A stretch of 64,000 bases of DNA, taken from Macrostomum lignano. Taxonomy: Eukaryota. Location of the stretch: positions 62,001-126,000 of the forward strand of contig NIVC01000882.1 of NCBI GenBank assembly GCA_002269645.1. Direction: 5' to 3'. Below, one piece after another: positions 1-64,000 of the stretch. The notes beneath the pieces were generated by a model, which had not been told where the DNA came from, did no database searches, and was given only the letters and a program-made list of their open reading frames with translations. The position numbers and the translations under genes were made by a program. The first letter of the stretch is position 1, and every line of letters starts with the position of its first letter.

Positions 1-480
1 TTAGGATGTTAGTTCTGGGATCGGGGATCTGGGATTTAGGATGTTGGTTCTAGGATCCGGGATCTGGGATTTAGGATGTTAGTTCTGGGATTCGGGATCT
101 GAGATTTAGGATGTTAGTTCTGGGATCGGGGATCTGGGATTTAGGATGTTAGTTCTGGGATCGGGGATCTGGGATTTAGAATGTTAGTTCTAGGATTCGG
201 GATCTGGGATTTAGGATGTTAGTTCTAGGATCCGGGATCTGGGATTTAGGATGTTAGTTCTTGGATTCGGGATCTGGGATTTAGGATGTTAGTTCTGGGA
301 TCGGGGATGTGGGATTTAGGATGTTAGTTCTGGGATCGGGGATCTGGGATTTAGGATGTTAGTTCTAGGATTCGGGATCTGGGATTTAGGATGTTAGTTC
401 TAGGATCCGGGATCTGGGATTTAGGATCTGGGAGTGTTCTGGGATCTTAGATCTGAGATTTAGGATCTGGGATCTAGGAT
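1..480. repeat. 35-bp tandem minisatellite (TTAGGATGTTAGTTCTGGGATCGGGGATCTGGGAT), truncated by window start
   Basis: Direct 35-nt periodicity over about 12 units, degenerating after about 420. Confidence 0.95.
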
Positions 481-604
481 CTAAGAATATGGGATTGAGG
501 ATTTAGAATACGGGATCGGGTATCTAAAATTTTGAATCTAAGATTCTGAAATCTGGTATATGGGATCTCTCATTGGACTAATGCCTGTCACACGCGCGTG
601 CCTG

Positions 605-3600
605 TCACACGCGGCCTTTCACACCGGAATGGCTCGCCAGCGGCACCCCGTTGGCGCCGTGCCTGACTGAGTCGGCGGACACTCCGTAGGCCCTCAGCTG
701 GTAGATGAAATAGTGCAAGGTGAGCATGTCCACCGGCCTGATGTAGTGGAAAGAGATGGCTGTGGAGCTGCAGCAGTCCAGGCCCTGAGTGAAATTTCAT
801 GGAGTCGGAGTTTGACTTTATTTTTAAATGGAAAATCTTTTAAACTTTTTAAGCCACTTTCTTAGAAATTAGCTGGACAGAGCGAAGCAAAAGCTCACCA
901 CTTTGATTGGATGGTAGTTGTACTTCCACAGCCAGAAATCCTTTGGCCAGTTCGCGTAGTCAATGTGGCTGGCAGCGTCGAAGGGGTGAAACCGCTCGCG
1001 TCCCTTCTCGTCTATCGAGTCCAGAATGCTCACGCCGACGTTCTCGAGGCAGTTGCCTGCGCAGAGGACATTGGATCAGTGAGACTGGGTAGTCTACGTG
1101 TGTTAGTATCTGTCTCTGGTCTGTCTCTGGTTTGTCTCTGATTTGTCTCTGGTCTGTCTCTGATTTGTCTCTGATCTGTCTCTGATCTGTCTCTGGTCTG
1201 TCTCTGATTTGTCTCTGATTTGTCTCTGATTTGTCTCTGATTTGTCTCTGGTCTGTCTCTGATTTGTCTCTGGTCTGTCTCTGGTCTGTCTCTAATTTGT
1301 CTCTGATTTGTCTCTGATCTGTCTCTGGTCTGTCTCTGATTTGTCTCTGATTTGTCTCTGATCTGTCTCTGGTTTGTCTCTGGTTTGTCTCTGGTTTGTC
1401 TCTGGTCTGTCTCTGGTCTGTCTCTGATTTGTCTCTGATTTGTCTCTGATCTGTCTCTGGTTTGTCTCTGGTTTGTCTCTGGTTTGTCTCTGGTCTGTCT
1501 CTGGTCTGTCTCTGATTTGTCTCTGATTTGTCTCTGATCTGTCTCTGGTTTGTCTCTGGTTTGTCTCTGGTTTGTCTCTGGTTTGTCTCTGGTCTGTCTC
1601 TGATCTGTCTCTGGTTTGTCTCTGGTTTGTCTCTGGTCTGTCTCTGATCTGTCTCTGATCTGTCTTTGATCTGTCTCTGATTTGTCTCTGATTTGTCTCT
1701 GATCTGTCTCTGATCTATCTCTGATCTGTTTCTGATCTGTCTCTGATCTGTCTCTGATCTGTCTCTGTTCTGTCTCTGATCTATCTCTGGTCTCTCTCTG
1801 ATTTGTCTCTGATCTGTCTCTGATTTGTCTCTGGTCTGTCTCTGGTCTGTCTCTGGTCTCTCTCTGATTTGTCTCTGATCTGTCTCTGATCTGTCTCTGA
1901 TTTGTCTCTGATCTGTCTCTGATTTGTCTCTGGTCTGTCTCTGATTTGTCTCTGGTCTGTCTCTGAATTGTCTTTGATCTGTCTCTGATCTGTCTCTGGT
2001 CCGTCTCTGATCTGTCTCTGATCTGTCTCTGATCTGTCTCTGATCTGTCTCTGAAATCCCTATAATAAATATACTATATGGTCTGTGCAGTCATTTACTA
2101 AAATATTTTCAAGCTGGGCCTGATGTCACCAGCTTCTTCTCCCTTCAGTTTCCCAGCCAATCTTTCCCCAACTCACCCATATTAACATCCTCGGCGCCTC
2201 CGTGCTTCCTACAAAAGTTATTTTCCTTTTTGAAGGCCTTCTCAACCAGAGCTTTGACGGCGGCTCTAGACAAGACGTAGCTGCCGCCTCCGGACATGTA
2301 GCCATTCTTGGTGTACGGCCGGAACCGCCGGCCCGCAAACACCGGCTCCGTGGCCTTCGTGTTGCGCAGAAAATATCGCAGGTTGTCCACTATGATATAA
2401 GAGTCATCGTCTGCTTTCAGAAAGAAGTCGTAATCGTTGAGGTAATGCTCGTAGATGTACATGAAGGCCGCCTGGGTCTTGTCCCAGAGTTTGTCGCGGT
2501 CTTCCACCAGTTTCATGGCTGCGGGTTATTCAATTTTAGAGTTTTTAATGCCCTCATTCAGGCTTTTATTGCGCTCTACACTGTGTCCTTTATTGTGTTT
2601 TCATCGTTGTGTCTTTTCTTGTCTCTCATTGTCTTTCATTGTCTTTAATTGTGTCCTTCATTGTCTTTAATTGTGTCTTTAATTGTGTCCTTCATTAGCT
2701 TTCATTGTGTCTTTAATTATGTCCTTCATTGTCTTTAATTATGTCTTTCATTGTGTCTTTGTTGTGTATTTAATTGCCTTTCATTGTCTTTTATTGTTTC
2801 CTTCATTGTCTTTAACTGTCTTTAATTGTGTCCTTCATTAGCTTTCATTGTGTCTTTAATTATGTCCTTCATTGTTTTTAATGGTGTCTTTAATTGTGTC
2901 CTTCATTGTCTTTAATTGTGTCCTTCATTAGCTTTAATTGTGTCTTTAGTTGTGTATTTAATTGCCTTTCATTGTTTTTCATGGTGTCTTGATTTGTACC
3001 TTTGATTGCATCTTTTGTCCTTCTTTTGTGTCTTTATATTTTCTTTCATTGTGTCTCCGGTCGTGTCTGTAACTGTGTCCTTTATTTTACCTTTCATTGT
3101 GCCTTGTGCTGCTGCTGCCAAGCTGTTTGACACCTTAATAGGTAAACTACCGCTGTGGCATCATTTCCTTACAGGCAGAGATTGCTGCTTGCCCATGGTC
3201 TCCCATGGCAACTTAATACGAAGTGGTTCTCTATGATGGGATTCTGGCAAAGTGGGTGTACTCTATCCTGAGTAGTGGGATTCTTCTTGCCCAACTCCTT
3301 GTTTGCCAAGGAAGGGTGAAACAATGGCTTTGAATTAGCACCTGCTCCCGCTGTGAATGCTTGATTTATTCAGGAAGTACTTCAACCCTTTAAAGCCTGG
3401 GAATTGTAAAAAGATCTGTGGGTTTAGATAAGGTCTCTTTTTTGAATGGCAGCGTCTGATAATGTTATTGTATAGTTTTCTATCGGTAGTGCAGCTGTCA
3501 ATCCGTCGAAAATGTGCTTCGTAATCCTCAATGCAGGTGGCACTCTGTAGCAGGTGTGGCACCGGGTTACACAGGTATCACTCTCAATGACAGGTATGGC

Positions 3601-5051
3601 ATCCAGTTACACAGGTATCACTCTCAATGACAGGTATAGCATCCAGTTACACAGGTATCACTCTCAATGACAGGTGAGGTATGGCATCCAGTTACACAGG
3701 TATCACTCTCAATGACAGGTATGGCATCCAGTTACACAGGTATCACTCTCAATGACAGGTATGGCATCCAGTTACACAGGTATCACTCTCAATGACAGGT
3801 GAGGTATGGCATCCAGTTACACAGGTGTCACTCTCAATGACAGGTATGGCATCCAGTTACACAGGTATCACTCTCAATGACAGGTATAGCATCCAGTTAC
3901 ACAGGTATTACTCTCAATGACAGGTATGGCTCCCAGTTACACAGGTATTACTCTCAATGACAGGTATGGCATCCAGTTACACAGGTATCACTCTCAATGA
4001 CAGGTGAGGTATGGCATCCAGTTACACAGGTGTCACTCTCAATGACAGGTATGGCATCCAGTTACACAGGTATCACTCTCAATGACAGGTATAGCATCCA
4101 GTTACACAGGTATTACTCTCAATGACAGGTATGGCTCCCAGTTACACAGGTATCACTCTCAATGACAGGTATGGCATCCAGTTACACAGGTATTACTCTC
4201 AATGACAGGTATGGCATCCAGTTACACAGGTATTACATGTACTCTCAATGACAGGTATGGCTCCCAGTTACACAGGTATCACTCTCAATGACAGGTATAG
4301 CATCCAGTTACACATGTATCACTCTCAATGACAGGTGAGGTATGGCATCCAGTTACACAGGTATTACTCTCAATGACAGGTATGGCATCCAGTTACACAG
4401 GTATCACTCTCAATGACAGGTGAGGTATGGCATCCAGTTACACAGGTGTCACTCTCAATGACAGGTATGGCATCCAGTTACACAGGTATCACTCTCAATG
4501 ACAGGTATAGCATCCAGTTACACAGGTATTACTCTCAATGACAGGTATGGCTCCCAGTTACACAGGTATTACTCTCAATGACAGGTATGGCTCCCAGTTA
4601 CACAGGTATCACTCTCAATGACAGGTATGGCATCCAGTTACACAGGTATCACTCTCAATGGCAGGTATGGCGCCAACTCACACACTAGCGGCAGTCCGGT
4701 CGGCTTTGTGTTGCCAGTGTCAGACGAGAAGAAAAAATATCCATCACACCGGGGCGCCCAGGTGGCGTTGACGGCCCTGGCTTTGCTGTTGTAGTTCTGC
4801 GGCTGAGTCATCACCCAGCACAGGATTCGAACTCGGGCGCCGTCTGAGTCTTTCTCTTCGTGCAGCAAATTTTCTGGATGCTGTTTCTTCTGCGAAGCAG
4901 AAGATTCTTCTCCAACAAAGTTCAAAGAAGTTGGCAATCGAATCGAAGATGAGTTTCTGGATGCCAGCAGAGTCAGCAGGGCAAACAGGAGCCCCGTCAT
5001 GGCCAGCACACAGAAGGCCAAGCAGATTCGTTTCAATCTCATTGGCCACAT
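605..5051 (-). CDS. C1GALT1: Glycoprotein-N-acetylgalactosamine 3-beta-galactosyltransferase 1 (core 1 T-synthase)-like. Exons 5051-4682, 2518-2177, 1056-899, 784-605; about 349 aa
   Basis: Type II N-terminal TM (RICLAFCVLAMTGLLFALL), RILCWVMT, FLKADDDSY (DxD), GYMSGGGSYVLS, AEDVNMG, GRERFHPF, CCSSTAISFHY. All introns are GT-AG, phases 1,1,0 are consistent and total length is 1050 nt. Start is taken at ATG 5051 because the ORF-track start 5129 is TTG. Confidence 0.92.
1108..2053. repeat. 11-bp tandem repeat (TGATCTGTCTC variants) in C1GALT1 intron
   Basis: Direct periodicity. Confidence 0.95.
2580..3060. repeat. Degenerate T-rich tandem repeat (TTCATTGTCTTTAATTGTGTCC-like) in C1GALT1 intron
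   Basis: Recurring TTCATTG/TTTAATTG/TGTC motifs. Confidence 0.75.
3565..4670. repeat. 40-bp minisatellite (ACACAGGTATCACTCTCAATGACAGGTATGGCATCCAGTT), some units +5 nt (GAGGT)
   Basis: Direct periodicity; abuts the donor of the first coding exon of C1GALT1. Confidence 0.95.
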
Positions 5052-5614
5052 TTTGCTAAGGTTTGATGGCGGCTGACTGCTTGTTACACTGGCTGCAATG
5101 CTTTGTTCAGGCAAGAGATAATGCTTCAATTACATTTATCAATGCAGCAGAAGGCTCAGAGATATTTTTCAGTCTCTATTGTTCCGATCTGCAGCTGCTT
5201 AAGTCTGAAAGCGTACAGACTCTGCTTTCAGCTTAAAAGCAGCCAATTGCAGAATGAGAGGGGGTTATAGTTTCTGGAATGTTGTGTACACTATAGCTAG
5301 CTCTGTCACTGTGGAGGTGGAATGCTACCGCAGATTTTAAGTAAAGTTTTGCTTTGCCTAAATATATATCTCTCTCTAACTCTCCTTCTCTCTTGTGCTC
5401 TCTGTTTCCCGCTTTTTTACACGCATTCAGTTCGGCTTTGTGGCGTACACTACGAGAATGAACGATCTGCTTGTAGCCAACCGTGGTCTCTGGCTTGGGG
5501 TAGCTGACTGGCTTAAATTAATGTGTCACCGTTTTTATCTGTCTCTTAGGCCTCGAGTAAGAATAACGATCGGCTTGAGGTCTCGTATGTAAAACAAGTA
5601 TGAGATTCACAGGT

Positions 5615-8600
5615 TAATTAATAGATTCACAGGTGTAAGATTCTGAAATAAATAGATTCTCAGATGAGAGATTCTCAAATGAATAGATTTGTAGGTGTGA
5701 TGTTGTCATATGAGAATGGATTCTCAGGTGTGAGATTCTCAAATGAATAGATTCTCAGGTGAGAGATTCTCAAATGAATAGATTCTCAGGTGAGAGATTC
5801 TCAAATGAATAGATTCTCAGGTGTGAGATTCTCAAATGAATAGATTCTCAGGTGTGAGATTCTCAAATGAAAAGATTCTCAGGTGTGAGATTCTCAAATG
5901 AATAGATTCTCATGTGTGAGATTCTCAAATGAATAGATTCTCAGGTGTAAGATTCTCAAATGAATAGATTCTCAGGTGTGAGATTCTCAAATGAATAGAT
6001 TCTCAGGTTTGAGATTCTCAAATGAATAGATTCTCAGGTGTGCGATTCTCAAATGAATAGATTCTCAGGTGTAAGATTCTCAAATGAATAGATTCTCAGG
6101 TGTGAGATTCTCAAATGAATAGATTCTCAGGTGTGAGATTCTCAAATGAATAGATTCTCATGTGTGAGATTCTCAAATGAATAGATTCTCAGGTGTAAGA
6201 TTCTCAAATGAATAGATTTTCATGTGTGAGATTCTCAAATGAATAGATTCTCAGGTGTGAGATTCTCAAATGAATAGATTCTCAGGTGTGAGATTCTGAA
6301 ATAAATAGATTCTCAGGTGTGAGATTCTCAAATGAATAGATTTGTAGGTGTGAGATTCTCAAATGAATAGATTCTCAGGTGTGAGATTCTCAAATGAATA
6401 GATTCTCAGGTGTGAGATTCTGAAATAAATAGATTCTTAGGTGTGAGATTCTCAAATGAATAGATTCTCATGTGTGAGATTCTCAAATGAATAGATTCTC
6501 ATGTGTGAGATTCTCAAATGAACAGATTCTCAGGTGTGAGATTCTCAAATGAATAGATTCTCAGGTGTGAGATTCTGAAATAAATAGATTCTCAGGTGTG
6601 AGATTCTCAAATGAATAGATTTGTAGGTGTGAGATTCTCAAATGAATAGATTCTCAGGTGTGAGATTCTCAAATGAATAGATTCTCATGTGTGAGATTCT
6701 CAAATGAATAGATTCTCAGGTGTAAGATTCTCAAATGAATAGATTTTCATGTGTGAGATTCTCAAATGAATAGATTCTCAGGTGTGAGATTCTCAAATGA
6801 ATAGATTCTCAGGTGTGAGATTCTGAAATAAATAGATTCTCAGGTGTGAGATTCTCAAATGAATAGATTTGTAGGTGTGAGATTCTCAAATGAATAGATT
6901 CTCAGGTGTGAGATTCTCAAATGAATAGATTCTCAGGTGTGAGATTCTGAAATAAATAGATTCTCAGGTGTGAGATTCTCAAATGAATAGATTCTCATGT
7001 GTGAGATTCTCAAATGAATAGATTCTCATGTGTGAGATTCTCAAATGAATAGATTCTCAGGTGTGAGATTCTCAAATGAATAGATTCTCAGGTGTGAGAT
7101 TCTGAAATAAATAGATTCTCAGGTGTGAGATTCTCAAATGAATAGATTTGTAGGTGTGAGATTCTCAAATGAATAGATTCTCAGGTGTGAGATTCTCAAA
7201 TGAATAGATTCTCAGGTGTGAGATTCTGAAATAAATAGATTCTCAGGTGTGAGATTCTCAAATGAATAGATTCTCAGGTGTGAGATTCTCAAATGAATAG
7301 ATTCTCATGTGTGAGATTCTCAAATGAATAGATTCTCATGTGTGAGATTCTCAAATGAATAGATTCTCAGGTGTGAGATTCTCAAATGAATAGATTCTCA
7401 GGTGTGAGATTCTGAAATAAATAGATTCTCAGGTGTGAGATTCTCAAATGAATAGATTTGTAGGTGTGAGATTCTCAAATGAATAGATTCTCAGGTGTGA
7501 GATTCTCAAATGAATAGATTCTCAGGTGTGAGATTCTGAAATAAATAGATTCTCAGGTGTGAGATTCTCGAATGAATAGATTCTCAGGTGTGAGATTCTC
7601 AAATGAATAGATTCTCATGTGTGAGATTCTCAAATGAATAGATTCTCAAGTGTGAGATTCTCAAATAAATAGATTCTCATGTGTGAGATTCTCAAATAAA
7701 TAGATTCTCATGTGTGAGATTCTCAAATGAATAGATTCTCAAGTGTGAGATTCTCAAATAAATAGATTCGCAGGTGTGAGATTCTCAAATGAATAGATTC
7801 TCAGGTGTGAGATTCTCGAATGAATAGATTCTCAGGTGTGAGATTCTCAAATGAATAGATTCTCATGTGTGAGATTCTCAAATAAATAGATTCTCATGTG
7901 TGAGATTCTCAAATGAATAGATTCTCAAGTGTGAGATTCTCAAATAAATAGATTCTCAGGTGTGAGATTCTCAAATAAATAGATTCTCATGTGTGAGATT
8001 CTCAAATGAATAGATTCTCAGGTGTGAGATTCTCGAATGAATAGATTCTCAGGTGTGAGATTCTCAAATTAATAGATTCTCATGTGTGAGATTCTCAAAT
8101 GAATAGATTCTCAGGTGTGAGATTCTCAAATGAATAGATTCTCAGGTGTGAGATTCTCAAATGAATAGATTTGTAGGTGTGAGATTCTCAAATGAATAGA
8201 TTCTCAGGTGTGAGATTCTCAAATGAATAGATTCTCAGGTGTGAGATTCTCAAATGAATAGATTCTCAGGTGAGAGATTCTCAAATGAATAGATTCTTAG
8301 GTGTGAGATTCTCAAATGAATAGATTCTCAGGTGTGAGATTCTCAAATGAATAGATTCTCAGGTGTGAGATTCTCAAATGAATAGATTCTCATGTGTGAG
8401 ATTCTCTAATGAATAGATTCTCATGTGTGAGATTCTCAAATGAATAGATTCTCAGGTGTGAGATTCTCAAATGAATAGATTCACAGGTGTAAGATTCTGA
8501 AATAAATAGATTCTCAGGTGTGAGATTCTCAAATGAATAGATTCACAGGTGTAAGATTCTGAAATAAATAGATTCACAGGTTTAAGATTCTGAAATAAAT

Positions 8601-9456
8601 AGATTCTCAGGTGTGAGATTCTCAAATGAATAGATTTGTAGGTGTGATGTTGTCATATGAGAATGGATTCTTAGGTGTGAGATTCTCAAATGAATAGATT
8701 CTCAAGTGTGAGATTCTCAAATGAATAGATTCTCAGGTGTGAGATTCTCAAATGAATAGATTCTCAGGTGTGAGATTCTCAAATGAATAGATTCTCAGGT
8801 GTGAGATTCTCAAATGAATAGATTTGTAGGTGTGAGATTCTCAAATGAATAGATTCTCAGGTGTGAGATTCTCAAATGAATAGATTCTCAGGTGTGAGAT
8901 TCTCAAATGAATAGATTCTCAGGTGAGAGATTCTCAAATGAATAGATTCTTAGGTGTGAGATTCTCAAATGAATAGATTCTCAGGTGTGAGATTCTCAAA
9001 TGAATAGATTCTCAGGTGTGAGATTCTCAAATGAATAGATTCTCATGTGTGAGATTCTCTAATGAATAGATTCTCATGTGTGAGATTCTCAAATGAATAG
9101 ATTCTCAGGTGTGAGATTCTCAAATGAATAGATTCACAGGTGTAAGATTCTGAAATAAATAGATTCTCAGGTGTGAGATTCTCAAATGAATAGATTCACA
9201 GGTGTAAGATTCTGAAATAAATAGATTCACAGGTTTAAGATTCTGAAATAAATAGATTCTCAGGTGTGAGATTCTCAAATGAATAGATTTGTAGGTGTGA
9301 TGTTGTCATATGAGAATGGATTCTTAGGTGTGAGATTCTCAAATAAATAGATTCTCAGGTGTGAGATTCTCAAATGAATAGATTCTCAGGTGAGAGATTC
9401 TCAAATGAATAGATTCTCAGGTGTGAGATTCTCAAATGAATAGATTCTCAGGTGTG
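5615..9456. repeat. 31-bp satellite array (AGATTCTCAAATGAATAGATTCTCAGGTGTG), about 3.8 kb
   Basis: Direct periodicity; unit contains two AGATTCTCA subrepeats. Confidence 0.97.
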
Positions 9457-9994
9457 CAAACAGAATTAATATTGATAAAATTTTAAAGCAAATATTTACG
9501 GGTGCGAGTAACTCGGCACTCCTCCTTTTCTAGTTCTGCCGCAACAGAGACTGTCCGCTGCTGAGAGTTCCAGGCAGTTTACGGAGGCAATTTAAGCAAC
9601 TCCATGAGAATGGCTTATTTCGTCAATGCAAATATTGGCTAGCTAGCTTTAGCTGTTAAGCCCATCGTCTGCATTGGGCCAGTCATATTTAACCAGCGGG
9701 ACCCAAGCAGACCACTCTGGTGTACGTGGCTGTTTGCTAAAGCTGCCTTACCCGCTGCTGCAGAATGCACACCGACCTGTGTGGTAAGAAATTTGTTCGA
9801 CCGGCAATTTAGGATGGCTAAACAGAGGGATGAATGGATTCTCTTGAACACTCTTCTCTCCCTGACTGCCCGGTTCAGTCCGTGCAGCCGCTGAAGCTGC
9901 ACTTTGCGCTTGTAGGAAAGTTTTGCTGTTGAAGCAGAAACAGGAAGTGTGGTGAGTATTTCTGCTTCATAGTTTAATTCACAGTTGAATCTGA

Positions 9995-11160
9995 TTTAGC
10001 ATGGAATTCCATCTGGTTTGGGTTCCATTTAGCATGGAATTCAACTGAGTTGGGTTCCATTTAGCATGGAATTCAACTGAGTTGGGTTCCATTTAGCATG
10101 GAAATCATCTGATTTGGGTTCCATTTAGTATAGAAACCATCTGATTTGGGTTCCATTTAGTATGGAATTCATCTGATTTGGGTTCCATTTAGCATGGAAA
10201 TCATCTGATTTGGGTTCCATTTAGCATGGAAATCATCTGATTTTGGTTCCATTTAGCATGGAAACCACCTGACTTGGGTTCCATTTAGTATGGAATTCAT
10301 CTGATTTGGGTTCCATTTAGCATGGAAATCATCTGATTTTGGTTCCATTTAGCATGGAAACCACCTGACTTGGGTTCCATTTAGCATGGAATTCAACTGA
10401 TTTGGGTTCCATTTAGTATAGAAACCATCTGATTTGGGTTCCATTTAGTATAGAAACCATCTGATTTGGGTTCCATTTAGCATGGAAATCATCTGATTTG
10501 GGTTCCATTTAGCATGGAAATCATCTGATTTTGGTTCCATTTAGCATGGAAACCACCTGACTTGGGTTCCATTTAGCATGGAATTCAACTGATTTGGGTT
10601 CCATTTAGTATAGAAACCATCTGATTTGGGTTCCATTTAGCATGGAATTCAACTGATTTGGGTTCCATTTAGTATAGAAACCATCTGATTTGGGTTCCAT
10701 TTAGCATGGAATTCAACTGATTTGGGTTCCATTTAGTATAGAAACCATCTGATTTGGGTTCCATTTAGTATGGAATTCAACTGATTTGGGTTCCATTTAG
10801 CATGGAATTCAACTGATTTGGGTTCCATTTAGCATGGAATTCAACTGATTTGGGTTCCATTTAGTATGGAATTCAACTGATTTGGGTTCCATTTAGCATG
10901 GAATTCAACTGATTTGGGTTCCATTTAGCATGGAATTCAACTGAGTTGGGTTCCATTTAGCATGGAAACCATCTGATTTGGGTTCCATTTAGCATGGAAT
11001 TCAACTGAATTGGGTTCCATTTAGCATGGAAATCATCTGATTTGGGTTGCATTTAGCATGGAATTCAACTGAGTTGGGTTCCATTTAGTATGGAATTCAT
11101 CTGATTTGGGTTCCATTTAGCATGGAAATCATCTGATTTGGGTTCCATTTAGTATGGAAG
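9995..11160. repeat. 32-bp minisatellite (ATTTAGCATGGAATTCAACTGATTTGGGTTCC)
   Basis: Direct periodicity (CATGGAAT at 10801 and 10833). Confidence 0.95.
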
Positions 11161-11539
11161 CCATTTTAATTGTAAGGTGTAATGTCTTAGTTTTTCGTAT
11201 TTCAAGAATTTGAACGTCTGGCAATATCACCATGTCAAAGCTCATAAGCTGAAACGTTGAATTCTAAAAAAATTAACAAAATGAGTTTGAAATAAAAATA
11301 TTTTGAATTTAAGGTTGTAAGAGTCGATAAGGACACTGTACTGAGCATCTTGTACTTGTATTGCTACTAATTTTAAGTTCTTTTATGATGCAACATTTAT
11401 TTCTGACAATTCAACAGTCATCGAATGTGGGACAGAACAGACGGCTTTGATTTATGATTTTCTGCTCATCACTATTTTATCCATCTATTATTTAATTTAG
11501 CATGCCTAATTGGTCGCACGACGGTTTAATGATAATTAG

Positions 11540-11958
11540 GCTAATTAGTCAGGTGTGAGGGTACCGTAGCCTAATTAGTCAGGTGTGAGGGTACCGTAGC
11601 CTAATTAGTCAGGTGTGAGGATAGCGTAGCCTAATTAGTCAGGTGTGAGGGTACCGTAACCTAATTACTCAGGTATGAGGATACCGTAGCCTAATTAGTC
11701 AGGTGTGAGGATACCGTAGCCTAATTAGTCAGGTGTGAGGATAGCGTAGCCTAATTAGTCAGGTGTGAGGATACCGTAGCCTAATTAGTCAGGTGTGAGG
11801 ATACCGTAGCCTAATTAGTCAGGTGTGAGGATACCGTAGCCTAATTAGTCAGGTGTGAGGGTACCGTAGCCTAATTAGTCAGGTGTGAATGTACCGTAGC
11901 CTAATTGGTCAGGTGTGAATGTACCGTAGCCTAATTAGTCAGTTGTGAATGTACCGTA
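11540..11958. repeat. 30-bp minisatellite (CCTAATTAGTCAGGTGTGAGGATACCGTAG)
   Basis: Direct periodicity, about 14 units. Confidence 0.95.
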
Positions 11959-12031
11959 GTGGCTGCCTTGGCATAAACCGTAACCAATAAGGAACCACAC
12001 AATGCGCTGCTACAATCCATAAATCAATAAA

Positions 12032-15000
12032 TCAATTCATCCGCGCCCCGCCCCGCCTGCGCAGGCTCAGCCGGCTGAGCAGGCTGGCCGTCCGGCCTCG
12101 CTGTCGCCGCTGCTCCTGGCTCTGCCTCGCCATGCTGGCGAAAGCGTCGCTATCGGGCAGAGTCGGCGTCGCCGTCGGTGGCTGCGCCGGAAGACTGGCT
12201 CGCTGGTCGTCGATCCTGGCGGCCTGGTGCTTGGCCAGCATGTCGAAGAATGCCTCGGCTGATTCGTCTTGACTGACGCCCGCGCCTGCGGCCTCCATTG
12301 GCAACAGCGGCGGACTGGCTCGCTGATCGTCCATGCGGCGGCCCTGACACCGGCTGACGAGGTCCCAGAATGCGGCCTGCTGGCGTCGAGAGACTTCGTC
12401 GACGTCGTCGTCGTCGTCGTCGTCGTTGTAGTTGTCGGCGGCCTCCTTGCCAGCTGCTGCAGTCGGTCGGCCGCTTCTCTGCCGGCTGTCCTTGCCACTG
12501 TGTCCGGCTGCGCCAAGGGATGCCCGCCTGCTGCTGCTCTGGGCTGCCGCCGGTGCCGGCCCGGATGTGTCGTCGTAATCGACATCAGCGTCGTTTGGAC
12601 GGCGCAGCAGGCGGCGCAGGTCAACCAGGCTGAGCTTGGCGCTCTCCGCTCCGGCGCGGTCTCCGAGCTGCTCGCACAGGTGTTGGCGCCTCTTGGCGAA
12701 ATGCGCGGCTCTGGGATGATTGAGAGATGGTTGGGAGCTGGGGATGCCAGTCAGTAAGAGTCTCAAAATGTTGCTTTGGACGAACCCATACGCTTGTATA
12801 CTTTGCGGTAAAACTACCTGACTGATTAGTAACCCGAGTAATTGGACAAGTTCTGTGTGTACTTTATTTGAACTCATTGGATTGCAGCTGAACTCATTGG
12901 ATTGCAGCTGAACTCATTGGATTGCAGCTGAACTCATTGGATTGCAGCTGAACTCATTGGATTGCAGCTGAACTCATTGGATTGCAGCTGAACTAATTGG
13001 ATTGCAGCTGAACTAATTGGATTGCAGCTGAACTCATTGGATTGCAGCTGAACTCATTGGATTGCAGCTGAACTAATTGGATTGCAGCTGAACTCATTGG
13101 ATTGCAGCTGAACTCATTGGATTGCAGCTGAACTCATTGGATTGCAGCTGAACTAATTGGATTGCAGCTGAACTCATTGGATTGCAGCTGAACTCCTCGT
13201 CTTTCTTTTTCCCATTGTTGGCAGCTACCGGAATGCATAACAATTAAACTCAAACTACACTACTAACTGAGGACAGTAGTATAAGTGGCAAAGCGCTCAC
13301 CTGGCATAGTCGCCCAGACTACTGAAAGCGTTGCACAGCGACAGGCAGGCCTGGCTGGCTCCCAGTTTGTCTCCAAGCCGGTCTGCAATGTCCAGATGGC
13401 GCTCGTGATTCGCCACCGCTGCGGGATAGTCTCGCAATAGAGTCCGCGCGTTGCCTAGCAACCAGCAGGCCTGCGCCTCCAAAGCTGTCCGGTCGGGCGC
13501 GGCCCGGGCCAACTGCAGGCAGAGCTCGAACTGCTCGGCCGCGGCTGCCAGGTCGCCTAAGACAACGCTGGCGTTGCCGAGATCGCGACGGGCGAGCAGC
13601 TCTGTTTCGACGTCGCCAGTTGCTATGGCAACGGCCAGACGCTCGGAGTGGCAGTCGACGGCGGCGCGATGCTCGCCAAGCAGGTGCCTGGCGCTGCCCA
13701 GGCGGGCGCAGGCGCGGGCCACGCCGCGCTGATCGCCGAGCTGACGGCACAGCGCCAGGGCCTGGCTGTAGTGCTCGGCCGACTGCGCCAGAAAGCGACA
13801 GCGCAGCGAGCTGGCCGAAGCCGAAGTCGCAGCTGGCGACAAAGACGAAGGGAGCAGGTCGGGTCCGCCCTGATGCTTGGCCTGGGCGTGGAGCAGGGCT
13901 CCCAGGCTGGAGTGTGCGTGGCTTTGAGCGACCTGCGCGCGAGAAAACAGTTGTTTCCCTTAGGGTCAGGGATTTATCTGTGGCGAGCAGCTCAGCCGTC
14001 TGACATCTTTGCTGAACAGCAATTTGACAAGGGACAAGTTTTGGTTAAGGGACTCTAATCAGAGACAAATAGGTAACAGACAATTCGGTAACAGACAATT
14101 CGGTAACAAACAATTCAGTAACAAACATTTCGGTAACAGACAACTTTCGGTAACAAACAATTCGGTAACAGAAAATTCAGTAACAAACCATTCGGTAACA
14201 TTCAATTCAGTAACAGACGATTCAGTAACAGAAAATTCGGTAACAGACGATTCAGATAGCAGACAATTCGGTAACAGACGATTCAGATAGCAGACAATTC
14301 GGTAACAGACGATTCAGATAGCAGACAATTCGGTAACACGCGATTCTGTAGCAGAAAAGCTTCGCCAAGAGGGAAGTTAACGATTAAGCAAAAGACAATT
14401 TTGGAAACAGCCAGCTCATAAACTACTGAAAATTTTTTCGAAATTAACAGTCACGTCTTTGACGACAGCACCTGATGAATGCAGTCCTCCTGATCCCTAT
14501 ACTTAATCCGCTAAAGGAGGCATCCATCATCACAGTCAAGAGCAGCCAAGCAACCCAGCAGGATCCCGCGCTGATCCTCTCAGACTCAGACTAAAGGCTG
14601 ATGCGCTTCTCTTTTTTCTTCCTCTCCGTCTCCCTGTCGATCTTTGATGCAATTTGCATAATGTGCCAGGCACGGACCTGCACGCGCAGCCAAGTGCAGC
14701 CGCGTCAGTCTATATCATAGCTGTAAATGCGAATCTATGGGGCCCCGTCCTCCACAGGGCCCGGCTTGGCCCCTCTCGGGTCATGGCTGTTTTGCCAGGC
14801 ATCGTTACCTCCAGGGAAAAATCTGTAGCGATGAATGCCCTTTACTCAGAACAGGCTCACCTAGCTTGGCCCGTGTTGCAGAATCTATGGTGAGGAATCT
14901 TTTGGTAAAGAATCTATGGTAAGGAGTCTATGGTAAGGAGTCTATGGTAAGGAGTCTATGGTAAGGAGTCTATGGTAAGGAGTCTATGGTAAGGAGTCTA

Positions 15001-18000
15001 TGGTAAGGAGTCTATGGTAAGGAGTCTATGGTAAGGAGTCTATGGTAAGGAGTCTATGGTAAGGAGTCTATGGTAAGGAGTCTATGGTAAAGGATCTATG
15101 GTGATTTTTCAAATCTTTTCAAAATTTCAAATCTTGGTATTTTTCAATCCGAAGTCCTGGCCATCACCCAATGTGCTTTGTAACTCTGACAAATTTCTGC
15201 TCAATCGGTTACAGAATGTTTCAAAAGCTTGCAAAGCGAAGCGATCCTCAATACGAGGATCAACCTGATCTTGACACCAGCTGGCCACAGCGACATCCTC
15301 GGCAACGAGCTGGTGGATCAACTCAACAAACGAGGCAGCACACCGGGCAGAGCGCACCGCTTGGTCAAGCTGCCTGCCCCGACGTGATCCGTCAACCGCG
15401 CCATTCACTGATGGCTGAGCTGACGGCTGCTCCAAATATCATCAGCAAACGCGAGCTGCTGGCGAGGGCTGGGCGCAGCCCCAAGGCAAACGCCTGTAAT
15501 GTTTTAGTGCCTGCGTCTATGTGTCAACTGTTGATATGCATTTAGACACAGAAATTTAATTGATTATCCTTAAAATGCAAAAGCATCCAATTAATTCGCA
15601 TTTCTGCCCGTATCCAAAGCATACAGAGAGAGACAGAAAATCGGAGTTAATTATGCCAGCTAAAACGCCATCACCAGAGCATGCATTTTAGAGGCCTCTG
15701 TCAAGTGCGAAAAGCAGGCATCTCAGCCATTTTAGGAATTAATCTGTCACAATTAAAATCTTGGTATTATTGACTCAAAAAACGCGCATTCAATAATCAA
15801 TTAGTCCGTCTGGAGCAGAAAACTTTCTCTTATTTCTGCAACAATCTCTTCTGGAAGCAGCAGATCGACATGTCGCTCGCCAAAGACTTCGCGGCCCCGC
15901 TACTGGCCTACCTTCTGCTCTCCTTTGTCGTCCTGCCGCCGGCCGCCTCCGCCACCTACCTGCCCCCCTTCTGGCGGTCCTGCCTCAGCCAGTCCCTGGC
16001 CGCCTGGGCCCTGCCCGCTCCCGCCGCCTCCCCGCTCGAGTGCGTCATCCGGGCCCGCTGGCAGCCGCTGTCGGGCGTCGGGGTGGTGCAGCGGCACCGG
16101 CGCAGCTCCGCCTGCTCGCTGTTCCTGCTCAGCCGAGTCTGCCAACTGCTCAGCCTGAGCAGCCCGCCAGACGACCCCTCGTTGGGTTCGGCCTACTGCG
16201 AGCTGTTCGTGGACTCCGAGCTGGACGCCCTCGTCGCCAACCGGCACTTCGCCGCCGTGTGGGTCGGCAACCGCGGGCCCGGCTGGAAAATCTCGTCTGC
16301 GACGCCCGCGGCCAGAGGAACTCCGTTGAGCACGACGGGGTCGTCTGGGCCAGCGACGGCGCCAGGATGGACGGCGCGACGTCGCGGATGTGGGTGACGG
16401 ACACGCGGGTACCTCGACTTCAACGGCAGCCTCACCTGGCTCATGGAGGTGAGCAGGACGCCTAAAGTGAACGCCTTCATCGAGCTGACCGACTACAGCA
16501 GCTTTACAGAGTACTGGCTGCACCTGTGGGAGTGGGACGACAGCAGCCCCACGGACACCCGGCGGCTGTACACCCAGAACGGATATCGCGGCCTCATGTC
16601 CAAGCAGCAGATTCTGCCATCGGACAGCCAGCAATTCGCTCGAGTCGGTGCCGCCCTCGACATCTCAGACGTGACGGGCAAGTACAAGCTGTACTTTAAC
16701 GGCGCCTTCCTGCCCGACAGTGACGTGGCTGTCTCCAGCTATAGCTTCTATTCCATTGTCGACTTCTGCATTAAAATTGGTTGACGAGATCTCAACAACC
16801 CGTTTGGAAAGCTAGCCGGCACAGTGAAGACGGTGGCCATGGCTAACAAGTACCTGACTGAGGATATTCAAATATTCCGTGATCTGGCAGCAAATTTTTA
16901 TCCCAAGTCAGAGTATTGAATTTTTGTGGTTCAGGCAGAAACATCTTTCAAGGCAGTTTAAATCTTGATATGCGATGCATGCTGTATTCTTTTTTTGCCT
17001 TATTTTGTCTTACTTTTTTAAACGAAGAAAATTCTGAACATTTTTTTTCAACAATTCCGGCTTTAAAGCAACTTCAATTTTATTTATAAAATTCTCAGCA
17101 GCATCGAAAGTCGGCATCACAGAAGATTCCCTCTGTGGTCGCCACTTTTGAGAGTGCAGGTGAAGTCTCTCTCAATCTTTGCGAGTGACGCAATCATTAG
17201 CTACGCCGCGCCAGACTTGAGTTGAGGAATGAAGTGGGGGGAGCGGTATGCGAGGGTTTGGACGGATTAAAGCTATCCCGACCAGTTTTCCCGTATCTTT
17301 TGTTTCAGAATAGTCCAAGAGAAATTGCTCACTGGCGCATGGAGTGGCGACTTTCAATGCTGAGTATAACTCCATATGCACGTTAAAACTCAATGGACAT
17401 TTTTTTCAGTACCCTTTCTCAACATTTCAACTGTTTTTTCTCACAACAGAGCTTTTAAAATGTAATTAGTTAATTACTCGTTTGAAATAAATACACGGAG
17501 TTTTCTTTAAATTTATATTAATATAATTTATTTCTGTCAGTTCACTATTGAACTTCTAATCCCCCTGATCTGACATCACTTCGATGGAAGTTATTGGTCG
17601 CCTGGGCCTAAGCGGAATGGACGGTCTTCCTCCTGCCCTAACCCTATTACACCCTAGCCCTAATCTTAACTCTACCCCAAACTAACTCTAACCCTAGCCT
17701 AAACAACAATTCTAAACAAACCGAAATCGTTGGCACTCAAATTTCTGTCAGTTAAAAGACGATATCCCGCATGCAGTTAAATATAAAAATCAATATTATG
17801 TACATTGTATAATGTGGTACAATGCCCCTTGATATTGATATAACAAAATCAGTTCTCAACTTCTGGGAGCAACCGAAATTTTGCCAATTCTTATAAATTT
17901 GAAAATATATTTTATAATTGATGTATGCGTTATATGCTTGCTAGTTACTGCGAACACTGCACTGCTAAACTGGGGGGGGGGGGGGGTGGCAGGGAGAGGG

Positions 18001-19900
18001 AGGACAGATCTTCCAGCCTTAGGAACGAAAAAAGAAAATGGCCGATTTCGTCTCCTTGATATAGCATCCCTACGCGTTCGTCTCTCTCCGGTCTTGATTC
18101 TATCTTTTCTTATAGCTATGTATAACTATACAAGCGGTGCATGCACTTACTCAGCAAAGGCTCGATCAGTGAGAAAAATCTGCAGAGAGAAAGAGCCTAA
18201 GGATGGCTATAGCTAGCAAGCCTTGGGCGTTTAGGCAAGGGATCGTTTGATATGGCCAGTGGAACGACGCTATACACTCGATTTTCTAAGAAATGAGCTA
18301 ATTGCTGGTAGGGAATGAATATTTGTCCCAGCGCCAGTGCATTTTAGCATGCTCTCGAGAAATCGGGTTTTTCTCAACGGAATTTGTCTATGGCCAAAAC
18401 CCCATGCGTTCTCTGGAGCATTTCTTAGAAAATCGTGTGCAGCGATAACGTTCATCTATACGTCAGGTTATCCACGCGTCGGGCGCGAAAGTAAGACGTA
18501 TTAACCGCTGAGCTGCTCTGCCCCCCCCCTTAAAGAAAAGCAAAATAAATTATGGGCCACAAAAAACTAGTTCGAAGCAGACAGGCCATACCGCCGGCCA
18601 TAGTATACTGGCGAGGGATCGGGGCAGGTCGGGGTTAATCAGGAAGGAATTTTGGCTGGCCCATAGGAGCGTAGCAAACTCGCATTAGGGAGTTCTCAAA
18701 TCCTGCCTCATCCTGACTGCACGCGAAAGGAAGGAAGCTGGAGAGACGGAGGGCGCGGGAGAGAATTAACTTGATGCCGCCAGCTTGCCGCCTGTTCCTG
18801 TTCGGGCGGCCAGGCGAAAGGGTTTGAAATGGAATTAGGGACGCTTCGCGGAAGCGAGCGCGGCTGCGCGAGAGTTGTGGGGAAAATGATGCCATCAGGG
18901 GAGAATTGGGGGTGAAATCCGAGTAAACACGATCCGGGAGTGGCACCCCACCTTGTCTTCGGTCTCCCGAGCCAGACCCAGTTGCAGCTGGAATTGGACA
19001 GCAGCTTCGTCCAGTCTGCCCAGCGCTTTCAGGGCGTTGCCAAGGTTACCAGATGCCTTGGCTTCTCCGGCTTTGTCCAAAATCGATCTGAAATGCCGAT
19101 TTAGCGATTGATTGAGTTCCATGCATGCTTTGCTTTGGATGCGTTTCATTTGTTCCCTCAACCATATACTATTGACGTTCCCAATAAATTTAATTGTCGA
19201 TTTTTATCGGACTGCAAATACTAATGTGGCAACAACTTACCATAATGCATGACCGCTACTAAACCGCTCCTTTCCGCTTCTTGCATCCTCTCCCTCCCAG
19301 CAATATCCCTGATCCTAGCCCTGATCTTCTATCCTTCCAGCATTCCCGATCCTATCACCCTCTCCCTCCTAGCACACTCTCCCTTCTATCACCTTTCACC
19401 CTTCTAGCACTCTTCCTCTCTCAATTTCCTCGAAGGCATGCATACACTAACATTAACTTTGCTATTTGTTTTAAACTGGCCCAGAGGCTCATAAACGAAA
19501 GAAAGTTTCCGATCATGATATCACTACTAATTTGCTTTTGTCCGCATGCTAATACCTGTGAGGTATACTACGTCGTATCGCAAACACGGTGCAAGAGCAA
19601 TATAGTAAACGTGGAATCAGCCAATATTACAGGCCGCGGGTCTTACCTGGACAGCTCGAGGTCCAGCTGGTGATATTCTAATGCCTTGTCAAATTTCTTC
19701 AAATAGAAATATATATTTCCAAGCTGACTGTAAAGAATAGAGCGCAGTTTATGATTGTCGGCGTGCAGTAAAGCTGATTCTAACACCCGAGCGCCTTGTT
19801 CGTGTTTCCCCTGCTGACAAAGCAGTTCTCCATCTTGTACCAATTGCATGTACTGCTTTCGTGGTGAGCTTTGCAGTTTTCCGTCACAATTATTGGACAT
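12032..19900 (-). CDS. GPSM2: G-protein signalling modulator (LGN/AGS3/Pins family; TPR repeats + GoLoco motifs). Exons 19900-19647, 19087-18952, 13932-13301, 12710-12032; about 566 aa
   Basis: LYSQLGNIYFYLKKFDKALEYHQLDL, GEAKASGNLGNALKALG, EAQACWLLGNARTLLRDY and two GoLoco motifs ending RMDDQR and RIDDQR. GT-AG introns with consistent phases 2,0,2; 1701 nt. GPSM1 versus GPSM2 orthology cannot be resolved. Confidence 0.9.
12870..13196. repeat. 20-bp minisatellite (GAACTCATTGGATTGCAGCT) in GPSM intron 3
   Basis: Direct periodicity. Confidence 0.95.
14070..14340. repeat. About 15-bp tandem repeat (CGGTAACAGACAATT variants) in GPSM intron 2
   Basis: Direct periodicity. Confidence 0.9.
14720..15340 (+). 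mobile_element. Decayed non-LTR retrotransposon fragments (RNase H and C-terminal Cys-rich region), interrupted by a 14-bp repeat
   Basis: 15135-15335 reads GIFQSEVLAI..*..VTECFKSLQ...RINLILTPAGHSDILGNELVDQLNKRG, resembling the RNase H FQAE and W.PGH..I.GNE.AD motifs. 14770-14840 reads LSGHGCFARHRYLQGKICSDECP. In-frame stops are present. Confidence 0.6.
14883..15103. repeat. 14-bp tandem repeat (GGTAAGGAGTCTAT)
   Basis: Direct periodicity. Confidence 0.95.
15870..16919 (+). pseudogene. Intronless secreted protein (signal peptide, Cys-rich PAN/apple-like segment, LamG/concanavalin-A-like domain) with two compensating frameshifts and an in-frame TGA; nested antisense in GPSM intron 2
   Basis: Signal MSLAKDFAAPLLAYLLLSFVVLPPAASA. 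GC3-rich coding shifts frame at about 16285 and back at about 16405. LDFNGSLTWLMEV and KYKLYFNG, then IG*(16782-16784)RDLNNPFGKLAGTVKTVAMANKYLTEDIQ to TGA at 16917-16919. Confidence 0.65.
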
Positions 19901-21350
19901 CTATAAAAATGTTCAACCGCATTTGGAGGAAGAAATTATTTGTTTGCAAATTTGAAATGATATGAGGTAAAAATTATGCAAAAGTATAAAAGCATACAAT
20001 AACCACAGAAAAAGATGCATGAAGTTTATAGTAGCTGTTTCAATTTGCGCTTGGAAATTGTTTCTTTTAACAAACTCTTTCAATTTTGATTCCTAACGAA
20101 GCCAAAATGTCAGGAATACTAAATTATTGAACATAATTAATCAAGCATGTGTTGAAGCTATATATTTAACTGAAAAAAGCCATAGGCTAACAAAATAAAA
20201 TGCTTACAGGGAAAAAGCACGCGAAAAATAGAATTTACCGACATGTACACGTACCTTGGACTGAAATATCGTAAATTTCAGTCGTTCGTTCAAACTGGAC
20301 TCAAGTAAAGCAAATTAACAGAGGTTGGGTTAAGTTACAGAGCTGATTAGTCTCCTTCTGGATCGACCTTGACACGCCCGGACAGGCCCGCACTCGAGCA
20401 GTTAAACTGAAATCTCGCAATACGTACTACTAAAGGGCGAATAATTCCTCTCCATTTTGAATTTTTATGAATTCTCAGAAGCTCTCTATTATTAAAAAAG
20501 ACAAAATAGTCAATAACTAGGAGTTTAAAGTGTAATGTTTGTTCAATCGATCTAACATTTTTGCTGTTTTTTTTAAAAAATTAGTTTCTTTCTTGAGAGC
20601 TCGCGCAAATTTAACCCCGGCGGGAAATTTGAGGGGGCCTGTAGGGTAAGCTTTCTGTGAGGTGTGAGCTTGTGTGAGCTTTTAAGCACGGAAAAGCTCA
20701 CACACAAAAGCTCAATTTGCAATCAGGGCAGGGCAAACAGAGCTGCTGGACTGGACCTGGACGAAACACAAGTTATAAAACATAGTTACTGACACAAGTA
20801 ACACCGTTTCCCTTGCGGCTGGATGACTGGCGCAACCATTAATCAGTAGGGCCTATCTACTATTGAATAGATTATCAAGATTAAGTCAAGAGTAAGGGCC
20901 CAGGCCTGGTTGTATTATGATTATAAGGCACGCGTTATTGTGACTTGTGACTAGACTTTTCTATTTGTTTTTGCTTTTTTGCTAGAAGGCATTGCATTTA
21001 GCATCCTTTAATAAATCAATTTCAATTTATTTACCACTAGAAAGTAGTAATTGACCTTGGCTTAGACTTTAACCTTTTAATTAAAAAAGGGGCCTAATCT
21101 TGACATGGCAATTTTAAAATGGAAACTTGTATAGAAATTTTTTGTTAGGCCTACTTCAATGATATAAGACCTTTTTAATTTTAGGAAGCGAATTGCCTCT
21201 TACATGCAAAAACTTTGTCTTTGTTTTACATGTCAAAAGGGGAATACAAACCTTGTCCTACACCTATTGTCTTTTACTGTCTTTTTTAAATTCTATTTAT
21301 ATTATAGCATATAAGTCTTGGTTGTATTCTTGATATTGGTTGATTTAATA

Positions 21351-22469
21351 TGAGGGTTATCAGAAAAGTTCTGTGTATATTGTAATAACTTGAGAACAAT
21401 AAACAGTACAGAAACATGAAAAGTTATAAATGTCTTCCTTAATATCTATTCATTCAAAGTATGAGCCCTCTGCTTCAATGCACTCTTTCCTATGTTGCAT
21501 CAGCCTGTCAATGCTTGCAATCATGTCATTGTTTGTCACGGTGGCAATGCCAGCCTTGTAGGCCTGATTCACATCTTCCTCTGTGCTAAAACGTTGGCCT
21601 CGCATCAACTCCTTGATGTGAAGGAAGAGAAAAAAGTCACTTGGACTTAAGTTGTAGACCCTCCTAGTCGAAGAAAGTCACATGCATGACCTTCAGCTGG
21701 CCAATGCTCCAGATAGCCTTTTGAGGTCGCAGAGAACCTAGCCTGCACCATATGGCACTCGTCCACTTCAACTCCACCTCCTAAGAATATGCCCAGGTTT
21801 CATCCTGCCAATACTGCAGTAGGTTGGATATGCACATGGTGACCCGCCGAGCCCACTGATTGTCAATGAGCAAATGTGGCACCCACTTGGCATAGACCTT
21901 GCACATCCTAAGGTCCTTGGTCAGGATCTTGTGGACTGAGTTGTGAGACACCCCTATGGCATCAGCCAGCTACCTGGTGGTCAGTCTCTAGTCTTGTAGC
22001 ACAGTTGCCTTCACCTGACTCACCAGGCTATCAGTCTGAGCACTTTTTGGTCATCCACTATGTGGCTTGTCATTGAGGTCTTTTTGCCATTGTAAATGGC
22101 AATAGCCCAATGGTAAATTGTTTCATAATATAGGCAAAAGTCTCCTATATGGTCTGTTGCATTTCTTCTAAAATCTCAGTTGCTAAATTGAAAAGACATA
22201 AAAAATGCTCCTGAAAGACATAAAAATTGATGATCGCTCAATTTTGGCATTTAGAAAACTCTCTTGTAGGACAGAATGTGCCATGGGTATAGTTGAATAA
22301 TTATTGCTACATAGGCTAGAAATGATCTGGTGCTTTAAAACTGAAGCTAGTGACTCTATATATGTATATATCTATGGCTAAAACCCCAACTCTTTAGCTA
22401 TTCATAGAGAATAGCTCAAATAGAGCTGAGCTATTTTCTAATATACAGAACTTTTCTGACAATCAGGTG
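21351..22469 (-). mobile_element. Internally deleted Tc1/mariner element
   Basis: Imperfect TIRs sharing TCAGAAAAGTTCTG and flanked by TA (21349-50, 22470-71). Remnant ORF KVYAKWVPHLL (WVPHEL motif) and DFFLFLHIKELMRGQRFS...KECIEAEGSYFE*, with stops and no central catalytic region. Confidence 0.85.
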
Positions 22470-23339
22470 TACCAGTTCTGTGGCTTGTCTACAATTTCAT
22501 CAAACACTATCTAAGTAGTAATAGCACTCACTTGCGTGACTTTTCTGTTGAAATCAAAATTCAAATCAAAATTTGCTACTTTCTAAAATCGAAATCAAAA
22601 TTTTCCAAAATTGAAATTCAGAAAAACAAAGTTTAGCATGACCAACACTCACTTTTTACTTTTGATTTATTGCTCATGCAAAACAAAATACATGTATATA
22701 TAGTAGAAATTCCATTCCATTTTTGGAAATTGGAATTTTATTAGGCTCAGAAAAACAAAAGTAGCCACAATTGCCAATACAATTGTTTAGCTATCTTTAA
22801 CCATTGTAATAAGTTTTGTTGCTTTATCAAGCAAATTAAACTATTTCTTGTTCTTTATGCAAATCTGAAACTTTCTTATTTTGTAGCAGATCAATATCAA
22901 GCTTGTTGCATAGCTTTGCATTATAAGGCTTCTTCACCTTCTGGCCATAGGTTTTCACTAGGAATTTTATGTAATCCTCAAATTGGAGGTAATAAGTTAA
23001 CTCATATTCACAGATCTCTTCAAAGCATCAAGCTCAAATGAATAAAACTGAGGTGCATCAATGAGTTAAGATAGAAGGGGCCTCTTGACTATGAGTAGAG
23101 ACCTTCTTTCAATGATCCTGTTCAGTTTGTCACAATGATTCTGATTCAAAAAGTCCAAAAAGCATTGAAACTGCACTCTTTGTATATCTGCCTGATCATT
23201 TAAATCAGCCAATCAATTATACTTTTGCATAGCCCTAAGCCTTTATATCTTTGCAGCCAAGTACTATAATTATTAATTTCTTTTTCTAATTTTGTCATCT
23301 TATTCTTGTTGGCAATGGCCTCTTTCAGTTCAACAAAGG

Positions 23340-23640
23340 CCTTCTGTTTTGCCTTTAGGAACTTTATGAATATTTTCAAGGTGCTACCATAGAGCCCCTT
23401 TCAAATATAAAGGTTGCACTCTGGACATTGGACCTTTGTTGGGCATTTGTCAAGTGGAAAAGTTTCTCGTATATGCAGCTTGATTTTTTTAGTCAGCAAG
23501 TCAATTGAGTTGCCACTCAGCATATCCTTGTGCAACTCCTATATGTGCTGACTAAGTTGCAAACCAATAATGTCATGTTGCAGCTCTGTCTTGCCTTTTT
23601 TCAAAAAGGACATACTTTTTTCCTGCTTCTTGCTGTTCTC
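23340..23640 (-). pseudogene. Decayed C2H2 zinc-finger ORF fragment, probably TE-derived
   Basis: RKKVCPF*K...LSQHI*ELH and KVQCPECNLYI*...HLENIH across stops and frameshifts. Confidence 0.35.
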
Positions 23641-25187
23641 GACAATTTCTCTAGATCTCTATCTTCATTGACACTAATAGCTGCAGACATAGATGCATGT
23701 TATAGATAATGAAACTCTAGCAGCCTGAGAAGTGACAATTGCCAAAACAGAAAATGGAGTAACAATACTCAGTTTCTAAATCTTTTTGGTCTGTTTTATC
23801 CCAAAAAACTTTGCCATAAATTTCAACTGAGTAGCTAGCCAGTCAGTCATCTGCTTTTGTAGATGAAGGTATAGTGTGGTAAAGCTCAACAAAATTGTTG
23901 ACAGCTTTAAACTTTTTATTCTTTTAGCAAGACTGTTACTTTGCGGCAAATGCTAGGGTTCAAACAAGTACTTGACTTTGTTAAGTTTTGAGCCAAATAC
24001 TTAAGCCTTTTGTGAAAAACTTGACTTTGCCAAGTTGGGATTAGGGAGAAAAGTAGGGTTGATTCAAGTTTTTTAGGACAAAGGGTAATGCGATAGTTAA
24101 AACATTTTTTTATGACTTTGATTAAAAGAAACTGAAAATACAATTCAGTTTATAAGTCTTGAATGTATTCTAATTGTTATTAAATGAGTTAAAATTATGT
24201 TTTTTATTATTTCAGTTTTCAGATAGCATTGGCCATGCCTATTGATAGCTATAAGCTATACTACTTTTGTACACCAGTAATATTATAATAAAATTATTAG
24301 AGTAATAGCATTGCATTGTTGTATGCAATTGTAATGCTTTGTTAACACAAGTAGTTTTATATAATGATTTTTTGTGGTACAAGATCTTTTAATTCCTAGA
24401 GTAGACCCTAGTTCCTTTATTATAGCTTCTAAACTAAAGCCACATTTTACAAATTTCAATATAAAATTTTGGCAGATAGAAATTATACACAGCATTCTAT
24501 ATAAGAATGTTGAGTAAGTCCAAGTTTAGTATTCCATATCAAATTTTTGCATTAGCATATATATTATTAACTTAAATAATGGGCATAGATATAAAAAAAT
24601 CTAATTTCTATGGTATTTTAAACATAAAACATTTTTTCTCCATTGTCCTAATTTGCATAAACAAAAATGGTATATATCGGCAATCAGCATACAAAAAAGA
24701 GTTTTAACAAAAAGTATATTTTTGTATATTTTGAGTGCCCCATGTCTATTGTATTCGCTGCATGGTCTATATTTCTAAAAAATGTATCAAGTTGACAAAT
24801 AGATACAGGTCTAAGCATGTACTTTCAAAGTGAAGCCCTAGCATACACATGCAACTTCCTGAATTTTATCTAGCTGGTGAAACATAGTTTACCATGAAAA
24901 TATTATATGTATGTCTAAAAAGTACTCATATTTAGTTATATATGTAATTTAAATCTTTTTTCTCTTTTGCATCAATTGTTTAATGCTCCATCTGTCTTTG
25001 TTTTTGTAATATATTGTGGATAGGTATGTAGATTTTCATGTTTTTGTATTGTGTACTCTTTGGTTTTTCAACATACCCCTGCCTTGGCAGGGAGTAGGAC
25101 GTTTGCTTGCCAAAGTTTGCTTGCAGGAAATTTGCTTGCCGAAGTTTGCTTGCAGGAAATTTGCTTGCAGGAATTTTGCTTGCCAAA

Positions 25188-27073
25188 GGGGATGTCAACT
25201 TACGCACCAGAATGGAGCCCGAAGTTCAGCTCCGGACCAAACCGACTGCAATCGATAACTTGTCGGCCCAGACGACTAGAATCGCCGAGACATCCCATCC
25301 GGCTCCCTTCCTTGGGGTCCCAGGGGATAAAGGGGATAAAATGGGGATCTCATGTCAACTTAAGGCTCTAGAATGGAGCCCGAAGTTCAGCTCCGGACCA
25401 AACCGACTGCAATCGATAACTTGTCGGCCCAGACGACTAGAATCGCCGAGACATCCCATCCGGCTCCCTTCCTTGGGGTCCCAGGGGATAAAGGGGATAA
25501 AATGGGGATCTCATGTCAACTTAAGGCTCTGGAATGGAGCCCGAAGTTCAGCTCCGGACCAAACCGACTGCAATCGATAAGTTGTCGGCCCAGACGACTA
25601 GAATCGCCGAGACATCCCATCCGGCTCCCTTCCTTGGGGTCCCAGGGGATAAAGGGGATAAAATGGGGATCTCATGTCAACTTAAGGCTCTGGAATGGAG
25701 CCCGAAGTTCAGCTCCGGCCCAAACCGACTGCAATCGATAAGTTGTCGGCCCAGACGACTAGAATCGCCGAGACATCCCATCCGGCTCCCTTCCTTGGGG
25801 TCCCAGGGGATAAAGGGGATAAAATGGGGATCTCATGTCAACTTAAGGCTCTGGAATGGAGCCCGAAGTTCAGCTCCGGACCAAACCGACTGCAATCGAT
25901 AAGTTGTCGGCCCAGACGACTAGAATCGCCGAGACATCCCATCCGGCTCCCTTCCTTGGGGTCCCAGGGGATAAAGGGGATAAAATGGGGATCTCATGTC
26001 AACTTAAGGCTCTGGAATGGAGCCCGAAGTTCAGCTCCGGCCCAAACCGACTGCAATCGATAAGTTGTCGGCCCAGACGACTAGAATCGCCGAGACATCC
26101 CATCCGGCTCCCTTCCTTGGGGTCCCAGGGGATAAAGGGGATAAAATGGGGATCTCATGTCAACTTAAGGCTCTGGAATGGAGCCCGAAGTTCAGCTCCG
26201 GACCAAACCGACTGCAATCGATAACTTGTCGGCCCAGACGACTAGAATCGCCGAGACATCCCATCCGGCTCCCTTCCTTGGGGTCCCAGGGGATAAAGGG
26301 GATAAAATGGGGATCTCATGTCAACTTAAGGCTCTGGAATGGAGCCCGAAGTTCAGCTCCGGACCAAACCGACTGCAATCGATAACTTGTCGGCCCAGAC
26401 GACTAGAATCGCCGAGACATCCCATCCGGCTCCCTTCCTTGGGGTCCCAGGGGATAAAGGGGATAAAATGGGGATCTCATGTCAACTTAAGGCTCTGGAA
26501 TGGAGCCCGAAGTTCAGCTCCGGACCAAACCGACTGCAATCGATAAGTTGTCGGCCCAGACGACTAGAATCGCCGAGACATCCCATCCGGCTCCCTTCCT
26601 TGGGGTCCCAGGGGATAAAGGGGATAAAATGGGGATCTCATGTCAACTTAAGGCTCTGGAATGGAGCCCGAAGTTCAGCTCCGGACCAAACCGACTGCAA
26701 TCGATAACTTGTCGGCCCAGACGACTAGAATCGCCGAGACATCCCATCCGGCTCCCTTCCTTGGGGTCCCAGGGGATAAAGGGGATAAAATGGGGATCTC
26801 ATGTCAACTTAAGGCTCTGGAATGGAGCCCGAAGTTCAGCTCCGGACCAAACCGATTGCAATCGATAACTTGTCGGCCCAGACGACTAGAATCGCCGAGA
26901 CATCCCATCCGGCTCCCTTCCTTGGGGTCCCAGGGGATAAAGGGGATAAAATGGGGATCTCATGTCAACTTAAGGCTCTGGAATGGAGCCCGAAGTTCAG
27001 CTCCGGACCAAACCGATTGCAATCGATAACTTGTCGGCCCAGACGACTAGAATCGCCGAGACATCCCATCCGG
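25188..27073 (+). repeat. Left arm: about 11.7 copies of a 161-bp unit
   Basis: Spurious ORF starts recur every 161 nt (25373, 25534, 25695 ...). Confidence 0.97.
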
Positions 27074-27387
27074 TTTCAAGTGACGAAGCTCTATTCTATT
27101 CGAATATCGCATTAGCGGGTGTATTTTATTTTAGCTATTATATATTGTTTGCATTGTAATATTTCCGTCGTTTAATTTTTCCGGATTTTTGAGAATGTTT
27201 TCGCGGTTTTTATTTGACCACTTTAGGCGAGAGATTTTTGATACTGTGCGTCAAGTATTTGTAGCATTAGTTTAAGTGATATATTTTAAGTGATATATTA
27301 ATGAAGTTAAGGTTTTGGTCAGTTTTTCTTACTTAGTTTTATGACAGGTGCAGATTTGTTGCAGATTGCGTTTTATACTTGCTAGTA

Positions 27388-28040
27388 ATGTCCGATTTTA
27401 CTTGCTCTCAATGTGGTCATCAATTCAGCAAAGCAGCCAATTTGAACCGACATCTCGAAACGACTAGATGTGGTCGCTGCTCATCTGAATCGTCTGGAGC
27501 CTTCGCGCCTCCGAGAAACGCACGAGAGGCGCTTCAGTTTCTTGCGGTCGGTGGTAAGTATGTGAAAGTTTTTTTGAACCCAAACCTTTTTCCACGAACC
27601 GCAAATGAGAAGGAGTTCAAACGTATTTGCGGTCTTAGCTATAGTGATTTCGATAGCTTCTCAGAAATGTTACCAGAAGTATCTCGCCTTCGTATTTTGA
27701 CAAAGCCATCTCGAATATTTTTGTACCTGAAGAAGCTTCGCCAAGGTTGCAGCTTTCAATCATTAGCTTTCGATTTCAACATTTCTGCCCAAAGAGCATG
27801 CGACATTTTTTGGGAGATTGCCAAGGAGCAGTACCTACGGGATCCATATCAACCGAGGTCGATAGCGTCGACTCCGATTCAGACTCTGCTTGAGGAAAAT
27901 GTAGTACGCGATCAATTTATTCTCGGTGTATTTCACACACTACTCAAAGGCAAGAAGCTTGTTCTTCTAGTGGGTGATCATACTTACTTTTATCTCCCTA
28001 AGAGCAGCTCACACCACACGCAAATTCGAACTTACCGGCT
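27388..28040 (+). pseudogene. Truncated transposase: C2H2/C2HC zinc finger, HTH (DDE_Tnp_4-associated type) and start of DDE core
   Basis: MSDFTCSQCGHQFSKAANLNRHLETTRC; IFLYLKKLRQGCSFQSLAFDFNISAQRACDIFW; LVLLVGDHTYFYLPKSSSHHTQIRTY. The ORF then runs directly into the right arm at 28041. Confidence 0.75.
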
Positions 28041-29775
28041 AGGAAGGGAGCCGGATGGGATGTCTCGGCGATTCTAGTCGTCTGGGCCGACAAGTTATCG
28101 ATTGCAATCGGTTTGGTCCGGAGCTGAACTTCGGGCTCCATTCCAGAGCCTTAAGTTGACATGAGATCCCCATTTTATCCCCTTTATCCCCTGGGACCCC
28201 AAGGAAGGGAGCCGGATGGGATGTCTCGGCGATTCTAGTCGTCTGGGCCGACAAGTTATCGATTGCAGTCGGTTTGGTCCGGAGCTGAACTTCGGGCTCC
28301 ATTCCAGAGCCTTAAGTTGACATGAGATCCCCATTTTATCCCCTTTATCCCCTGGGACCCCAAGGAAGGGAGCCGGATGGGATGTCTCGGCGATTCTAGT
28401 CGTCTGGGCCGACAACTTATCGATTGCAGTCGGTTTGGTCCGGAGCTGAACTTCGGGCTCCATTCCAGAGCCTTAAGTTGACATGAGATCCCCATTTTAT
28501 CCCCTTTATCCCCTGGGACCCCAAGGAAGGGAGCCGGATGGGATGTCTCGGCGATTCTAGTCGTCTGGGCCGACAAGTTATCGATTGCAGTCGGTTTGGT
28601 CCGGAGCTGAACTTCGGGCTCCATTCCAGAGCCTTAAGTTGACATGAGATCCCCATTTTATCCCCTTTATCCCCTGGGACCCCAAGGAAGGGAGCCGGAT
28701 GGGATGTCTCGGCGATTCTAGTCGTCTGGGCCGACAAGTTATCGATTGCAGTCGGTTTGGTCCGGAGCTGAACTTCGGGCTCCATTCCAGAGCCTTAAGT
28801 TGACATGAGATCCCCATTTTATCCCCTTTATCCCCTGGGACCCCAAGGAAGGGAGCCGGATGGGATGTCTCGGCGATTCTAGTCGTCTGGGCCGACAAGT
28901 TATCGATTGCAGTCGGTTTGGTCCGGAGCTGAACTTCGGGCTCCATTCCAGAGCCTTAAGTTGACATGAGATCCCCATTTTATCCCCTTTATCCCCTGGG
29001 ACCCCAAGGAAGGGAGCCGGATGGGATGTCTCGGCGATTCTAGTCGTCTGGGCCGACAAGTTATCGATTGCAGTCGGTTTGGTCCGGAGCTGAACTTCGG
29101 GCTCCATTCCAGAGCCTTAAGTTGACATGAGATCCCCATTTTATCCCCTTTATCCCCTGGGACCCCAAGGAAGGGAGCCGGATGGGATGTCTCGGCGATT
29201 CTAGTCGTCTGGGCCGACAACTTATCGATTGCAGTCGGTTTGGGCCGGAGCTGAACTTCGGGCTCCATTCCAGAGCCTTAAGTTGACATGAGATCCCCAT
29301 TTTATCCCCTTTATCCCCTGGGACCCCAAGGAAGGGAGCCGGATGGGATGTCTCGGCGATTCTAGTCGTCTGGGCCGACAAGTTATCGATTGCAGTCGGT
29401 TTGGTCCGGAGCTGAACTTCGGGCTCCATTCCAGAGCCTTAAGTTGACATGAGATCCCCATTTTATCCCCTTTATCCCCTGGGACCCCAAGGAAGGGAGC
29501 CGGATGGGATGTCTCGGCGATTCTAGTCGTCTGGGCCGACAACTTATCGATTGCAGTCGGTTTGGGCCGGAGCTGAACTTCGGGCTCCATTCCAGAGCCT
29601 TAAGTTGACATGAGATCCCCATTTTATCCCCTTTATCCCCTGGGACCCCAAGGAAGGGAGCCGGATGGGATGTCTCGGCGATTCTAGTCGTCTGGGCCGA
29701 CAAGTTATCGATTGCAGTCGGTTTGGTCCGGAGCTGAACTTCGGGCTCCATTCTGGTGCTTAAGTTGACATCCCC
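28041..29775 (-). repeat. Right arm: about 10.8 copies of the 161-bp unit, inverted
   Basis: Reverse complement of the left-arm unit. Confidence 0.97.
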
Positions 29776-30420
29776 TTTTGCGTGCAGGAATTTTGCTTGC
29801 CAAATTTTGCTTGCAGGAAATTTGCTTGCCAAATTTTGCTTGCAGGAATTTTGCTTGCCAAATTTTGCTTGCAGGAAATTTGCTTGCCGAAGTTTGCTTG
29901 CAGGAAATTTGCTTGCCGAAGTTTGCTTGCAGGAAATTTGCTTGCCGAAGTTTGCTTGCAGGAAATTTGCTTGCCGAAGTTTGCTTGCAGGAAATTTGCT
30001 TGCCGAAGTTTGCTTGCAGGAAATTTGCTTGCCGAAGTTTGCTTGCAGGAAATTTGCTTGCCGAAGTTTGCTTGCAGGAAATTTGCTTGCCGAAGTTTGC
30101 TTGCAGGAAATTTGCTTGCCGAAGTTTGCTTGCAGGAAATTTGCTTGCCGAAGTTTGCTTGCAGGAAATTTGCTTGCCGAAGTTTGCTTGCAGGAAATTT
30201 GCTTGCCGAAGTTTGCTTGCAGGAAATTTGCTTGCCGAAGTTTGCTTGCAGGAAATTTGCTTGCCGAAGTTTGCTTGCAGGAAATTTGCTTGCCGAAGTT
30301 TGCTTGCAGGAAATTTGCTTGCAAGAATTTTGCTTGCTGAATTTTGCTTGCCAAATTTTGCTTGCAGGAACTTTGCTTGCCGAAGTTTGCTTGCAAGAAC
30401 TTTGCTTGCGGAATTTTGAT
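29776..30420. repeat. 29-bp satellite (GAAGTTTGCTTGCAGGAAATTTGCTTGCC)
   Basis: Direct periodicity; the long Cys/Lys/Gln-rich ORFs here are translation artefacts. Confidence 0.95.
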
Positions 30421-30989
30421 GTCTGCTTCCTAGAAATTTCCTAGAATTTGCTTGTTTTGATTGCTTGTGAAGTTGGTCAGTCAATTATTACTTACTACAG
30501 TCTACAGATGCTTTGCAAGTGGATTCTTATCAGCATCAACATAAACTAACTTGACACTAAGCTTTCAAACTAGGCTTACAGAGTTTCATTCTAAGAATTT
30601 AGTATATAAAAATGATTAGAGATTTAGTATAGGTAATTGGGATTGGTAATAGTATAAATCTTTGTAGTTCCTGATTTCAGCACGATTGAGCAGGTATGAT
30701 AATTGCAGTGATGCTAATGTATAATAATGCATATACTAATGATAATTAGTATATAAAAATGTAAACGCACTTGGACTGGCGGATTTGCACGAGTACTAGT
30801 GTAGTGTACTTGCCACCGAGGAACAAAAGTTAAAATACATTTGTAGAACCGAAAGTTCCGTGGAGTTTCGAAAGTTTCTGCTTTATGGCTAAAATCATAA
30901 CACTATATAGGCGACTTCCACAAATCTTAGAAACTGAAAATTAGAAATACAAGAGCTCAAAAAAGGTTCCGCAAGAAAGCTTTTCCTAG

Positions 30990-31760
30990 CAAACCTCGTC
31001 AAGCAAAATTTCTGCAAGCAAACTTCAACAAGCTTATGTGCAGCAAGCAAATTTCGGCTAACAAATTTCCTGCAAGCAAAATTCGGCAAGCAAAATTTCT
31101 GCAAGCAAAGTTCCTGCAAGCAAAGTTCCTGCAAGCAAACTTCGGCAAGCAAAGTTCCTGCAAGCAAAGTTCCTGCAAGCAAACTTCGGCAAGCAAAGTT
31201 CCTGCAAGCAAAGTTCCTGCAAGCAAACTTCGGCAAGCAAAGTTCCTGCAAGCAAAGTTCCTGCAAGCAAAGTTCCTGCAAGCAAACTTCGGCAGGCGAA
31301 ATTCCTCAAGCAAAGTTCGGCAGGCGAAATTCCTCAAGCAAAGTTCGGCAAGCAGACTTCGGAAAGCAAAAAGTTCGGCATGCAAAGTTCGGCAAGCAAA
31401 GTTCGGTAGGCGAAATTCCTCAAGCAAAGTTCGGCAAGCAGACTTCGGAAAGCAAAAAGTTCGGCATGCAAAGTTCGGCAAGCAAAGTTCGGTAGGCGAA
31501 ATTCCTCAAGCAAAGTTCGGCAAGCAGACTTCGGAAAGCAAAAAGTTCGGCATGCAAAGTTCGGCAAGCAAAGTTCGGTAGGCGAAATTCCTCAAGCAAA
31601 GTTCGGCAAGCAGACTTCGGAAAGCAAAAAGTTCGGCATGCAAAGTTCGGCAAGCAAAGTTCGGCAAGCAGACTTCGGAAAGCAAAAAGTTCGGCATGCA
31701 AAGTTCGGCAAGCAAAATTTGGCAAGCAAAGTTCCTGCAAGCAAACTTCTCGCAAGCGAA
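30990..31760. repeat. Inverted, more complex version of the same satellite (GCAAGCAAAGTTCCT / GCAAGCAAACTTCG)
   Basis: Reverse complement of the TTTGCTTGC core. Confidence 0.92.
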
Positions 31761-32120
31761 TTTCATAGACCCGCCTTGGCCACTGTCAACCTGGGCTGGA
31801 TCGTATTGGTATAAAATGCTAGTTCTATTTTGCTTAGGCCAATATTATTTAATTTATGTGCATCAGTTTGGGTATATATATATATCATTATATGGCTATG
31901 AATAGAAAATACTATTGCAACTATGTGTTCTTGCCTATGACTTTGCCTATGTTATGAGGTCCCTGTTTTAACAAAACTCGAATGCATGCATATATTATAA
32001 AAAATGAATAGACTAAACTTCCATTTCACCAACTGTCAATATATGTTACAATACTTGGTGCAGTAATCTTACAATGCTACTGGAGCTTATAGAATATGAC
32101 ATCAAATTTCTAATTCAGCC

Positions 32121-34333
32121 ATGGTGAAGGGAGACAAGCGCAAATGGAAGGAGGGCTTCTTTGAGAAGCTCACCGCTTTGCTCAGCGAATACTCTAAGAC
32201 CTTCATTGTTAGCGTTGACAATGTCGGCTCCAAGCAGATGCAGCAGATCCGGCAGTCAATGCGCAATGAAGCCGTGATCCTCATTGGCAAGAACACCATG
32301 ATCAGGAAGGTGGTCCGGGCTATGCTAGACGACCATCCCACCCTGGAGAAGCTGCTGCCCCACATCCGGCTGAATGTTGGCTTCGTGTTCACCAACCAGG
32401 ATCTGAACGAGGTGCGCAAGAAGATCGAAGGCAATCAGGTGGCCGCCCCGGCCAGGGCCGGCTCCATTGCACCCTGCGACGTAGTGGTGCCCGCCCAGAA
32501 CACCGGCCTGGGACCTGAGAAGACCAGCTTCTTTCAGGCGTTGAACATTCAGACTAAGATTACGCGCGGTACTATTGAAATCTTGTCTGACGTGCCGCTG
32601 ATTAAGAAGAATACTAAGGTAAGCAGTGTCTAATAGGGACTTGGGTTTAAGCATCCGCCAGGTATTTATTTGTAACCACGCAACCGTTAAGGCTACTACT
32701 TAGGATACAGGCTACGGATACTGATTGTTATATGGATATTTGGGAGATACTGATTAGCCAAGGGATATTTGGTGGCTACAGATTGGCTGAGAGATATTTG
32801 CGGGATACTGATTGGCTAAGGGATATTTGGGGGATGCTGATTGGCTGAGGGGTATTTGGTGGCTACTGATTGGCTGAGGGATATTTGCGGGATGCTGATT
32901 GTCTGAGGGATATTTGGGGGCTACTGATTGGCTGAGGGATATTTGCGGGATGCTGATTGTCTGAGGGATATTTGGGGGCTACTGATTGGCTGAGGGATAT
33001 TTGCGGGATGCTGATTGTCTGAGGGATAGTTGGGGGCTAATGATTGGCTGAGGGATATTTGGGGGCTACTGATTGGCTGAGGGATATTTGGTGGCTACTG
33101 ATTGGCTGAGGGATATTTGCGAGATGCTGATTGTCTGAGGGATATTTGCGGGATGCTGATTGTTTGAGGGATATTTGGGGGCTACTGATTGGCTGAGGGA
33201 TATTTGCGGGATGCTGATTGTCTGAGGGATAGTTGGGGGCTAATGATTGGCTGAGGGATATTTGGGGGCTACTGATTGGCTGAGGGATATTTGGTGGCTA
33301 CTGATTGGCTGAGGGATATTTGCGAGATGCTGATTGTCTGAGGGATATTTGCGGGATGCTGATTGTTTGAGGGATATTTGGGGGCTACTGATTGGCTGAG
33401 GGATATTTGGGGGCTACTGATTGGCTGAGGGATATTTGCGGGATGCTGATTGTCTGAGGGATATTTGGGGGCTACTGATTGGCTAAGGGATATTTGGGGG
33501 CTACGGATTGGCTGAGAGATATTTGGGAGATACGGATTGGTTGAGGGATATTAGGGGGCTAATGATTGGCTGAGGGATATTTGAGGACTACTGATTGGCT
33601 GAGGGATATTTGCGGGATGCTGATTGTCTGAGGGATATTTGGGGGCTACTGATTGGCTGAGGGATATTTGCGGGATGCTGATTGTCTGAGGGATATTTGG
33701 GGGCTACGGATACAAAGTTCAGCGACTGTCTGAACTCTGCTTAGCAGTTTCTTTTATCGTTAATCGTGTTTTTAATTTTATTTCATCATTCAGTGCTCAT
33801 CGGACTGCTCTATCCGATTTTTGAATCAAACTTCCCCAGCAATTTTTACCTATAGTTGAGACGTTCATCAACAACACACGCAGGTCGGCCAGTCCGAGGC
33901 TACCCTCCTGAACATGCTGAAGATTTCGCCGTTCTCCTACGGCCTCAGGATCCGGCAGGTGTACGACAACGGCAGCGTGTTCGGGCCACAGGTGTTGGAC
34001 ATTCGCGACGAGGACATCGTGACGAGATTCTTGGCTGGCAGTCGCCGAGTCGCCGCCCTGTCGCTGCAGCTGGGCACCCCGACTCTGGCCTCGGCGCCTC
34101 ATTCAATTGTCAACGCGTTCAAGCGTTGCCTAGCGGTTGCCGTGGAAACCGACTACGAGTTCCCGTTGGCCAAGACTGTCAAAGAGTATCTGAAAGATCC
34201 CAGCAAGTTTGCCGCCGCCGCCCCGGCCGCCGCTCCGGCCGCCGCCGCCGCTGCCCCGGCCGCCAAGGAGGCGAAAAAGGAAGAGAGCTCGGAGGAGTCG
34301 GACGATGATATGGGAATGTCGCTGTTCGACTGA
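32121..34333 (+). CDS. RPLP0: 60S acidic ribosomal protein P0 (uL10). Exons 32121-32618, 33884-34333; 315 aa
   Basis: [54 protein letters not shown], Ala-rich hinge and [18 protein letters not shown]-terminus; phase-0 GT-AG intron. Confidence 0.98.
32755..33710. repeat. 29-bp minisatellite (GATTGGCTGAGGGATATTTGGGGGCTACT) in RPLP0 intron
   Basis: Direct periodicity. Confidence 0.95.
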
Positions 34334-34874
34334 GCGACTCGAGATTGATAGATCTTTGATATTTACAGTCTCTTTTGCTTTCTTGGGGCCTGGAGCGATT
34401 AAGAAGCGTCTGAAAAATACAAAATCAAAGATGGCTTCTTTGGATTGAAATGTTCCTCTTGTCTTTGTTTTTTATAGTTTTTCTTATTTGTGTCTTTTTT
34501 AGGGCTTTTTCAGCTAGTTTTCTACTGGTGTCGAGTAGTATGTTGGGTTAGTGTAGTACTGAGTGAAAACAATTAAAAAAGCAAATGCGTCAGCGCAAGT
34601 CAGTTTTCAGCTGACCAATCGATCCATTCTTGATTGGCTAATCAGTTTTCATGCTTGACGCAGATTAACTGGAAGTTAAAAAATCACCCGTCATGTGCTT
34701 GATTTGGCTGTACTGTGACGGGATCAAAGGCTTCCAACAGGATTCTGTTAGTTCTTGGAACTTAAATTGGTATTTCTAGTACAATTTTCCCATAATCCTT
34801 CCTCAGGGTTTTCGGTGCATGGGGTTAAGAATGAACAGCAAGAATTTAACTCGATGTACACACGTGAACGCAAG

Positions 34875-35180
34875 ACGGTCAAAACTCAGCCTAAGGGACA
34901 GGCCCAATCTAGCCCAGCCAATGAGAGAGCAGTAAGGAGAGAGGTTATTAAAGTTAGACGGACGAAACTCAGCCTAGGGGGTAGGCCCGATCTAGCTCAG
35001 CCAATGAAAGAACAGTAAAGAGAGAGGTTAAAGTCAGACGGACGAAGCTCACTTTAGGGGACAGACCTAATCTAGCTCAGCCAATGAGAGAGCAGTAAGA
35101 GAGATTAAAGTCGGACGGACGAAACTTAGCCTAGGGGTCAGGCCCAGCTCAGCCAATGAGTGAGCAGTAAAGAGAGGTCA
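34875..35180. repeat. About 4 diverged 75-80-bp units (GACGGACGAAACTCAGCCTAGGG...CTCAGCCAATGA) upstream of the 4-TM gene
   Basis: Recurring CTCAGCCAATGA and GGACGAA motifs. Confidence 0.8.
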
Positions 35181-35418
35181 CAAGAGAGCAAGCACAAAAA
35201 CGCTAACTTTGCTACTGATTACAGAGTAAATAGTTGTAATTTTAGGGACAGAATTGAGTCATTATATTCTAATATCTGTGTCGCTAGCCTATTAAGCTTC
35301 TCACTTTAAAACATTTCAGAGCTGTCACCAGCTTGGTACAGTGCAGCGGCGAAGCGGCTGGTCTGACGGCTGTCCGTTATTTTTAATCGGGTTGCATCAT
35401 CGCTACAGTTGACGCAAA

Positions 35419-36642
35419 ATGGCGCCTAGAAATCGTTGCTGGTTTGACCGCAGGCGGGCCCGTAACGAGAATCTATTAGTAATGTCGCTGATTCAAGGCT
35501 TGTGCGGCCTGTGCGCGATCATTTTGGCATCGCTGTCGCTGGCCTCGGCCTCGCCTAGGCAGCATTTGCCTCCATTAGATAAGGCAGCCTGTCTGGTGTC
35601 CGGCCTAGTCATGCTGGTCACCGCTGTGCACGGAGTTGTAACTAGTAGACGGAAAATCTACTGCACAGTGCTGGCTCTGCTGGTGCGTAATTGATGCCGC
35701 TAATCATTGATTGTTGACGAATCATATTAGTAGGGACACTAATTTAGGCAGTTTTAAAATCACGGTGTCATTTGGCATCCCGGGTTCGAATTCCTAGGAT
35801 GGCAGACGCCATTATAAAGTTATAAAATTATTGACACTCCAAATGAAATATGAGGGACAGAAAATGTGAAACTTGAATGTGGACTTCGGATGCCTAATCG
35901 GAATCCTGTTTTTTCCAAGCTGGATATCATTTAATTCAAGAATGCCAAAGTTAACCCGTTGAAAACGTTACCGTGACAAGAATCGCTAATGAGTCATTGT
36001 GAACAACTCGCTTGAGTCACGTGAGTTGCAGAATCGTAAAAGAGTCGCGAAAAAGTCGTCCAAGAGTTGGTGCTTAACTTTCTTAACCAAATCGATTTGT
36101 TATACGACTCGTAAATGCGAAGTGCGATTTTTAATTCATAAAGTGACGCAGATGCGTTTTAGACGCAACTCGGTAATTCTACAGCGACTCTGGCATTACT
36201 GATCTAGCAGATAAACCTGAACCTGACCCTCTTCACTCTGAATCCCCCCCAGGTGCTATGCGTATTGTCCTGCATAGCCAACGTTAGCTTGCTGTTATCG
36301 TGCGCCTGTGGCCTGTACCATTTTGCAACCGGATATTACTCTGGCAGTAGCGCAATGGCCCTATCAGACCTGATTGTCAGCATTCTTCTATTGCTAATTG
36401 GCTTACTGGACTTAGGCGTGGCCATCGCCTGCGGTGTACTATGCGGCCGTCAGGTCTGTCGGCACGATCCGCGCATCGGCTTGCATCCGGGCGGACGCGG
36501 CCTCGTCGTGTTGACCCCGACGCCGCCGCCAGCCTACGACGTGCACCCGCCTCTGATGCCGGCATTGTTGCTCTATCAGCCAGCTGGCTTTGCGTCGCCT
36601 TTGCCGCCGCGGTACTCCAGCTCAGACAGTTTGCATAATTGA
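35419..36642 (+). CDS. Uncharacterised four-pass membrane protein (CD20/MS4A-like topology) with C-terminal PPxY motifs. Exons 35419-35682, 36253-36642; 217 aa
   Basis: Four hydrophobic segments, phase-0 intron (CTG|gtgcgt ... cccag|GTG), and a Pro-rich tail with PPPAY and LPPRY. Confidence 0.75.
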
Positions 36643-37887
36643 ACTGTTGCTTACAGAGTTAATGCTTTTCTAATCACCAAATATAGCAAACTAATCTAGT
36701 AATAATTCCTGAGGGTGTACAGCGACCCTGACTTTCTAATCGTCGGGCATGTACACTCTCTGCGCCTTGGGGGCCACCTGTTGAAGGTCCAGAAGCTCCG
36801 CCTGGGTGAAGGCCAGGCTGCAACTTACTTGGCAAGGCTGCACTTATGTGCAGTGCTGATTGGTGCACAGGGCTGTATTGATTACACTGGCGTTTATTGA
36901 AAAAATCCAACCTTCTAGCAGAATCGTTGAATATCTCGCCGGTCTGGAGGGCTGGCGGCGACTTGATTCTTGTTTGAGAAGGTGCGCAACAAAAATTTGG
37001 TCCATGGATTACCACCGATCTATACTCAGGTACTCATCTGATAAGAATCCCTCACCTACTTATCTCTTTACTAAAGCCATCTACTAGTATACTTAGAATA
37101 AAAGCATAAATCACCGCTATTAAGTAGTATATTGATTGTAAGTAGTACAAGAATGCAGCAGCTGGTCTCCATCTGTCATTCCTATCTTAACCTGTAGTTT
37201 CTCCTACCTAACTTTCGCTTAAAGTCAAATCATAGTTTAATTTTTTCAAAAAGATATCGTTTTTTTATATTAAGAATAGCAAAACTGTTTGGTGCTTAAA
37301 ACGTACATTTTTCTGCTTTTTTGCTGGTCAACTATTTGCTTGTGTCATTTTTATAGTAAATCTGTGTTTTCCCAAGTATTTGTGTTTTCTGCCGTGTTCT
37401 AACAGATGTCTTAGCTTCCTATTTACTGTACACGGAGTCTACACACCCCAAGTATGTATTTTTATAGTTTTATTAAAAGTTCTTTTACATTTGAAATTAG
37501 CATGCCTACTATAATTAACAACTTGCCAATTATAATAATAATATTGACGCGGTTCACATTTTTATGACTGAATACTTCTATCTAAATGATTTCATTCTGT
37601 TGCGTGTTGACGCTGTTTAAATTTTCATGACTGATTTTATTTATATATTTATGTTTTGCTTTGATTTAACATCTATACAACAATTAAACAAATAGCAGTT
37701 TGCTTTTTTGAGTGCTGTTTAATTAATTTTTTTAAGACTCATTTAATTTAAAGCTTTGTCACATGCTATTTATACTACTTATTGTGTCGATATTAAGTAG
37801 AAAAATGCACATTTTTTCTGTTTTTGCATGTTTAATACATATTACCTCTAAGTCAGCCATTAAATAATTGATAAATAAAGAGACGCG

Positions 37888-39214
37888 ATGGAGCTGCCAG
37901 ACGTGACCTACAATAAGCCCGAGTACATCGAGACCGCTTCTGGCAATAAGGTCTGCCGATTAACGGCCCTCTGTGGCAGTCAGAATATTGTACTTTCTGG
38001 CAAGGTCATCATCCAAACCGAAGCCGTGATCCGCGGCGACCTCGCCAATGTGCGAATCGGCCGCAGCACCGTCATCAGCCGGGGTGCCGTCATCCGGCCT
38101 CCGTTTAAAAAGTTTAGCAAGGGCGTCGCATTCTTCCCCTTGTACATTGGCGATCACGTGTTCATTGGCGAGAATTCCGTTATCAATGCTGCGCAGGTGC
38201 GTCTCGCCTCTGGGTGTAATGGCTTTTTGTTCTCTTTTGCTGGCCCCCACCAGCCTCCCAGATCCTCAGTTGCTGGGCGACCGCCAGCCTCTCAGATCCC
38301 CAGTTGCTGGGCCAGCCTCCCAGATCCTCAGTTGCTAGGCCAGCCTCTGAGATCCTCAGTTGCTGGGCCAGCCTCGCAGATCCTCAGTTGCTGGGCCAGC
38401 CTCGCAGATCCTCAGTTGCTGGGCGACCGCCAGCCTTTCAAATCCTCAGTTGCTAGGAAAGCCTCCCAGATCCTCAGTTGCTTGGCCAGCCTCCCAGATC
38501 CTCAGTTGTTGGGCCAGCCTCCCAGATCCTCAGTTGCTAGGCCAGCCTCTCAGATCCTCAGTTGCTGGGCCAGCCTCGCAGATCCTCAGTTGCTGGGACA
38601 GCCTCCCAGATCCTCAGTTGCTGGGACAGCCTCCCAGATCCTCAGTTGCTGGGCCAGCCTCGCAGATCCTCAGTTGTTGGGCGACCGCCAGCCTTTCAGA
38701 TCCTCAGTTGCTAGGACAGCCTCCCAGATCCTCAGTTGCTGGGCCAGCCTCCCAGATTCTTAGTTGCTGGGCCAGCCTCCCAGATCCTCAGTTGCTCGGC
38801 CAGTGCCGCCCTCCCAAGCCCCCAGTTGCTTGGCTGGCCTCCTAAATCCTCAGTTGCTGGGTCAGCCTCCCAGATCCCCATTGGCTGGACCGCGGCGGCT
38901 GCCCTCCCATATTTCTAGGCAAGCACTAGCACAAAGGTACTCTCACTGCCCATTACCAGGTGGGCTCCTACGTCCACGTAGGCAACAACTGCGTGATTGG
39001 CAGGCGCTGCGTTCTCAAAGACTGCAGCGCAGTGGCCGACGGCTCAGTCCTGCCAGCGGAGACCGTGGTGCCACCCTTCACCATATTCAGCGGCTCGCCA
39101 GGACAGCTGGTTGGCTCGCTGCCAGACTGCACACCGGAGCTCATGACTCACCTCACCGAGAGCTACTATCAGCACTTCGTGCCTGCAGCCGCGGCGGCTC
39201 CCAAAGCTAACTAA
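37888..39214 (+). CDS. DCTN5: Dynactin subunit 5 (p25). Exons 37888-38196, 38960-39214; 187 aa
   Basis: [70 protein letters not shown] (left-handed beta-helix); phase-0 intron. Confidence 0.96.
38230..38900 (+). repeat. 28-bp minisatellite (CAGATCCTCAGTTGCTGGGCCAGCCTCC) in DCTN5 intron
   Basis: Direct periodicity; same family as 39705-40205 (inverted) and 46570-47435. Confidence 0.93.
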
Positions 39215-39704
39215 GTGAACGGAGACCAAGCAGCTTACTGTGTAACTATTCGGTGATGCGGTATCTTTTCATCTGGTTACTATCTAAGGTCTAGGCTTGA
39301 TAGAGGTGATGCAATCAATATACATGACGGTCTTCGGCTAGGCTGGGCCAGTTGGTTATCAAAGGTATCTTAAATCTCTATTGTACTGCATATATACACA
39401 TATTTGTTGAATTCATTTTTTGCTTTGTATTGCGATGTTATAACAATATATATATATATATATATAATTGTTAATGCTTATTATATTTGCTTGCTAGAAT
39501 CATAAGCTTTCATGAATTATACTCTCTTGTTGCGGCAGTTGTGCGTCTTCTAAAACTGTCTTAAGATATTGTCAGATATGTTCAAAACATTGCCCCTTAT
39601 AGTTCATTTTTCTTGTGCGTCGCTTGTTTGTTTATTAATGCATTAGACAGCAAACCTGACTGTGTGAGTGCCTCTGAAATCGGCTCCCTCGGAGTGACGG
39701 CCCT

Positions 39705-40205
39705 GTCTGAGGATCTGGGAAAGTGGCAGGTGGACTAGCAACTGAGGATCTGGGAGGCTGGCCCAGAAACTGAAAATCTGGGAGGCTGGCCCAGCAACTG
39801 AGGATCTGGGAGGGTGGCAGGTGGCTCAGCAACTGAGGATCTTGGAAACTAGCGCAGCAACTAAGGATATTGGAGACTGGCCCAGCAACTGAGGATCTGG
39901 GAGGGTGGCAGGTGGCTCAGCAACTGAGGATCTGGAAAACTAGCGCAGCAACTGAGGATATTGGAGACTGGCCCAGCGACCGAGGATCTGGGAGGGTGGC
40001 AGGTGGCTCAGCAACTGAGGATCTGGGAAACTAGCGCAGCAACTGAGGATATTGGAGACTGGCCCAGCAACTGAGGATCTGGGAGGGTAGCAGGTGGCCC
40101 AGCGACCGAGGATCTGGGAGGGTAACCTGGTGGCCCAGCAACTGAGGATCTGGGAGGCTGGCCCAGCAACTGAGAATCTGGGAGGGTGGCCCAGCAACTA
40201 AGGAT
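39705..40205 (-). repeat. Inverted copy of the 28-bp minisatellite family
   Basis: GGCCCAGCAACTGAGGATCTGGGAGG is the reverse complement of the DCTN5 intron unit. Confidence 0.9.
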
Positions 40206-40543
40206 CTCAGACGTGCCCACGGGCCACCATCGATAAAAACTGTAAAATAAAAGTACCAGGTATTTAAAACATTGGTAGCCCTAGCAGTCTGGGGCCGTTA
40301 CGGCTATCCCACACCTGACTATTTAGAAAGCTTACAGAGACCGGATTCTAGGCTCCGAGGGGGTGGTGAAGCGAGCCGTCCCAGATGTGAACTCAGCAAT
40401 AGACTTCATGATAGACTCTAATCCTAGAGACACACGTTGACACTAGTCCTGACCTCTACAAAAAGTACAACAAAACGCTCTTATTCTCTACTTTCAGGCT
40501 GGCGTCCGGCCAATTTTTAGTTGCAGGCAAAAATCCAGCCGCC

Positions 40544-42555
40544 ATGTTTTGGCCTTCGTATCAAAGCCCTGTGCCCACTATAGACAGTCTGTTTAGCAGC
40601 GGCCAGCCGAACTTGATCGATGTGCTAAATGACAGCTCGGCTGTGCAAGAATGCCGCGGGTACAATGCCAAACTGGTTGATTACCTGGTGCAGGATTCCG
40701 TTTTAGACAGGTGATTATTGGTGTTGTCAATCATTAGGAAATGTTTATTTTCTAGCACCAATGTTCACTATTTTCTGCTCAGGTTAATCGATTACATAAC
40801 GGAAGATCCGGATCCCGAATTGCCGCTGCACAGTCGCTACAAATATCCCTACCTGGCGTGCGAGCTTCTCTCCTGCGATGTTGACTCAATCAACAACGCT
40901 CTGGTACGAGAAGATAGTCGGCTGGACCGGCTGTGCCAGTTCCTGCGCAGCCAGTCGCCTTTGAACCCGCTGACTGCCAGCTTTTGCTCCAAGGTGAGGA
41001 GCTGATTCGAAAGTAGTAAATGCTGACTCTTACTGTATTTTGTAGTTTAATTTTGCAAATTCAGAATTTCGAAAATTTGCTACTTGCTACTTATCCGTAA
41101 CAAATGAGTAGGATAAGAGACATGTGATTCTTTTATTAGCAATTCAAGCCATTGCCTGTTGTAACAAAAAACTCACTATTGACTTTAGCGACTCTAGGGC
41201 GACTCTGTTGAGTCACTAGCGCATCACGTGAGTTGCAGAATCGTAAAAGATTCGCAAAAAAAGTCCAAGAGTCGTTGTGTTAGTCTTCCTGAGTCGCTTC
41301 TTTGCTTTGCTATTTTACCTGTTTTAACTGCCGCAACTCTGAAACAACTCTTGGCCTAGGAGAGATGTTGTAGAGAAGAGCATACTTTGGGGTGGGCGTC
41401 CTCCGCGTGCTGATTGGCTGACAACACAGTACATATGCATGTCTACAAGATTACAGATTGTTGATACACATTGCATGCGCTGCAATGTAGGGGTGAAATT
41501 CTTGCGGTCTTGCCCACTCCCTACTCCCTACTGCTAGTAGGCAGTTGAAAAAAAAGTCGCCATAATCCCTACCTTGACAGATCCTGCAGCTGCTGGTGCA
41601 CAAGCGTCCAGACCGTCTGCTGCCGCACCTCTGCGGCCGGGCCGACCTGGCCGAATGCCTCGTTACGCACGTCGCCACCGCGGCCGTCTCCGACCTGCTG
41701 CTGTCTCTGGCCTGCGTTTGCGTCAACAGCGCCGCCAGCAAAAACGGCGGCGACGTGGCCGACGCCGAAGACGCTGCTGACGGCGACGGCGAGGCTGTGG
41801 TGGCCTCGATTCCTTCGGCTGCCGGGGACTGGCTGGCGGACACCGACCTGGTGTCCAGGCTGATCGACCGGGTCTGCTGCCGCGGCTGCGGCGACCAGCA
41901 GCTGCCCGAAGGTGCAGAAGACGACGGTGAGGTCGCCTCCGCGGCGTTCACTGCCGCCCAGTGCGCTGAGATGCTGTTGCAGCAGTGCCGTGGCGACCTC
42001 GCCATGACCAGCCAGTGTGGCATCGTCGGCGACGTCGGCGGCGGAGTCGTACCGCCGCGTCAGGGCCGCCTTCTACGCCAGTTCGAATCGCCGGACATCG
42101 CCGAGCGTCTGGTGGCCAGTGGCATCTTGCCGCCGTCATCTGCGGATGGCGGCAACGAAGCCCGGCTGACGTGCAGAGGCCAGGCCGCCCTGACTGCCGC
42201 CTGCCAGGTCGCCATCGCCCTGCTGACTCCGCCTAGCGAAGCCGGCCCTGCCCTGGCGTCCCTGTGCACCGCCCTGCGGCCCCGGCTGGACCGCCTGGCC
42301 ACCCTGCTGCGGCCTCCGGCCAGCGGCGACGGCTCCGCTGGCGTTGGCAGCGGCCGCCTCCATCTGCTGCGGCTGATGCGCGCTCTGGCAGCCTGCGGCG
42401 GGCCGGGTTTGGCTATTGTGTCCGAGACTGGGGCTGTGGCCGCTTCGCTGCGCCTGCTGCTGCTGTTCCCCTGGTGAGCGACTGCCTGTCTGTCTCTGTC
42501 TGTCTGTCTGTCTGTCTGTCTGCCTGTCTGTCTCGTCTGTCTGCCTGTCTGTCAC

Positions 42556-42616
<61 letters not shown>

Positions 42617-44432
42617 GCCTGTCTATCTGGGAATAGTTCCAGCATTTCTGTCTCATCTGCCCCCATCACTGATTCAGTCGAATTCACTCCGCCACCAACC
42701 CCTTCCCAGGTGCTCCTTCCTGCACCAGGTCGCCGAGCAGCTGTGCCTCTGCGCCCTCGCCTACCCGGCCGGCTTCTCCCAGCCTGATGCCGCCGTGCGG
42801 CGTAGCCTTCAGCGTCAGCTGATTCTCAATCGGCGAGAAAAGCAGTCTCTGAAGCAGGAGCAACAGGAGCAGCAACAGCAACAACATCCTGTCGCAGGTT
42901 CCATCGAAGCTGCCAACACCGAAATCGACGCCGACTGCCGTCTGCCTGCCGTGCTGCTGGCCGCCGCCGAGTGCAACCGGGCCGCCCAGGCTGCGGGCTC
43001 GGCGAGACGCGGCTACATGGGTCACGTGATCCGCCTGGCCAACTGCCTCAACGCCTGTCTGGCCGCCGCCGCTCCAACCGCCGCAAACCGCGACAACAAT
43101 ACGTCAACTGTCGATTCCGACGCCACTGACGATGAGGCGGAGAGTCTGGCCGACCTGTTCAACCAGTTGGAGCCGGAGCTGCTGCATCGCTGGTCGGAAT
43201 GGTGTCAGTCTGAGGTGGCCGACGCCAACACTCGCTGCGTTTTCACGGCCGCCGTTGAAGCCCACAACGACGGGGACGACGAAGACGAGGCCGAGTTCAA
43301 TTTTTCCGCACCGCCGTCGCCTCACCGCGCGATGCAGACGGCCTACGTTGAGTTTCAGGCCAGGCAGCTCAGCGCGCCCATGCCTGAGCAGTTCGGCTTC
43401 CAGGAGGACGACTTTAATGAGGCTTACGAGCTATCGGCTGGTGCCGACTTGCCCCAGGATGTTAGTGGCTGGCCCGCTTGTCTGCTTTGTTTTTTACCGA
43501 TTTTACCCCTCCCTGATCCCCCATCTGAGCCCCTCCCTGATCCCCTCCATGAGCCCCTCTCTGATCCCCCATCTGAGCCCCTCCCTGATCCCCCATCTGA
43601 TCCCCTCCCTGATCCCCCATCTGAGCCCCTCCCTGATCCCCTCCATGAGCCCCTCTCTGATCCCCCATCTGAGCCCCTCCCTGATCCCCCATCTGATCCC
43701 CTCCCTGATCCCCCATCTGATCCCCTCCCTGATCCCCCATCTGAGTCCCTCCCTGATCCCCCACCTGATCCCCTCCCTGATCCCCCATCTGAGCCCCTCC
43801 CTGATCCCCCATCTGATCCCCTCCCTGATCCCCCATCTGATCCCCTCCCTGATCCCCCATCTGAGCCCCTCCCTGATCCCCCATCTGAGCCCCTCCCTGA
43901 TCCCCCATCTGATCCCCTCCGTGATCCACAGGCTGCAGCCCTTTCCCCAGTGCTCACGATGGCCCTCCCAGATCCCAAGCTATACCAGTCTAACATCGGC
44001 TTTTGGCAGGTGGCGCAGCACCTCACAGATTTCTGCACTCCAACTCCGGAGGACTCGATCAGGGCCGCCATGTTCGATCAGGCCTGCAACTCGCGCATTC
44101 TGCGATACGAATCAGCCGACGACGACAACGACGACGCCGCCGACGATTCTGCCGGTGCCGCTGAGTACTACAACGACGTCTATGGCGATGGCGATGACGC
44201 TAACGGCGCAGATGTCGCCGATTCTGGCATGCCATTGGCTAGCAACGGCGGCACGGACGTCGGGCACGCGGAGGACAATCGGTGGGCTTTGAATTCGATC
44301 AGCGAGGAGGAGCCGGTGGTGTTGAAAGCCGCTGCAGCTGCGGCAGCCATCGGCGCCGCCTACGCCGCCGTCAACGGAGAAGGCGTCGGTGCGGCATTCC
44401 CCGAGATTGACTGCGTCGATCCGCTGGCTTAA
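40544..44432 (+). CDS. Protein phosphatase 6 regulatory subunit (SAPS/SIT4-associated family). Exons 40544-40710, 40783-40993, 41581-42473, 42710-43460, 44010-44432; about 814 aa
   Basis: MFW start, QECRGYNAKLVDYL, RYKYPYLACELLSCDV, SPLNPLTASFCSK, FPWCSFLH, RRGYMGHVIRLAN and an acidic tail. All introns are GT-AG with consistent phases; 2445 nt. PPP6R1/2/3 cannot be distinguished. Confidence 0.88.
42484..42625. repeat. (CTGT)n microsatellite in the PP6R intron
   Basis: Direct. Confidence 0.95.
43515..43930. repeat. 24-bp minisatellite (CCCTCCCTGATCCCCCATCTGAGC) in PP6R intron 4
   Basis: Direct periodicity. Confidence 0.95.
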
Positions 44433-44649
44433 CTCTGAATAGCATGGTAGCCAGCTATCAGCTTCCACTAGGGTCCTGGTCGGGTATCTGCGAGCTTTAT
44501 TAACTAGTCGAGGCTTTGTTATTCTGGGTTTTGTGTGCGATTTTTTTTTTATTTTTTAAGCTTTTCCTGCCAGGGTGGCTGACTTGTTTTTCAGTTAGCG
44601 TGGCGAACCAGATGGTAGGCTTTTCTTTCCTTGTTGACGCTTCTTGGCA

Positions 44650-45472
<823 letters not shown>

Positions 45473-46569
45473 GCCTTCTTATTTGTGCAGCTACCGGTAA
45501 ATATCCAAAAAGTTTATAATAGTCAATAAAGCGGCTTTCTAACAATTATATTGATGATAAATAAACCATTGCAGCTGAAAAACATTACTAGATAATTATC
45601 AGTGATTTGTACTCTAACCGAAAACGCCAGGAGTTTACATAAGCAGCCATGGAAATGGAAATCTATGAAATATTTCATATTTAGCATTGATTATTATGAA
45701 GCTGTGGCGTCAGCATCTAGCTAATAGCATTGGGTTTTGATGTTCAGTAAGCCTCTGTGTATTCGGTGTTGTTCAACTTGCTTAATTGATTTTCGACTTA
45801 ATCAGAGCTACCGGCAATCATATTTAGTCATAATTATAATTATTTTTAAAGATGATTTCAAGTGCCAATTCCCTTGAATCACCGGTATTGTTTTAAACAG
45901 TAATAATTTATTTATTTATAGTGCCACATTTCTCTCCAGTTTTACCTTGTCTCTTGTTCATTTTAGGTAGTTATATTTTTTAACTCTTTTCTTAATTCGG
46001 TTTCTTTCAATTTGAATTATTGCTGTCAGGATACTAAGTAGGTTAAACATATTTTCGCGTGCTAAGCTAAGATTCTTAGTTATTTTTATCTTATTAAGTG
46101 CGACTTTTTTCCCTTAATGTTCAGTCAGTAGCAGTGTTGGAAGTTCGTGTTAATTCTTATTGATAATCTGCTTCCATCATAACCCGAATTTCACTGGTAG
46201 AGCATCAGAATTTCACTGCTCGCTTGCATAATAAATGCAAAACTGCACCCGGCAACGATTGCTTTTAGAAGATATATGGCACTATTTACATATACTTTGC
46301 GTCAAAATGGATGTAGTCGGAGCCTCGCTGCATGCCAATTTTATCGGTTGTAGTATGCTTACATGCATTATTAACCAATGCCTTGCCATTGCGCTGTACG
46401 AATTATGCGGTTTTTTAACAAAATAAATGCAAACATTTTGCCAATATTGTTTTCCAACTCAATTAGTCTGTGCCTGCTTGCCTGGCCGTGCTGTCAATCT
46501 TGCTGTCTGCATCACTGCTGCTTTTTATTTTGCGATGCTCAGAACATATTTGTTCAGAGAGCGTCTACT

Positions 46570-47435
46570 ACAGATCCTCAGTTGCTGGGCCAGCCTCTCA
46601 GATCCTCAGTTGCTGGGCCAGCCTCCCAGATCCTCAGTTGCTGGGCCAGCCTCCCAGATCCTCAGTTGCTGGGCCAGCCTCCCAGATCCTCAGCTGCTGG
46701 GCCAGCCTCCCAGATCCTCAGTTGCTGGGCCAGCCTCCCAGATCCTCAGCTGCTGGGCCAGCCTCCCAGATCCTCAGTTGCTAGGCCAGCCTCCCAGATC
46801 CTCAGTTGCTGGGCCAGCCTCCCAGATCCAGATCCTCAGTTGCTGGGCCAGCCTCCCAGATCCAGATCCTCAGTTGCTGGGCCAACCTCCCAGATCCTCA
46901 GTTGCTGGGCCAGCCTCCCAGATCCTCAGTTGCTGGGCCAGCCTCCCAGATCCTCAGTTGCTGGGCCAGCCTCCCAGATCCTCAGCTGCTGGGCCAGCCT
47001 CCCAGATCCTCAGTTGCTGGGCCAGCCTCCCAGATCCTCAGCTGCTGGGCCAGCCTCCCAGATCCTCAGTTGCTGGGCCAGCCTCCCAGATCCTCAGCTG
47101 CTGGGCCAGCCTCCCAGATCCTCAGCTGCTGGGCCAGCCTCCCAGATCCTCAGTTGCTGGGCCAGCCTCCCAGATCCAGATCCTCAGTTGCTGGGCCAAC
47201 CTCCCAGATCCTCAGTTGCTGGGCCAGCCTCCCAGATCCTCAGCTGCTGGGCCAGCCTCCCAGATCCTCAGTTGCTGGGCCAGCCTCCCAGATCCTCAGT
47301 TGTTGGGCCAACCTCCCAGATCCTCAGCTGCTGGGCCAGCCTCCCAGATCCTCAGCTGCTGGGCCAGCCTCCCAGATCCTCAGTTGCTGGGCCAACCTCC
47401 CAGATCCTCAGCTGCTGGGCCAGCCTCCCAGATCC
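46570..47435 (+). repeat. 28-bp minisatellite, same family as the DCTN5 intron repeat
   Basis: Direct periodicity. Confidence 0.95.
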
Positions 47436-47444
47436 TACACTACA

Positions 47445-49465
47445 CTACAGACCAGGACAATCTGGCTCCAGCCCTGTCAGTAGAGACTCAGAATGACGGA
47501 AGACCACGGGAGCTATTCCTCCGCCTCATTGGGTGAGGAGGGCGTGTTGTCGAAGGTCCTTGGGTTGCACTAAGAAATCTGATCGGACGTGTTCGTGCTT
47601 CGGTTCTCACCACCAGAGGAGTTACTCAGAGCTACGCAATCCAAGCGAGTCATGCTACAGCTTCTGGCTCGTGTCTATGATCCTCTCGGCTTCCTAGTTC
47701 CACTGCTGACTTGGCTGAAAACAATGTTTCAGACGCTCTGTGTTCGCAAAGTTGCTTGGGATTGCCCGCTGGATGAGCCGACTGAACAGCTGTGGCAGAA
47801 GTGGCTGCAGGACATGCTGAAAGCGCGATTACAGGTGCCGCGGCTAGTGCTTTTCGCGACACGGGTGGTCCAAGAGATGTAGCTTCATGGCTTCTGTGAC
47901 GCATCCGCAAAGTGCTTGTCTCTACCTACGATTTCAGTACACCGACGGTTCCGTCAGCTGTACCCTGGTGGCGGCGAGGGCCAGAGTGGCTCCACTATCG
48001 GCCCTGTCGATTCCTCGGCTGGAACTGGTGCACTGATACTGGCCAGACTAGTGATTTCAGCCGAGTGAGCGAGTGAGATAGTGCCGATACTCTCTACTGG
48101 ATACGACAGCACAAGCCCTGGAAGCTCTTTATTCACAACCGAGTCGAGTCTCTGAGATCCGCCTGCTGCTTCCGGAGGAATCATGGCGACACGTGCCAGG
48201 CAATGAGAACCCTGCCGTTGTTGCATCTCGCGGCACTTCGGTCGACAAGCTGAAGACTGATACCAGCTGGTGGCATGATCCTGATTGGCTGACTCGACCT
48301 CCAGAAGGCTGGCCTGACCAATCCTTTCTCAATCCAACCTCAGCAACAGCAGACGAGGAGCAGAAGCCATCAGCAGGCAAATCAATCGTTCTACTCACTG
48401 ATGTTGTTCCGGACTTGGGACTGCATTGAGTTATACCAAATTCGGATTTCTAAGCTCATTAGGGTGACAGCTTACGTCTTTCGATTTGTCAAGAACCTAC
48501 AAGTTCGAACTTCCAGAAGCACGAGTATAAACAGAAGCAGAGGAGCGTTGGCTGAAAGAGGTACAACGAAGGAGTTTCCCTGCTGAGATTGCTCACTTTG
48601 AAAGGTCGACAGCATCTGCGGACCTCGCAAAGCAGCTGAATCTCTTCCTCGACAGCAAAGGTCTGCTCCGAAGTCGGGGTCGATTGAGAGACTCAAACGT
48701 TGGTTCAGCTGCTGATTGCCCCATCCTCATCCCGAACAAGACGAATCCAGAAGTTCTCCTCATCCGAGACGTGCACAGCAAAGTTCTGCACGGGGGAGTT
48801 CCAAGCACCCTTTGCAAACTGCGTGAGAAGTTTTGGCTGATCCGTGGCAGGCAGCGAGTGAAGGCAATTCTTAGAAAATGCGTCGTCTGCAGGCGTCTTC
48901 AGGCACTCCCGTTCGCTGTGAAGCAAGTTCCTGCGTTGCCAGAATCTCGCGTGAAAGCAATAAGAGATTTCGAGTGGAGCGGGCTCGACTACTGTGGTCC
49001 GGTCAAGCTGAGAGAAGACACTGCTGTCGAGAAGGGCTACATCTTAGTGTTCACCTGCGCAGCAACGCGAGCGCTTCGTCTAGAACTGGTGAAAGATCTA
49101 ACAACTGAGCCCTAAGGAGATTCTGTGCAAGGAGAGGTATTCCTAGTCTCATCAGCGATAAAGCTAAGACATTCAAAGCCGTGCGGAAATTGCAAGCATC
49201 GGAGAGGTAAAAGGTTCAGGAGTTCTGCGCCACTCGGAGTTCATCACGGAACGCGCGGCCTGGCAAGGAGGCTTCTGGGAGCGACTGATGAAGGACATCA
49301 AGCTGGTAATGCGTAAAACCACTGGACGAACTGCTGACACTGCTCATGGAGGTGGAGGCGGTGCTCAACAGCCGCCCTATGCTCTACGTAGATGCCGAGC
49401 CCGAAGGAGAAGTTCTGACACCGGCACACTTCCTGGTGTTGCAGCGGCTGACAGCGAAGCCTACT
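47445..49465 (+). mobile_element. Degenerate BEL/Pao LTR retrotransposon pol fragment (end of RT, RNase H, integrase)
   Basis: KVLGL, ARVYDPLGFLVP, LHGFCDAS, ARVAP...IPRLEL, HVPGNENPA..ASRG, HGGVPSTLCKLREKFW...CVVC, GLDYCGP, VFTCAATRALRLELV, GGFWERL, EVEAVLNSRP, LTPAHFL. Many stops and frameshifts; no LTRs seen. Confidence 0.92.
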
Positions 49466-49479
49466 TCTAGTTGCGCGCC

Positions 49480-49800
49480 GGATCTTCTGCTACCGTTGCC
49501 AAAAATGCTGAGCGAATGCGCGCCAGACTTCACGCCTTCGGGGACTGCTGGGAGCGGCTGGGAGCAGTAGCTGGTCGGCCTGAGCGTGGCTTGTCCTGCA
49601 CGCTCATTTCGCCGTCCTTTCTCTTCCGGACCCAGTTCGCGACGGTTGCTCGACAGCAGGCATCATCTCCAAAACGGCTGACTAATCTCTGGTGGATACT
49701 GTTCACGGACATGCCTTCGTCCGCAAAAGCAAAAACGATCAGGCGCTGCGAAACTTTATCGCCATATGCACTAGCCATTCTTAAACCATCTGAGGTTGGT
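49480..49800 (-). mobile_element. Mariner transposase N-terminal (HTH) fragment
   Basis: IHQRLVSRFGDDACCRATVANWVRKRKDGEMSVQDKPRSGRP. Confidence 0.8.
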
Positions 49801-50406
49801 TCTGCATCTCAGCATTTCAATCTGACGTTCATTCTGCGCACTCAGTCTAATGCTGCCTACTGCTTTGTTCTATCTTTTTTGTCTATGGCTAAACCCTCGC
49901 AGCTTGAAAGTAATGATTAATCAATACTCACCGAAAGCTTTTATTCCTCTAAAAACAAGCTGCGATTTCACAACCCCCCCGGGCCAGTTTAGAGTGAGGT
50001 CCAGATCCGATGCTGTTCAAAATCGTATTGCTAATTTCGTAGGTTCGTCAGTAAATGATCGATTGCTTTCGTTCTGTCTATACGACCAAGCTGAAACTCT
50101 AGCACTGAATTCATCAAAATATAGACCCATGTTTGTATAAATTCTCATCAAAATCGGTCAAACAGATGCAGAGATATGAGGGGTGTCTAAGAACTTTTTG
50201 AATGCACTAAGGTATTTAATGATGCAATAAAATAAGAGTCAACTGATGTAAAATAATTCATAAATTTAACTTAATTTTACTGGAATTTTACTGACAGAAA
50301 AACAAACTTTTGTCCCGGGATTCGGAACGTTAAATCCCTTGATCACCAATCCTAGGATTGCGATTCCTAGTTTAATTCAATCAATTCAAAAGTGGAACTG
50401 ATATCC

Positions 50407-51177
50407 TTATTTTGGAGCCATAAAGTTGACTAATTTAGAAAGAATTGAAAAAATATTGTCACCGCTGTTCCGCCTCGCTTCCTCCAACAATTTTTGGATG
50501 TCGTTTTCGAGTTTTACCATCGCCCTGTGAGCCTCTTCATTCGACTGTCGCAAGTTTTTCACCTTTTCTCTGAGAGTTGCTACATCACTACGCAGCTGCA
50601 AATGGTCCACTTCATTCGACTGTCGCAAGTTATTCACCTTTTCTCTGAGAGTTGCTACATCACTACGCAGCTGCAAATGGTCCACTTCATTCGACTGTCG
50701 CAAGTTATTCACCTTTTCTCTGAGAGTTGCTACATCACTACGCAGCTGCAAATGGTCCACTTCCTTCGACTGTCGCAAGTTATTCACCTTTTCTCTGAGA
50801 GTTGCTACATCACTACGCAGCTGCAAATGGTCCACTTCCTTCGACTGTCGCAAGTTATTCACCTTTTCTCTGAGAGTTGCTACATCACTACGCAGCTGCA
50901 AATGGTCCACTTCATTCGACTGTCGCAAGTTATTCACCTTTTCTCTGAGAGTTGCTACATCACTACGCAGCTGCAAATGGTCCACTTCCTTCGACTGTCG
51001 CAAGTTATTCACCTTTTCTCTGAGAGTTGCTAAATCACTACGCAGCTGGTCCACTTCATTTGACTGTCGCAAGTTTTCCACCTCTTGTCTGAGAGTTGCT
51101 ACATCACTAAGCAGCTGCAAATAGTCCATAGCAACCATTCCCACTATGCCGCATAGTATGAAACCCAGATACTGCAT
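50407..51177 (-). CDS. Orphan protein, 256 aa: hydrophobic N-terminus, eight about 25-aa coiled-coil repeats, RR site and amphipathic tail (paralog of 58228-58503)
   Basis: Open ORF with a 75-bp coding repeat. Strong acceptor (ttctctaccatttcag, exon starts 51194) and a conserved upstream donor at 55192/55191; homologous to the second copy. Confidence 0.65.
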   Translation of the reverse strand: MQYLGFILCGIVGMVAMDYLQLLSDVATLRQEVENLRQSNEVDQLRSDLATLREKVNNLRQSKEVDHLQLRSDVATLREKVNNLRQSNEVDHLQLRSDVATLREKVNNLRQSKEVDHLQLRSDVATLREKVNNLRQSKEVDHLQLRSDVATLREKVNNLRQSNEVDHLQLRSDVATLREKVNNLRQSNEVDHLQLRSDVATLREKVKNLRQSNEEAHRAMVKLENDIQKLLEEARRNSGDNIFSILSKLVNFMAPK

Positions 51178-51865
51178 TGCTCACTGTTCAGAGTCTGAAA
51201 TGGTAGAGAAAAGTGCTGTAGTGGTTTAGCTCGAGATTACGCACTCGAGTTTATTCATATTATTGTTAAGCAATGCGCCCAGTTTCAGTTAAAAAAAAAG
51301 TAAGTTATAGACCGCTCCAGTATATTTATATGTACTTGGCTGACAACAACAACAACAAAACAACAAAATACGCGGCCCTTCGAGCAAAAGGTCACAGTTA
51401 GAGCAGGGCGTGTCAGATGGCGCGCCGCAGAGCCTGGGAGCGAACAAAGTCCGCTCCGTTGGCAGTGTCGGGCGCCCCAGCGTCGCACAGCAGGCAGTCC
51501 ACGTATCGACGGGTTCGACTTGGCTGAACTAATCGTTAGTCACTACGAGCTACGACATCCACGACACATAGAGCTGTGCACGTAACATATAATGTTGTCA
51601 TCTAGAAAAAAGTACTTTTTATTTTGCAAGCCCATTCTCTTCTGCCAATCTCCGGCTCCAGCCAGCCTTCTGTCAGTCTCTCTGTCGCTCTCTGTTCCAC
51701 ATCCTGCAATCAGCTTTTTCATTCATTCTTCTGACAGCCAAGGACCTTGCGGCGATAAAACTCTAAGAGTTAGATAAAAGTTTGTTAGAACTCTGTTTTC
51801 ATTTCTGGCTAGGCGCAACTGAATTGCTATACTCGTAAGGATATTGTTTAGACATTTACATACTC

Positions 51866-53170
51866 TATTGTCATTAATTTTTGCGGGCTTAAGCGTCCCT
51901 TTTCCGGGCGTCAATGTGGCAATTCGTGCCTTGAATTGTCTATGGTATTTTTTATTTCAGTAATAGAGCGAAATAGAACAACAGTGTGAAACAGAGGCAA
52001 ACAAATAACAGCAGAAGTTAATGTTAATGTTAATCTCTGGGCGACTGAGACAGAAGAAGCGATGCAGTCCGGCTCTAATGCAGATGAGACTTGCTGGAGC
52101 ATAGTACCGCTCGTCCTTTGTTCGCAGTGTCGAATAGAAGAAACGCAAATAATTAGCCAGAATCGACTTTGGAATTCGCAGCAGATCCGTTGACAGTTTC
52201 ATTTCTTCCAGAAAAGTCTTGAAGCGGCTCACATTGTCCTCCATCTGCCGGGCGGAGGAGTCCGGTATTCCATCTCGTTCAAGCTGATTTAACTCTTGCA
52301 TCACATCTGCCGGGCGGAGGAGTCCGGTATTCCATCTCGTTCAAGCTGATTTAACTCTTGCATCACGTCCTCCGGAATGTCGAGAATCTCTTCTGATTCT
52401 AACTTGCGCGCAAATTCTTCGCTCAGTTCCTCCAAATACCGGCTGTTCGACTCGGATGATACCCACGCCAGCTCTTCGGTCGACATACCGGAAACCATTT
52501 CTCCCGGCAGATTGGAATAATTAATTAAATGGTTGATCATTTTCAGAACTCAAGCACAGCTTAGTCCTGACAGATTTGAAAAAATATACATTTAGCATTT
52601 TTCTAGCTCCTTCAGTTTTACTGTCCATCTCTAGACCTGGACCATCAAGACTTCGTCTATGGCCCAGAGCTCGCAAATCAAAAGAAAGAATGGCCATAGA
52701 CATTTCAACTGCATTCTACGTAATAACACAGAGCCCGGAATTTTCGACATTGATGCCCGGAAATCTCTTGCATTAATGACAATAATATAAACATTACTTT
52801 TTGCGGGGTAATGCGCCCTCACAAAATTCTACATTGTCGGCTGATTTTCCATGCAAGAATGGCATTCTTGCACTCTTTTGCGTGCAGGAATGGATGTCTA
52901 TGGTAAAATCTCACTGAAAAAGCATTAGGCGCAGAAATGCATTCCTGCACGGTTTTGTGCATTCCTGCACGATGAATCATCCGACAATGGAATTCCTTCA
53001 CGTTCACTCGTGCGTGAAGGACATCGTGCACTCGTGCGCTAGCGCGCACTCGTGCAGGAATGGATGTCTATGGTAAAATCTGCACGATAGCGCGCACTCG
53101 TGCAGATGTCATTCCCGCACTCGTGACCGTGCAGGAATCTATCATTGATGCCCGCAAAAAGTAATATTAA
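51866..53170 (-). mobile_element. Crypton-like (tyrosine recombinase/DUF3504-type) element fragment with short inverted motifs
   Basis: ILANYLRFFYSTLRTKDERYYAPASLICIRAGLHRFF resembles the Crypton/DUF3504 L..FY...R.KDG..Y...SL..IRA motif. Inverted ATTA(A/C)TTTTTGCGGG motifs near 51875, 52793 and 53150; repeated CACTCGTGC. Confidence 0.55.
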
Positions 53171-53771
53171 TGTTATATAGACATTTTTGTGCATATTTCT
53201 GCCATCTTGGTCTCAGATTGCTTGAAAGAAGCCTCACTTAGCTCGCAAAACCTACCTTCGCAAAGTGACGCTATTAGCTCGTATACTCTCAATATTACTC
53301 TCAATAACTCAATATTATCAAAGAAGTTCACTTACTCGGGTTACGCCTTGCTTACTCGCAGTTTTTGTACTTGTAAATTGTAATTATACTGTACTTTAGT
53401 CACGGATGATGCTTTTGTAATATAGTCTAGCACTGTAGCTTTGGCAACCGTTAACAGCAATATGCAGCTGTTCTAAACGAAAAACGAAAATCCTAGGCCA
53501 CTCACTTTTTATGTACGAAACGGGATTTATTTTTAGCCTGTGCTCTGCGGTCACTTGATTGGTACACGGGCCTGCTCAACCAAACTGCTCACCCAGAAAA
53601 GCTATAGCCTATATTATACATGCGCATTACAGGCACGTACTAGCGGGGTAGAGAAGACTCATCCCCCCAGTAGACAGGCAAAAATGATGACGCGCCCCTG
53701 ATTCTGTTTCCCAATTTGGAAGTTCCCCAATTTTCGCTTTCGACTGCCATCGCAACAGAGGTACATGCATG

Positions 53772-55043
53772 CAGTGGCGTAGCTAGGATTTTGAAATGGG
53801 GGGATAACTGGAAGGGAAAAACTTGCAATCAAATAAAATAGTTTTTTGTGATTTTTGCTTTACATTTGCATTTAAAAAGTACCAGCAGTATTAATATTAA
53901 TAGGCTAAAAAACCTTTTAATTTGTTAAAATCAGAATAAAAGACATCAGACATCGGGATCGAGATTCGCGGGATTCGCAGAAACATCGTTTAAAACATTT
54001 TAATAATAATTTACTAGTGAAAAACATTTTTATTGCATTTTTTGGTATATTTTTCTAAATCTGAAGCCGCTTTATTTTGATTTTTTTCAAAAAACCTCAC
54101 TTTCCTTTCCTATTGCTATCTGGGTGGATGCTTGCTATCTTGGTGGATGCTTGCTATCTGGTGCATGCTTCTACAATATTTGGGGGGGGGTGCTTGCTAT
54201 CTGCAGATGCTTGCTATCTAGGTGGATGCTTCAACAATATCTGGGGGATGCTTGCTATCTGCAGATGCTTGCTATCTAGGTGGATGCTTCAACAATATCT
54301 GGGGGATGCTTGCTATCTGCAGATGCTTGCTATCTGCAGATGCTTGCTATCTGGGTGGATGCTTGCTATCTGGGTGGATGCTTGCTATCTGGGTGGATGC
54401 TTGCTATCTGGGTGGATGCTTGCTATCTGGGTGGATGCTTGCTATCTAGGTGGATGCTTCAACAATATCTGGGGGATGCTTGCTATCTGCAGATGCTTGC
54501 TATCTGGGTGGATGCTTGCTATCTGGGTGGATGCTTGCTATCTAGGTGGATGCTTCAACAATATCTGTGGGATGCTTGCTATCTGCAGATGCTTGCTATC
54601 TGCAGATGCTTGCTATCTGGGTGGATGCTTGCTACGAGTATTAGGGGATGCTTGCTATCTGCGGTTGCTTACTTTTGGAGGGGGATGCTTGCTATCTGAA
54701 GGGATGCTTGCTGTCTTAGGAATATTTTCTATTTAGGGGAATGTCTGTTATCTTTGTGAAAGCTATATTTAGTTGTCTGTTTGTTAATCTTAGAAAAAAG
54801 AGATTCATAGCAAATATCATTGTCCGTGACAATTTTACATGAAAAAGGTGATTTATAAAAGTGAATAAGGAATTAGTGTTTAAGAAAAAGTGCTTTTTTA
54901 ATTGTTTTCCATGAACTATTTTTGCTCCTTGCTTATTGGGCGCCCCGAAAAGGGGCCGCACTAGATTGCTAGTTTGTTTCCTATAAATCATTAAAATGGG
55001 ATGATACCCGGTATATATACGTATCCCCCCAGCTACGCTACTG
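53772..55043. mobile_element. Non-autonomous hAT-like element (TIR CAGT(G/A)GCGTAGCT) containing a 19-bp minisatellite
   Basis: CAGTGGCGTAGCTAGG at 53772 and AGCTACGCTACTG ending 55043; empty site present in the paralogous block near 60175-60195. Confidence 0.8.
54110..54715. repeat. 19-bp minisatellite (GATGCTTGCTATCTGGGTG variants)
   Basis: Direct periodicity. Confidence 0.92.
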
Positions 55044-55570
55044 TGTACATGCATGCGTGATGAAGCAAAGCAGAGCTGAAACTGTGTAATGAAATACAGA
55101 AGAATTTACGACTAAACGGAACTGCTCACAAAAGGTTTAAAAAATTGAAGTCACTTTTTCTATTCGCTATTGTCTGTTAGTACTTACTTACCTGACGCAT
55201 CCTGACCGCATGACTTTACTTTTATGGGCTGCGTCTTTTGTTCTTGTTATTCCGTTTAAAATACATGTACATTTATGTTCTCTCGGCTTTCTAATGCAAG
55301 CTGTAGACTTTTCGACTCCCGAACCCATCCCGAAGGTAAACGTCTTAGTCAACCGAGTCCAAGCAGTGAGTCTCAAAGCTATAAGGTTTGCTTTGCCTTA
55401 TGTAAAAAGCTTGATAAAAGATTCAATGAATTACAATTGCAATTAGTAAATAAACTAGCACAATAGGCCCCCATGGTGGGCATTCAAATTCAAAATTCAA
55501 ACATTGAAAGCACATTAATATACATCACTTTTTCGAATATTTGAACCACTTCCAATCGGTATAAATTTTA

Positions 55571-57463
55571 CAAGGGCTATCCCAAAAGTAAGTTTCGCTA
55601 TTTTATAAAATTTATTAATAGCTTAAACAAGAGGCACTGGCCATATACAAGCCTACAGTCTATATGGTAAAGAAGAATGACAAGTTTCAAAGTGCTATCA
55701 TGTTCACAAGCTGCAGAGCATCACTTTAATCAAATAAACTTTTGTAAATATGCCCTCGTCAGCTTCGTTCACTCGGTTTGACGTTTCGCAACAGTGCGCA
55801 AGTGGGTTCGTGAGGTCCAGGGACGGAAACTGTGCATTGAAGATGAAGAGCGCTCCTCTGGAAGGCCGAGAACAGCAACAACAGACACAAATTCCGAGCG
55901 TGTGAAGGATTAATGTGTTCCTTATTACCAGACTTTCTCTGTAATCAAGGAACAATCACTTCTAGCTACTTTGCTAGGCAACCAAGTTATCAAATGAAGG
56001 TACTGCTTACCTTGACTTCGTGTGAGATATCTCTTCTGTTGGTCTCGCAGTAGGTCTCGTGCAGATCTCGTGTAGAATCTCTCCTTGTCTTCCGGAAGAA
56101 TTAACAACTTGACTCTGTTGTTCTGGTCCTGTCTCTTCTGGTACTTCCGATGAAGTCGTTTCCGGCCGGTATCTGCAGTCAGGACCAATCAGAGGCCTCG
56201 TATCAACAATGGGATCCCTGCGCCGAACTGCGGTTTCACTTAAGCCTTCTCCTTCTAGCAGTGCCTCAATGCACTCTAGGTATTGCTCCGGTAATCACTG
56301 ATAGATCTTCTAAGAGCTATCAGGGTAGTCCTTCTGGAGACTACGACCAATAGAGTCACAAATGGACTCAAGAGTCTGAACAGACTCTAACACTATAACA
56401 ATAGTGAGTCGACTCAACAACTGGCGCAAATGACCAAGGTTACCGCAACAAATCGACCAAGTCTCGATTGACTTGGTGACTAGGAAGACTCTCTAAAGCT
56501 TCCTCTTCGGAGCGCTCCTCTTCCGTGGGGAGAAGGACTCCGGTACCGCTTTGGACTGCTTGTATTTATAGACGATTTTGCAGGCCAAAATAGTAAAATG
56601 ACTCTTGGGTTGCGCTAAAAAAAGTAACATTACTCATTGCGGCTATTATTAGTAACATGATTCATTCTGCTGCTATAAATAGTAACATGATTCATCGTTA
56701 AGGTTTAGGTGCGCATGTGTGCACTAGTCTACTTACAGTACCATTCTATGATTAACAATTTTACTTCTTTTTGTGGGAGGTAGAACACTCTACAGGATAT
56801 TCTGTCACTGAATCCTGGACATCTCCCACAGCACGGTGCGTTGCATCCCAACAGAAAACCTAGACATGCAGAAGATCTTCCCCAAGTGAAGATTCAAGAG
56901 TTCAATGAAGGTGATGCACATCATCTTCTTCGACGCCCATGGCATTCTGGAGGACTGGCCTGTGCCAGTCGGTACCAAGGTGAATGCGGAATATTACAAA
57001 TGAATTCTGCAAGAGAAACTGCAACCGGCGATCAGAAAGAATCGACCTGGCTTGCTGGAGAGAGGCGTCATCTCTCATCACGACAATGCGCCTGTGCACC
57101 GCGCCAGAAGAGTGGAAGAGCTTCATGGAGTCCTGGGACTGAGAAGTTCTTCTTCAGCCGCGCTATTCGCCTGACTTGGCTCCGGCAGACTTCTACATTT
57201 TCCCAAGGATGAAGAAGGGTCAACGTTTTGCCTCGGTGGAACAAATTAATAACAGTGCTTCATCAGCTCTCCGGCATCTGACCATTGGCGGTTGCAGCCC
57301 TGCCTTTGAGGCGTGGGTGCGCGGCTGGGAGAAGTGCGTTGACCTCAGCGGCAAATTTGTACAGTAACTATGAGTTCATTTTGCAGTTGCAAAGTTTTGT
57401 TGATTGTTGGGTCACTAGTTAGTCTTTTATAGCATAAGCGAAACTTACTTTTGGGATAGCCTT
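55571..57463 (+). mobile_element. Defective mariner element with an internal insertion
   Basis: TIR GGCTATCCCAAAAGTAAGTTTCGCT at both ends with TA at 55569-70. KVMHIIFFDAHG, HHDNAPVH, YSPDLAPADFYIFPRMK and WEKCVDLSGKFVQ* across stops and frameshifts. Confidence 0.9.
55701..56830 (-). mobile_element. Putative solo LTR inserted in the mariner
   Basis: On the minus strand it begins TGTGGGAG and ends TGAACA; TATAAATA at 56570-56563 and ATTAAA about 25 nt before the end. No TSD found. Confidence 0.45.
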
Positions 57464-58227
57464 AGATACCAATTTGCCAAATGAATCTGAATTAATTGGG
57501 TCCATCAGCTACTGCCCCCTCTGCAACTGCAAAATTGCTCCGCCCTCTGTTGTGAAAAAAAGAACACAAAACAAGATCAGAGCAATTTAGGGGGTCGATG
57601 AAAAAGGCTCCGTTTTGTCCTTCGTGTTGCTTTCCGAGACAACTAAAATCCAAAGACGGAACTTTAAGTTTTTAATAAATCTACCAGTAGATTCTATCTA
57701 CAGTTCTAAATTTCGTGTTTAGCTTTTCAATTTATTTTTATTTTGGCCAAATCACGCAGCAATATTTTTGTTTCGGAAACATCATATTGGTCTTGTTGAT
57801 TAAATGATGCATAATTCACAACTGTAAAGTATTAATTAATCAATAAAAATTATCTCGATCTACTACAGATCATGAGTTTACTCTCTCAAACAAAAAATAA
57901 CTAACAGAATACTACTAATAAAAAACTATGAACGGATCGAATTAATTCATCAAGTTTACAAAAGCGTTAGCAAAAATTCTGTGTGAGCGGGAGAATCCGA
58001 GCGATTTAATGTTTAAAGCGAAATTTATAGCGAAAATTTATACGGTTTGACGCCGTACGAGCTATAAAGTATGAATGATGCACCAATATGAAGAAACAAA
58101 TGATGTAAAAATACCAAATCCAGTTCAATTTTTCTTGATTTTTCGTGAAACTATAACAAAATTTTGTCCCGGGACTTCAAATAATTCCTTGATTTCCTAG
58201 TATCGGATTGCGATCCTTAATTCATAA

Positions 58228-58503
58228 TCAGCTCAAAAGTGGAACCCATTTTTTGATTTTCGACGCCACAGCATTGACTACTTTAAAAAGAAAGGGAAAG
58301 CCGTTCCAGCCGTTTCGCCTCGCTTCCTTCAACTCCAACAATTTGTTGTTTTGAAGTTTTATCATCGCCCTGTAAGCCTGTTCATTTGACTGTCGCAAGT
58401 TTTTCACCTCTTGTCTGAGAATTTCTATATCACTGCGCATGTGCAGATAGTCCATAGCAACCATTCCCACTATGACGCACAGTATGGAGCCCAGATATTG
58501 CAT
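58228..58503 (-). CDS. Orphan 91-aa protein: hydrophobic N-terminus, single coiled-coil unit, RR site and cationic amphipathic tail (paralog of 50407-51177)
   Basis: Intact ORF; conserved acceptor (exon starts 58520) and upstream donor at 60344/60343. Confidence 0.65.
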   Translation of the reverse strand: MQYLGSILCVIVGMVAMDYLHMRSDIEILRQEVKNLRQSNEQAYRAMIKLQNNKLLELKEARRNGWNGFPFLFKVVNAVASKIKKWVPLLS

Positions 58504-58680
58504 TGCTCACTATTCAGAGTCTGAAATGGTAGAGAAAAAGTGCAAGTGGTTTAAGCTAGAGATTACGCACTCGAGTTTATTCATATTGCTGAGTATTGCA
58601 GTTGCAGTTGAGAAGAAAGTGAGTAATAAACTGCTCCAGTAAATTGCATTGATATGTACTTGGCTGGACAGCCACGAAAT

Positions 58681-59830
58681 GGGTCACCGACTTTTCACTG
58701 CCACAGTTTAACTCCTGGACCTTTGACTGCCAGACTTTTGACTGCCGGCGACTTTTGACTGCCAGACTTTTGACTGCCGGACTTTTGACTGCCAGACTTT
58801 TGACTGCCGGACTTTTGACTGCCAGACTTTTGACTGCCAGACTTTTTGGCTGCCAGACTTTTGACTGCCAGACTTTTGACTGCCAGACTTTTGATTGCCG
58901 GAAATACCACATTATACTTGTTCTTATTTATGATTAGTTAGTACTTTTAATCAATAAGCGATCGATAAATGAATACGAATTCGCTAATTCAGTCATCATT
59001 AGTCGTAACTGTGAATTAGTCAATTAGTAATTATAAGTTAACAATAACAACAATCTTAGAAATAAGACTTGTTTATTATTGTTGAGATGCCCCAAAAACC
59101 TTTGGAATGGGGAAATTAAACCTACTAAATTCATATTCTCAGAATTATTCAGGGATTGAAATATCTTCTGCAGCCATTTCATGGGCTGACGTCTCATATA
59201 TTTACTCATTCACTATATTCACTCGCTATCACTACATGCTGTTTCTGTGCCTCCCTCGTAAAAAGATCTCCTTCCACCTATTCAAGAATCTCCTGCATCG
59301 CCCAAGTAAACTGTCCTCTGGCTCCGTTCTGTAGATTCTCCTCCCAGCCCAACTGTAAAATGAAAAGATGACTAGGCAGTCAAAAGTCTGGCAGTCAAAA
59401 GTCTGGCAGTCAAAATCGCTGGCAGTCAAAAGTCTGGCAGTTAAAATACCGGCAGTCAAAAGTCTGGCAGTCAAAAGTCTGGCAGTCAAAAGTCTGGCAG
59501 TCAAAAGTCTGGCAGTCAAAAGTCTGGCAGTCAAAAGTCCGGCAGTCAAAAGTCCGGCAGTCAAAAGTCCGGCAGTCAAAAGTCCGGCAGTCAAAAGTCC
59601 GGCAGTCAAAAGTATGGCAGTCAAAAGTATGGTAGTCAAAATCGCTGGCAGTCAAAAGTCTGGCAGTCAAAAGTCTGGCAGTCAAAAGTCTGGCAGTCAA
59701 AAGTCTGGCAGTCAAAAGTCCGGCAGTCAAAAGTCCAGAAGTCAAAAGTCCAGAAGTCATTGTGGCAGTCAAAATCGCCGGCAGTCAAAAGTCCAGAAGT
59801 CAAATTGTGGCAGTCAAAAGTCGGTGACCC
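58681..59830. mobile_element. Non-autonomous foldback-like element with arms of 15-bp units (CTTTTGACTGCCAGA) in inverted orientation
   Basis: Termini GGGTCACCGACTTTT(C/G)ACTGCCACA inverted at both ends; arms 58681-58900 and 59370-59830 around an about 470-bp non-coding spacer. Confidence 0.85.
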
Positions 59831-62334
59831 GTGAAAACCCGTTGTCTTTTGTCAAAATCTCTGGCTCCACAAGGCGACGCTTGATTTCGCTCTTTAACAC
59901 ACTGTGCGCCAGTACTACACGGGATTTAGAAATGGCAAGTAATCGTGCCAAGATGAGCCAGCCAGCCTTCTGTCCGCCACGAGGTAACTGCATTCATGTT
60001 GCCAATTCTCGCTGTATCTGCGTTTTTATTCATTCTTAATTTAGTTACAGTACATGTACAGCGATTTTGTGTAGGATATCAAATGTTTCAAACCCAATCG
60101 CAGTAATGTCACTCCTTTTATGATTTTCGACATGACTTAAAAACAATAAGTTTCCATTTAGCTACTGCCATAGCTACGAGTGTACATGCATATGTGATCA
60201 AACAAAGCAGAGCTGAAACTGTGTACTAAAGTACAGAAGAATTTACGACTACGAGTAAACGGAACTGCTCACAAAAGGTTTAAAAAATTGAAGTTACTTT
60301 CTCTATTCGCTATTGTCTGTTAGTACGAGTCGTACTTACTTACCTGACGCATGACTTTACTTTTATGGGCTGCGTCTTTTAATCTTGTTATTCCGTTTAA
60401 AGTACATGTATGTTTTCTCGGCTTTTAAATGCGAACTACACTTTTCTAGGTCTAAGGCCCAGTAGGAAGTCCAGACTTTGACGAGGGAATAATAGGGAAT
60501 CCAATTCCCCCTAAGAAAATTCCCCGGGGATGGATTCCCTAGAATAATGTTAGAGAAAGTTCTCGGACACGCCTGCGAAGCATGAAGAGCAGCGCTCAGT
60601 GGGGCAGACTTCGTGTAGTGGATGCAAGTTCTTGGCGATGGACAAAACCTGTCAGAATTCCGATTACTGAAGTAGGAAGTCAATCCTGTGTTCCCGAGAT
60701 TAACCTTCGGTATAAGCCTCATTAGAACTCCAGTTTTGTTAAAATAAAGACAAGCACACAGGGTGGCAAAAGTTTATATCAGAACTCGCAAGTAAATAAT
60801 TATAAAACTATTATTCTATTGATGCAAGTTGAAAATTCGGCCGCACTTAATAAAAACTGTTTATTAAATAACTTTTATCAGTTCCATAATTAATTCAGGT
60901 AAGAAGAAAATGATACACGTTTCAAATTAGCAATTTGAAAAGCATTTTATATGCGGGAAATGAAATATAGCGTATTGAAACAATTTTTTAAACAGTAAAT
61001 TTTATTCTTATCTTATCTATAAGCGAGGTTATACTGGTAATTTAAGATAAGAGGAAAATTTATTTCATCAAGCAATTAGCGTCATATTATAAGCTGAATA
61101 TTAATTATTGGCCAGGTTTGGCACTGATTATGCCAATACAAAACAGAACCACGGTGTGTTTATTCACTCGTTTTTTTTAATTACTAAATTTATATACGCA
61201 ATTCGTGTGAACTTTAAATAAACAAATAAACATATATATTGACACAGTCTAGCGCGCAATAGTAGAATAATATGTAGCTAATTATAATGATTAAATTTAA
61301 TATCAAGAGCGGACAAATCTGATCAAACCAGACAACCCAGACAATGTCCGTGCCTTTGGGATGCCCAGCTGTTGTGCTGCAGTGACTTTGGTGAATTTTG
61401 AAACACATAACACTATGTATGTACTAAAATACATAACACATTACAGAACAGACAAGTTCATAAATTCCATAAAATGAGTAGCGCAATGCAAGTTCCGACA
61501 TCGTAGGCTCAAAAGCTAAGGACCTTAATTTATGCTTACAACAATACCGTCGCATTTACTAAATTCCTGCACTGACTACTTTTAGTAGAGACTGATTCCT
61601 GCCGACAATGCTGGTTTTTAAACAGTAATAATAGTAATAATAATAAAGATTTTGGATTCACAGGTAGCGTAGAGTTAAATTGTTAGTGGCAAACTGGGAG
61701 AAAAGGAAGGCTGTGAACTGTCTCTTGTCTCGAGACAGGAGGGAGAGAGAAGACAGCAGAAGGACATCAAAGATAAAATTTCACACCTACAACTAAAATG
61801 TAGCACAAAAACTCGCTTACTACTACTACTACTGGCCAGATTAGAGTATAAGTAAGTAGTTCGGCACAGAGACGCCCTCGCAGATTATAAAAATGGAGTT
61901 AATTAATATTAAAGCAACTGTTGGTGGCAAAACAGCAAGTTTGTAAACAACAGCAACAACCCGAGAGCCTGGATTATATAGAATATAAAAACGCATACGA
62001 GTTAAAAAGAGAAATTGCTAAGCGCGAAAATATATATTTTTTAAAAATAAAGACGGTGGCAAAAGGAAGCGGAAGGCAGCTTTAGGAGTAGCACAATTCA
62101 TATCTATTGATAAGTCTATCCTATTAGCAAACATAAAGGACCAGCGCGCTAAAAGCAAATATATTGCGGCACAGAGCGAGGAGGGGGCGTGAAAACGCCG
62201 CAAAAATTGAGTTTTGAGTCGAACACAACAGGATAACTACAGAATCGGATACAATCCATCTCGATTCGCGCGGTATCCCAACGTTTTTTAAGGGCCACGG
62301 AACGTGATATTGGGGAAATTCGGAATTCTATAAT

Positions 62335-62930
62335 ATTCGGTGTCCTGTGGGATGCGGAATTCTATGGGATTTGGGATTCTGCAGGATTTGGGATTCTATG
62401 GGATTTGGGATCCTGTGGGATTCGAGATTCAATGGGATTTGGGATCCTTTAGGATTTGGAATTCTATGAGATTTGGGATTCTGTAGAATTCGGGATTCTA
62501 TGGGATTTGGGATTCGATGGGATTTGGGATTCTATGTGATTTGGGATCCTTTGGGATACGGGATTCATTGGGATTTGGGATAATGCAGGATTCGAGATTC
62601 AATGGAATTTGGGATCCTTTAGGATTTGGAATTCTATGGGATTTGGGATTCGATGGGATTTGGGATTCTATGTGATTTGGGATCCTTTGGGATACGGGAT
62701 TCATTGGGATTTGGGATCATGCAGGATTCGGGATTCTATGGGATTTGGGATCCTGTGGGATTCGGGATTCGATGGGATTTGGGATCCTGTAGGACTGGGG
62801 ATTCTATGTGATTTGGGATCCTGTGGGATTCGGGATTCATTGGGATTTGGGATCCTGCAGGATTTGGGATTCTATGGGATTTGGGATCCTGTGGGATTTG
62901 GGATTCTATTGAATTATGGATATCGCAGGA
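62335..62930. repeat. GGGATT/GGGATC-based compound minisatellite (about 9-bp subunits)
   Basis: Direct; overlapping ORFs are artefacts. Confidence 0.9.
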
Positions 62931-63589
62931 TTCCAGATGCAACAGGATACTTAAGGATTGTGTTAAAAATTGGGATCTTATAAAATTTCAAATCACTGGA
63001 TCACACGCAGCTCCAGATAGAGTCCAAAATTCAAACGACGACAAGGAAAGGCAAGCTGAATTTTATGAAACTGTTCGCAACCGAAAGCAAGCGACTGTTT
63101 TCTGTTGTACAATACGCGTCCGCAATGTACAGTAAGGGGCGCAGTGAAGGCACAGCCATATATGGAGAGAGCAAGTCTACTGCTACACATACTGTACGCT
63201 ATTAAATATACTTGTGCAATAATATATCAATAGATCAACAGAAACTAAAGACGCAAGTTACGAGCGTAAATAATATTTATGGATACAGTAAATATTCGTA
63301 TTTATATAGGCGAAGTAAGCACAAGCGAGATGAGTAGTATAGTATGAAGTAGTAGTAGTAGCACTAGACCAGTGACGATGAATTGAAACGAAAAAATGAT
63401 TTGCTCGAACACAGAAGTAAGTCAGAACAGAGCTGCTATGACACCCAGCAGCAGTTACAGATGGACTTCGAAATTGACAAAATTATTTACAGAGAAACTG
63501 TACTCATTTATCTACTCGATCAGGTAGCTTACGGCTTTCGCGTAGGTGCACAGGCTTAGGATCGGGATTCAGGAAGTAGACATCGGCAT

Positions 63590-64000
63590 CTCTGAAATTA
63601 AGCGTGGAATTTTGGGACTAAATATCGGGATCTCGGGAATTAAGCGTGGGGATTTTGGGACTAAACATTGAGATCTCGGGGATTAAGCGTGGGGATTTTG
63701 GGACTAAACATCGGTATCTCGGAAATTAAGCGTGGGGATTTTGGGACTAAACATCGGTATCTCGGAAATTAAGCGTGGGGATTTTGGGACTAAACATTGA
63801 GATCTCGGGGATTAAGCGTGGGGATTTTGGGACTAAACATCGGTATCTCGGAAATTAAGCGTGGGGATTTTGGGACTAAACATTGAGATCTCGGGGATTA
63901 AGCGTGGGGATTTCGGGACTAAACATCGGTATCTCAGAAATTAAGCGTGGGGATTTCGGGACTAAACATCGGTATCTCAGAAATTAAGCGTGGGGATTTC
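63590..64000. repeat. 43-bp minisatellite (TTAAGCGTGGGGATTTTGGGACTAAACATCGGTATCTCGGAAA), truncated by window end
   Basis: Direct periodicity (GGAAATT at 63721 and 63764). Confidence 0.93.

Follow-up and report, generated by a model that had tools for sequence, protein, structure and literature searches.

An internally deleted PHIS-type transposon copy with foldback-like tandem-repeat arms at an AAA|TTT site in Macrostomum lignano

Duplication-free integration is uncommon among eukaryotic cut-and-paste transposons. Transposons of the Spy group insert between AAA and TTT and leave no target-site duplication (TSD) (Han et al. 2014, PMC4122938; cgSpy, PMC11304231). Their transposases show the triad spacing D(79-80)D(44-62)E, their terminal inverted repeats (TIRs) measure 9-1,474 bp, with the long ones reported to be without subrepeat structure, and the hosts reported are arthropods, molluscs, cnidarians and one rotifer, but not flatworms (PMC4122938; PMC11304231). 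Spy has lately been made into a gene-transfer tool (PMC11304231). The PIF/Harbinger-ISL2EU-Spy (PHIS) assemblage shares the signature D(19-29)K(29)D(18-40)D(11-19)P(18-28)R(3)E (PMC4122938); its PIF/Harbinger elements duplicate 3 bp (TWA) and carry a second ORF of Myb/SANT type. Repetitive TIRs are found in Galileo, where the repeats carry secondary transposase-binding sites, THAP sites have been shown experimentally to be bound by the transposase, and the longest arms occur in non-autonomous deletion derivatives (PMC3573991, PMC3688188). The element of the flatworm Macrostomum lignano described here is Spy-like at its target site and has internally repetitive arms like those of Galileo and Foldback.

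Boundaries, arms and target site

The element, about 4.6 kb long, occupies positions 25188-29775 of the window, the 64-kb stretch of contig NIVC01000882.1 that was analysed. These are exactly the coordinates of the original prediction, and the target-site halves GCCAAA (25182-25187) and TTTTGC (29776-29781) abut its two ends. The 32-nt terminus GGGGATGTCAACTTA[C/A]GCACCAGAATGGAGCC occurs only at 25188-25219 on the forward strand, as GGGGATGTCAACTTACGCACCAGAATGGAGCC, and at 29744-29775 on the reverse strand, with no occurrence expected in shuffled sequences; the two copies (termini GGGGATGTCAAC, beginning GGGGATGT...) differ at one of 32 bases, in agreement with the near-identical inverted termini that had been proposed. 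The predicted arms of roughly 1.9 and 1.7 kb, built of one 161-bp unit, were likewise recovered. The left arm (25188-27073, forward) is 1,886 bp long and comprises 11 full units and a 115-bp part unit, and the right arm (28041-29775, inverted) is 1,735 bp long and comprises 10 full units and a 125-bp part unit, these unit counts being those of the PacBio-based assembly sequence. Tandem Repeats Finder delimited the left array at 25192-27073 (period 161 bp, 11.7 copies, 99% matches, no indels) and the right array at 28041-29771 (period 161 bp, 10.8 copies, 99%), and the two are reverse-complementary to each other at 99% over up to 1,766 nt. Between them lies an asymmetric, coding core of 967 bp, giving a foldback structure. 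The claim of a bounded transposon with foldback-type arms is therefore borne out by specific inverted termini and inverted 161-bp arrays.

Each 161-bp unit is a near-copy of the terminal segment of the element, with a degenerate version of the terminus, GGGGAT three times and GGGATGTC once in inverted orientation; the outer ends are distinct from these internal units. Unit variants in the right arm follow approximately the mirrored order of those in the left arm, with one unit fewer. The arms differ in both unit number and variant order, as has been described for Galileo TIRs. The unit does not occur elsewhere in the window, and a single unit showed no unusual fold (z = -1.0). Near-perfect inverted repeats of kilobase scale are a classic form of assembly artefact, and the M. 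lignano assembly is PacBio-based and represents a very repeat-rich genome with known redundancy; a foldback chimera from a missed SMRTbell adapter, or a mis-joining of repeats, could thus be suspected. A missed-adapter chimera would be a palindrome around a single point, whereas here the coding core separates the arms, which are themselves unequal (11.7 versus 10.8 units, in differing variant order). The outer termini are specific and unlike the internal units, the surrounding 29-bp repeat keeps exact register across both junctions, and a matching terminus stands beside a homologous gene in an unrelated metagenomic contig (L002, see below). An artefactual origin is accordingly most improbable.

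Both target-site halves lie within this 29-bp repeat. When the flanks are joined without the element, a run of 29-mers in exact register results, with the junction ...GCCAAA|TTTTGC..., and the adjoining repeat contains five occurrences of GCCAAATTTTGC. Direct repeats of 1-28 or 30-40 nt are absent from the flanks, where the sole near-match is the trivial 29-nt period of the repeat itself (27/29). Because the repeat is restored in perfect register, the simplest reading is that no target duplication arose at insertion, although a duplication of precisely one 29-bp period is formally conceivable within the tandem array. The TSD-free AAA|TTT insertion that had been put forward is upheld by the intact register and by flanks that, the 29-nt period aside, lack a direct repeat, for the one copy examined (n=1). 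AAATTT accounts for only 3.3% of junctions in the host arm and 0.12% of those in the whole window.

The repeat hosting the insertion had been regarded as a host satellite. The 29-bp repetition is real, but rather than a plain satellite it is an arm of another inverted-repeat, foldback-like element (25098-31764), whose arms (25098-25187 plus 29776-30418, against 30967-31764) are 82% complementary over about 730 bp and enclose about 550 bp of spacer. The window contains no fewer than three further inverted pairs of tandem repeats.

Alternatively, the insertion could derive from an ISL2EU- or PIF/Harbinger-type element that did produce a 2-3-bp duplication, later lost by mutation or array rearrangement. 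The gene described below encodes an N-terminal zinc finger, comparable to that of ISL2EU (there a THAP finger), and the TIRs of ISL2EU start with GG and its target A|AT|T comes near to AAATTT. Yet AAA and TTT, rather than AT/AT or TWA/TWA, flank the element, an additional 2-3 bp would break the 29-bp register that was found intact, and L002 likewise has AAA directly at its terminus. We hold such an erased duplication to be highly improbable.

The transposase remnant and its relatives

The left arm is followed by an AT-rich unique leader (27074-27387, forward), presumably the promoter and 5' UTR, and by a truncated transposase gene (27388-28035, forward) encoding the N-terminal 216 aa. Every protein alignment, and with it the homology to every relative, ends at 28035, five bases short of the right arm; these five bases, CGGCT (28036-28040, forward), form the deletion junction. 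The open frame (27388-28077) runs on into the right arm, where it meets a stop codon (28075-28077). The remnant contains a C-x2-C-x12-H-x5-C zinc finger, an HTH_Tnp_4-like helix-turn-helix (HTH) and the first catalytic Asp (VGDHTYFY), and the zinc-finger/HTH/DDE-start ORF that had been predicted is thus matched by Pfam zf-C2H2 (E 4e-4) and HTH_Tnp_4 (E 1.2e-5), both under gathering scores, and by 45% identity to a 560-aa protein. By these alignments, the gene is cut short just past the first catalytic Asp. The divergent PHIS-type transposon is represented here by a copy that is internally deleted and non-autonomous, which the original prediction did not state explicitly. The ORF list of the element contains no second ORF, which may have been lost from this deleted copy.

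Neither tblastn nor motif searches found a second copy in the window, and looking up the arm ORF (122 aa) and the transposase ORF (229 aa) as exact sequences gave no match to further M. lignano copies. Among database proteins, words of the ORF recurred only in the gene model of the same locus, L001 being identical to the window. A distance of about 2.3 kb separates the element from the downstream gene for ribosomal protein P0 (RPLP0), and the NCBI gene model BOX15_Mlig000285g3 uses a GTAAGT splice donor within the transposase frame (27554-27559, forward) to splice a transposon exon to RPLP0, with the junction at 27553/32116. Locally, the element therefore contributes an exon that this gene model joins to RPLP0.

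With the N-terminal 216 aa as query, an exhaustive HMMER search identified as closest full-length relative a metagenomic protein of 560 aa (P0002; 45% identity, E 1.8e-56), along with about 15 further environmental relatives. All relatives whose source was looked up are environmental (Tara/ENA, GOS, JGI, Logan), with no annotated insect, oyster or Hydra genome among these source-checked relatives. Full-length relatives measure about 560-1,090 aa and are organized as zinc finger, HTH, DDE domain and SWIM-like C-terminus, and at least one is fused to a UCH deubiquitinase domain. The C-x2-C-x12-H-x5-C zinc finger is conserved among them and HTH_Tnp_4 matches were obtained in several; the SWIM-like C-terminus had no Pfam match, and no solved structure related by sequence was found. 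Profile searches of a 5.8-billion-protein index returned, among the matches listed, only the queries and their nearest relatives and no named or taxonomically placed proteins, and scanning metagenome contigs with a protein pattern yielded no relatives.

The PHIS signature and the DDE_Tnp_4 domain were tested on the relatives, as the window copy holds the HTH and the first D alone. P0007 and P0010 match DDE_Tnp_4 with 27.4 and 32.4 bits (cut-off 24.8), and the relatives carry the signature D-K-D(GDGNL)-37-D(DxGY)-P-(19-27)-R(3)E. Their D-D spacing of 37-39 and the R(3)E agree with that of PHIS, and six of the seven relatives checked have one or more candidate prolines at a P-R spacing of 19-27, the seventh, P0005, being without a candidate. 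The D-to-P spacer of 49-56, against the published 11-19, departs from all described PHIS groups. These sequence features support placing the transposase within the PHIS (IS5-like DDE) assemblage. The triad spacing of full-length relatives, D(93-95)D(80-102)E, likewise departs from that of every described PHIS group, the window copy stopping past the first D.

A second terminus comes from one relative (P0002 locus, contig L002), which was found through protein homology and not through DNA. The terminus, cttAAA|GAGGATGTCAACTTAGGC, lies about 800 bp upstream of the start codon in the same orientation as in M. lignano; it shares GRGGATGTCAACTTA with the M. lignano element, begins GAGGATGT... and has AAA directly before it, its first 15 nt being common to the M. 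lignano left terminus. AAA has a frequency of 1.3% in this contig, which ends before the right end of the element, so that the AAA flank is that of the 5' side alone. Evidence for AAA|TTT thus consists of one M. lignano insertion and the 5' flank of one distant relative. No tandem arms are present at the L002 terminus; weak colinear matches place one unit-equivalent there, and the M. lignano leader has a weak 16-nt match (ATTTTTCCGGATTTTT) in the equivalent region.

When metagenome contigs were scanned at the DNA level for the shared terminus GNGGATGTCAACTTANGC, 114 matches were obtained, none of them beside a PHIS-type gene. Only three of the 114 had an AAA flank, as expected from background, so that no extra target-site flanks were gained. 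Many of the matches (about 45 of 114) represent an unrelated IS6-family insertion sequence and were rejected as relatives. The Tara Oceans relatives L004 and L005 showed no terminal inverted repeats within their contigs, and their shared homology ends at an apparent intron-exon boundary, which is uninformative on target sites.

The L002 terminus also bears on the idea that the 161-bp arrays are an immobile host satellite palindrome into which a transposase fragment was merely inserted or captured. Palindromic repeat blocks are common in this genome, as the other inverted pairs of the window indicate, and the gene is only a fragment. The 32-nt ends, however, are of identical type, inverted and located exactly where the surrounding repeat is interrupted, every unit derives from the terminus of the element and is confined to it within the window, and that terminus is homologous to the one found upstream of a related gene, in equal orientation, in L002. 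A satellite origin is very unlikely on this evidence.

A proposed origin of the arms and the insertion

We consider it probable that the element is a non-autonomous, internally deleted cut-and-paste copy whose transposase belongs to a divergent, undescribed PHIS branch and whose terminal domain was amplified to form its arms. The ancestor would have carried one terminal domain of some 150-160 bp, such as the metagenomic relative retains. Either replication slippage or unequal exchange may have amplified this domain, and the arms could be kept 99% alike by exchanging sequence with each other. By analogy with Galileo, the repeated terminus-like and GGGGAT motifs would be putative multiple transposase-binding sites, with GGGGAT and ATGTCAACTTA as candidate target motifs of the zinc finger and HTH. 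At integration, both 3'-OH ends may be joined at opposite, non-staggered positions in AAATTT, as has been proposed for Spy, and non-staggered joining would leave no duplication. The present copy would be mobile only with transposase supplied by a full-length copy elsewhere, which would be predicted to measure about 7-8 kb and to encode a transposase of at least 700 aa with a C..C..GCxCHV motif at its end. That the arms form a cruciform or a hairpin RNA is speculation.

The element exemplifies how a terminal domain can be amplified into foldback arms, with one copy in the relative and about 11 here. Such amplification bears on the seeding of satellite DNA by transposons and on the repeat-rich, hard-to-assemble genome of M. 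lignano. If AAA|TTT duplication-free integration occurs in a second transposase lineage, its host range would extend to flatworms, and equal target behaviour in two lineages would reveal protein features tied to blunt, AAATTT-specific integration.

Comparison with known transposon groups

The likeness to Spy is considerable. Insertion at AAA|TTT without a TSD, which serves as the operational definition of the Spy group, was found in one complete insertion and in the AAA half-site of L002. Further shared features are a DDE transposase of IS5/PHIS type whose N-terminal part contains an HTH, encoded in a single frame by one gene as far as visible, and a terminus beginning with GG; TIR length is very variable in Spy and reaches 1,474 bp. 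A genuine Spy-clade member, nested among the Spy elements of insects, molluscs and cnidarians and with the repetitive TIR as its sole addition, would account for this. In contrast to Spy, however, the arms consist of about 11 tandem 161-bp units, the triad spacing of the relatives, D(93-95)D(80-102)E, lies outside the D(79-80)D(44-62)E of Spy, and the protein has a C2HC-type zinc finger and, in the relatives, a SWIM-like C-terminus, whereas most Spy transposases are without a zinc finger. The Spy terminal motif 5'-GGANNNNG-3' is also unmatched, as GGA stands two bases in and is followed by TGTCA instead of NNNNG, and the environmental provenance of the source-checked relatives offers no link to insects, oyster or Hydra. 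Because the spacing of the relatives, the zinc finger and the SWIM-like C-terminus do not fit canonical Spy, membership in the Spy clade appears doubtful; of the original assignment, the PHIS grouping stands (HTH_Tnp_4, DDE_Tnp_4, D..K..D..D..P..R(3)E), while placement in Spy proper is rather unlikely.

Perhaps, and we offer this tentatively, the M. lignano element and its environmental relatives make up a seventh PHIS group, as yet undescribed, in which the D-to-E spacer is enlarged. Duplication-free AAA|TTT integration would then have arisen independently of Spy, or would be ancestral to a larger Spy/ISL2EU-like radiation, and flatworm members of the group would have turned a whole terminal domain into kilobase-scale tandem arrays.

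The reading as a divergent PHIS branch with an amplified terminal domain can also be set against the other described groups. ISL2EU, the reported sister group of Spy, resembles the element in its N-terminal zinc-binding domain followed by HTH and DDE, in TIRs starting with GG and in an AT-rich palindromic target (A|AT|T). It differs by its 2-bp AT duplication, its THAP finger and its second ORF with a YqaJ exonuclease; the M. lignano element has AAA/TTT flanks, a finger that Pfam matches to zf-C2H2 and not to THAP, and no YqaJ ORF. As to PIF/Harbinger, the element shows no TWA direct repeat, and no second ORF is present in this deleted copy.

Galileo of Drosophila (P superfamily) is likewise a DDE element with long TIRs containing internal direct tandem repeats, whose number can be unequal between the two TIRs of one copy (PMC3573991, PMC3688188). 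Its superfamily is a different one, its P-type transposase contains a THAP domain, and its insertions show 7-bp duplications. Galileo TIRs extend to about 1.26 kb and contain 2-3 repeats, each about 210 bp long, whereas the arms here measure 1.7-1.9 kb with about 11 repeats. Foldback elements proper (Drosophila FB; Tetris, PMC4079207; Tm1, PMC3169594) share the kilobase-long inverted arms of tandem units around a short core, and the TIR-220 unit of Tetris, which stems from partial duplication of a terminal domain (PMC4079207), is comparable to the 161-bp unit. FB, Tetris and Tm1 are assigned to or suspected to be Mutator/MULE elements, with 8-10-bp duplications and mostly no transposase remnant, whereas the M. 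lignano element retains a PHIS-type remnant and no TSD, a flanking direct repeat of 1-28 nt being absent. Thus, duplication-free AAA|TTT insertion and internally repetitive arms are each known separately. As the original prediction suspected, their joint occurrence, or their occurrence in such a transposase lineage, is undescribed in the literature searched, in which the long TIRs of Spy are reported without subrepeat structure.

Arms, termini and insertion site

The window covers roughly positions 62,001-126,000 of Macrostomum lignano contig NIVC01000882.1 (assembly GCA_002269645.1). The element (25188-29775, 4,588 bp) has sharp inverted termini, tandem amplification of its terminal domain, an internal gene deletion and a register-preserving insertion at AAA|TTT, and its 4,588 bp are 100% identical to the locus reached via the NCBI gene model. 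Tandem Repeats Finder resolved both arms into arrays with a 161-bp period, the left at 25192-27073 (11.7 copies) and the right at 28041-29771 (10.8 copies), each with 99% matches and 0 indels, and one array is the reverse complement of the other at 99%. The element finishes at either end in GGGGATGTCAACTTA[C/A]GCACCAGAATGGAGCC, a 32-nt sequence that is inverted between the two ends with a 1-base difference and, within the window, is confined to them. The structure described in the original prediction was therefore right to the base. Compared unit by unit, the internal borders of the arms read ...GGGGATAAAGGGGATAAAATGGGGAT/CTCATGTCAACTTAAGGCTCTGGAATGGAGCC, which is a degenerate form of the true terminus, changed by an insertion of 4-5 nt and by a few substitutions. 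It is thus the terminal domain itself that is repeated in tandem along the arms. Three GGGGAT motifs lie 5' of the degenerate terminus in internal units, inverted GGGATGTC is present in each unit, and one unit tested for folding was without a special fold. The order of the point variants C49, G72 and T59 in one arm roughly mirrors that in the other, while the left arm has one unit more than the right and several units differ, indicating slight divergence since the arms were last identical, through unit gain or loss and point mutation. An inverted structure could also arise as an artefact of a missed adapter or a mis-join, but this is unlikely given an asymmetric, coding core, arms unlike in length and variant order, specific ends and the restored register of the host repeat.

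When the flanks are joined without the element, they form a run of 29-mers, TTTTGCTTGCAGGAA(A/T)TTTGCTTGCCAAA, in exact register, with the junction between ...GCCAAA and TTTTGC.... Nearby there are five intact copies of GCCAAATTTTGC, one of them in the opposite arm of the structure around the insertion. This restored 29-bp register at GCCAAA|TTTTGC upholds the predicted insertion between AAA and TTT without target duplication. No flanking direct repeats of 1-28 or 30-40 nt were found around the element and the sole near-match between the flanks (27/29) is the trivial 29-nt repeat period, so that zero duplication is the simplest reading. The register would have been disrupted by 2 or 3 duplicated bp, as made by ISL2EU or Harbinger elements. 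The alternative that such a duplication was made and later erased conflicts with the register, which is intact, and with the AAA at the terminus of an independent relative, contig L002. AAATTT makes up 3.3% of junctions in the host repeat block and 0.12% across the window.

The truncated transposase gene and its relatives

The core between the arms consists of 967 unique bases, comprising an AT-rich leader (27074-27387) and, from 27388, an open frame that is a transposase remnant. Its product has a zinc finger of the form C-x2-C-x12-H-x5-C, a helix-turn-helix that matches Pfam HTH_Tnp_4 (E 1.2e-5, under the gathering score) and ...LLVGDHTYFY. Among 1.84 billion representative proteins, an exhaustive HMMER search gave 54 matches, about 15 of which align across the HTH-to-GDHTY region; the best was P0002 (560 aa, 45% identity, E 1.8e-56). 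Every protein alignment to the window ends at 28035, 5 bases short of the right arm, and the element therefore carries just residues 1-216, stopping right after the first catalytic Asp. It is an internally deleted, non-autonomous derivative.

Every relative whose source was checked comes from environmental data (Tara Oceans/ENA, GOS, JGI, Logan); the relatives range from 560 to ~1,090 aa. In the alignment, the longer ones start with a zinc finger and a variable acidic linker, followed by the HTH, the DDE core and, at the C-terminus, a C..C..G.R..GCCSHV motif, which is SWIM-finger-like with 0 Pfam matches. DDE_Tnp_4 exceeds the Pfam threshold in two relatives and HTH_Tnp_4 matched in several. 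P0025, a 1,048-aa relative from ENA marine metagenomes, has a C-terminal UCH deubiquitinase domain (E 2.8e-12); the N-terminal region of another relative, P0017, is UCH-like by eye, with no UCH match in Pfam. The published signature of IS5, PIF/Harbinger, ISL2EU and Spy is D..K..D..D..P..R(3)E (PMC4122938). Six of seven relatives checked have DHTY, K, GDGNL, 37-39 residues, DxGY, P, 19-27 residues and RxxxE, and the seventh, P0005, lacks any candidate proline within the expected range. This supports placing the transposase in the PIF/Harbinger-ISL2EU-Spy (PHIS) assemblage. The D-to-P spacer of 49-56 residues (11-19 published) and the overall spacing D(93-95)D(80-102)E (D(79-80)D(44-62)E in Spy) both lie outside every described group.

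The JGI metagenome contig encoding P0002, L002, was reached via protein homology, not DNA. About 800 bp upstream of the start codon it contains cttAAA|GAGGATGTCAACTTAGGC, oriented as in M. lignano; 14 of the first 15 nt and, exactly, the 13-mer GGATGTCAACTTA match the M. lignano terminus, and the AAA directly preceding it has a frequency of 1.3% in the contig. The 5' flank alone is seen, as the 3' end lies beyond the contig. No tandem array was found between terminus and gene, and weak colinear matches to the M. lignano unit (GGAGAAAATGGG, then ATTTTTTCGGATTTTT) suggest a single unit-equivalent, against about eleven in M. lignano. L002 is the best evidence that the terminus may be regarded as a family property, the AAA flank as no satellite accident and the arms as a lineage-specific amplification. 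Inverted arms around a gene fragment could also be explained by a host palindromic satellite that captured it, which is unlikely, as the arms finish in family-specific termini whose orientation fits that of the gene, and the rest of the window is free of the unit. The L002 frame has an in-frame TGA (2580-2582) aligned to a conserved Trp (E-N-W in relatives), and homology goes on in frame past it into the SWIM-like region, so that the true P0002 protein exceeds 560 aa. We read the TGA as a simple TGG-to-TGA nonsense mutation; a code reading TGA as Trp is less likely.

Among the metagenome contigs brought up by the terminus scan (L006-L119) is a clade of unrelated insertion sequences of ~700 bp from peat and sediment, which encode a 194-aa IS6-family-like transposase (e.g. 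L016 30-728, L095 2618-3333, L009 395-991). Of seven complete copies, three have 8-bp target duplications. The inverted repeats of this clade start with GAGGATGTCAACTTAAG, nearly the same as the opening 17 nt of the flatworm terminus. As the transposases are unrelated, this likeness is probably coincidence or convergence.

Surrounding repeats and gene context

The 29-bp repeat, originally called a host satellite, is itself one arm of an inverted pair (25098-25187 plus 29776-30418 against 30967-31764; 82% complementary over ~730 bp) with an AT-rich spacer of ~550 bp (30419-30966). The element is therefore nested in a second, older foldback-like structure. Just outside both outer edges of this pair lies GCCTTGGC, which may represent a target duplication of 8 bp or, since it is nearly palindromic, may belong to the inverted repeat. 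Two further inverted pairs, of 28-bp units (38250-38802 / 39707-40211, ~80% complementary) and of 15-bp units (58689-58901 / 59421-59705, ~91% complementary, matching outer ends GGGTCACC|GACTTTT), each have a spacer of ~0.5-0.9 kb, and foldback-like minisatellite pairs seem common in this genome region. The window is also rich in mini- and microsatellites, with many distinct arrays (69 TRF rows, e.g. 1108-2054, 5616-9456, 9994-11159 and 44651-45473), one with a 31-bp unit x124, a load that fits the 15% simple and tandem repeats reported for the M. lignano genome.

The NCBI gene model BOX15_Mlig000285g3 (marked partial) splices 27469-27553 to 32116-34333, opening with 28 transposon-frame residues followed by ribosomal protein P0 coding sequence. 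Its donor, G|GTAAGT at 27553/27554, lies inside the transposase gene, its acceptor, ttctaattcag|CC ATG at 32115/32116, 2 bases before the P0 start codon, and its intron holds the right arm and repeats. As the transposon's own ATG is in frame, this predicted model would result in a zinc-finger-P0 fusion frame.

Mechanism and comparison with known systems

By analogy with Spy, integration would be blunt, at non-staggered positions; non-staggered joining was proposed for Spy (PMC4122938) and confirmed in cells for cgSpy (PMC11304231). The repeated arm motifs may act as extra transposase-binding sites, as in Galileo, where extra transposase binding at THAP sites in repetitive TIRs has been shown (PMC3573991, PMC3688188). 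Further analogies suggest that the arms could have expanded by unequal exchange or replication slippage, and that a full-length copy elsewhere in the genome could mobilise the element in trans. Exact-protein look-ups, word-index searches and two metagenome scans found no further M. lignano copies. Cruciform extrusion and hairpin RNA from the arms are speculation.

Overall, the element is quite probably a PHIS-type transposon copy that has suffered a deletion, with duplication-free insertion and foldback arms. The Spy-like interpretation of the original prediction is partly supported: it holds for the PHIS affinity, the foldback arms and the duplication-free AAA|TTT insertion, but three published Spy descriptors do not fit, and true Spy membership is doubtful. 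Target-site behaviour is Spy-like, whereas the arm architecture resembles that of Galileo, Tetris or FB, and the same divergence by unit gain or loss and point mutation has been described for the repetitive TIRs of Galileo. Long Spy TIRs are reported to lack subrepeat structure (PMC4122938), and in later work Spy TIRs from arthropods, cnidarians and molluscs measure 5-691 bp (PMC11304231). We found no literature linking Spy to flatworms, and nothing specific on such an element in the papers on the genome and piRNAs of M. lignano. In the literature, foldback architecture is already considered to have arisen independently in several superfamilies, and the element therefore represents no new principle, rather a variation on known kinds.

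Follow-up and report, generated by a model that had tools for sequence, protein, structure and literature searches.

What do two similar open reading frames on the minus strand of a repeat-rich stretch of Macrostomum lignano DNA encode? The initial annotation of this locus had proposed a secreted peptide family, with a membrane-anchored coiled coil as the alternative. We examined the pair in its surroundings, a stretch of 64,000 nucleotides (GCA_002269645.1, NIVC01000882.1:62001-126000; hereafter the window), in two further copies of the same locus (L001 and L002), in protein libraries and in structure models.

A tandem pair of intronless genes

Both open reading frames were found at the coordinates first given for them: A spans 50407-51177 and encodes 256 aa, B spans 58228-58503 and encodes 91 aa. 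Neither contains an intron. The two proteins begin alike, as had been described, with a 19-aa hydrophobic segment, MQYLG(F/S)ILC(G/V)IVGMVAMDY. Protein B showed 97% identity both to PAA76609.1 (Mlig020770g2) and to Mlig020770g1. Homology between A and B began about 165 bp upstream of the ATG and ran to about 250 bp downstream of the stop; judged from this alignment, the likeness is a genuine duplication and chance is excluded. The best explanation is that A and B are a tandem paralogue pair of a gene restricted to M. lignano and that A arose by duplication at the DNA level, in a unit of about 0.75 kb that takes in the proximal promoter/outron and the 3' UTR. L001 and L002 each carry the same B-A pair, and no gene is called at the homologous position of A in either. 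The features of the pair are as follows.

58228-58503, minus strand: gene B, 91-aa open reading frame, allele of M. lignano Mlig020770 (hypothetical protein)
58447-58503, minus strand: N-terminal hydrophobic segment of B, MQYLGSILCVIVGMVAMDY (signal peptide or signal anchor), with the highest Kyte-Doolittle windows of the protein
58321-58446, minus strand: leucine-zipper segment of B, aa 20-61, one basal unit plus the non-repeated segment
58315-58320, minus strand: dibasic RR of B inside the invariant EARRN
58228-58314, minus strand: tail of B, NGWNGFPFLFKVVNAVASKIKKWVPLLS, and stop; net charge +4, hydrophobic moment 0.51
58521-58536, minus strand: acceptor-like TTCTCTACCATTTCAG of B, ending 17 nt 5' of the ATG
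58504-58671, minus strand: 5' flank of B, 78% identical to the 5' flank of A; putative promoter/outron
57970-58227, minus strand: 3' flank of B, about 64% identical to the 3' flank of A; putative 3' UTR
50407-51177, minus strand: gene A, 256-aa open reading frame, unannotated paralogue in which the zipper array is expanded and the tail truncated
51121-51177, minus strand: N-terminal hydrophobic segment of A, MQYLGFILCGIVGMVAMDY
50535-51128, minus strand: in-frame 75-bp coding minisatellite of A, 8 units including the basal one, one of them 69 bp (TRF)
50470-50475, minus strand: dibasic RR of A inside EARRN
50407-50469, minus strand: tail of A as read in the window, NSGDNIFSILSKLVNFMAPK, and stop (truncated)
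50381-50417, minus strand: site of the 1-bp deletion in A (50416/50417), followed by the open ancestral frame SKIRISVPLLN and TGA at 50381-50383
51195-51210, minus strand: acceptor-like TTCTCTACCATTTCAG of A, ending 17 nt 5' of the ATG
51178-51345, minus strand: 5' flank of A, with homology to the 5' flank of B; carries TATAAATA at about -150, not conserved in B
50150-50380, minus strand: 3' flank of A, with homology to the 3' flank of B

Transcription and the upstream splice signal

The GenBank model Mlig020770, which corresponds to B, belongs to an annotation for which RNA-seq was the sole source (PMC5730564), and B is on that ground a real transcribed gene. The submitters of the annotation removed transcripts that overlapped repeat annotations (PMC5730564), so the absence of A from GenBank is no sign of silence. 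Nor did we count missing transcript-derived records as a sign that the genes are not expressed, because the control gene RPLP0 of M. lignano was missing from that collection as well. The identifier Mlig020770 was not found in the literature and supplements searched.

The conserved splice signals that had been reported came down to a single acceptor-like element, TTCTCTACCATTTCAG, placed 17 nt before each ATG, with no matching cis donor evident. In an alignment of four copies, A and B from both the window and L001, this element did not vary, and neither did blocks of the 5' flank. The element fits the M. lignano spliced-leader (SL) trans-splice acceptor consensus [T/C]TNCAG (PMC8629364). We rejected an intron in cis within the 5' UTR: the only conserved upstream GT (GTACAT/GTGCAT, at about -150) is unlike the M. 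lignano donor GT[G/A]AG, and for this reason we read TTCTCTACCATTTCAG as a possible SL trans-splice site. On the sequence, SL addition would bring a terminal AUG and with it an out-of-frame uORF of 17 codons overlapping the start codon.

Searches for homologues and domains

The earlier claim of a lineage-specific family agreed with our searches. A phmmer search of 1,835,955,588 protein representatives returned the gene itself only, and a word-indexed search of 5.8e9 proteins returned a single cluster holding two M. lignano proteins, Mlig020770g1 and Mlig020770g2; with the A-type protein of L001, the latter search gave nothing at E <= 0.01. By these results the gene is a taxonomically restricted orphan relative to libraries from which other Macrostomum genomes or transcriptomes may be missing. 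Sequence searches of the PDB with B and both tails gave nothing significant, and the A tail gave no match at all; matches to propeller lectins (GWNG) at E = 0.016-0.9 were rejected as chance.

Protein A matched the Pfam family Lectin_N (PF03954) with 52.7 bits (cut-off 28.3), a score summed over several repeat stretches on the stalk part of the profile (positions 59-128). We rejected this match, together with those to BicD and LPP, as coiled-coil repeat summation: they were gone in B and in a one-unit A, and A contains no C-type lectin domain. Protein B gave only sub-threshold generic coiled-coil matches, for example DivIC over residues 15-63.

Leader, dibasic site and tail

The prepropeptide-like layout proposed for these proteins is present, with a hydrophobic leader, a spacer, an RR site and a cationic amphipathic helix. 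The leader has a hydrophobic core of about 15-17 uncharged residues that starts at residue 1-3 and is followed by Asp, and its G5, C9 and G13 were invariant in all six copies from the three versions of the locus. The RR within EARRN (RR-N) was likewise invariant (6/6), while neighbouring positions differed. By its length, a core of about 15 residues would suit a signal peptide better than a membrane span. By inspection, no site at normal leader length fits the small-residue rule for positions -3 and -1: a cut between A16 and M17 places Met at -3, one between M17 and D18 places Met at -1, and one between G13 and M14 gives a leader of 13 residues.

We calculated the hydrophobic moment and charge of the tails over 18 residues. 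The results were 0.51 and +4 for B and 0.55 and +2 for the intact A of L001; the truncated A tail of the window gave 0.48 and a charge of only +1, and magainin 2 gave a moment of 0.51 in the same calculation. By these values, the tails would count as cationic amphipathic helical peptides. They carry 3-4 Lys/Arg, resemble neither a GPI signal nor a span-like hydrophobic run, and could bind a membrane surface. The B tail also has an internal KK, which could be cut by the same class of protease as RR. A C-terminal Gly for amidation is absent, the C-termini being …PLLS and …PLLN, and inspection by eye found no GPI signal, N-glycosylation site, KDEL, CaaX or SKL. The spacer is not an anionic propiece: residues 20-63 of B hold 10 K/R versus 6 D/E (net +4), and the 25-aa unit of A, with 4 acidic and 4 basic residues, is neutral.

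Single-sequence AlphaFold2 (AF2) models of A and B were plain helices. B was modelled as one helix over residues 2-89 (mean pLDDT 84.5), and confidence stayed at pLDDT 84-95 where the hydrophobic segment passes into the zipper; such a continuous leader-zipper helix is seen in bitopic membrane proteins, although single-sequence models tend to draw it anyway. Confidence fell just after RR, which suggests a hinge there in the model. The A model had low confidence (pLDDT 60), with helices broken at the unit junctions.

A processed secreted peptide or an anchored zipper

Our preferred reading, which we hold tentatively, is that the genes encode precursors of a processed, secreted, membrane-active peptide. 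As modelled, each product would be essentially a single long alpha-helix made up of a hydrophobic N-terminus, a zipper stalk, an RR-N hinge and a cationic amphipathic C-terminal helix. The N-terminus would direct the protein into the secretory pathway with the remainder facing the lumen or the outside, the zipper would oligomerise the precursor, and a dibasic-specific convertase would cut after RR in the hinge and so free a membrane-active peptide of 28-29 residues. A narrower version is rather doubtful: that B (Mlig020770) is the precursor of the first gene-encoded membrane-active (antimicrobial or cytolytic) peptide described from a macrostomid flatworm, with an unusual propiece, a leucine zipper that oligomerises the precursor and in this way may hold the peptide inactive or route it to granules until the convertase cut at RR, and that A is its paralogue in the course of in-frame minisatellite expansion and decay.

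The membrane-anchored coiled coil, named as the alternative at the outset, is possible and about as likely as the secreted peptide. The hydrophobic segment would then be an uncleaved signal anchor, with the N-terminus cytosolic and everything after the segment lumenal or extracellular; the zipper would associate in parallel, as a dimer or trimer whose register continues that of the membrane helix, the tail would lie on the same or the opposing membrane, and the protein would act as a scaffold or tether in which RR is part of the hinge. The continuous helix 2-89 of the AF2 model and its confident leader/zipper junction favour such an anchor. The invariant G5-x3-C9-x3-G13 (small-xxx-small) resembles the helix-packing motif of membrane spans, and the leader, in which a canonical -3/-1 cleavage site is missing, shows the strongest conservation in the protein (dN 0.07). 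The zipper has an Asn at an 'a' position (N40), which is typical of in-register dimeric zippers, and its sub-threshold DivIC match is to a bitopic zipper membrane protein, as an analogy of architecture only. Against these points, a type II span would have about 20 hydrophobic residues and a basic cytoplasmic flank, whereas the core here has 15-17 uncharged residues with M-Q alone before it and no K/R on its N-terminal side. Its Kyte-Doolittle value over 19 residues is about 1.5 by hand calculation, just under the usual threshold for a span. The stalk, moreover, varies by two units (about 50 residues) between copies and has its phase broken at every unit, a poor fit to a spacing function, and the conserved end of the A tail is lost in two of the locus copies.

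The zipper unit and its expansion in A

In B, core hydrophobics occupied 62% of the a/d positions of the zipper (aa 20-61) versus 21% elsewhere. In A, the heptad pattern was clean within a unit (71% vs 11%) and lost across units (33% vs 26%). TRF recovered the reported eight-fold 75-bp repeat (8.0 copies, 95% matches, 50535-51128), but its units are not all of 25 aa as had been stated: the array consists of the basal unit, one 23-aa unit and six 25-aa units. Both proteins also contain, between the unit or units and EARR, a non-repeated helical segment of 18 aa that was absent from the earlier description.

The array had 8 units in the window, 6 in L001 and 8 in L002, with differing unit composition, and an L/S homogenisation ran through the whole array. 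A continuous coiled-coil stalk of conserved length was thus not found in A (6-8 units, phase lost); the single stalk of B is continuous. TRF gave 69 rows of tandem repeats in the 64-kb window, overlapping rows counted, and tandem repeats make up 15% of the M. lignano genome (PMC5730564). The first zipper unit of A would have been amplified in frame through minisatellite slippage. Because unit number and make-up vary, the array is homogenised, the heptad phase is lost, the modelled helix breaks and the genome is rich in repeats, the expansion is probably a tolerated, near-neutral by-product of a tandem-repeat-rich genome.

A frameshift in the tail of A

An amphipathic tail follows EARR in both proteins, as described, but the A tail first quoted (…NFMAPK) is the product of a truncation. 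A 1-bp deletion between bases 50416 and 50417, common to the window and L002, cuts the tail, whereas L001 is intact. The full tail of A in L001, …NFVASKIRISVPLLN, matches the B tail, …AVASKIKKWVPLLS, the two having the core K..VN.VASKI..VPLL in common, and the old frame remains open in the window down to the TGA at 50381-50383. Twelve of the 17 core residues are conserved between the paralogues despite a dS of 0.87. Since this conserved end is lost in two of the three locus copies, the best explanation is that A is drifting or decaying.

Selective constraint on the pair

Between the paralogues, dN/dS was about 0.5 overall (Fisher p ~0.05); the leader gave 0.25 and the tail 0.38 (dN 0.33, dS 0.87). 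On these estimates the constraint appears weak. The tail was the most diverged region and the 5' part the least, and the value for the tail points to purifying rather than diversifying selection. dS was 0.1-0.3 in the 5' part of the gene versus 0.87 in the tail, so that the 5' part is much more alike between the paralogues at synonymous sites too. Antimicrobial peptide (AMP) precursor families such as the preprodermaseptins show a pattern of this kind; gene conversion would account equally well for the gradient seen here.

The three locus copies differed by 10 non-synonymous changes, by 2 synonymous ones and by a single frameshift, and the coding sequence diverged as fast as its flanks, so that recent evolution looks neutral on these counts. 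Apart from the 1-bp deletion in A, all coding indels had lengths divisible by 3, being of 3 bp, whole 75/69-bp units or a shift of 2 codons in the linker; indels in the flanks were of 5, 4, 3, 14, 3, 4, 3, 1 and 3 bp. The probability that both reading frames survive 49 random substitutions was 0.11, which is not significant. GC3 was 0.48-0.54 versus 0.70-0.75 in conserved genes of the window.

These data bear on a further and rather unlikely explanation, namely that the pair is a transcribed but young gene or proto-gene whose protein has no selected function, its frame having come through the duplication largely by chance and gene conversion and its hydrophobic start and helices being default properties of young open reading frames. 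The missing homologues in the collections searched, a GC3 intermediate between local non-coding GC and conserved genes, the flank-like divergence of the coding sequence, the non-significant survival of the frames and the uneven dS, which suggests gene conversion of the 5' part, all agree with it. It accords less well with the paralogue dN/dS, particularly at the two ends, and with the older coding indels, which are all in frame against mixed lengths in the flanks. The conservation of the tail core in spite of its dS, the invariant EARRN and the identical 5' flank blocks also speak against it.

Two weaker explanations remain. In a reversed orientation, the N-terminus would be translocated and the zipper and tail would be cytosolic, the protein being anchored in an organelle with its tail on another membrane or a lipid droplet. 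No basic residue precedes the hydrophobic segment, and binding to the cytosolic side of membranes is common among such amphipathic helices; the next 15 residues are net negative, however (D18, D25, E27 and E32 vs R23 and R30), against the positive-inside rule, and we regard this orientation as improbable. That the frames are chance readings in a piece of a transposable element or satellite is hardly credible: the pair lies among minisatellites and degenerate transposons, in a stretch very rich in repeats, but its cluster has only two annotated members, one on each of two Mlig_3_7 contigs, no more copies occur in the window or the L001 and L002 loci, terminal repeats and transposase similarity are absent, and a transcript-based model exists.

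Comparison with known systems

AMP precursors of the preprodermaseptin or Hydra arminin type resemble the pair in being short orphan precursors with a leader and spacer and a dibasic site before a cationic helix of about 28 residues, and in having a leader/spacer region more similar between paralogues than the peptide region. The pair differs from them in lacking homology and a canonical cleavage site, in having a basic or neutral zipper spacer instead of an acidic propiece, and in a tail under purifying rather than diversifying selection. To our knowledge, a zipper propiece is not a feature of AMP precursors. If B is processed as proposed for the secreted peptide, it would provide an example of a coiled-coil propiece and the first candidate innate-immune or secretory effector peptide for M. 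lignano, a transgenic flatworm model.

Bitopic zipper proteins, in which an N-terminal membrane helix leads directly into a parallel coiled coil (bacterial FtsB/DivIC, BST-2/tetherin and the stalks of type II receptors such as hepatic lectins), share with the pair an N-terminal hydrophobic helix continuous with a heptad zipper, and tetherin also has a second membrane-seeking element at its C-terminus, to which the amphipathic tail would be a candidate counterpart; the sub-threshold DivIC match and the repeat-boosted Lectin_N match point to the same likeness. Unlike these proteins, the pair has a hydrophobic segment shorter than a normal span and an unconserved stalk length, with no basic cytoplasmic flank, GPI signal, lectin domain or homology. 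Flatworm neuropeptide prohormones are similarly small and also have a leader and a C-terminal peptide preceded by a dibasic site, but the pair has no C-terminal Gly and, in the libraries searched, no relatives outside M. lignano, and it has a long amphipathic peptide and a zipper spacer; from its sequence it would not belong to that class.

Uncharacterised orphans under weak constraint are common in the M. lignano genome, and the finding is modest in that respect. Whatever its function, a young gene with three subgenome copies, a homogenised coding minisatellite of changing length and a fresh frameshift makes a compact natural experiment. The array of A is like other coding minisatellites (in-frame VNTRs) in its near-identical 75-bp in-frame units, variable copy number and composition, and homogenisation, and differs from them in that its unit is a three-heptad zipper drawn from its own first unit rather than a low-complexity Ser/Thr/Pro module.

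Gene plan and duplication of the A–B pair

The initial annotation described an orphan pair with a shared start and one versus eight coiled-coil units. We examined the open reading frames (ORFs), the 75-bp repeat and the homology of the flanks, and the results confirmed this observation, with corrections. The two genes were placed as follows:

50407-51177, minus strand: gene A, uninterrupted ORF, 256 aa
58228-58503, minus strand: gene B, uninterrupted ORF, 91 aa

Both proteins begin with MQYLG(F/S)ILC(G/V)IVGMVAMDY. In B, this hydrophobic leader is followed by a single leucine-zipper unit (LHMRSDIEILRQEVKNLRQSNE), a helical segment without repeats (QAYRAMIKLQNNKLLELKEARR) and the C-terminal tail (NGWNGFPFLFKVVNAVASKIKKWVPLLS). 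The plan of A is the same except for the expanded units: one 23-aa copy and six copies of 25 aa (VDHLQLRSDVATLREKVNNLRQS[N/K]E) come after its first unit, and at 50535-51128 Tandem Repeats Finder reported a 75-bp period (8.0 copies, 95% matches). Homology between A and B began ~165 bp 5' of the ATG (78% identity upstream) and reached ~250 bp beyond the stop codon (64% identity downstream). Judged from the sequence, A and B are the product of a DNA duplication.

Three versions of the locus and the zipper array of A

B was 97% identical to the Macrostomum lignano GenBank proteins BOX15_Mlig020770g2 and g1, both annotated 'hypothetical protein', and it is under this name that one copy is already on record. 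The loci that encode these two proteins contain the B-then-A pair in the same arrangement and are collinear with the window, to which they are 96-98.5% identical (range for the two):

L001: NIVC01000808.1, GCA_002269645.1
L002: NIVC01000158.1, GCA_002269645.1

M. lignano has a neopolyploid genome made up of three subgenomes (PMC10733133), and blocks with an identity of at least 95% account for 180 Mb of its assembly (PMC5730564). On the best interpretation, a single locus is represented here by the window, L001 and L002, each of them a subgenome or haplotype version. Substitutions among them were equally frequent in the coding sequence (0-2.5%) and the flanks (0-3.1%), and the coding changes comprised 10 non-synonymous and 2 synonymous substitutions and 1 frameshift. 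Recent change at the locus looks neutral.

We then compared the arrays of A (window 50535-51128, L001 15009-15650, L002 16417-17181). The number of units was eight in the window, six in L001 (213 aa) and eight in L002 (254 aa), and the mix of 23- and 25-aa units differed among the three. HLQ (TTG) occurs in every 25-aa unit of the window, and HSQ (TCG) in every one of L001 and L002; the window and L002 are the closest pair outside the array and have the frameshift in common, yet they differ in this residue. Such array-wide uniformity suggests that the locus copies have undergone unequal exchange or conversion with one another. Because length, make-up and the HLQ/HSQ residue differ among the three versions, the array appears to behave as a fast, homogenising coding minisatellite. 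Tandem repeats constitute 15% of the M. lignano genome (PMC5730564).

The frameshift results from the loss of 1 bp between positions 50416 and 50417 of the window, common to the window and L002, and the A tail given in the initial annotation (…NFMAPK) turned out to be the truncated form. The intact tail in L001 ends in …NFVASKIRISVPLLN, with …AVASKIKKWVPLLS as its counterpart in B, and the ancestral frame in the window is still open as far as the TGA at 50381-50383. In two of the three versions, A is without the most conserved tail motif of the family and is probably decaying.

Transcription, splice signal and selection

The gene annotation of M. lignano relied wholly on RNA-seq together with a de novo transcriptome (PMC5730564); B is therefore transcribed, since its model belongs to this annotation. 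No gene is annotated for A at L001 or L002, but the submitters discarded transcripts that overlap repeat annotations (PMC5730564), so the missing annotation of A says little. Upstream of the ATG, TTCTCTACCATTTCAG ended at exactly 17 nt in all four copies aligned (A and B, window and L001) and agreed with the M. lignano trans-splice acceptor motif [T/C]TNCAG; a 35-nt spliced leader is added to ~30% of the genes of this species (PMC8629364). The sole conserved upstream GT disagreed with GT[G/A]AG, the cis donor reported for M. lignano, and the conserved splice signals claimed at first are therefore reduced to this one acceptor, which plausibly serves trans-splicing.

To assess selection, we compared A of L001 with B. 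The dN/dS was 0.5 overall (Fisher p ~0.05); by region, the leader gave 0.25, the first unit 1.4, the last helical segment 0.58 and the tail 0.38. The region-wise analysis that had been proposed thus gave a tail without diversifying selection. Every older coding indel was a multiple of three, whereas the flank indels between paralogues were 5, 4, 3, 14, 3, 4, 3, 1 and 3 bp. In the tail alignment, 12 of the final 17 residues were identical, and nearly all of the 10 residues behind RRN differed. These results provide moderate evidence of selection on the protein. Three results argued against strong constraint: in a simulation, both ORFs stayed intact after the observed 49 substitutions with a probability of 0.11; GC3 was 0.48-0.54 in A and B versus 0.70-0.75 in the window's RPLP0, DCTN5 and galactosyltransferase exon; and paralogue dS was uneven, with 0.1-0.3 over the 5' two-thirds and 0.87 in the tail. 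The uneven dS suggests that gene conversion has acted on the 5' part.

Predicted structure and mechanism

AF2, run without an alignment, predicted B as one helix (residues 2-89, mean pLDDT 84.5), with a pLDDT of 84-95 through residue 60 and then a dip behind RR. A was predicted with low confidence (pLDDT 60), with helices interrupted at the unit junctions. Within the units of A, core hydrophobics occupied 71% of a/d positions versus 11% elsewhere. Because the 25-aa unit equals three heptads plus 4 residues, the heptad phase is lost across units, in agreement with the predicted breaks. The tails were compared with magainin 2 over 18 residues.

Hydrophobic moment (18 residues) and net charge of the tails
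B tail: moment 0.51, net charge +4
A tail, intact (L001): moment 0.55, net charge +2
A tail, truncated (window): moment 0.48, net charge +1
Magainin 2 (control): moment 0.51

The uncharged N-terminal stretch spans 15-17 residues, with only Met-Gln before it and Asp after it, and a net negative charge lies on the next 15 residues. By the positive-inside rule, the body of the protein should therefore face the lumen or exterior, with the leader cleaved or uncleaved. We conclude that the product of the A/B family is a putative secretory-pathway protein, the working part of which would be the C-terminal amphipathic helix.

The pair can be read in three ways. We tentatively place first a precursor in which cleavage after RR would release a 28-29-residue membrane-active peptide. 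The leader has the length of a signal peptide, EARRN is invariant and lies at the predicted hinge, and the 5' part is conserved while the peptide has diverged; however, the zipper spacer is non-acidic, the leader has no -3/-1 cleavage site and diversifying selection is absent. The layout is like that of linear antimicrobial peptide precursors, but membership of this class is only partial: of the claimed layout, the RR site and a cationic, amphipathic helix are present, whereas the acidic propiece is missing.

Only slightly less likely is a protein that stays uncleaved as an anchored zipper whose tail would bind membrane. The continuous AF2 helix, the invariant G5/C9/G13 and a leader that is the best-conserved part agree with such an anchor and resemble the architecture of bitopic zipper proteins, from which A and B depart in a short span without a basic flank and in a stalk of unconserved length. 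A young, drifting gene is less likely again: seemingly neutral recent evolution and weak codon bias speak for it, and a paralogue dN/dS of ~0.5, in-frame indels and a conserved tail core speak against it. Whichever reading holds, the simplest explanation for the eight-fold expansion in A is slippage that was tolerated in this repeat-rich genome.

Homology and literature

The claim of a lineage-specific family held up: phmmer against 1.84 billion representatives returned only B itself for B, and a word-indexed search of 5.8 billion proteins placed B in one cluster. The same word-indexed search gave no match for an A-type protein, the PDB searches gave chance matches only and Pfam gave generic coiled-coil noise only. 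A scored 52.7 bits as Lectin_N (cut-off 28.3), which we rejected as repeat stretches summed on the stalk part of the profile; the match was lost when the query was B or a version of A with a single unit. In a control search, the 5.8-billion-protein collection did not return M. lignano RPLP0, and the best match to the window's RPLP0 exon was from a fish (71% identity). Species coverage is therefore patchy, and the collection's silence on A/B transcripts is uninformative. Our literature search found nothing that connects gene-encoded antimicrobial peptides like these with Macrostomum. A and B are an unrelated addition to the small, taxonomically restricted proteins of the secretory pathway or membrane, which are a familiar kind.

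Neighbourhood and repeats in the window

The conserved genes and elements near the pair (as a group 32121-34333, 37888-38220, 13297-13842, 2145-2516, 42264-44432 and 48684-49115) are ribosomal protein P0, of which two exons were seen, dynactin subunit 5, a TPR protein, a galactosyltransferase exon, a long ORF that matches SAPS weakly and contains a 24-bp coding repeat, and part of a retroelement integrase. A and B are separated by a 1.3-kb insertion (51876-53175), present in the window and L002 and not in L001, with inverted ends (TTTTTGCGGGC / GCCCGCAAAAA), a 62-bp stretch duplicated exactly in tandem (52242-52366) and an ORF without a Pfam match. Degenerate mariner/Tc1-like transposase remnants lie on the plus strand within 55399-57440 (~55750-55930 and ~56890-57370); they are interrupted by stops and frameshifts and match DDE_3 weakly. 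The stretch 55399-56616 is absent from L001 and L002 and is therefore an indel between locus copies. Immediately upstream of B, a 15-bp minisatellite (GACTTTTGACTGCCA) occupies 58689-58902, followed ~500 bp beyond by a second array in inverted orientation (59375-59822); these arrays are rearranged and far longer in L001.

A large palindromic repeat structure extends over 25102-30418. It contains two mutually inverted arrays of a 161-bp satellite (25192-27073 and 28041-29771, ~11 copies each, 99% matches), bordered by 29-bp arrays. The plus-strand ORF that they enclose (27379-28077) matched the Pfam families zf-C2H2 and HTH_Tnp_4 weakly and below threshold, which suggests the N-terminus of a Harbinger/PIF-like transposase. 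Minisatellite density in the window is extreme, with 69 Tandem Repeats Finder rows per 64 kb (overlaps counted) and periods of 3-228 bp. Several arrays occur repeatedly and in either orientation, including the 28-bp CAGATCCTCAGTTGCTGGGCCAGCCTCC family (38250-38888, 39707-40207 and 46571-47436), which lies partly within long ORFs.
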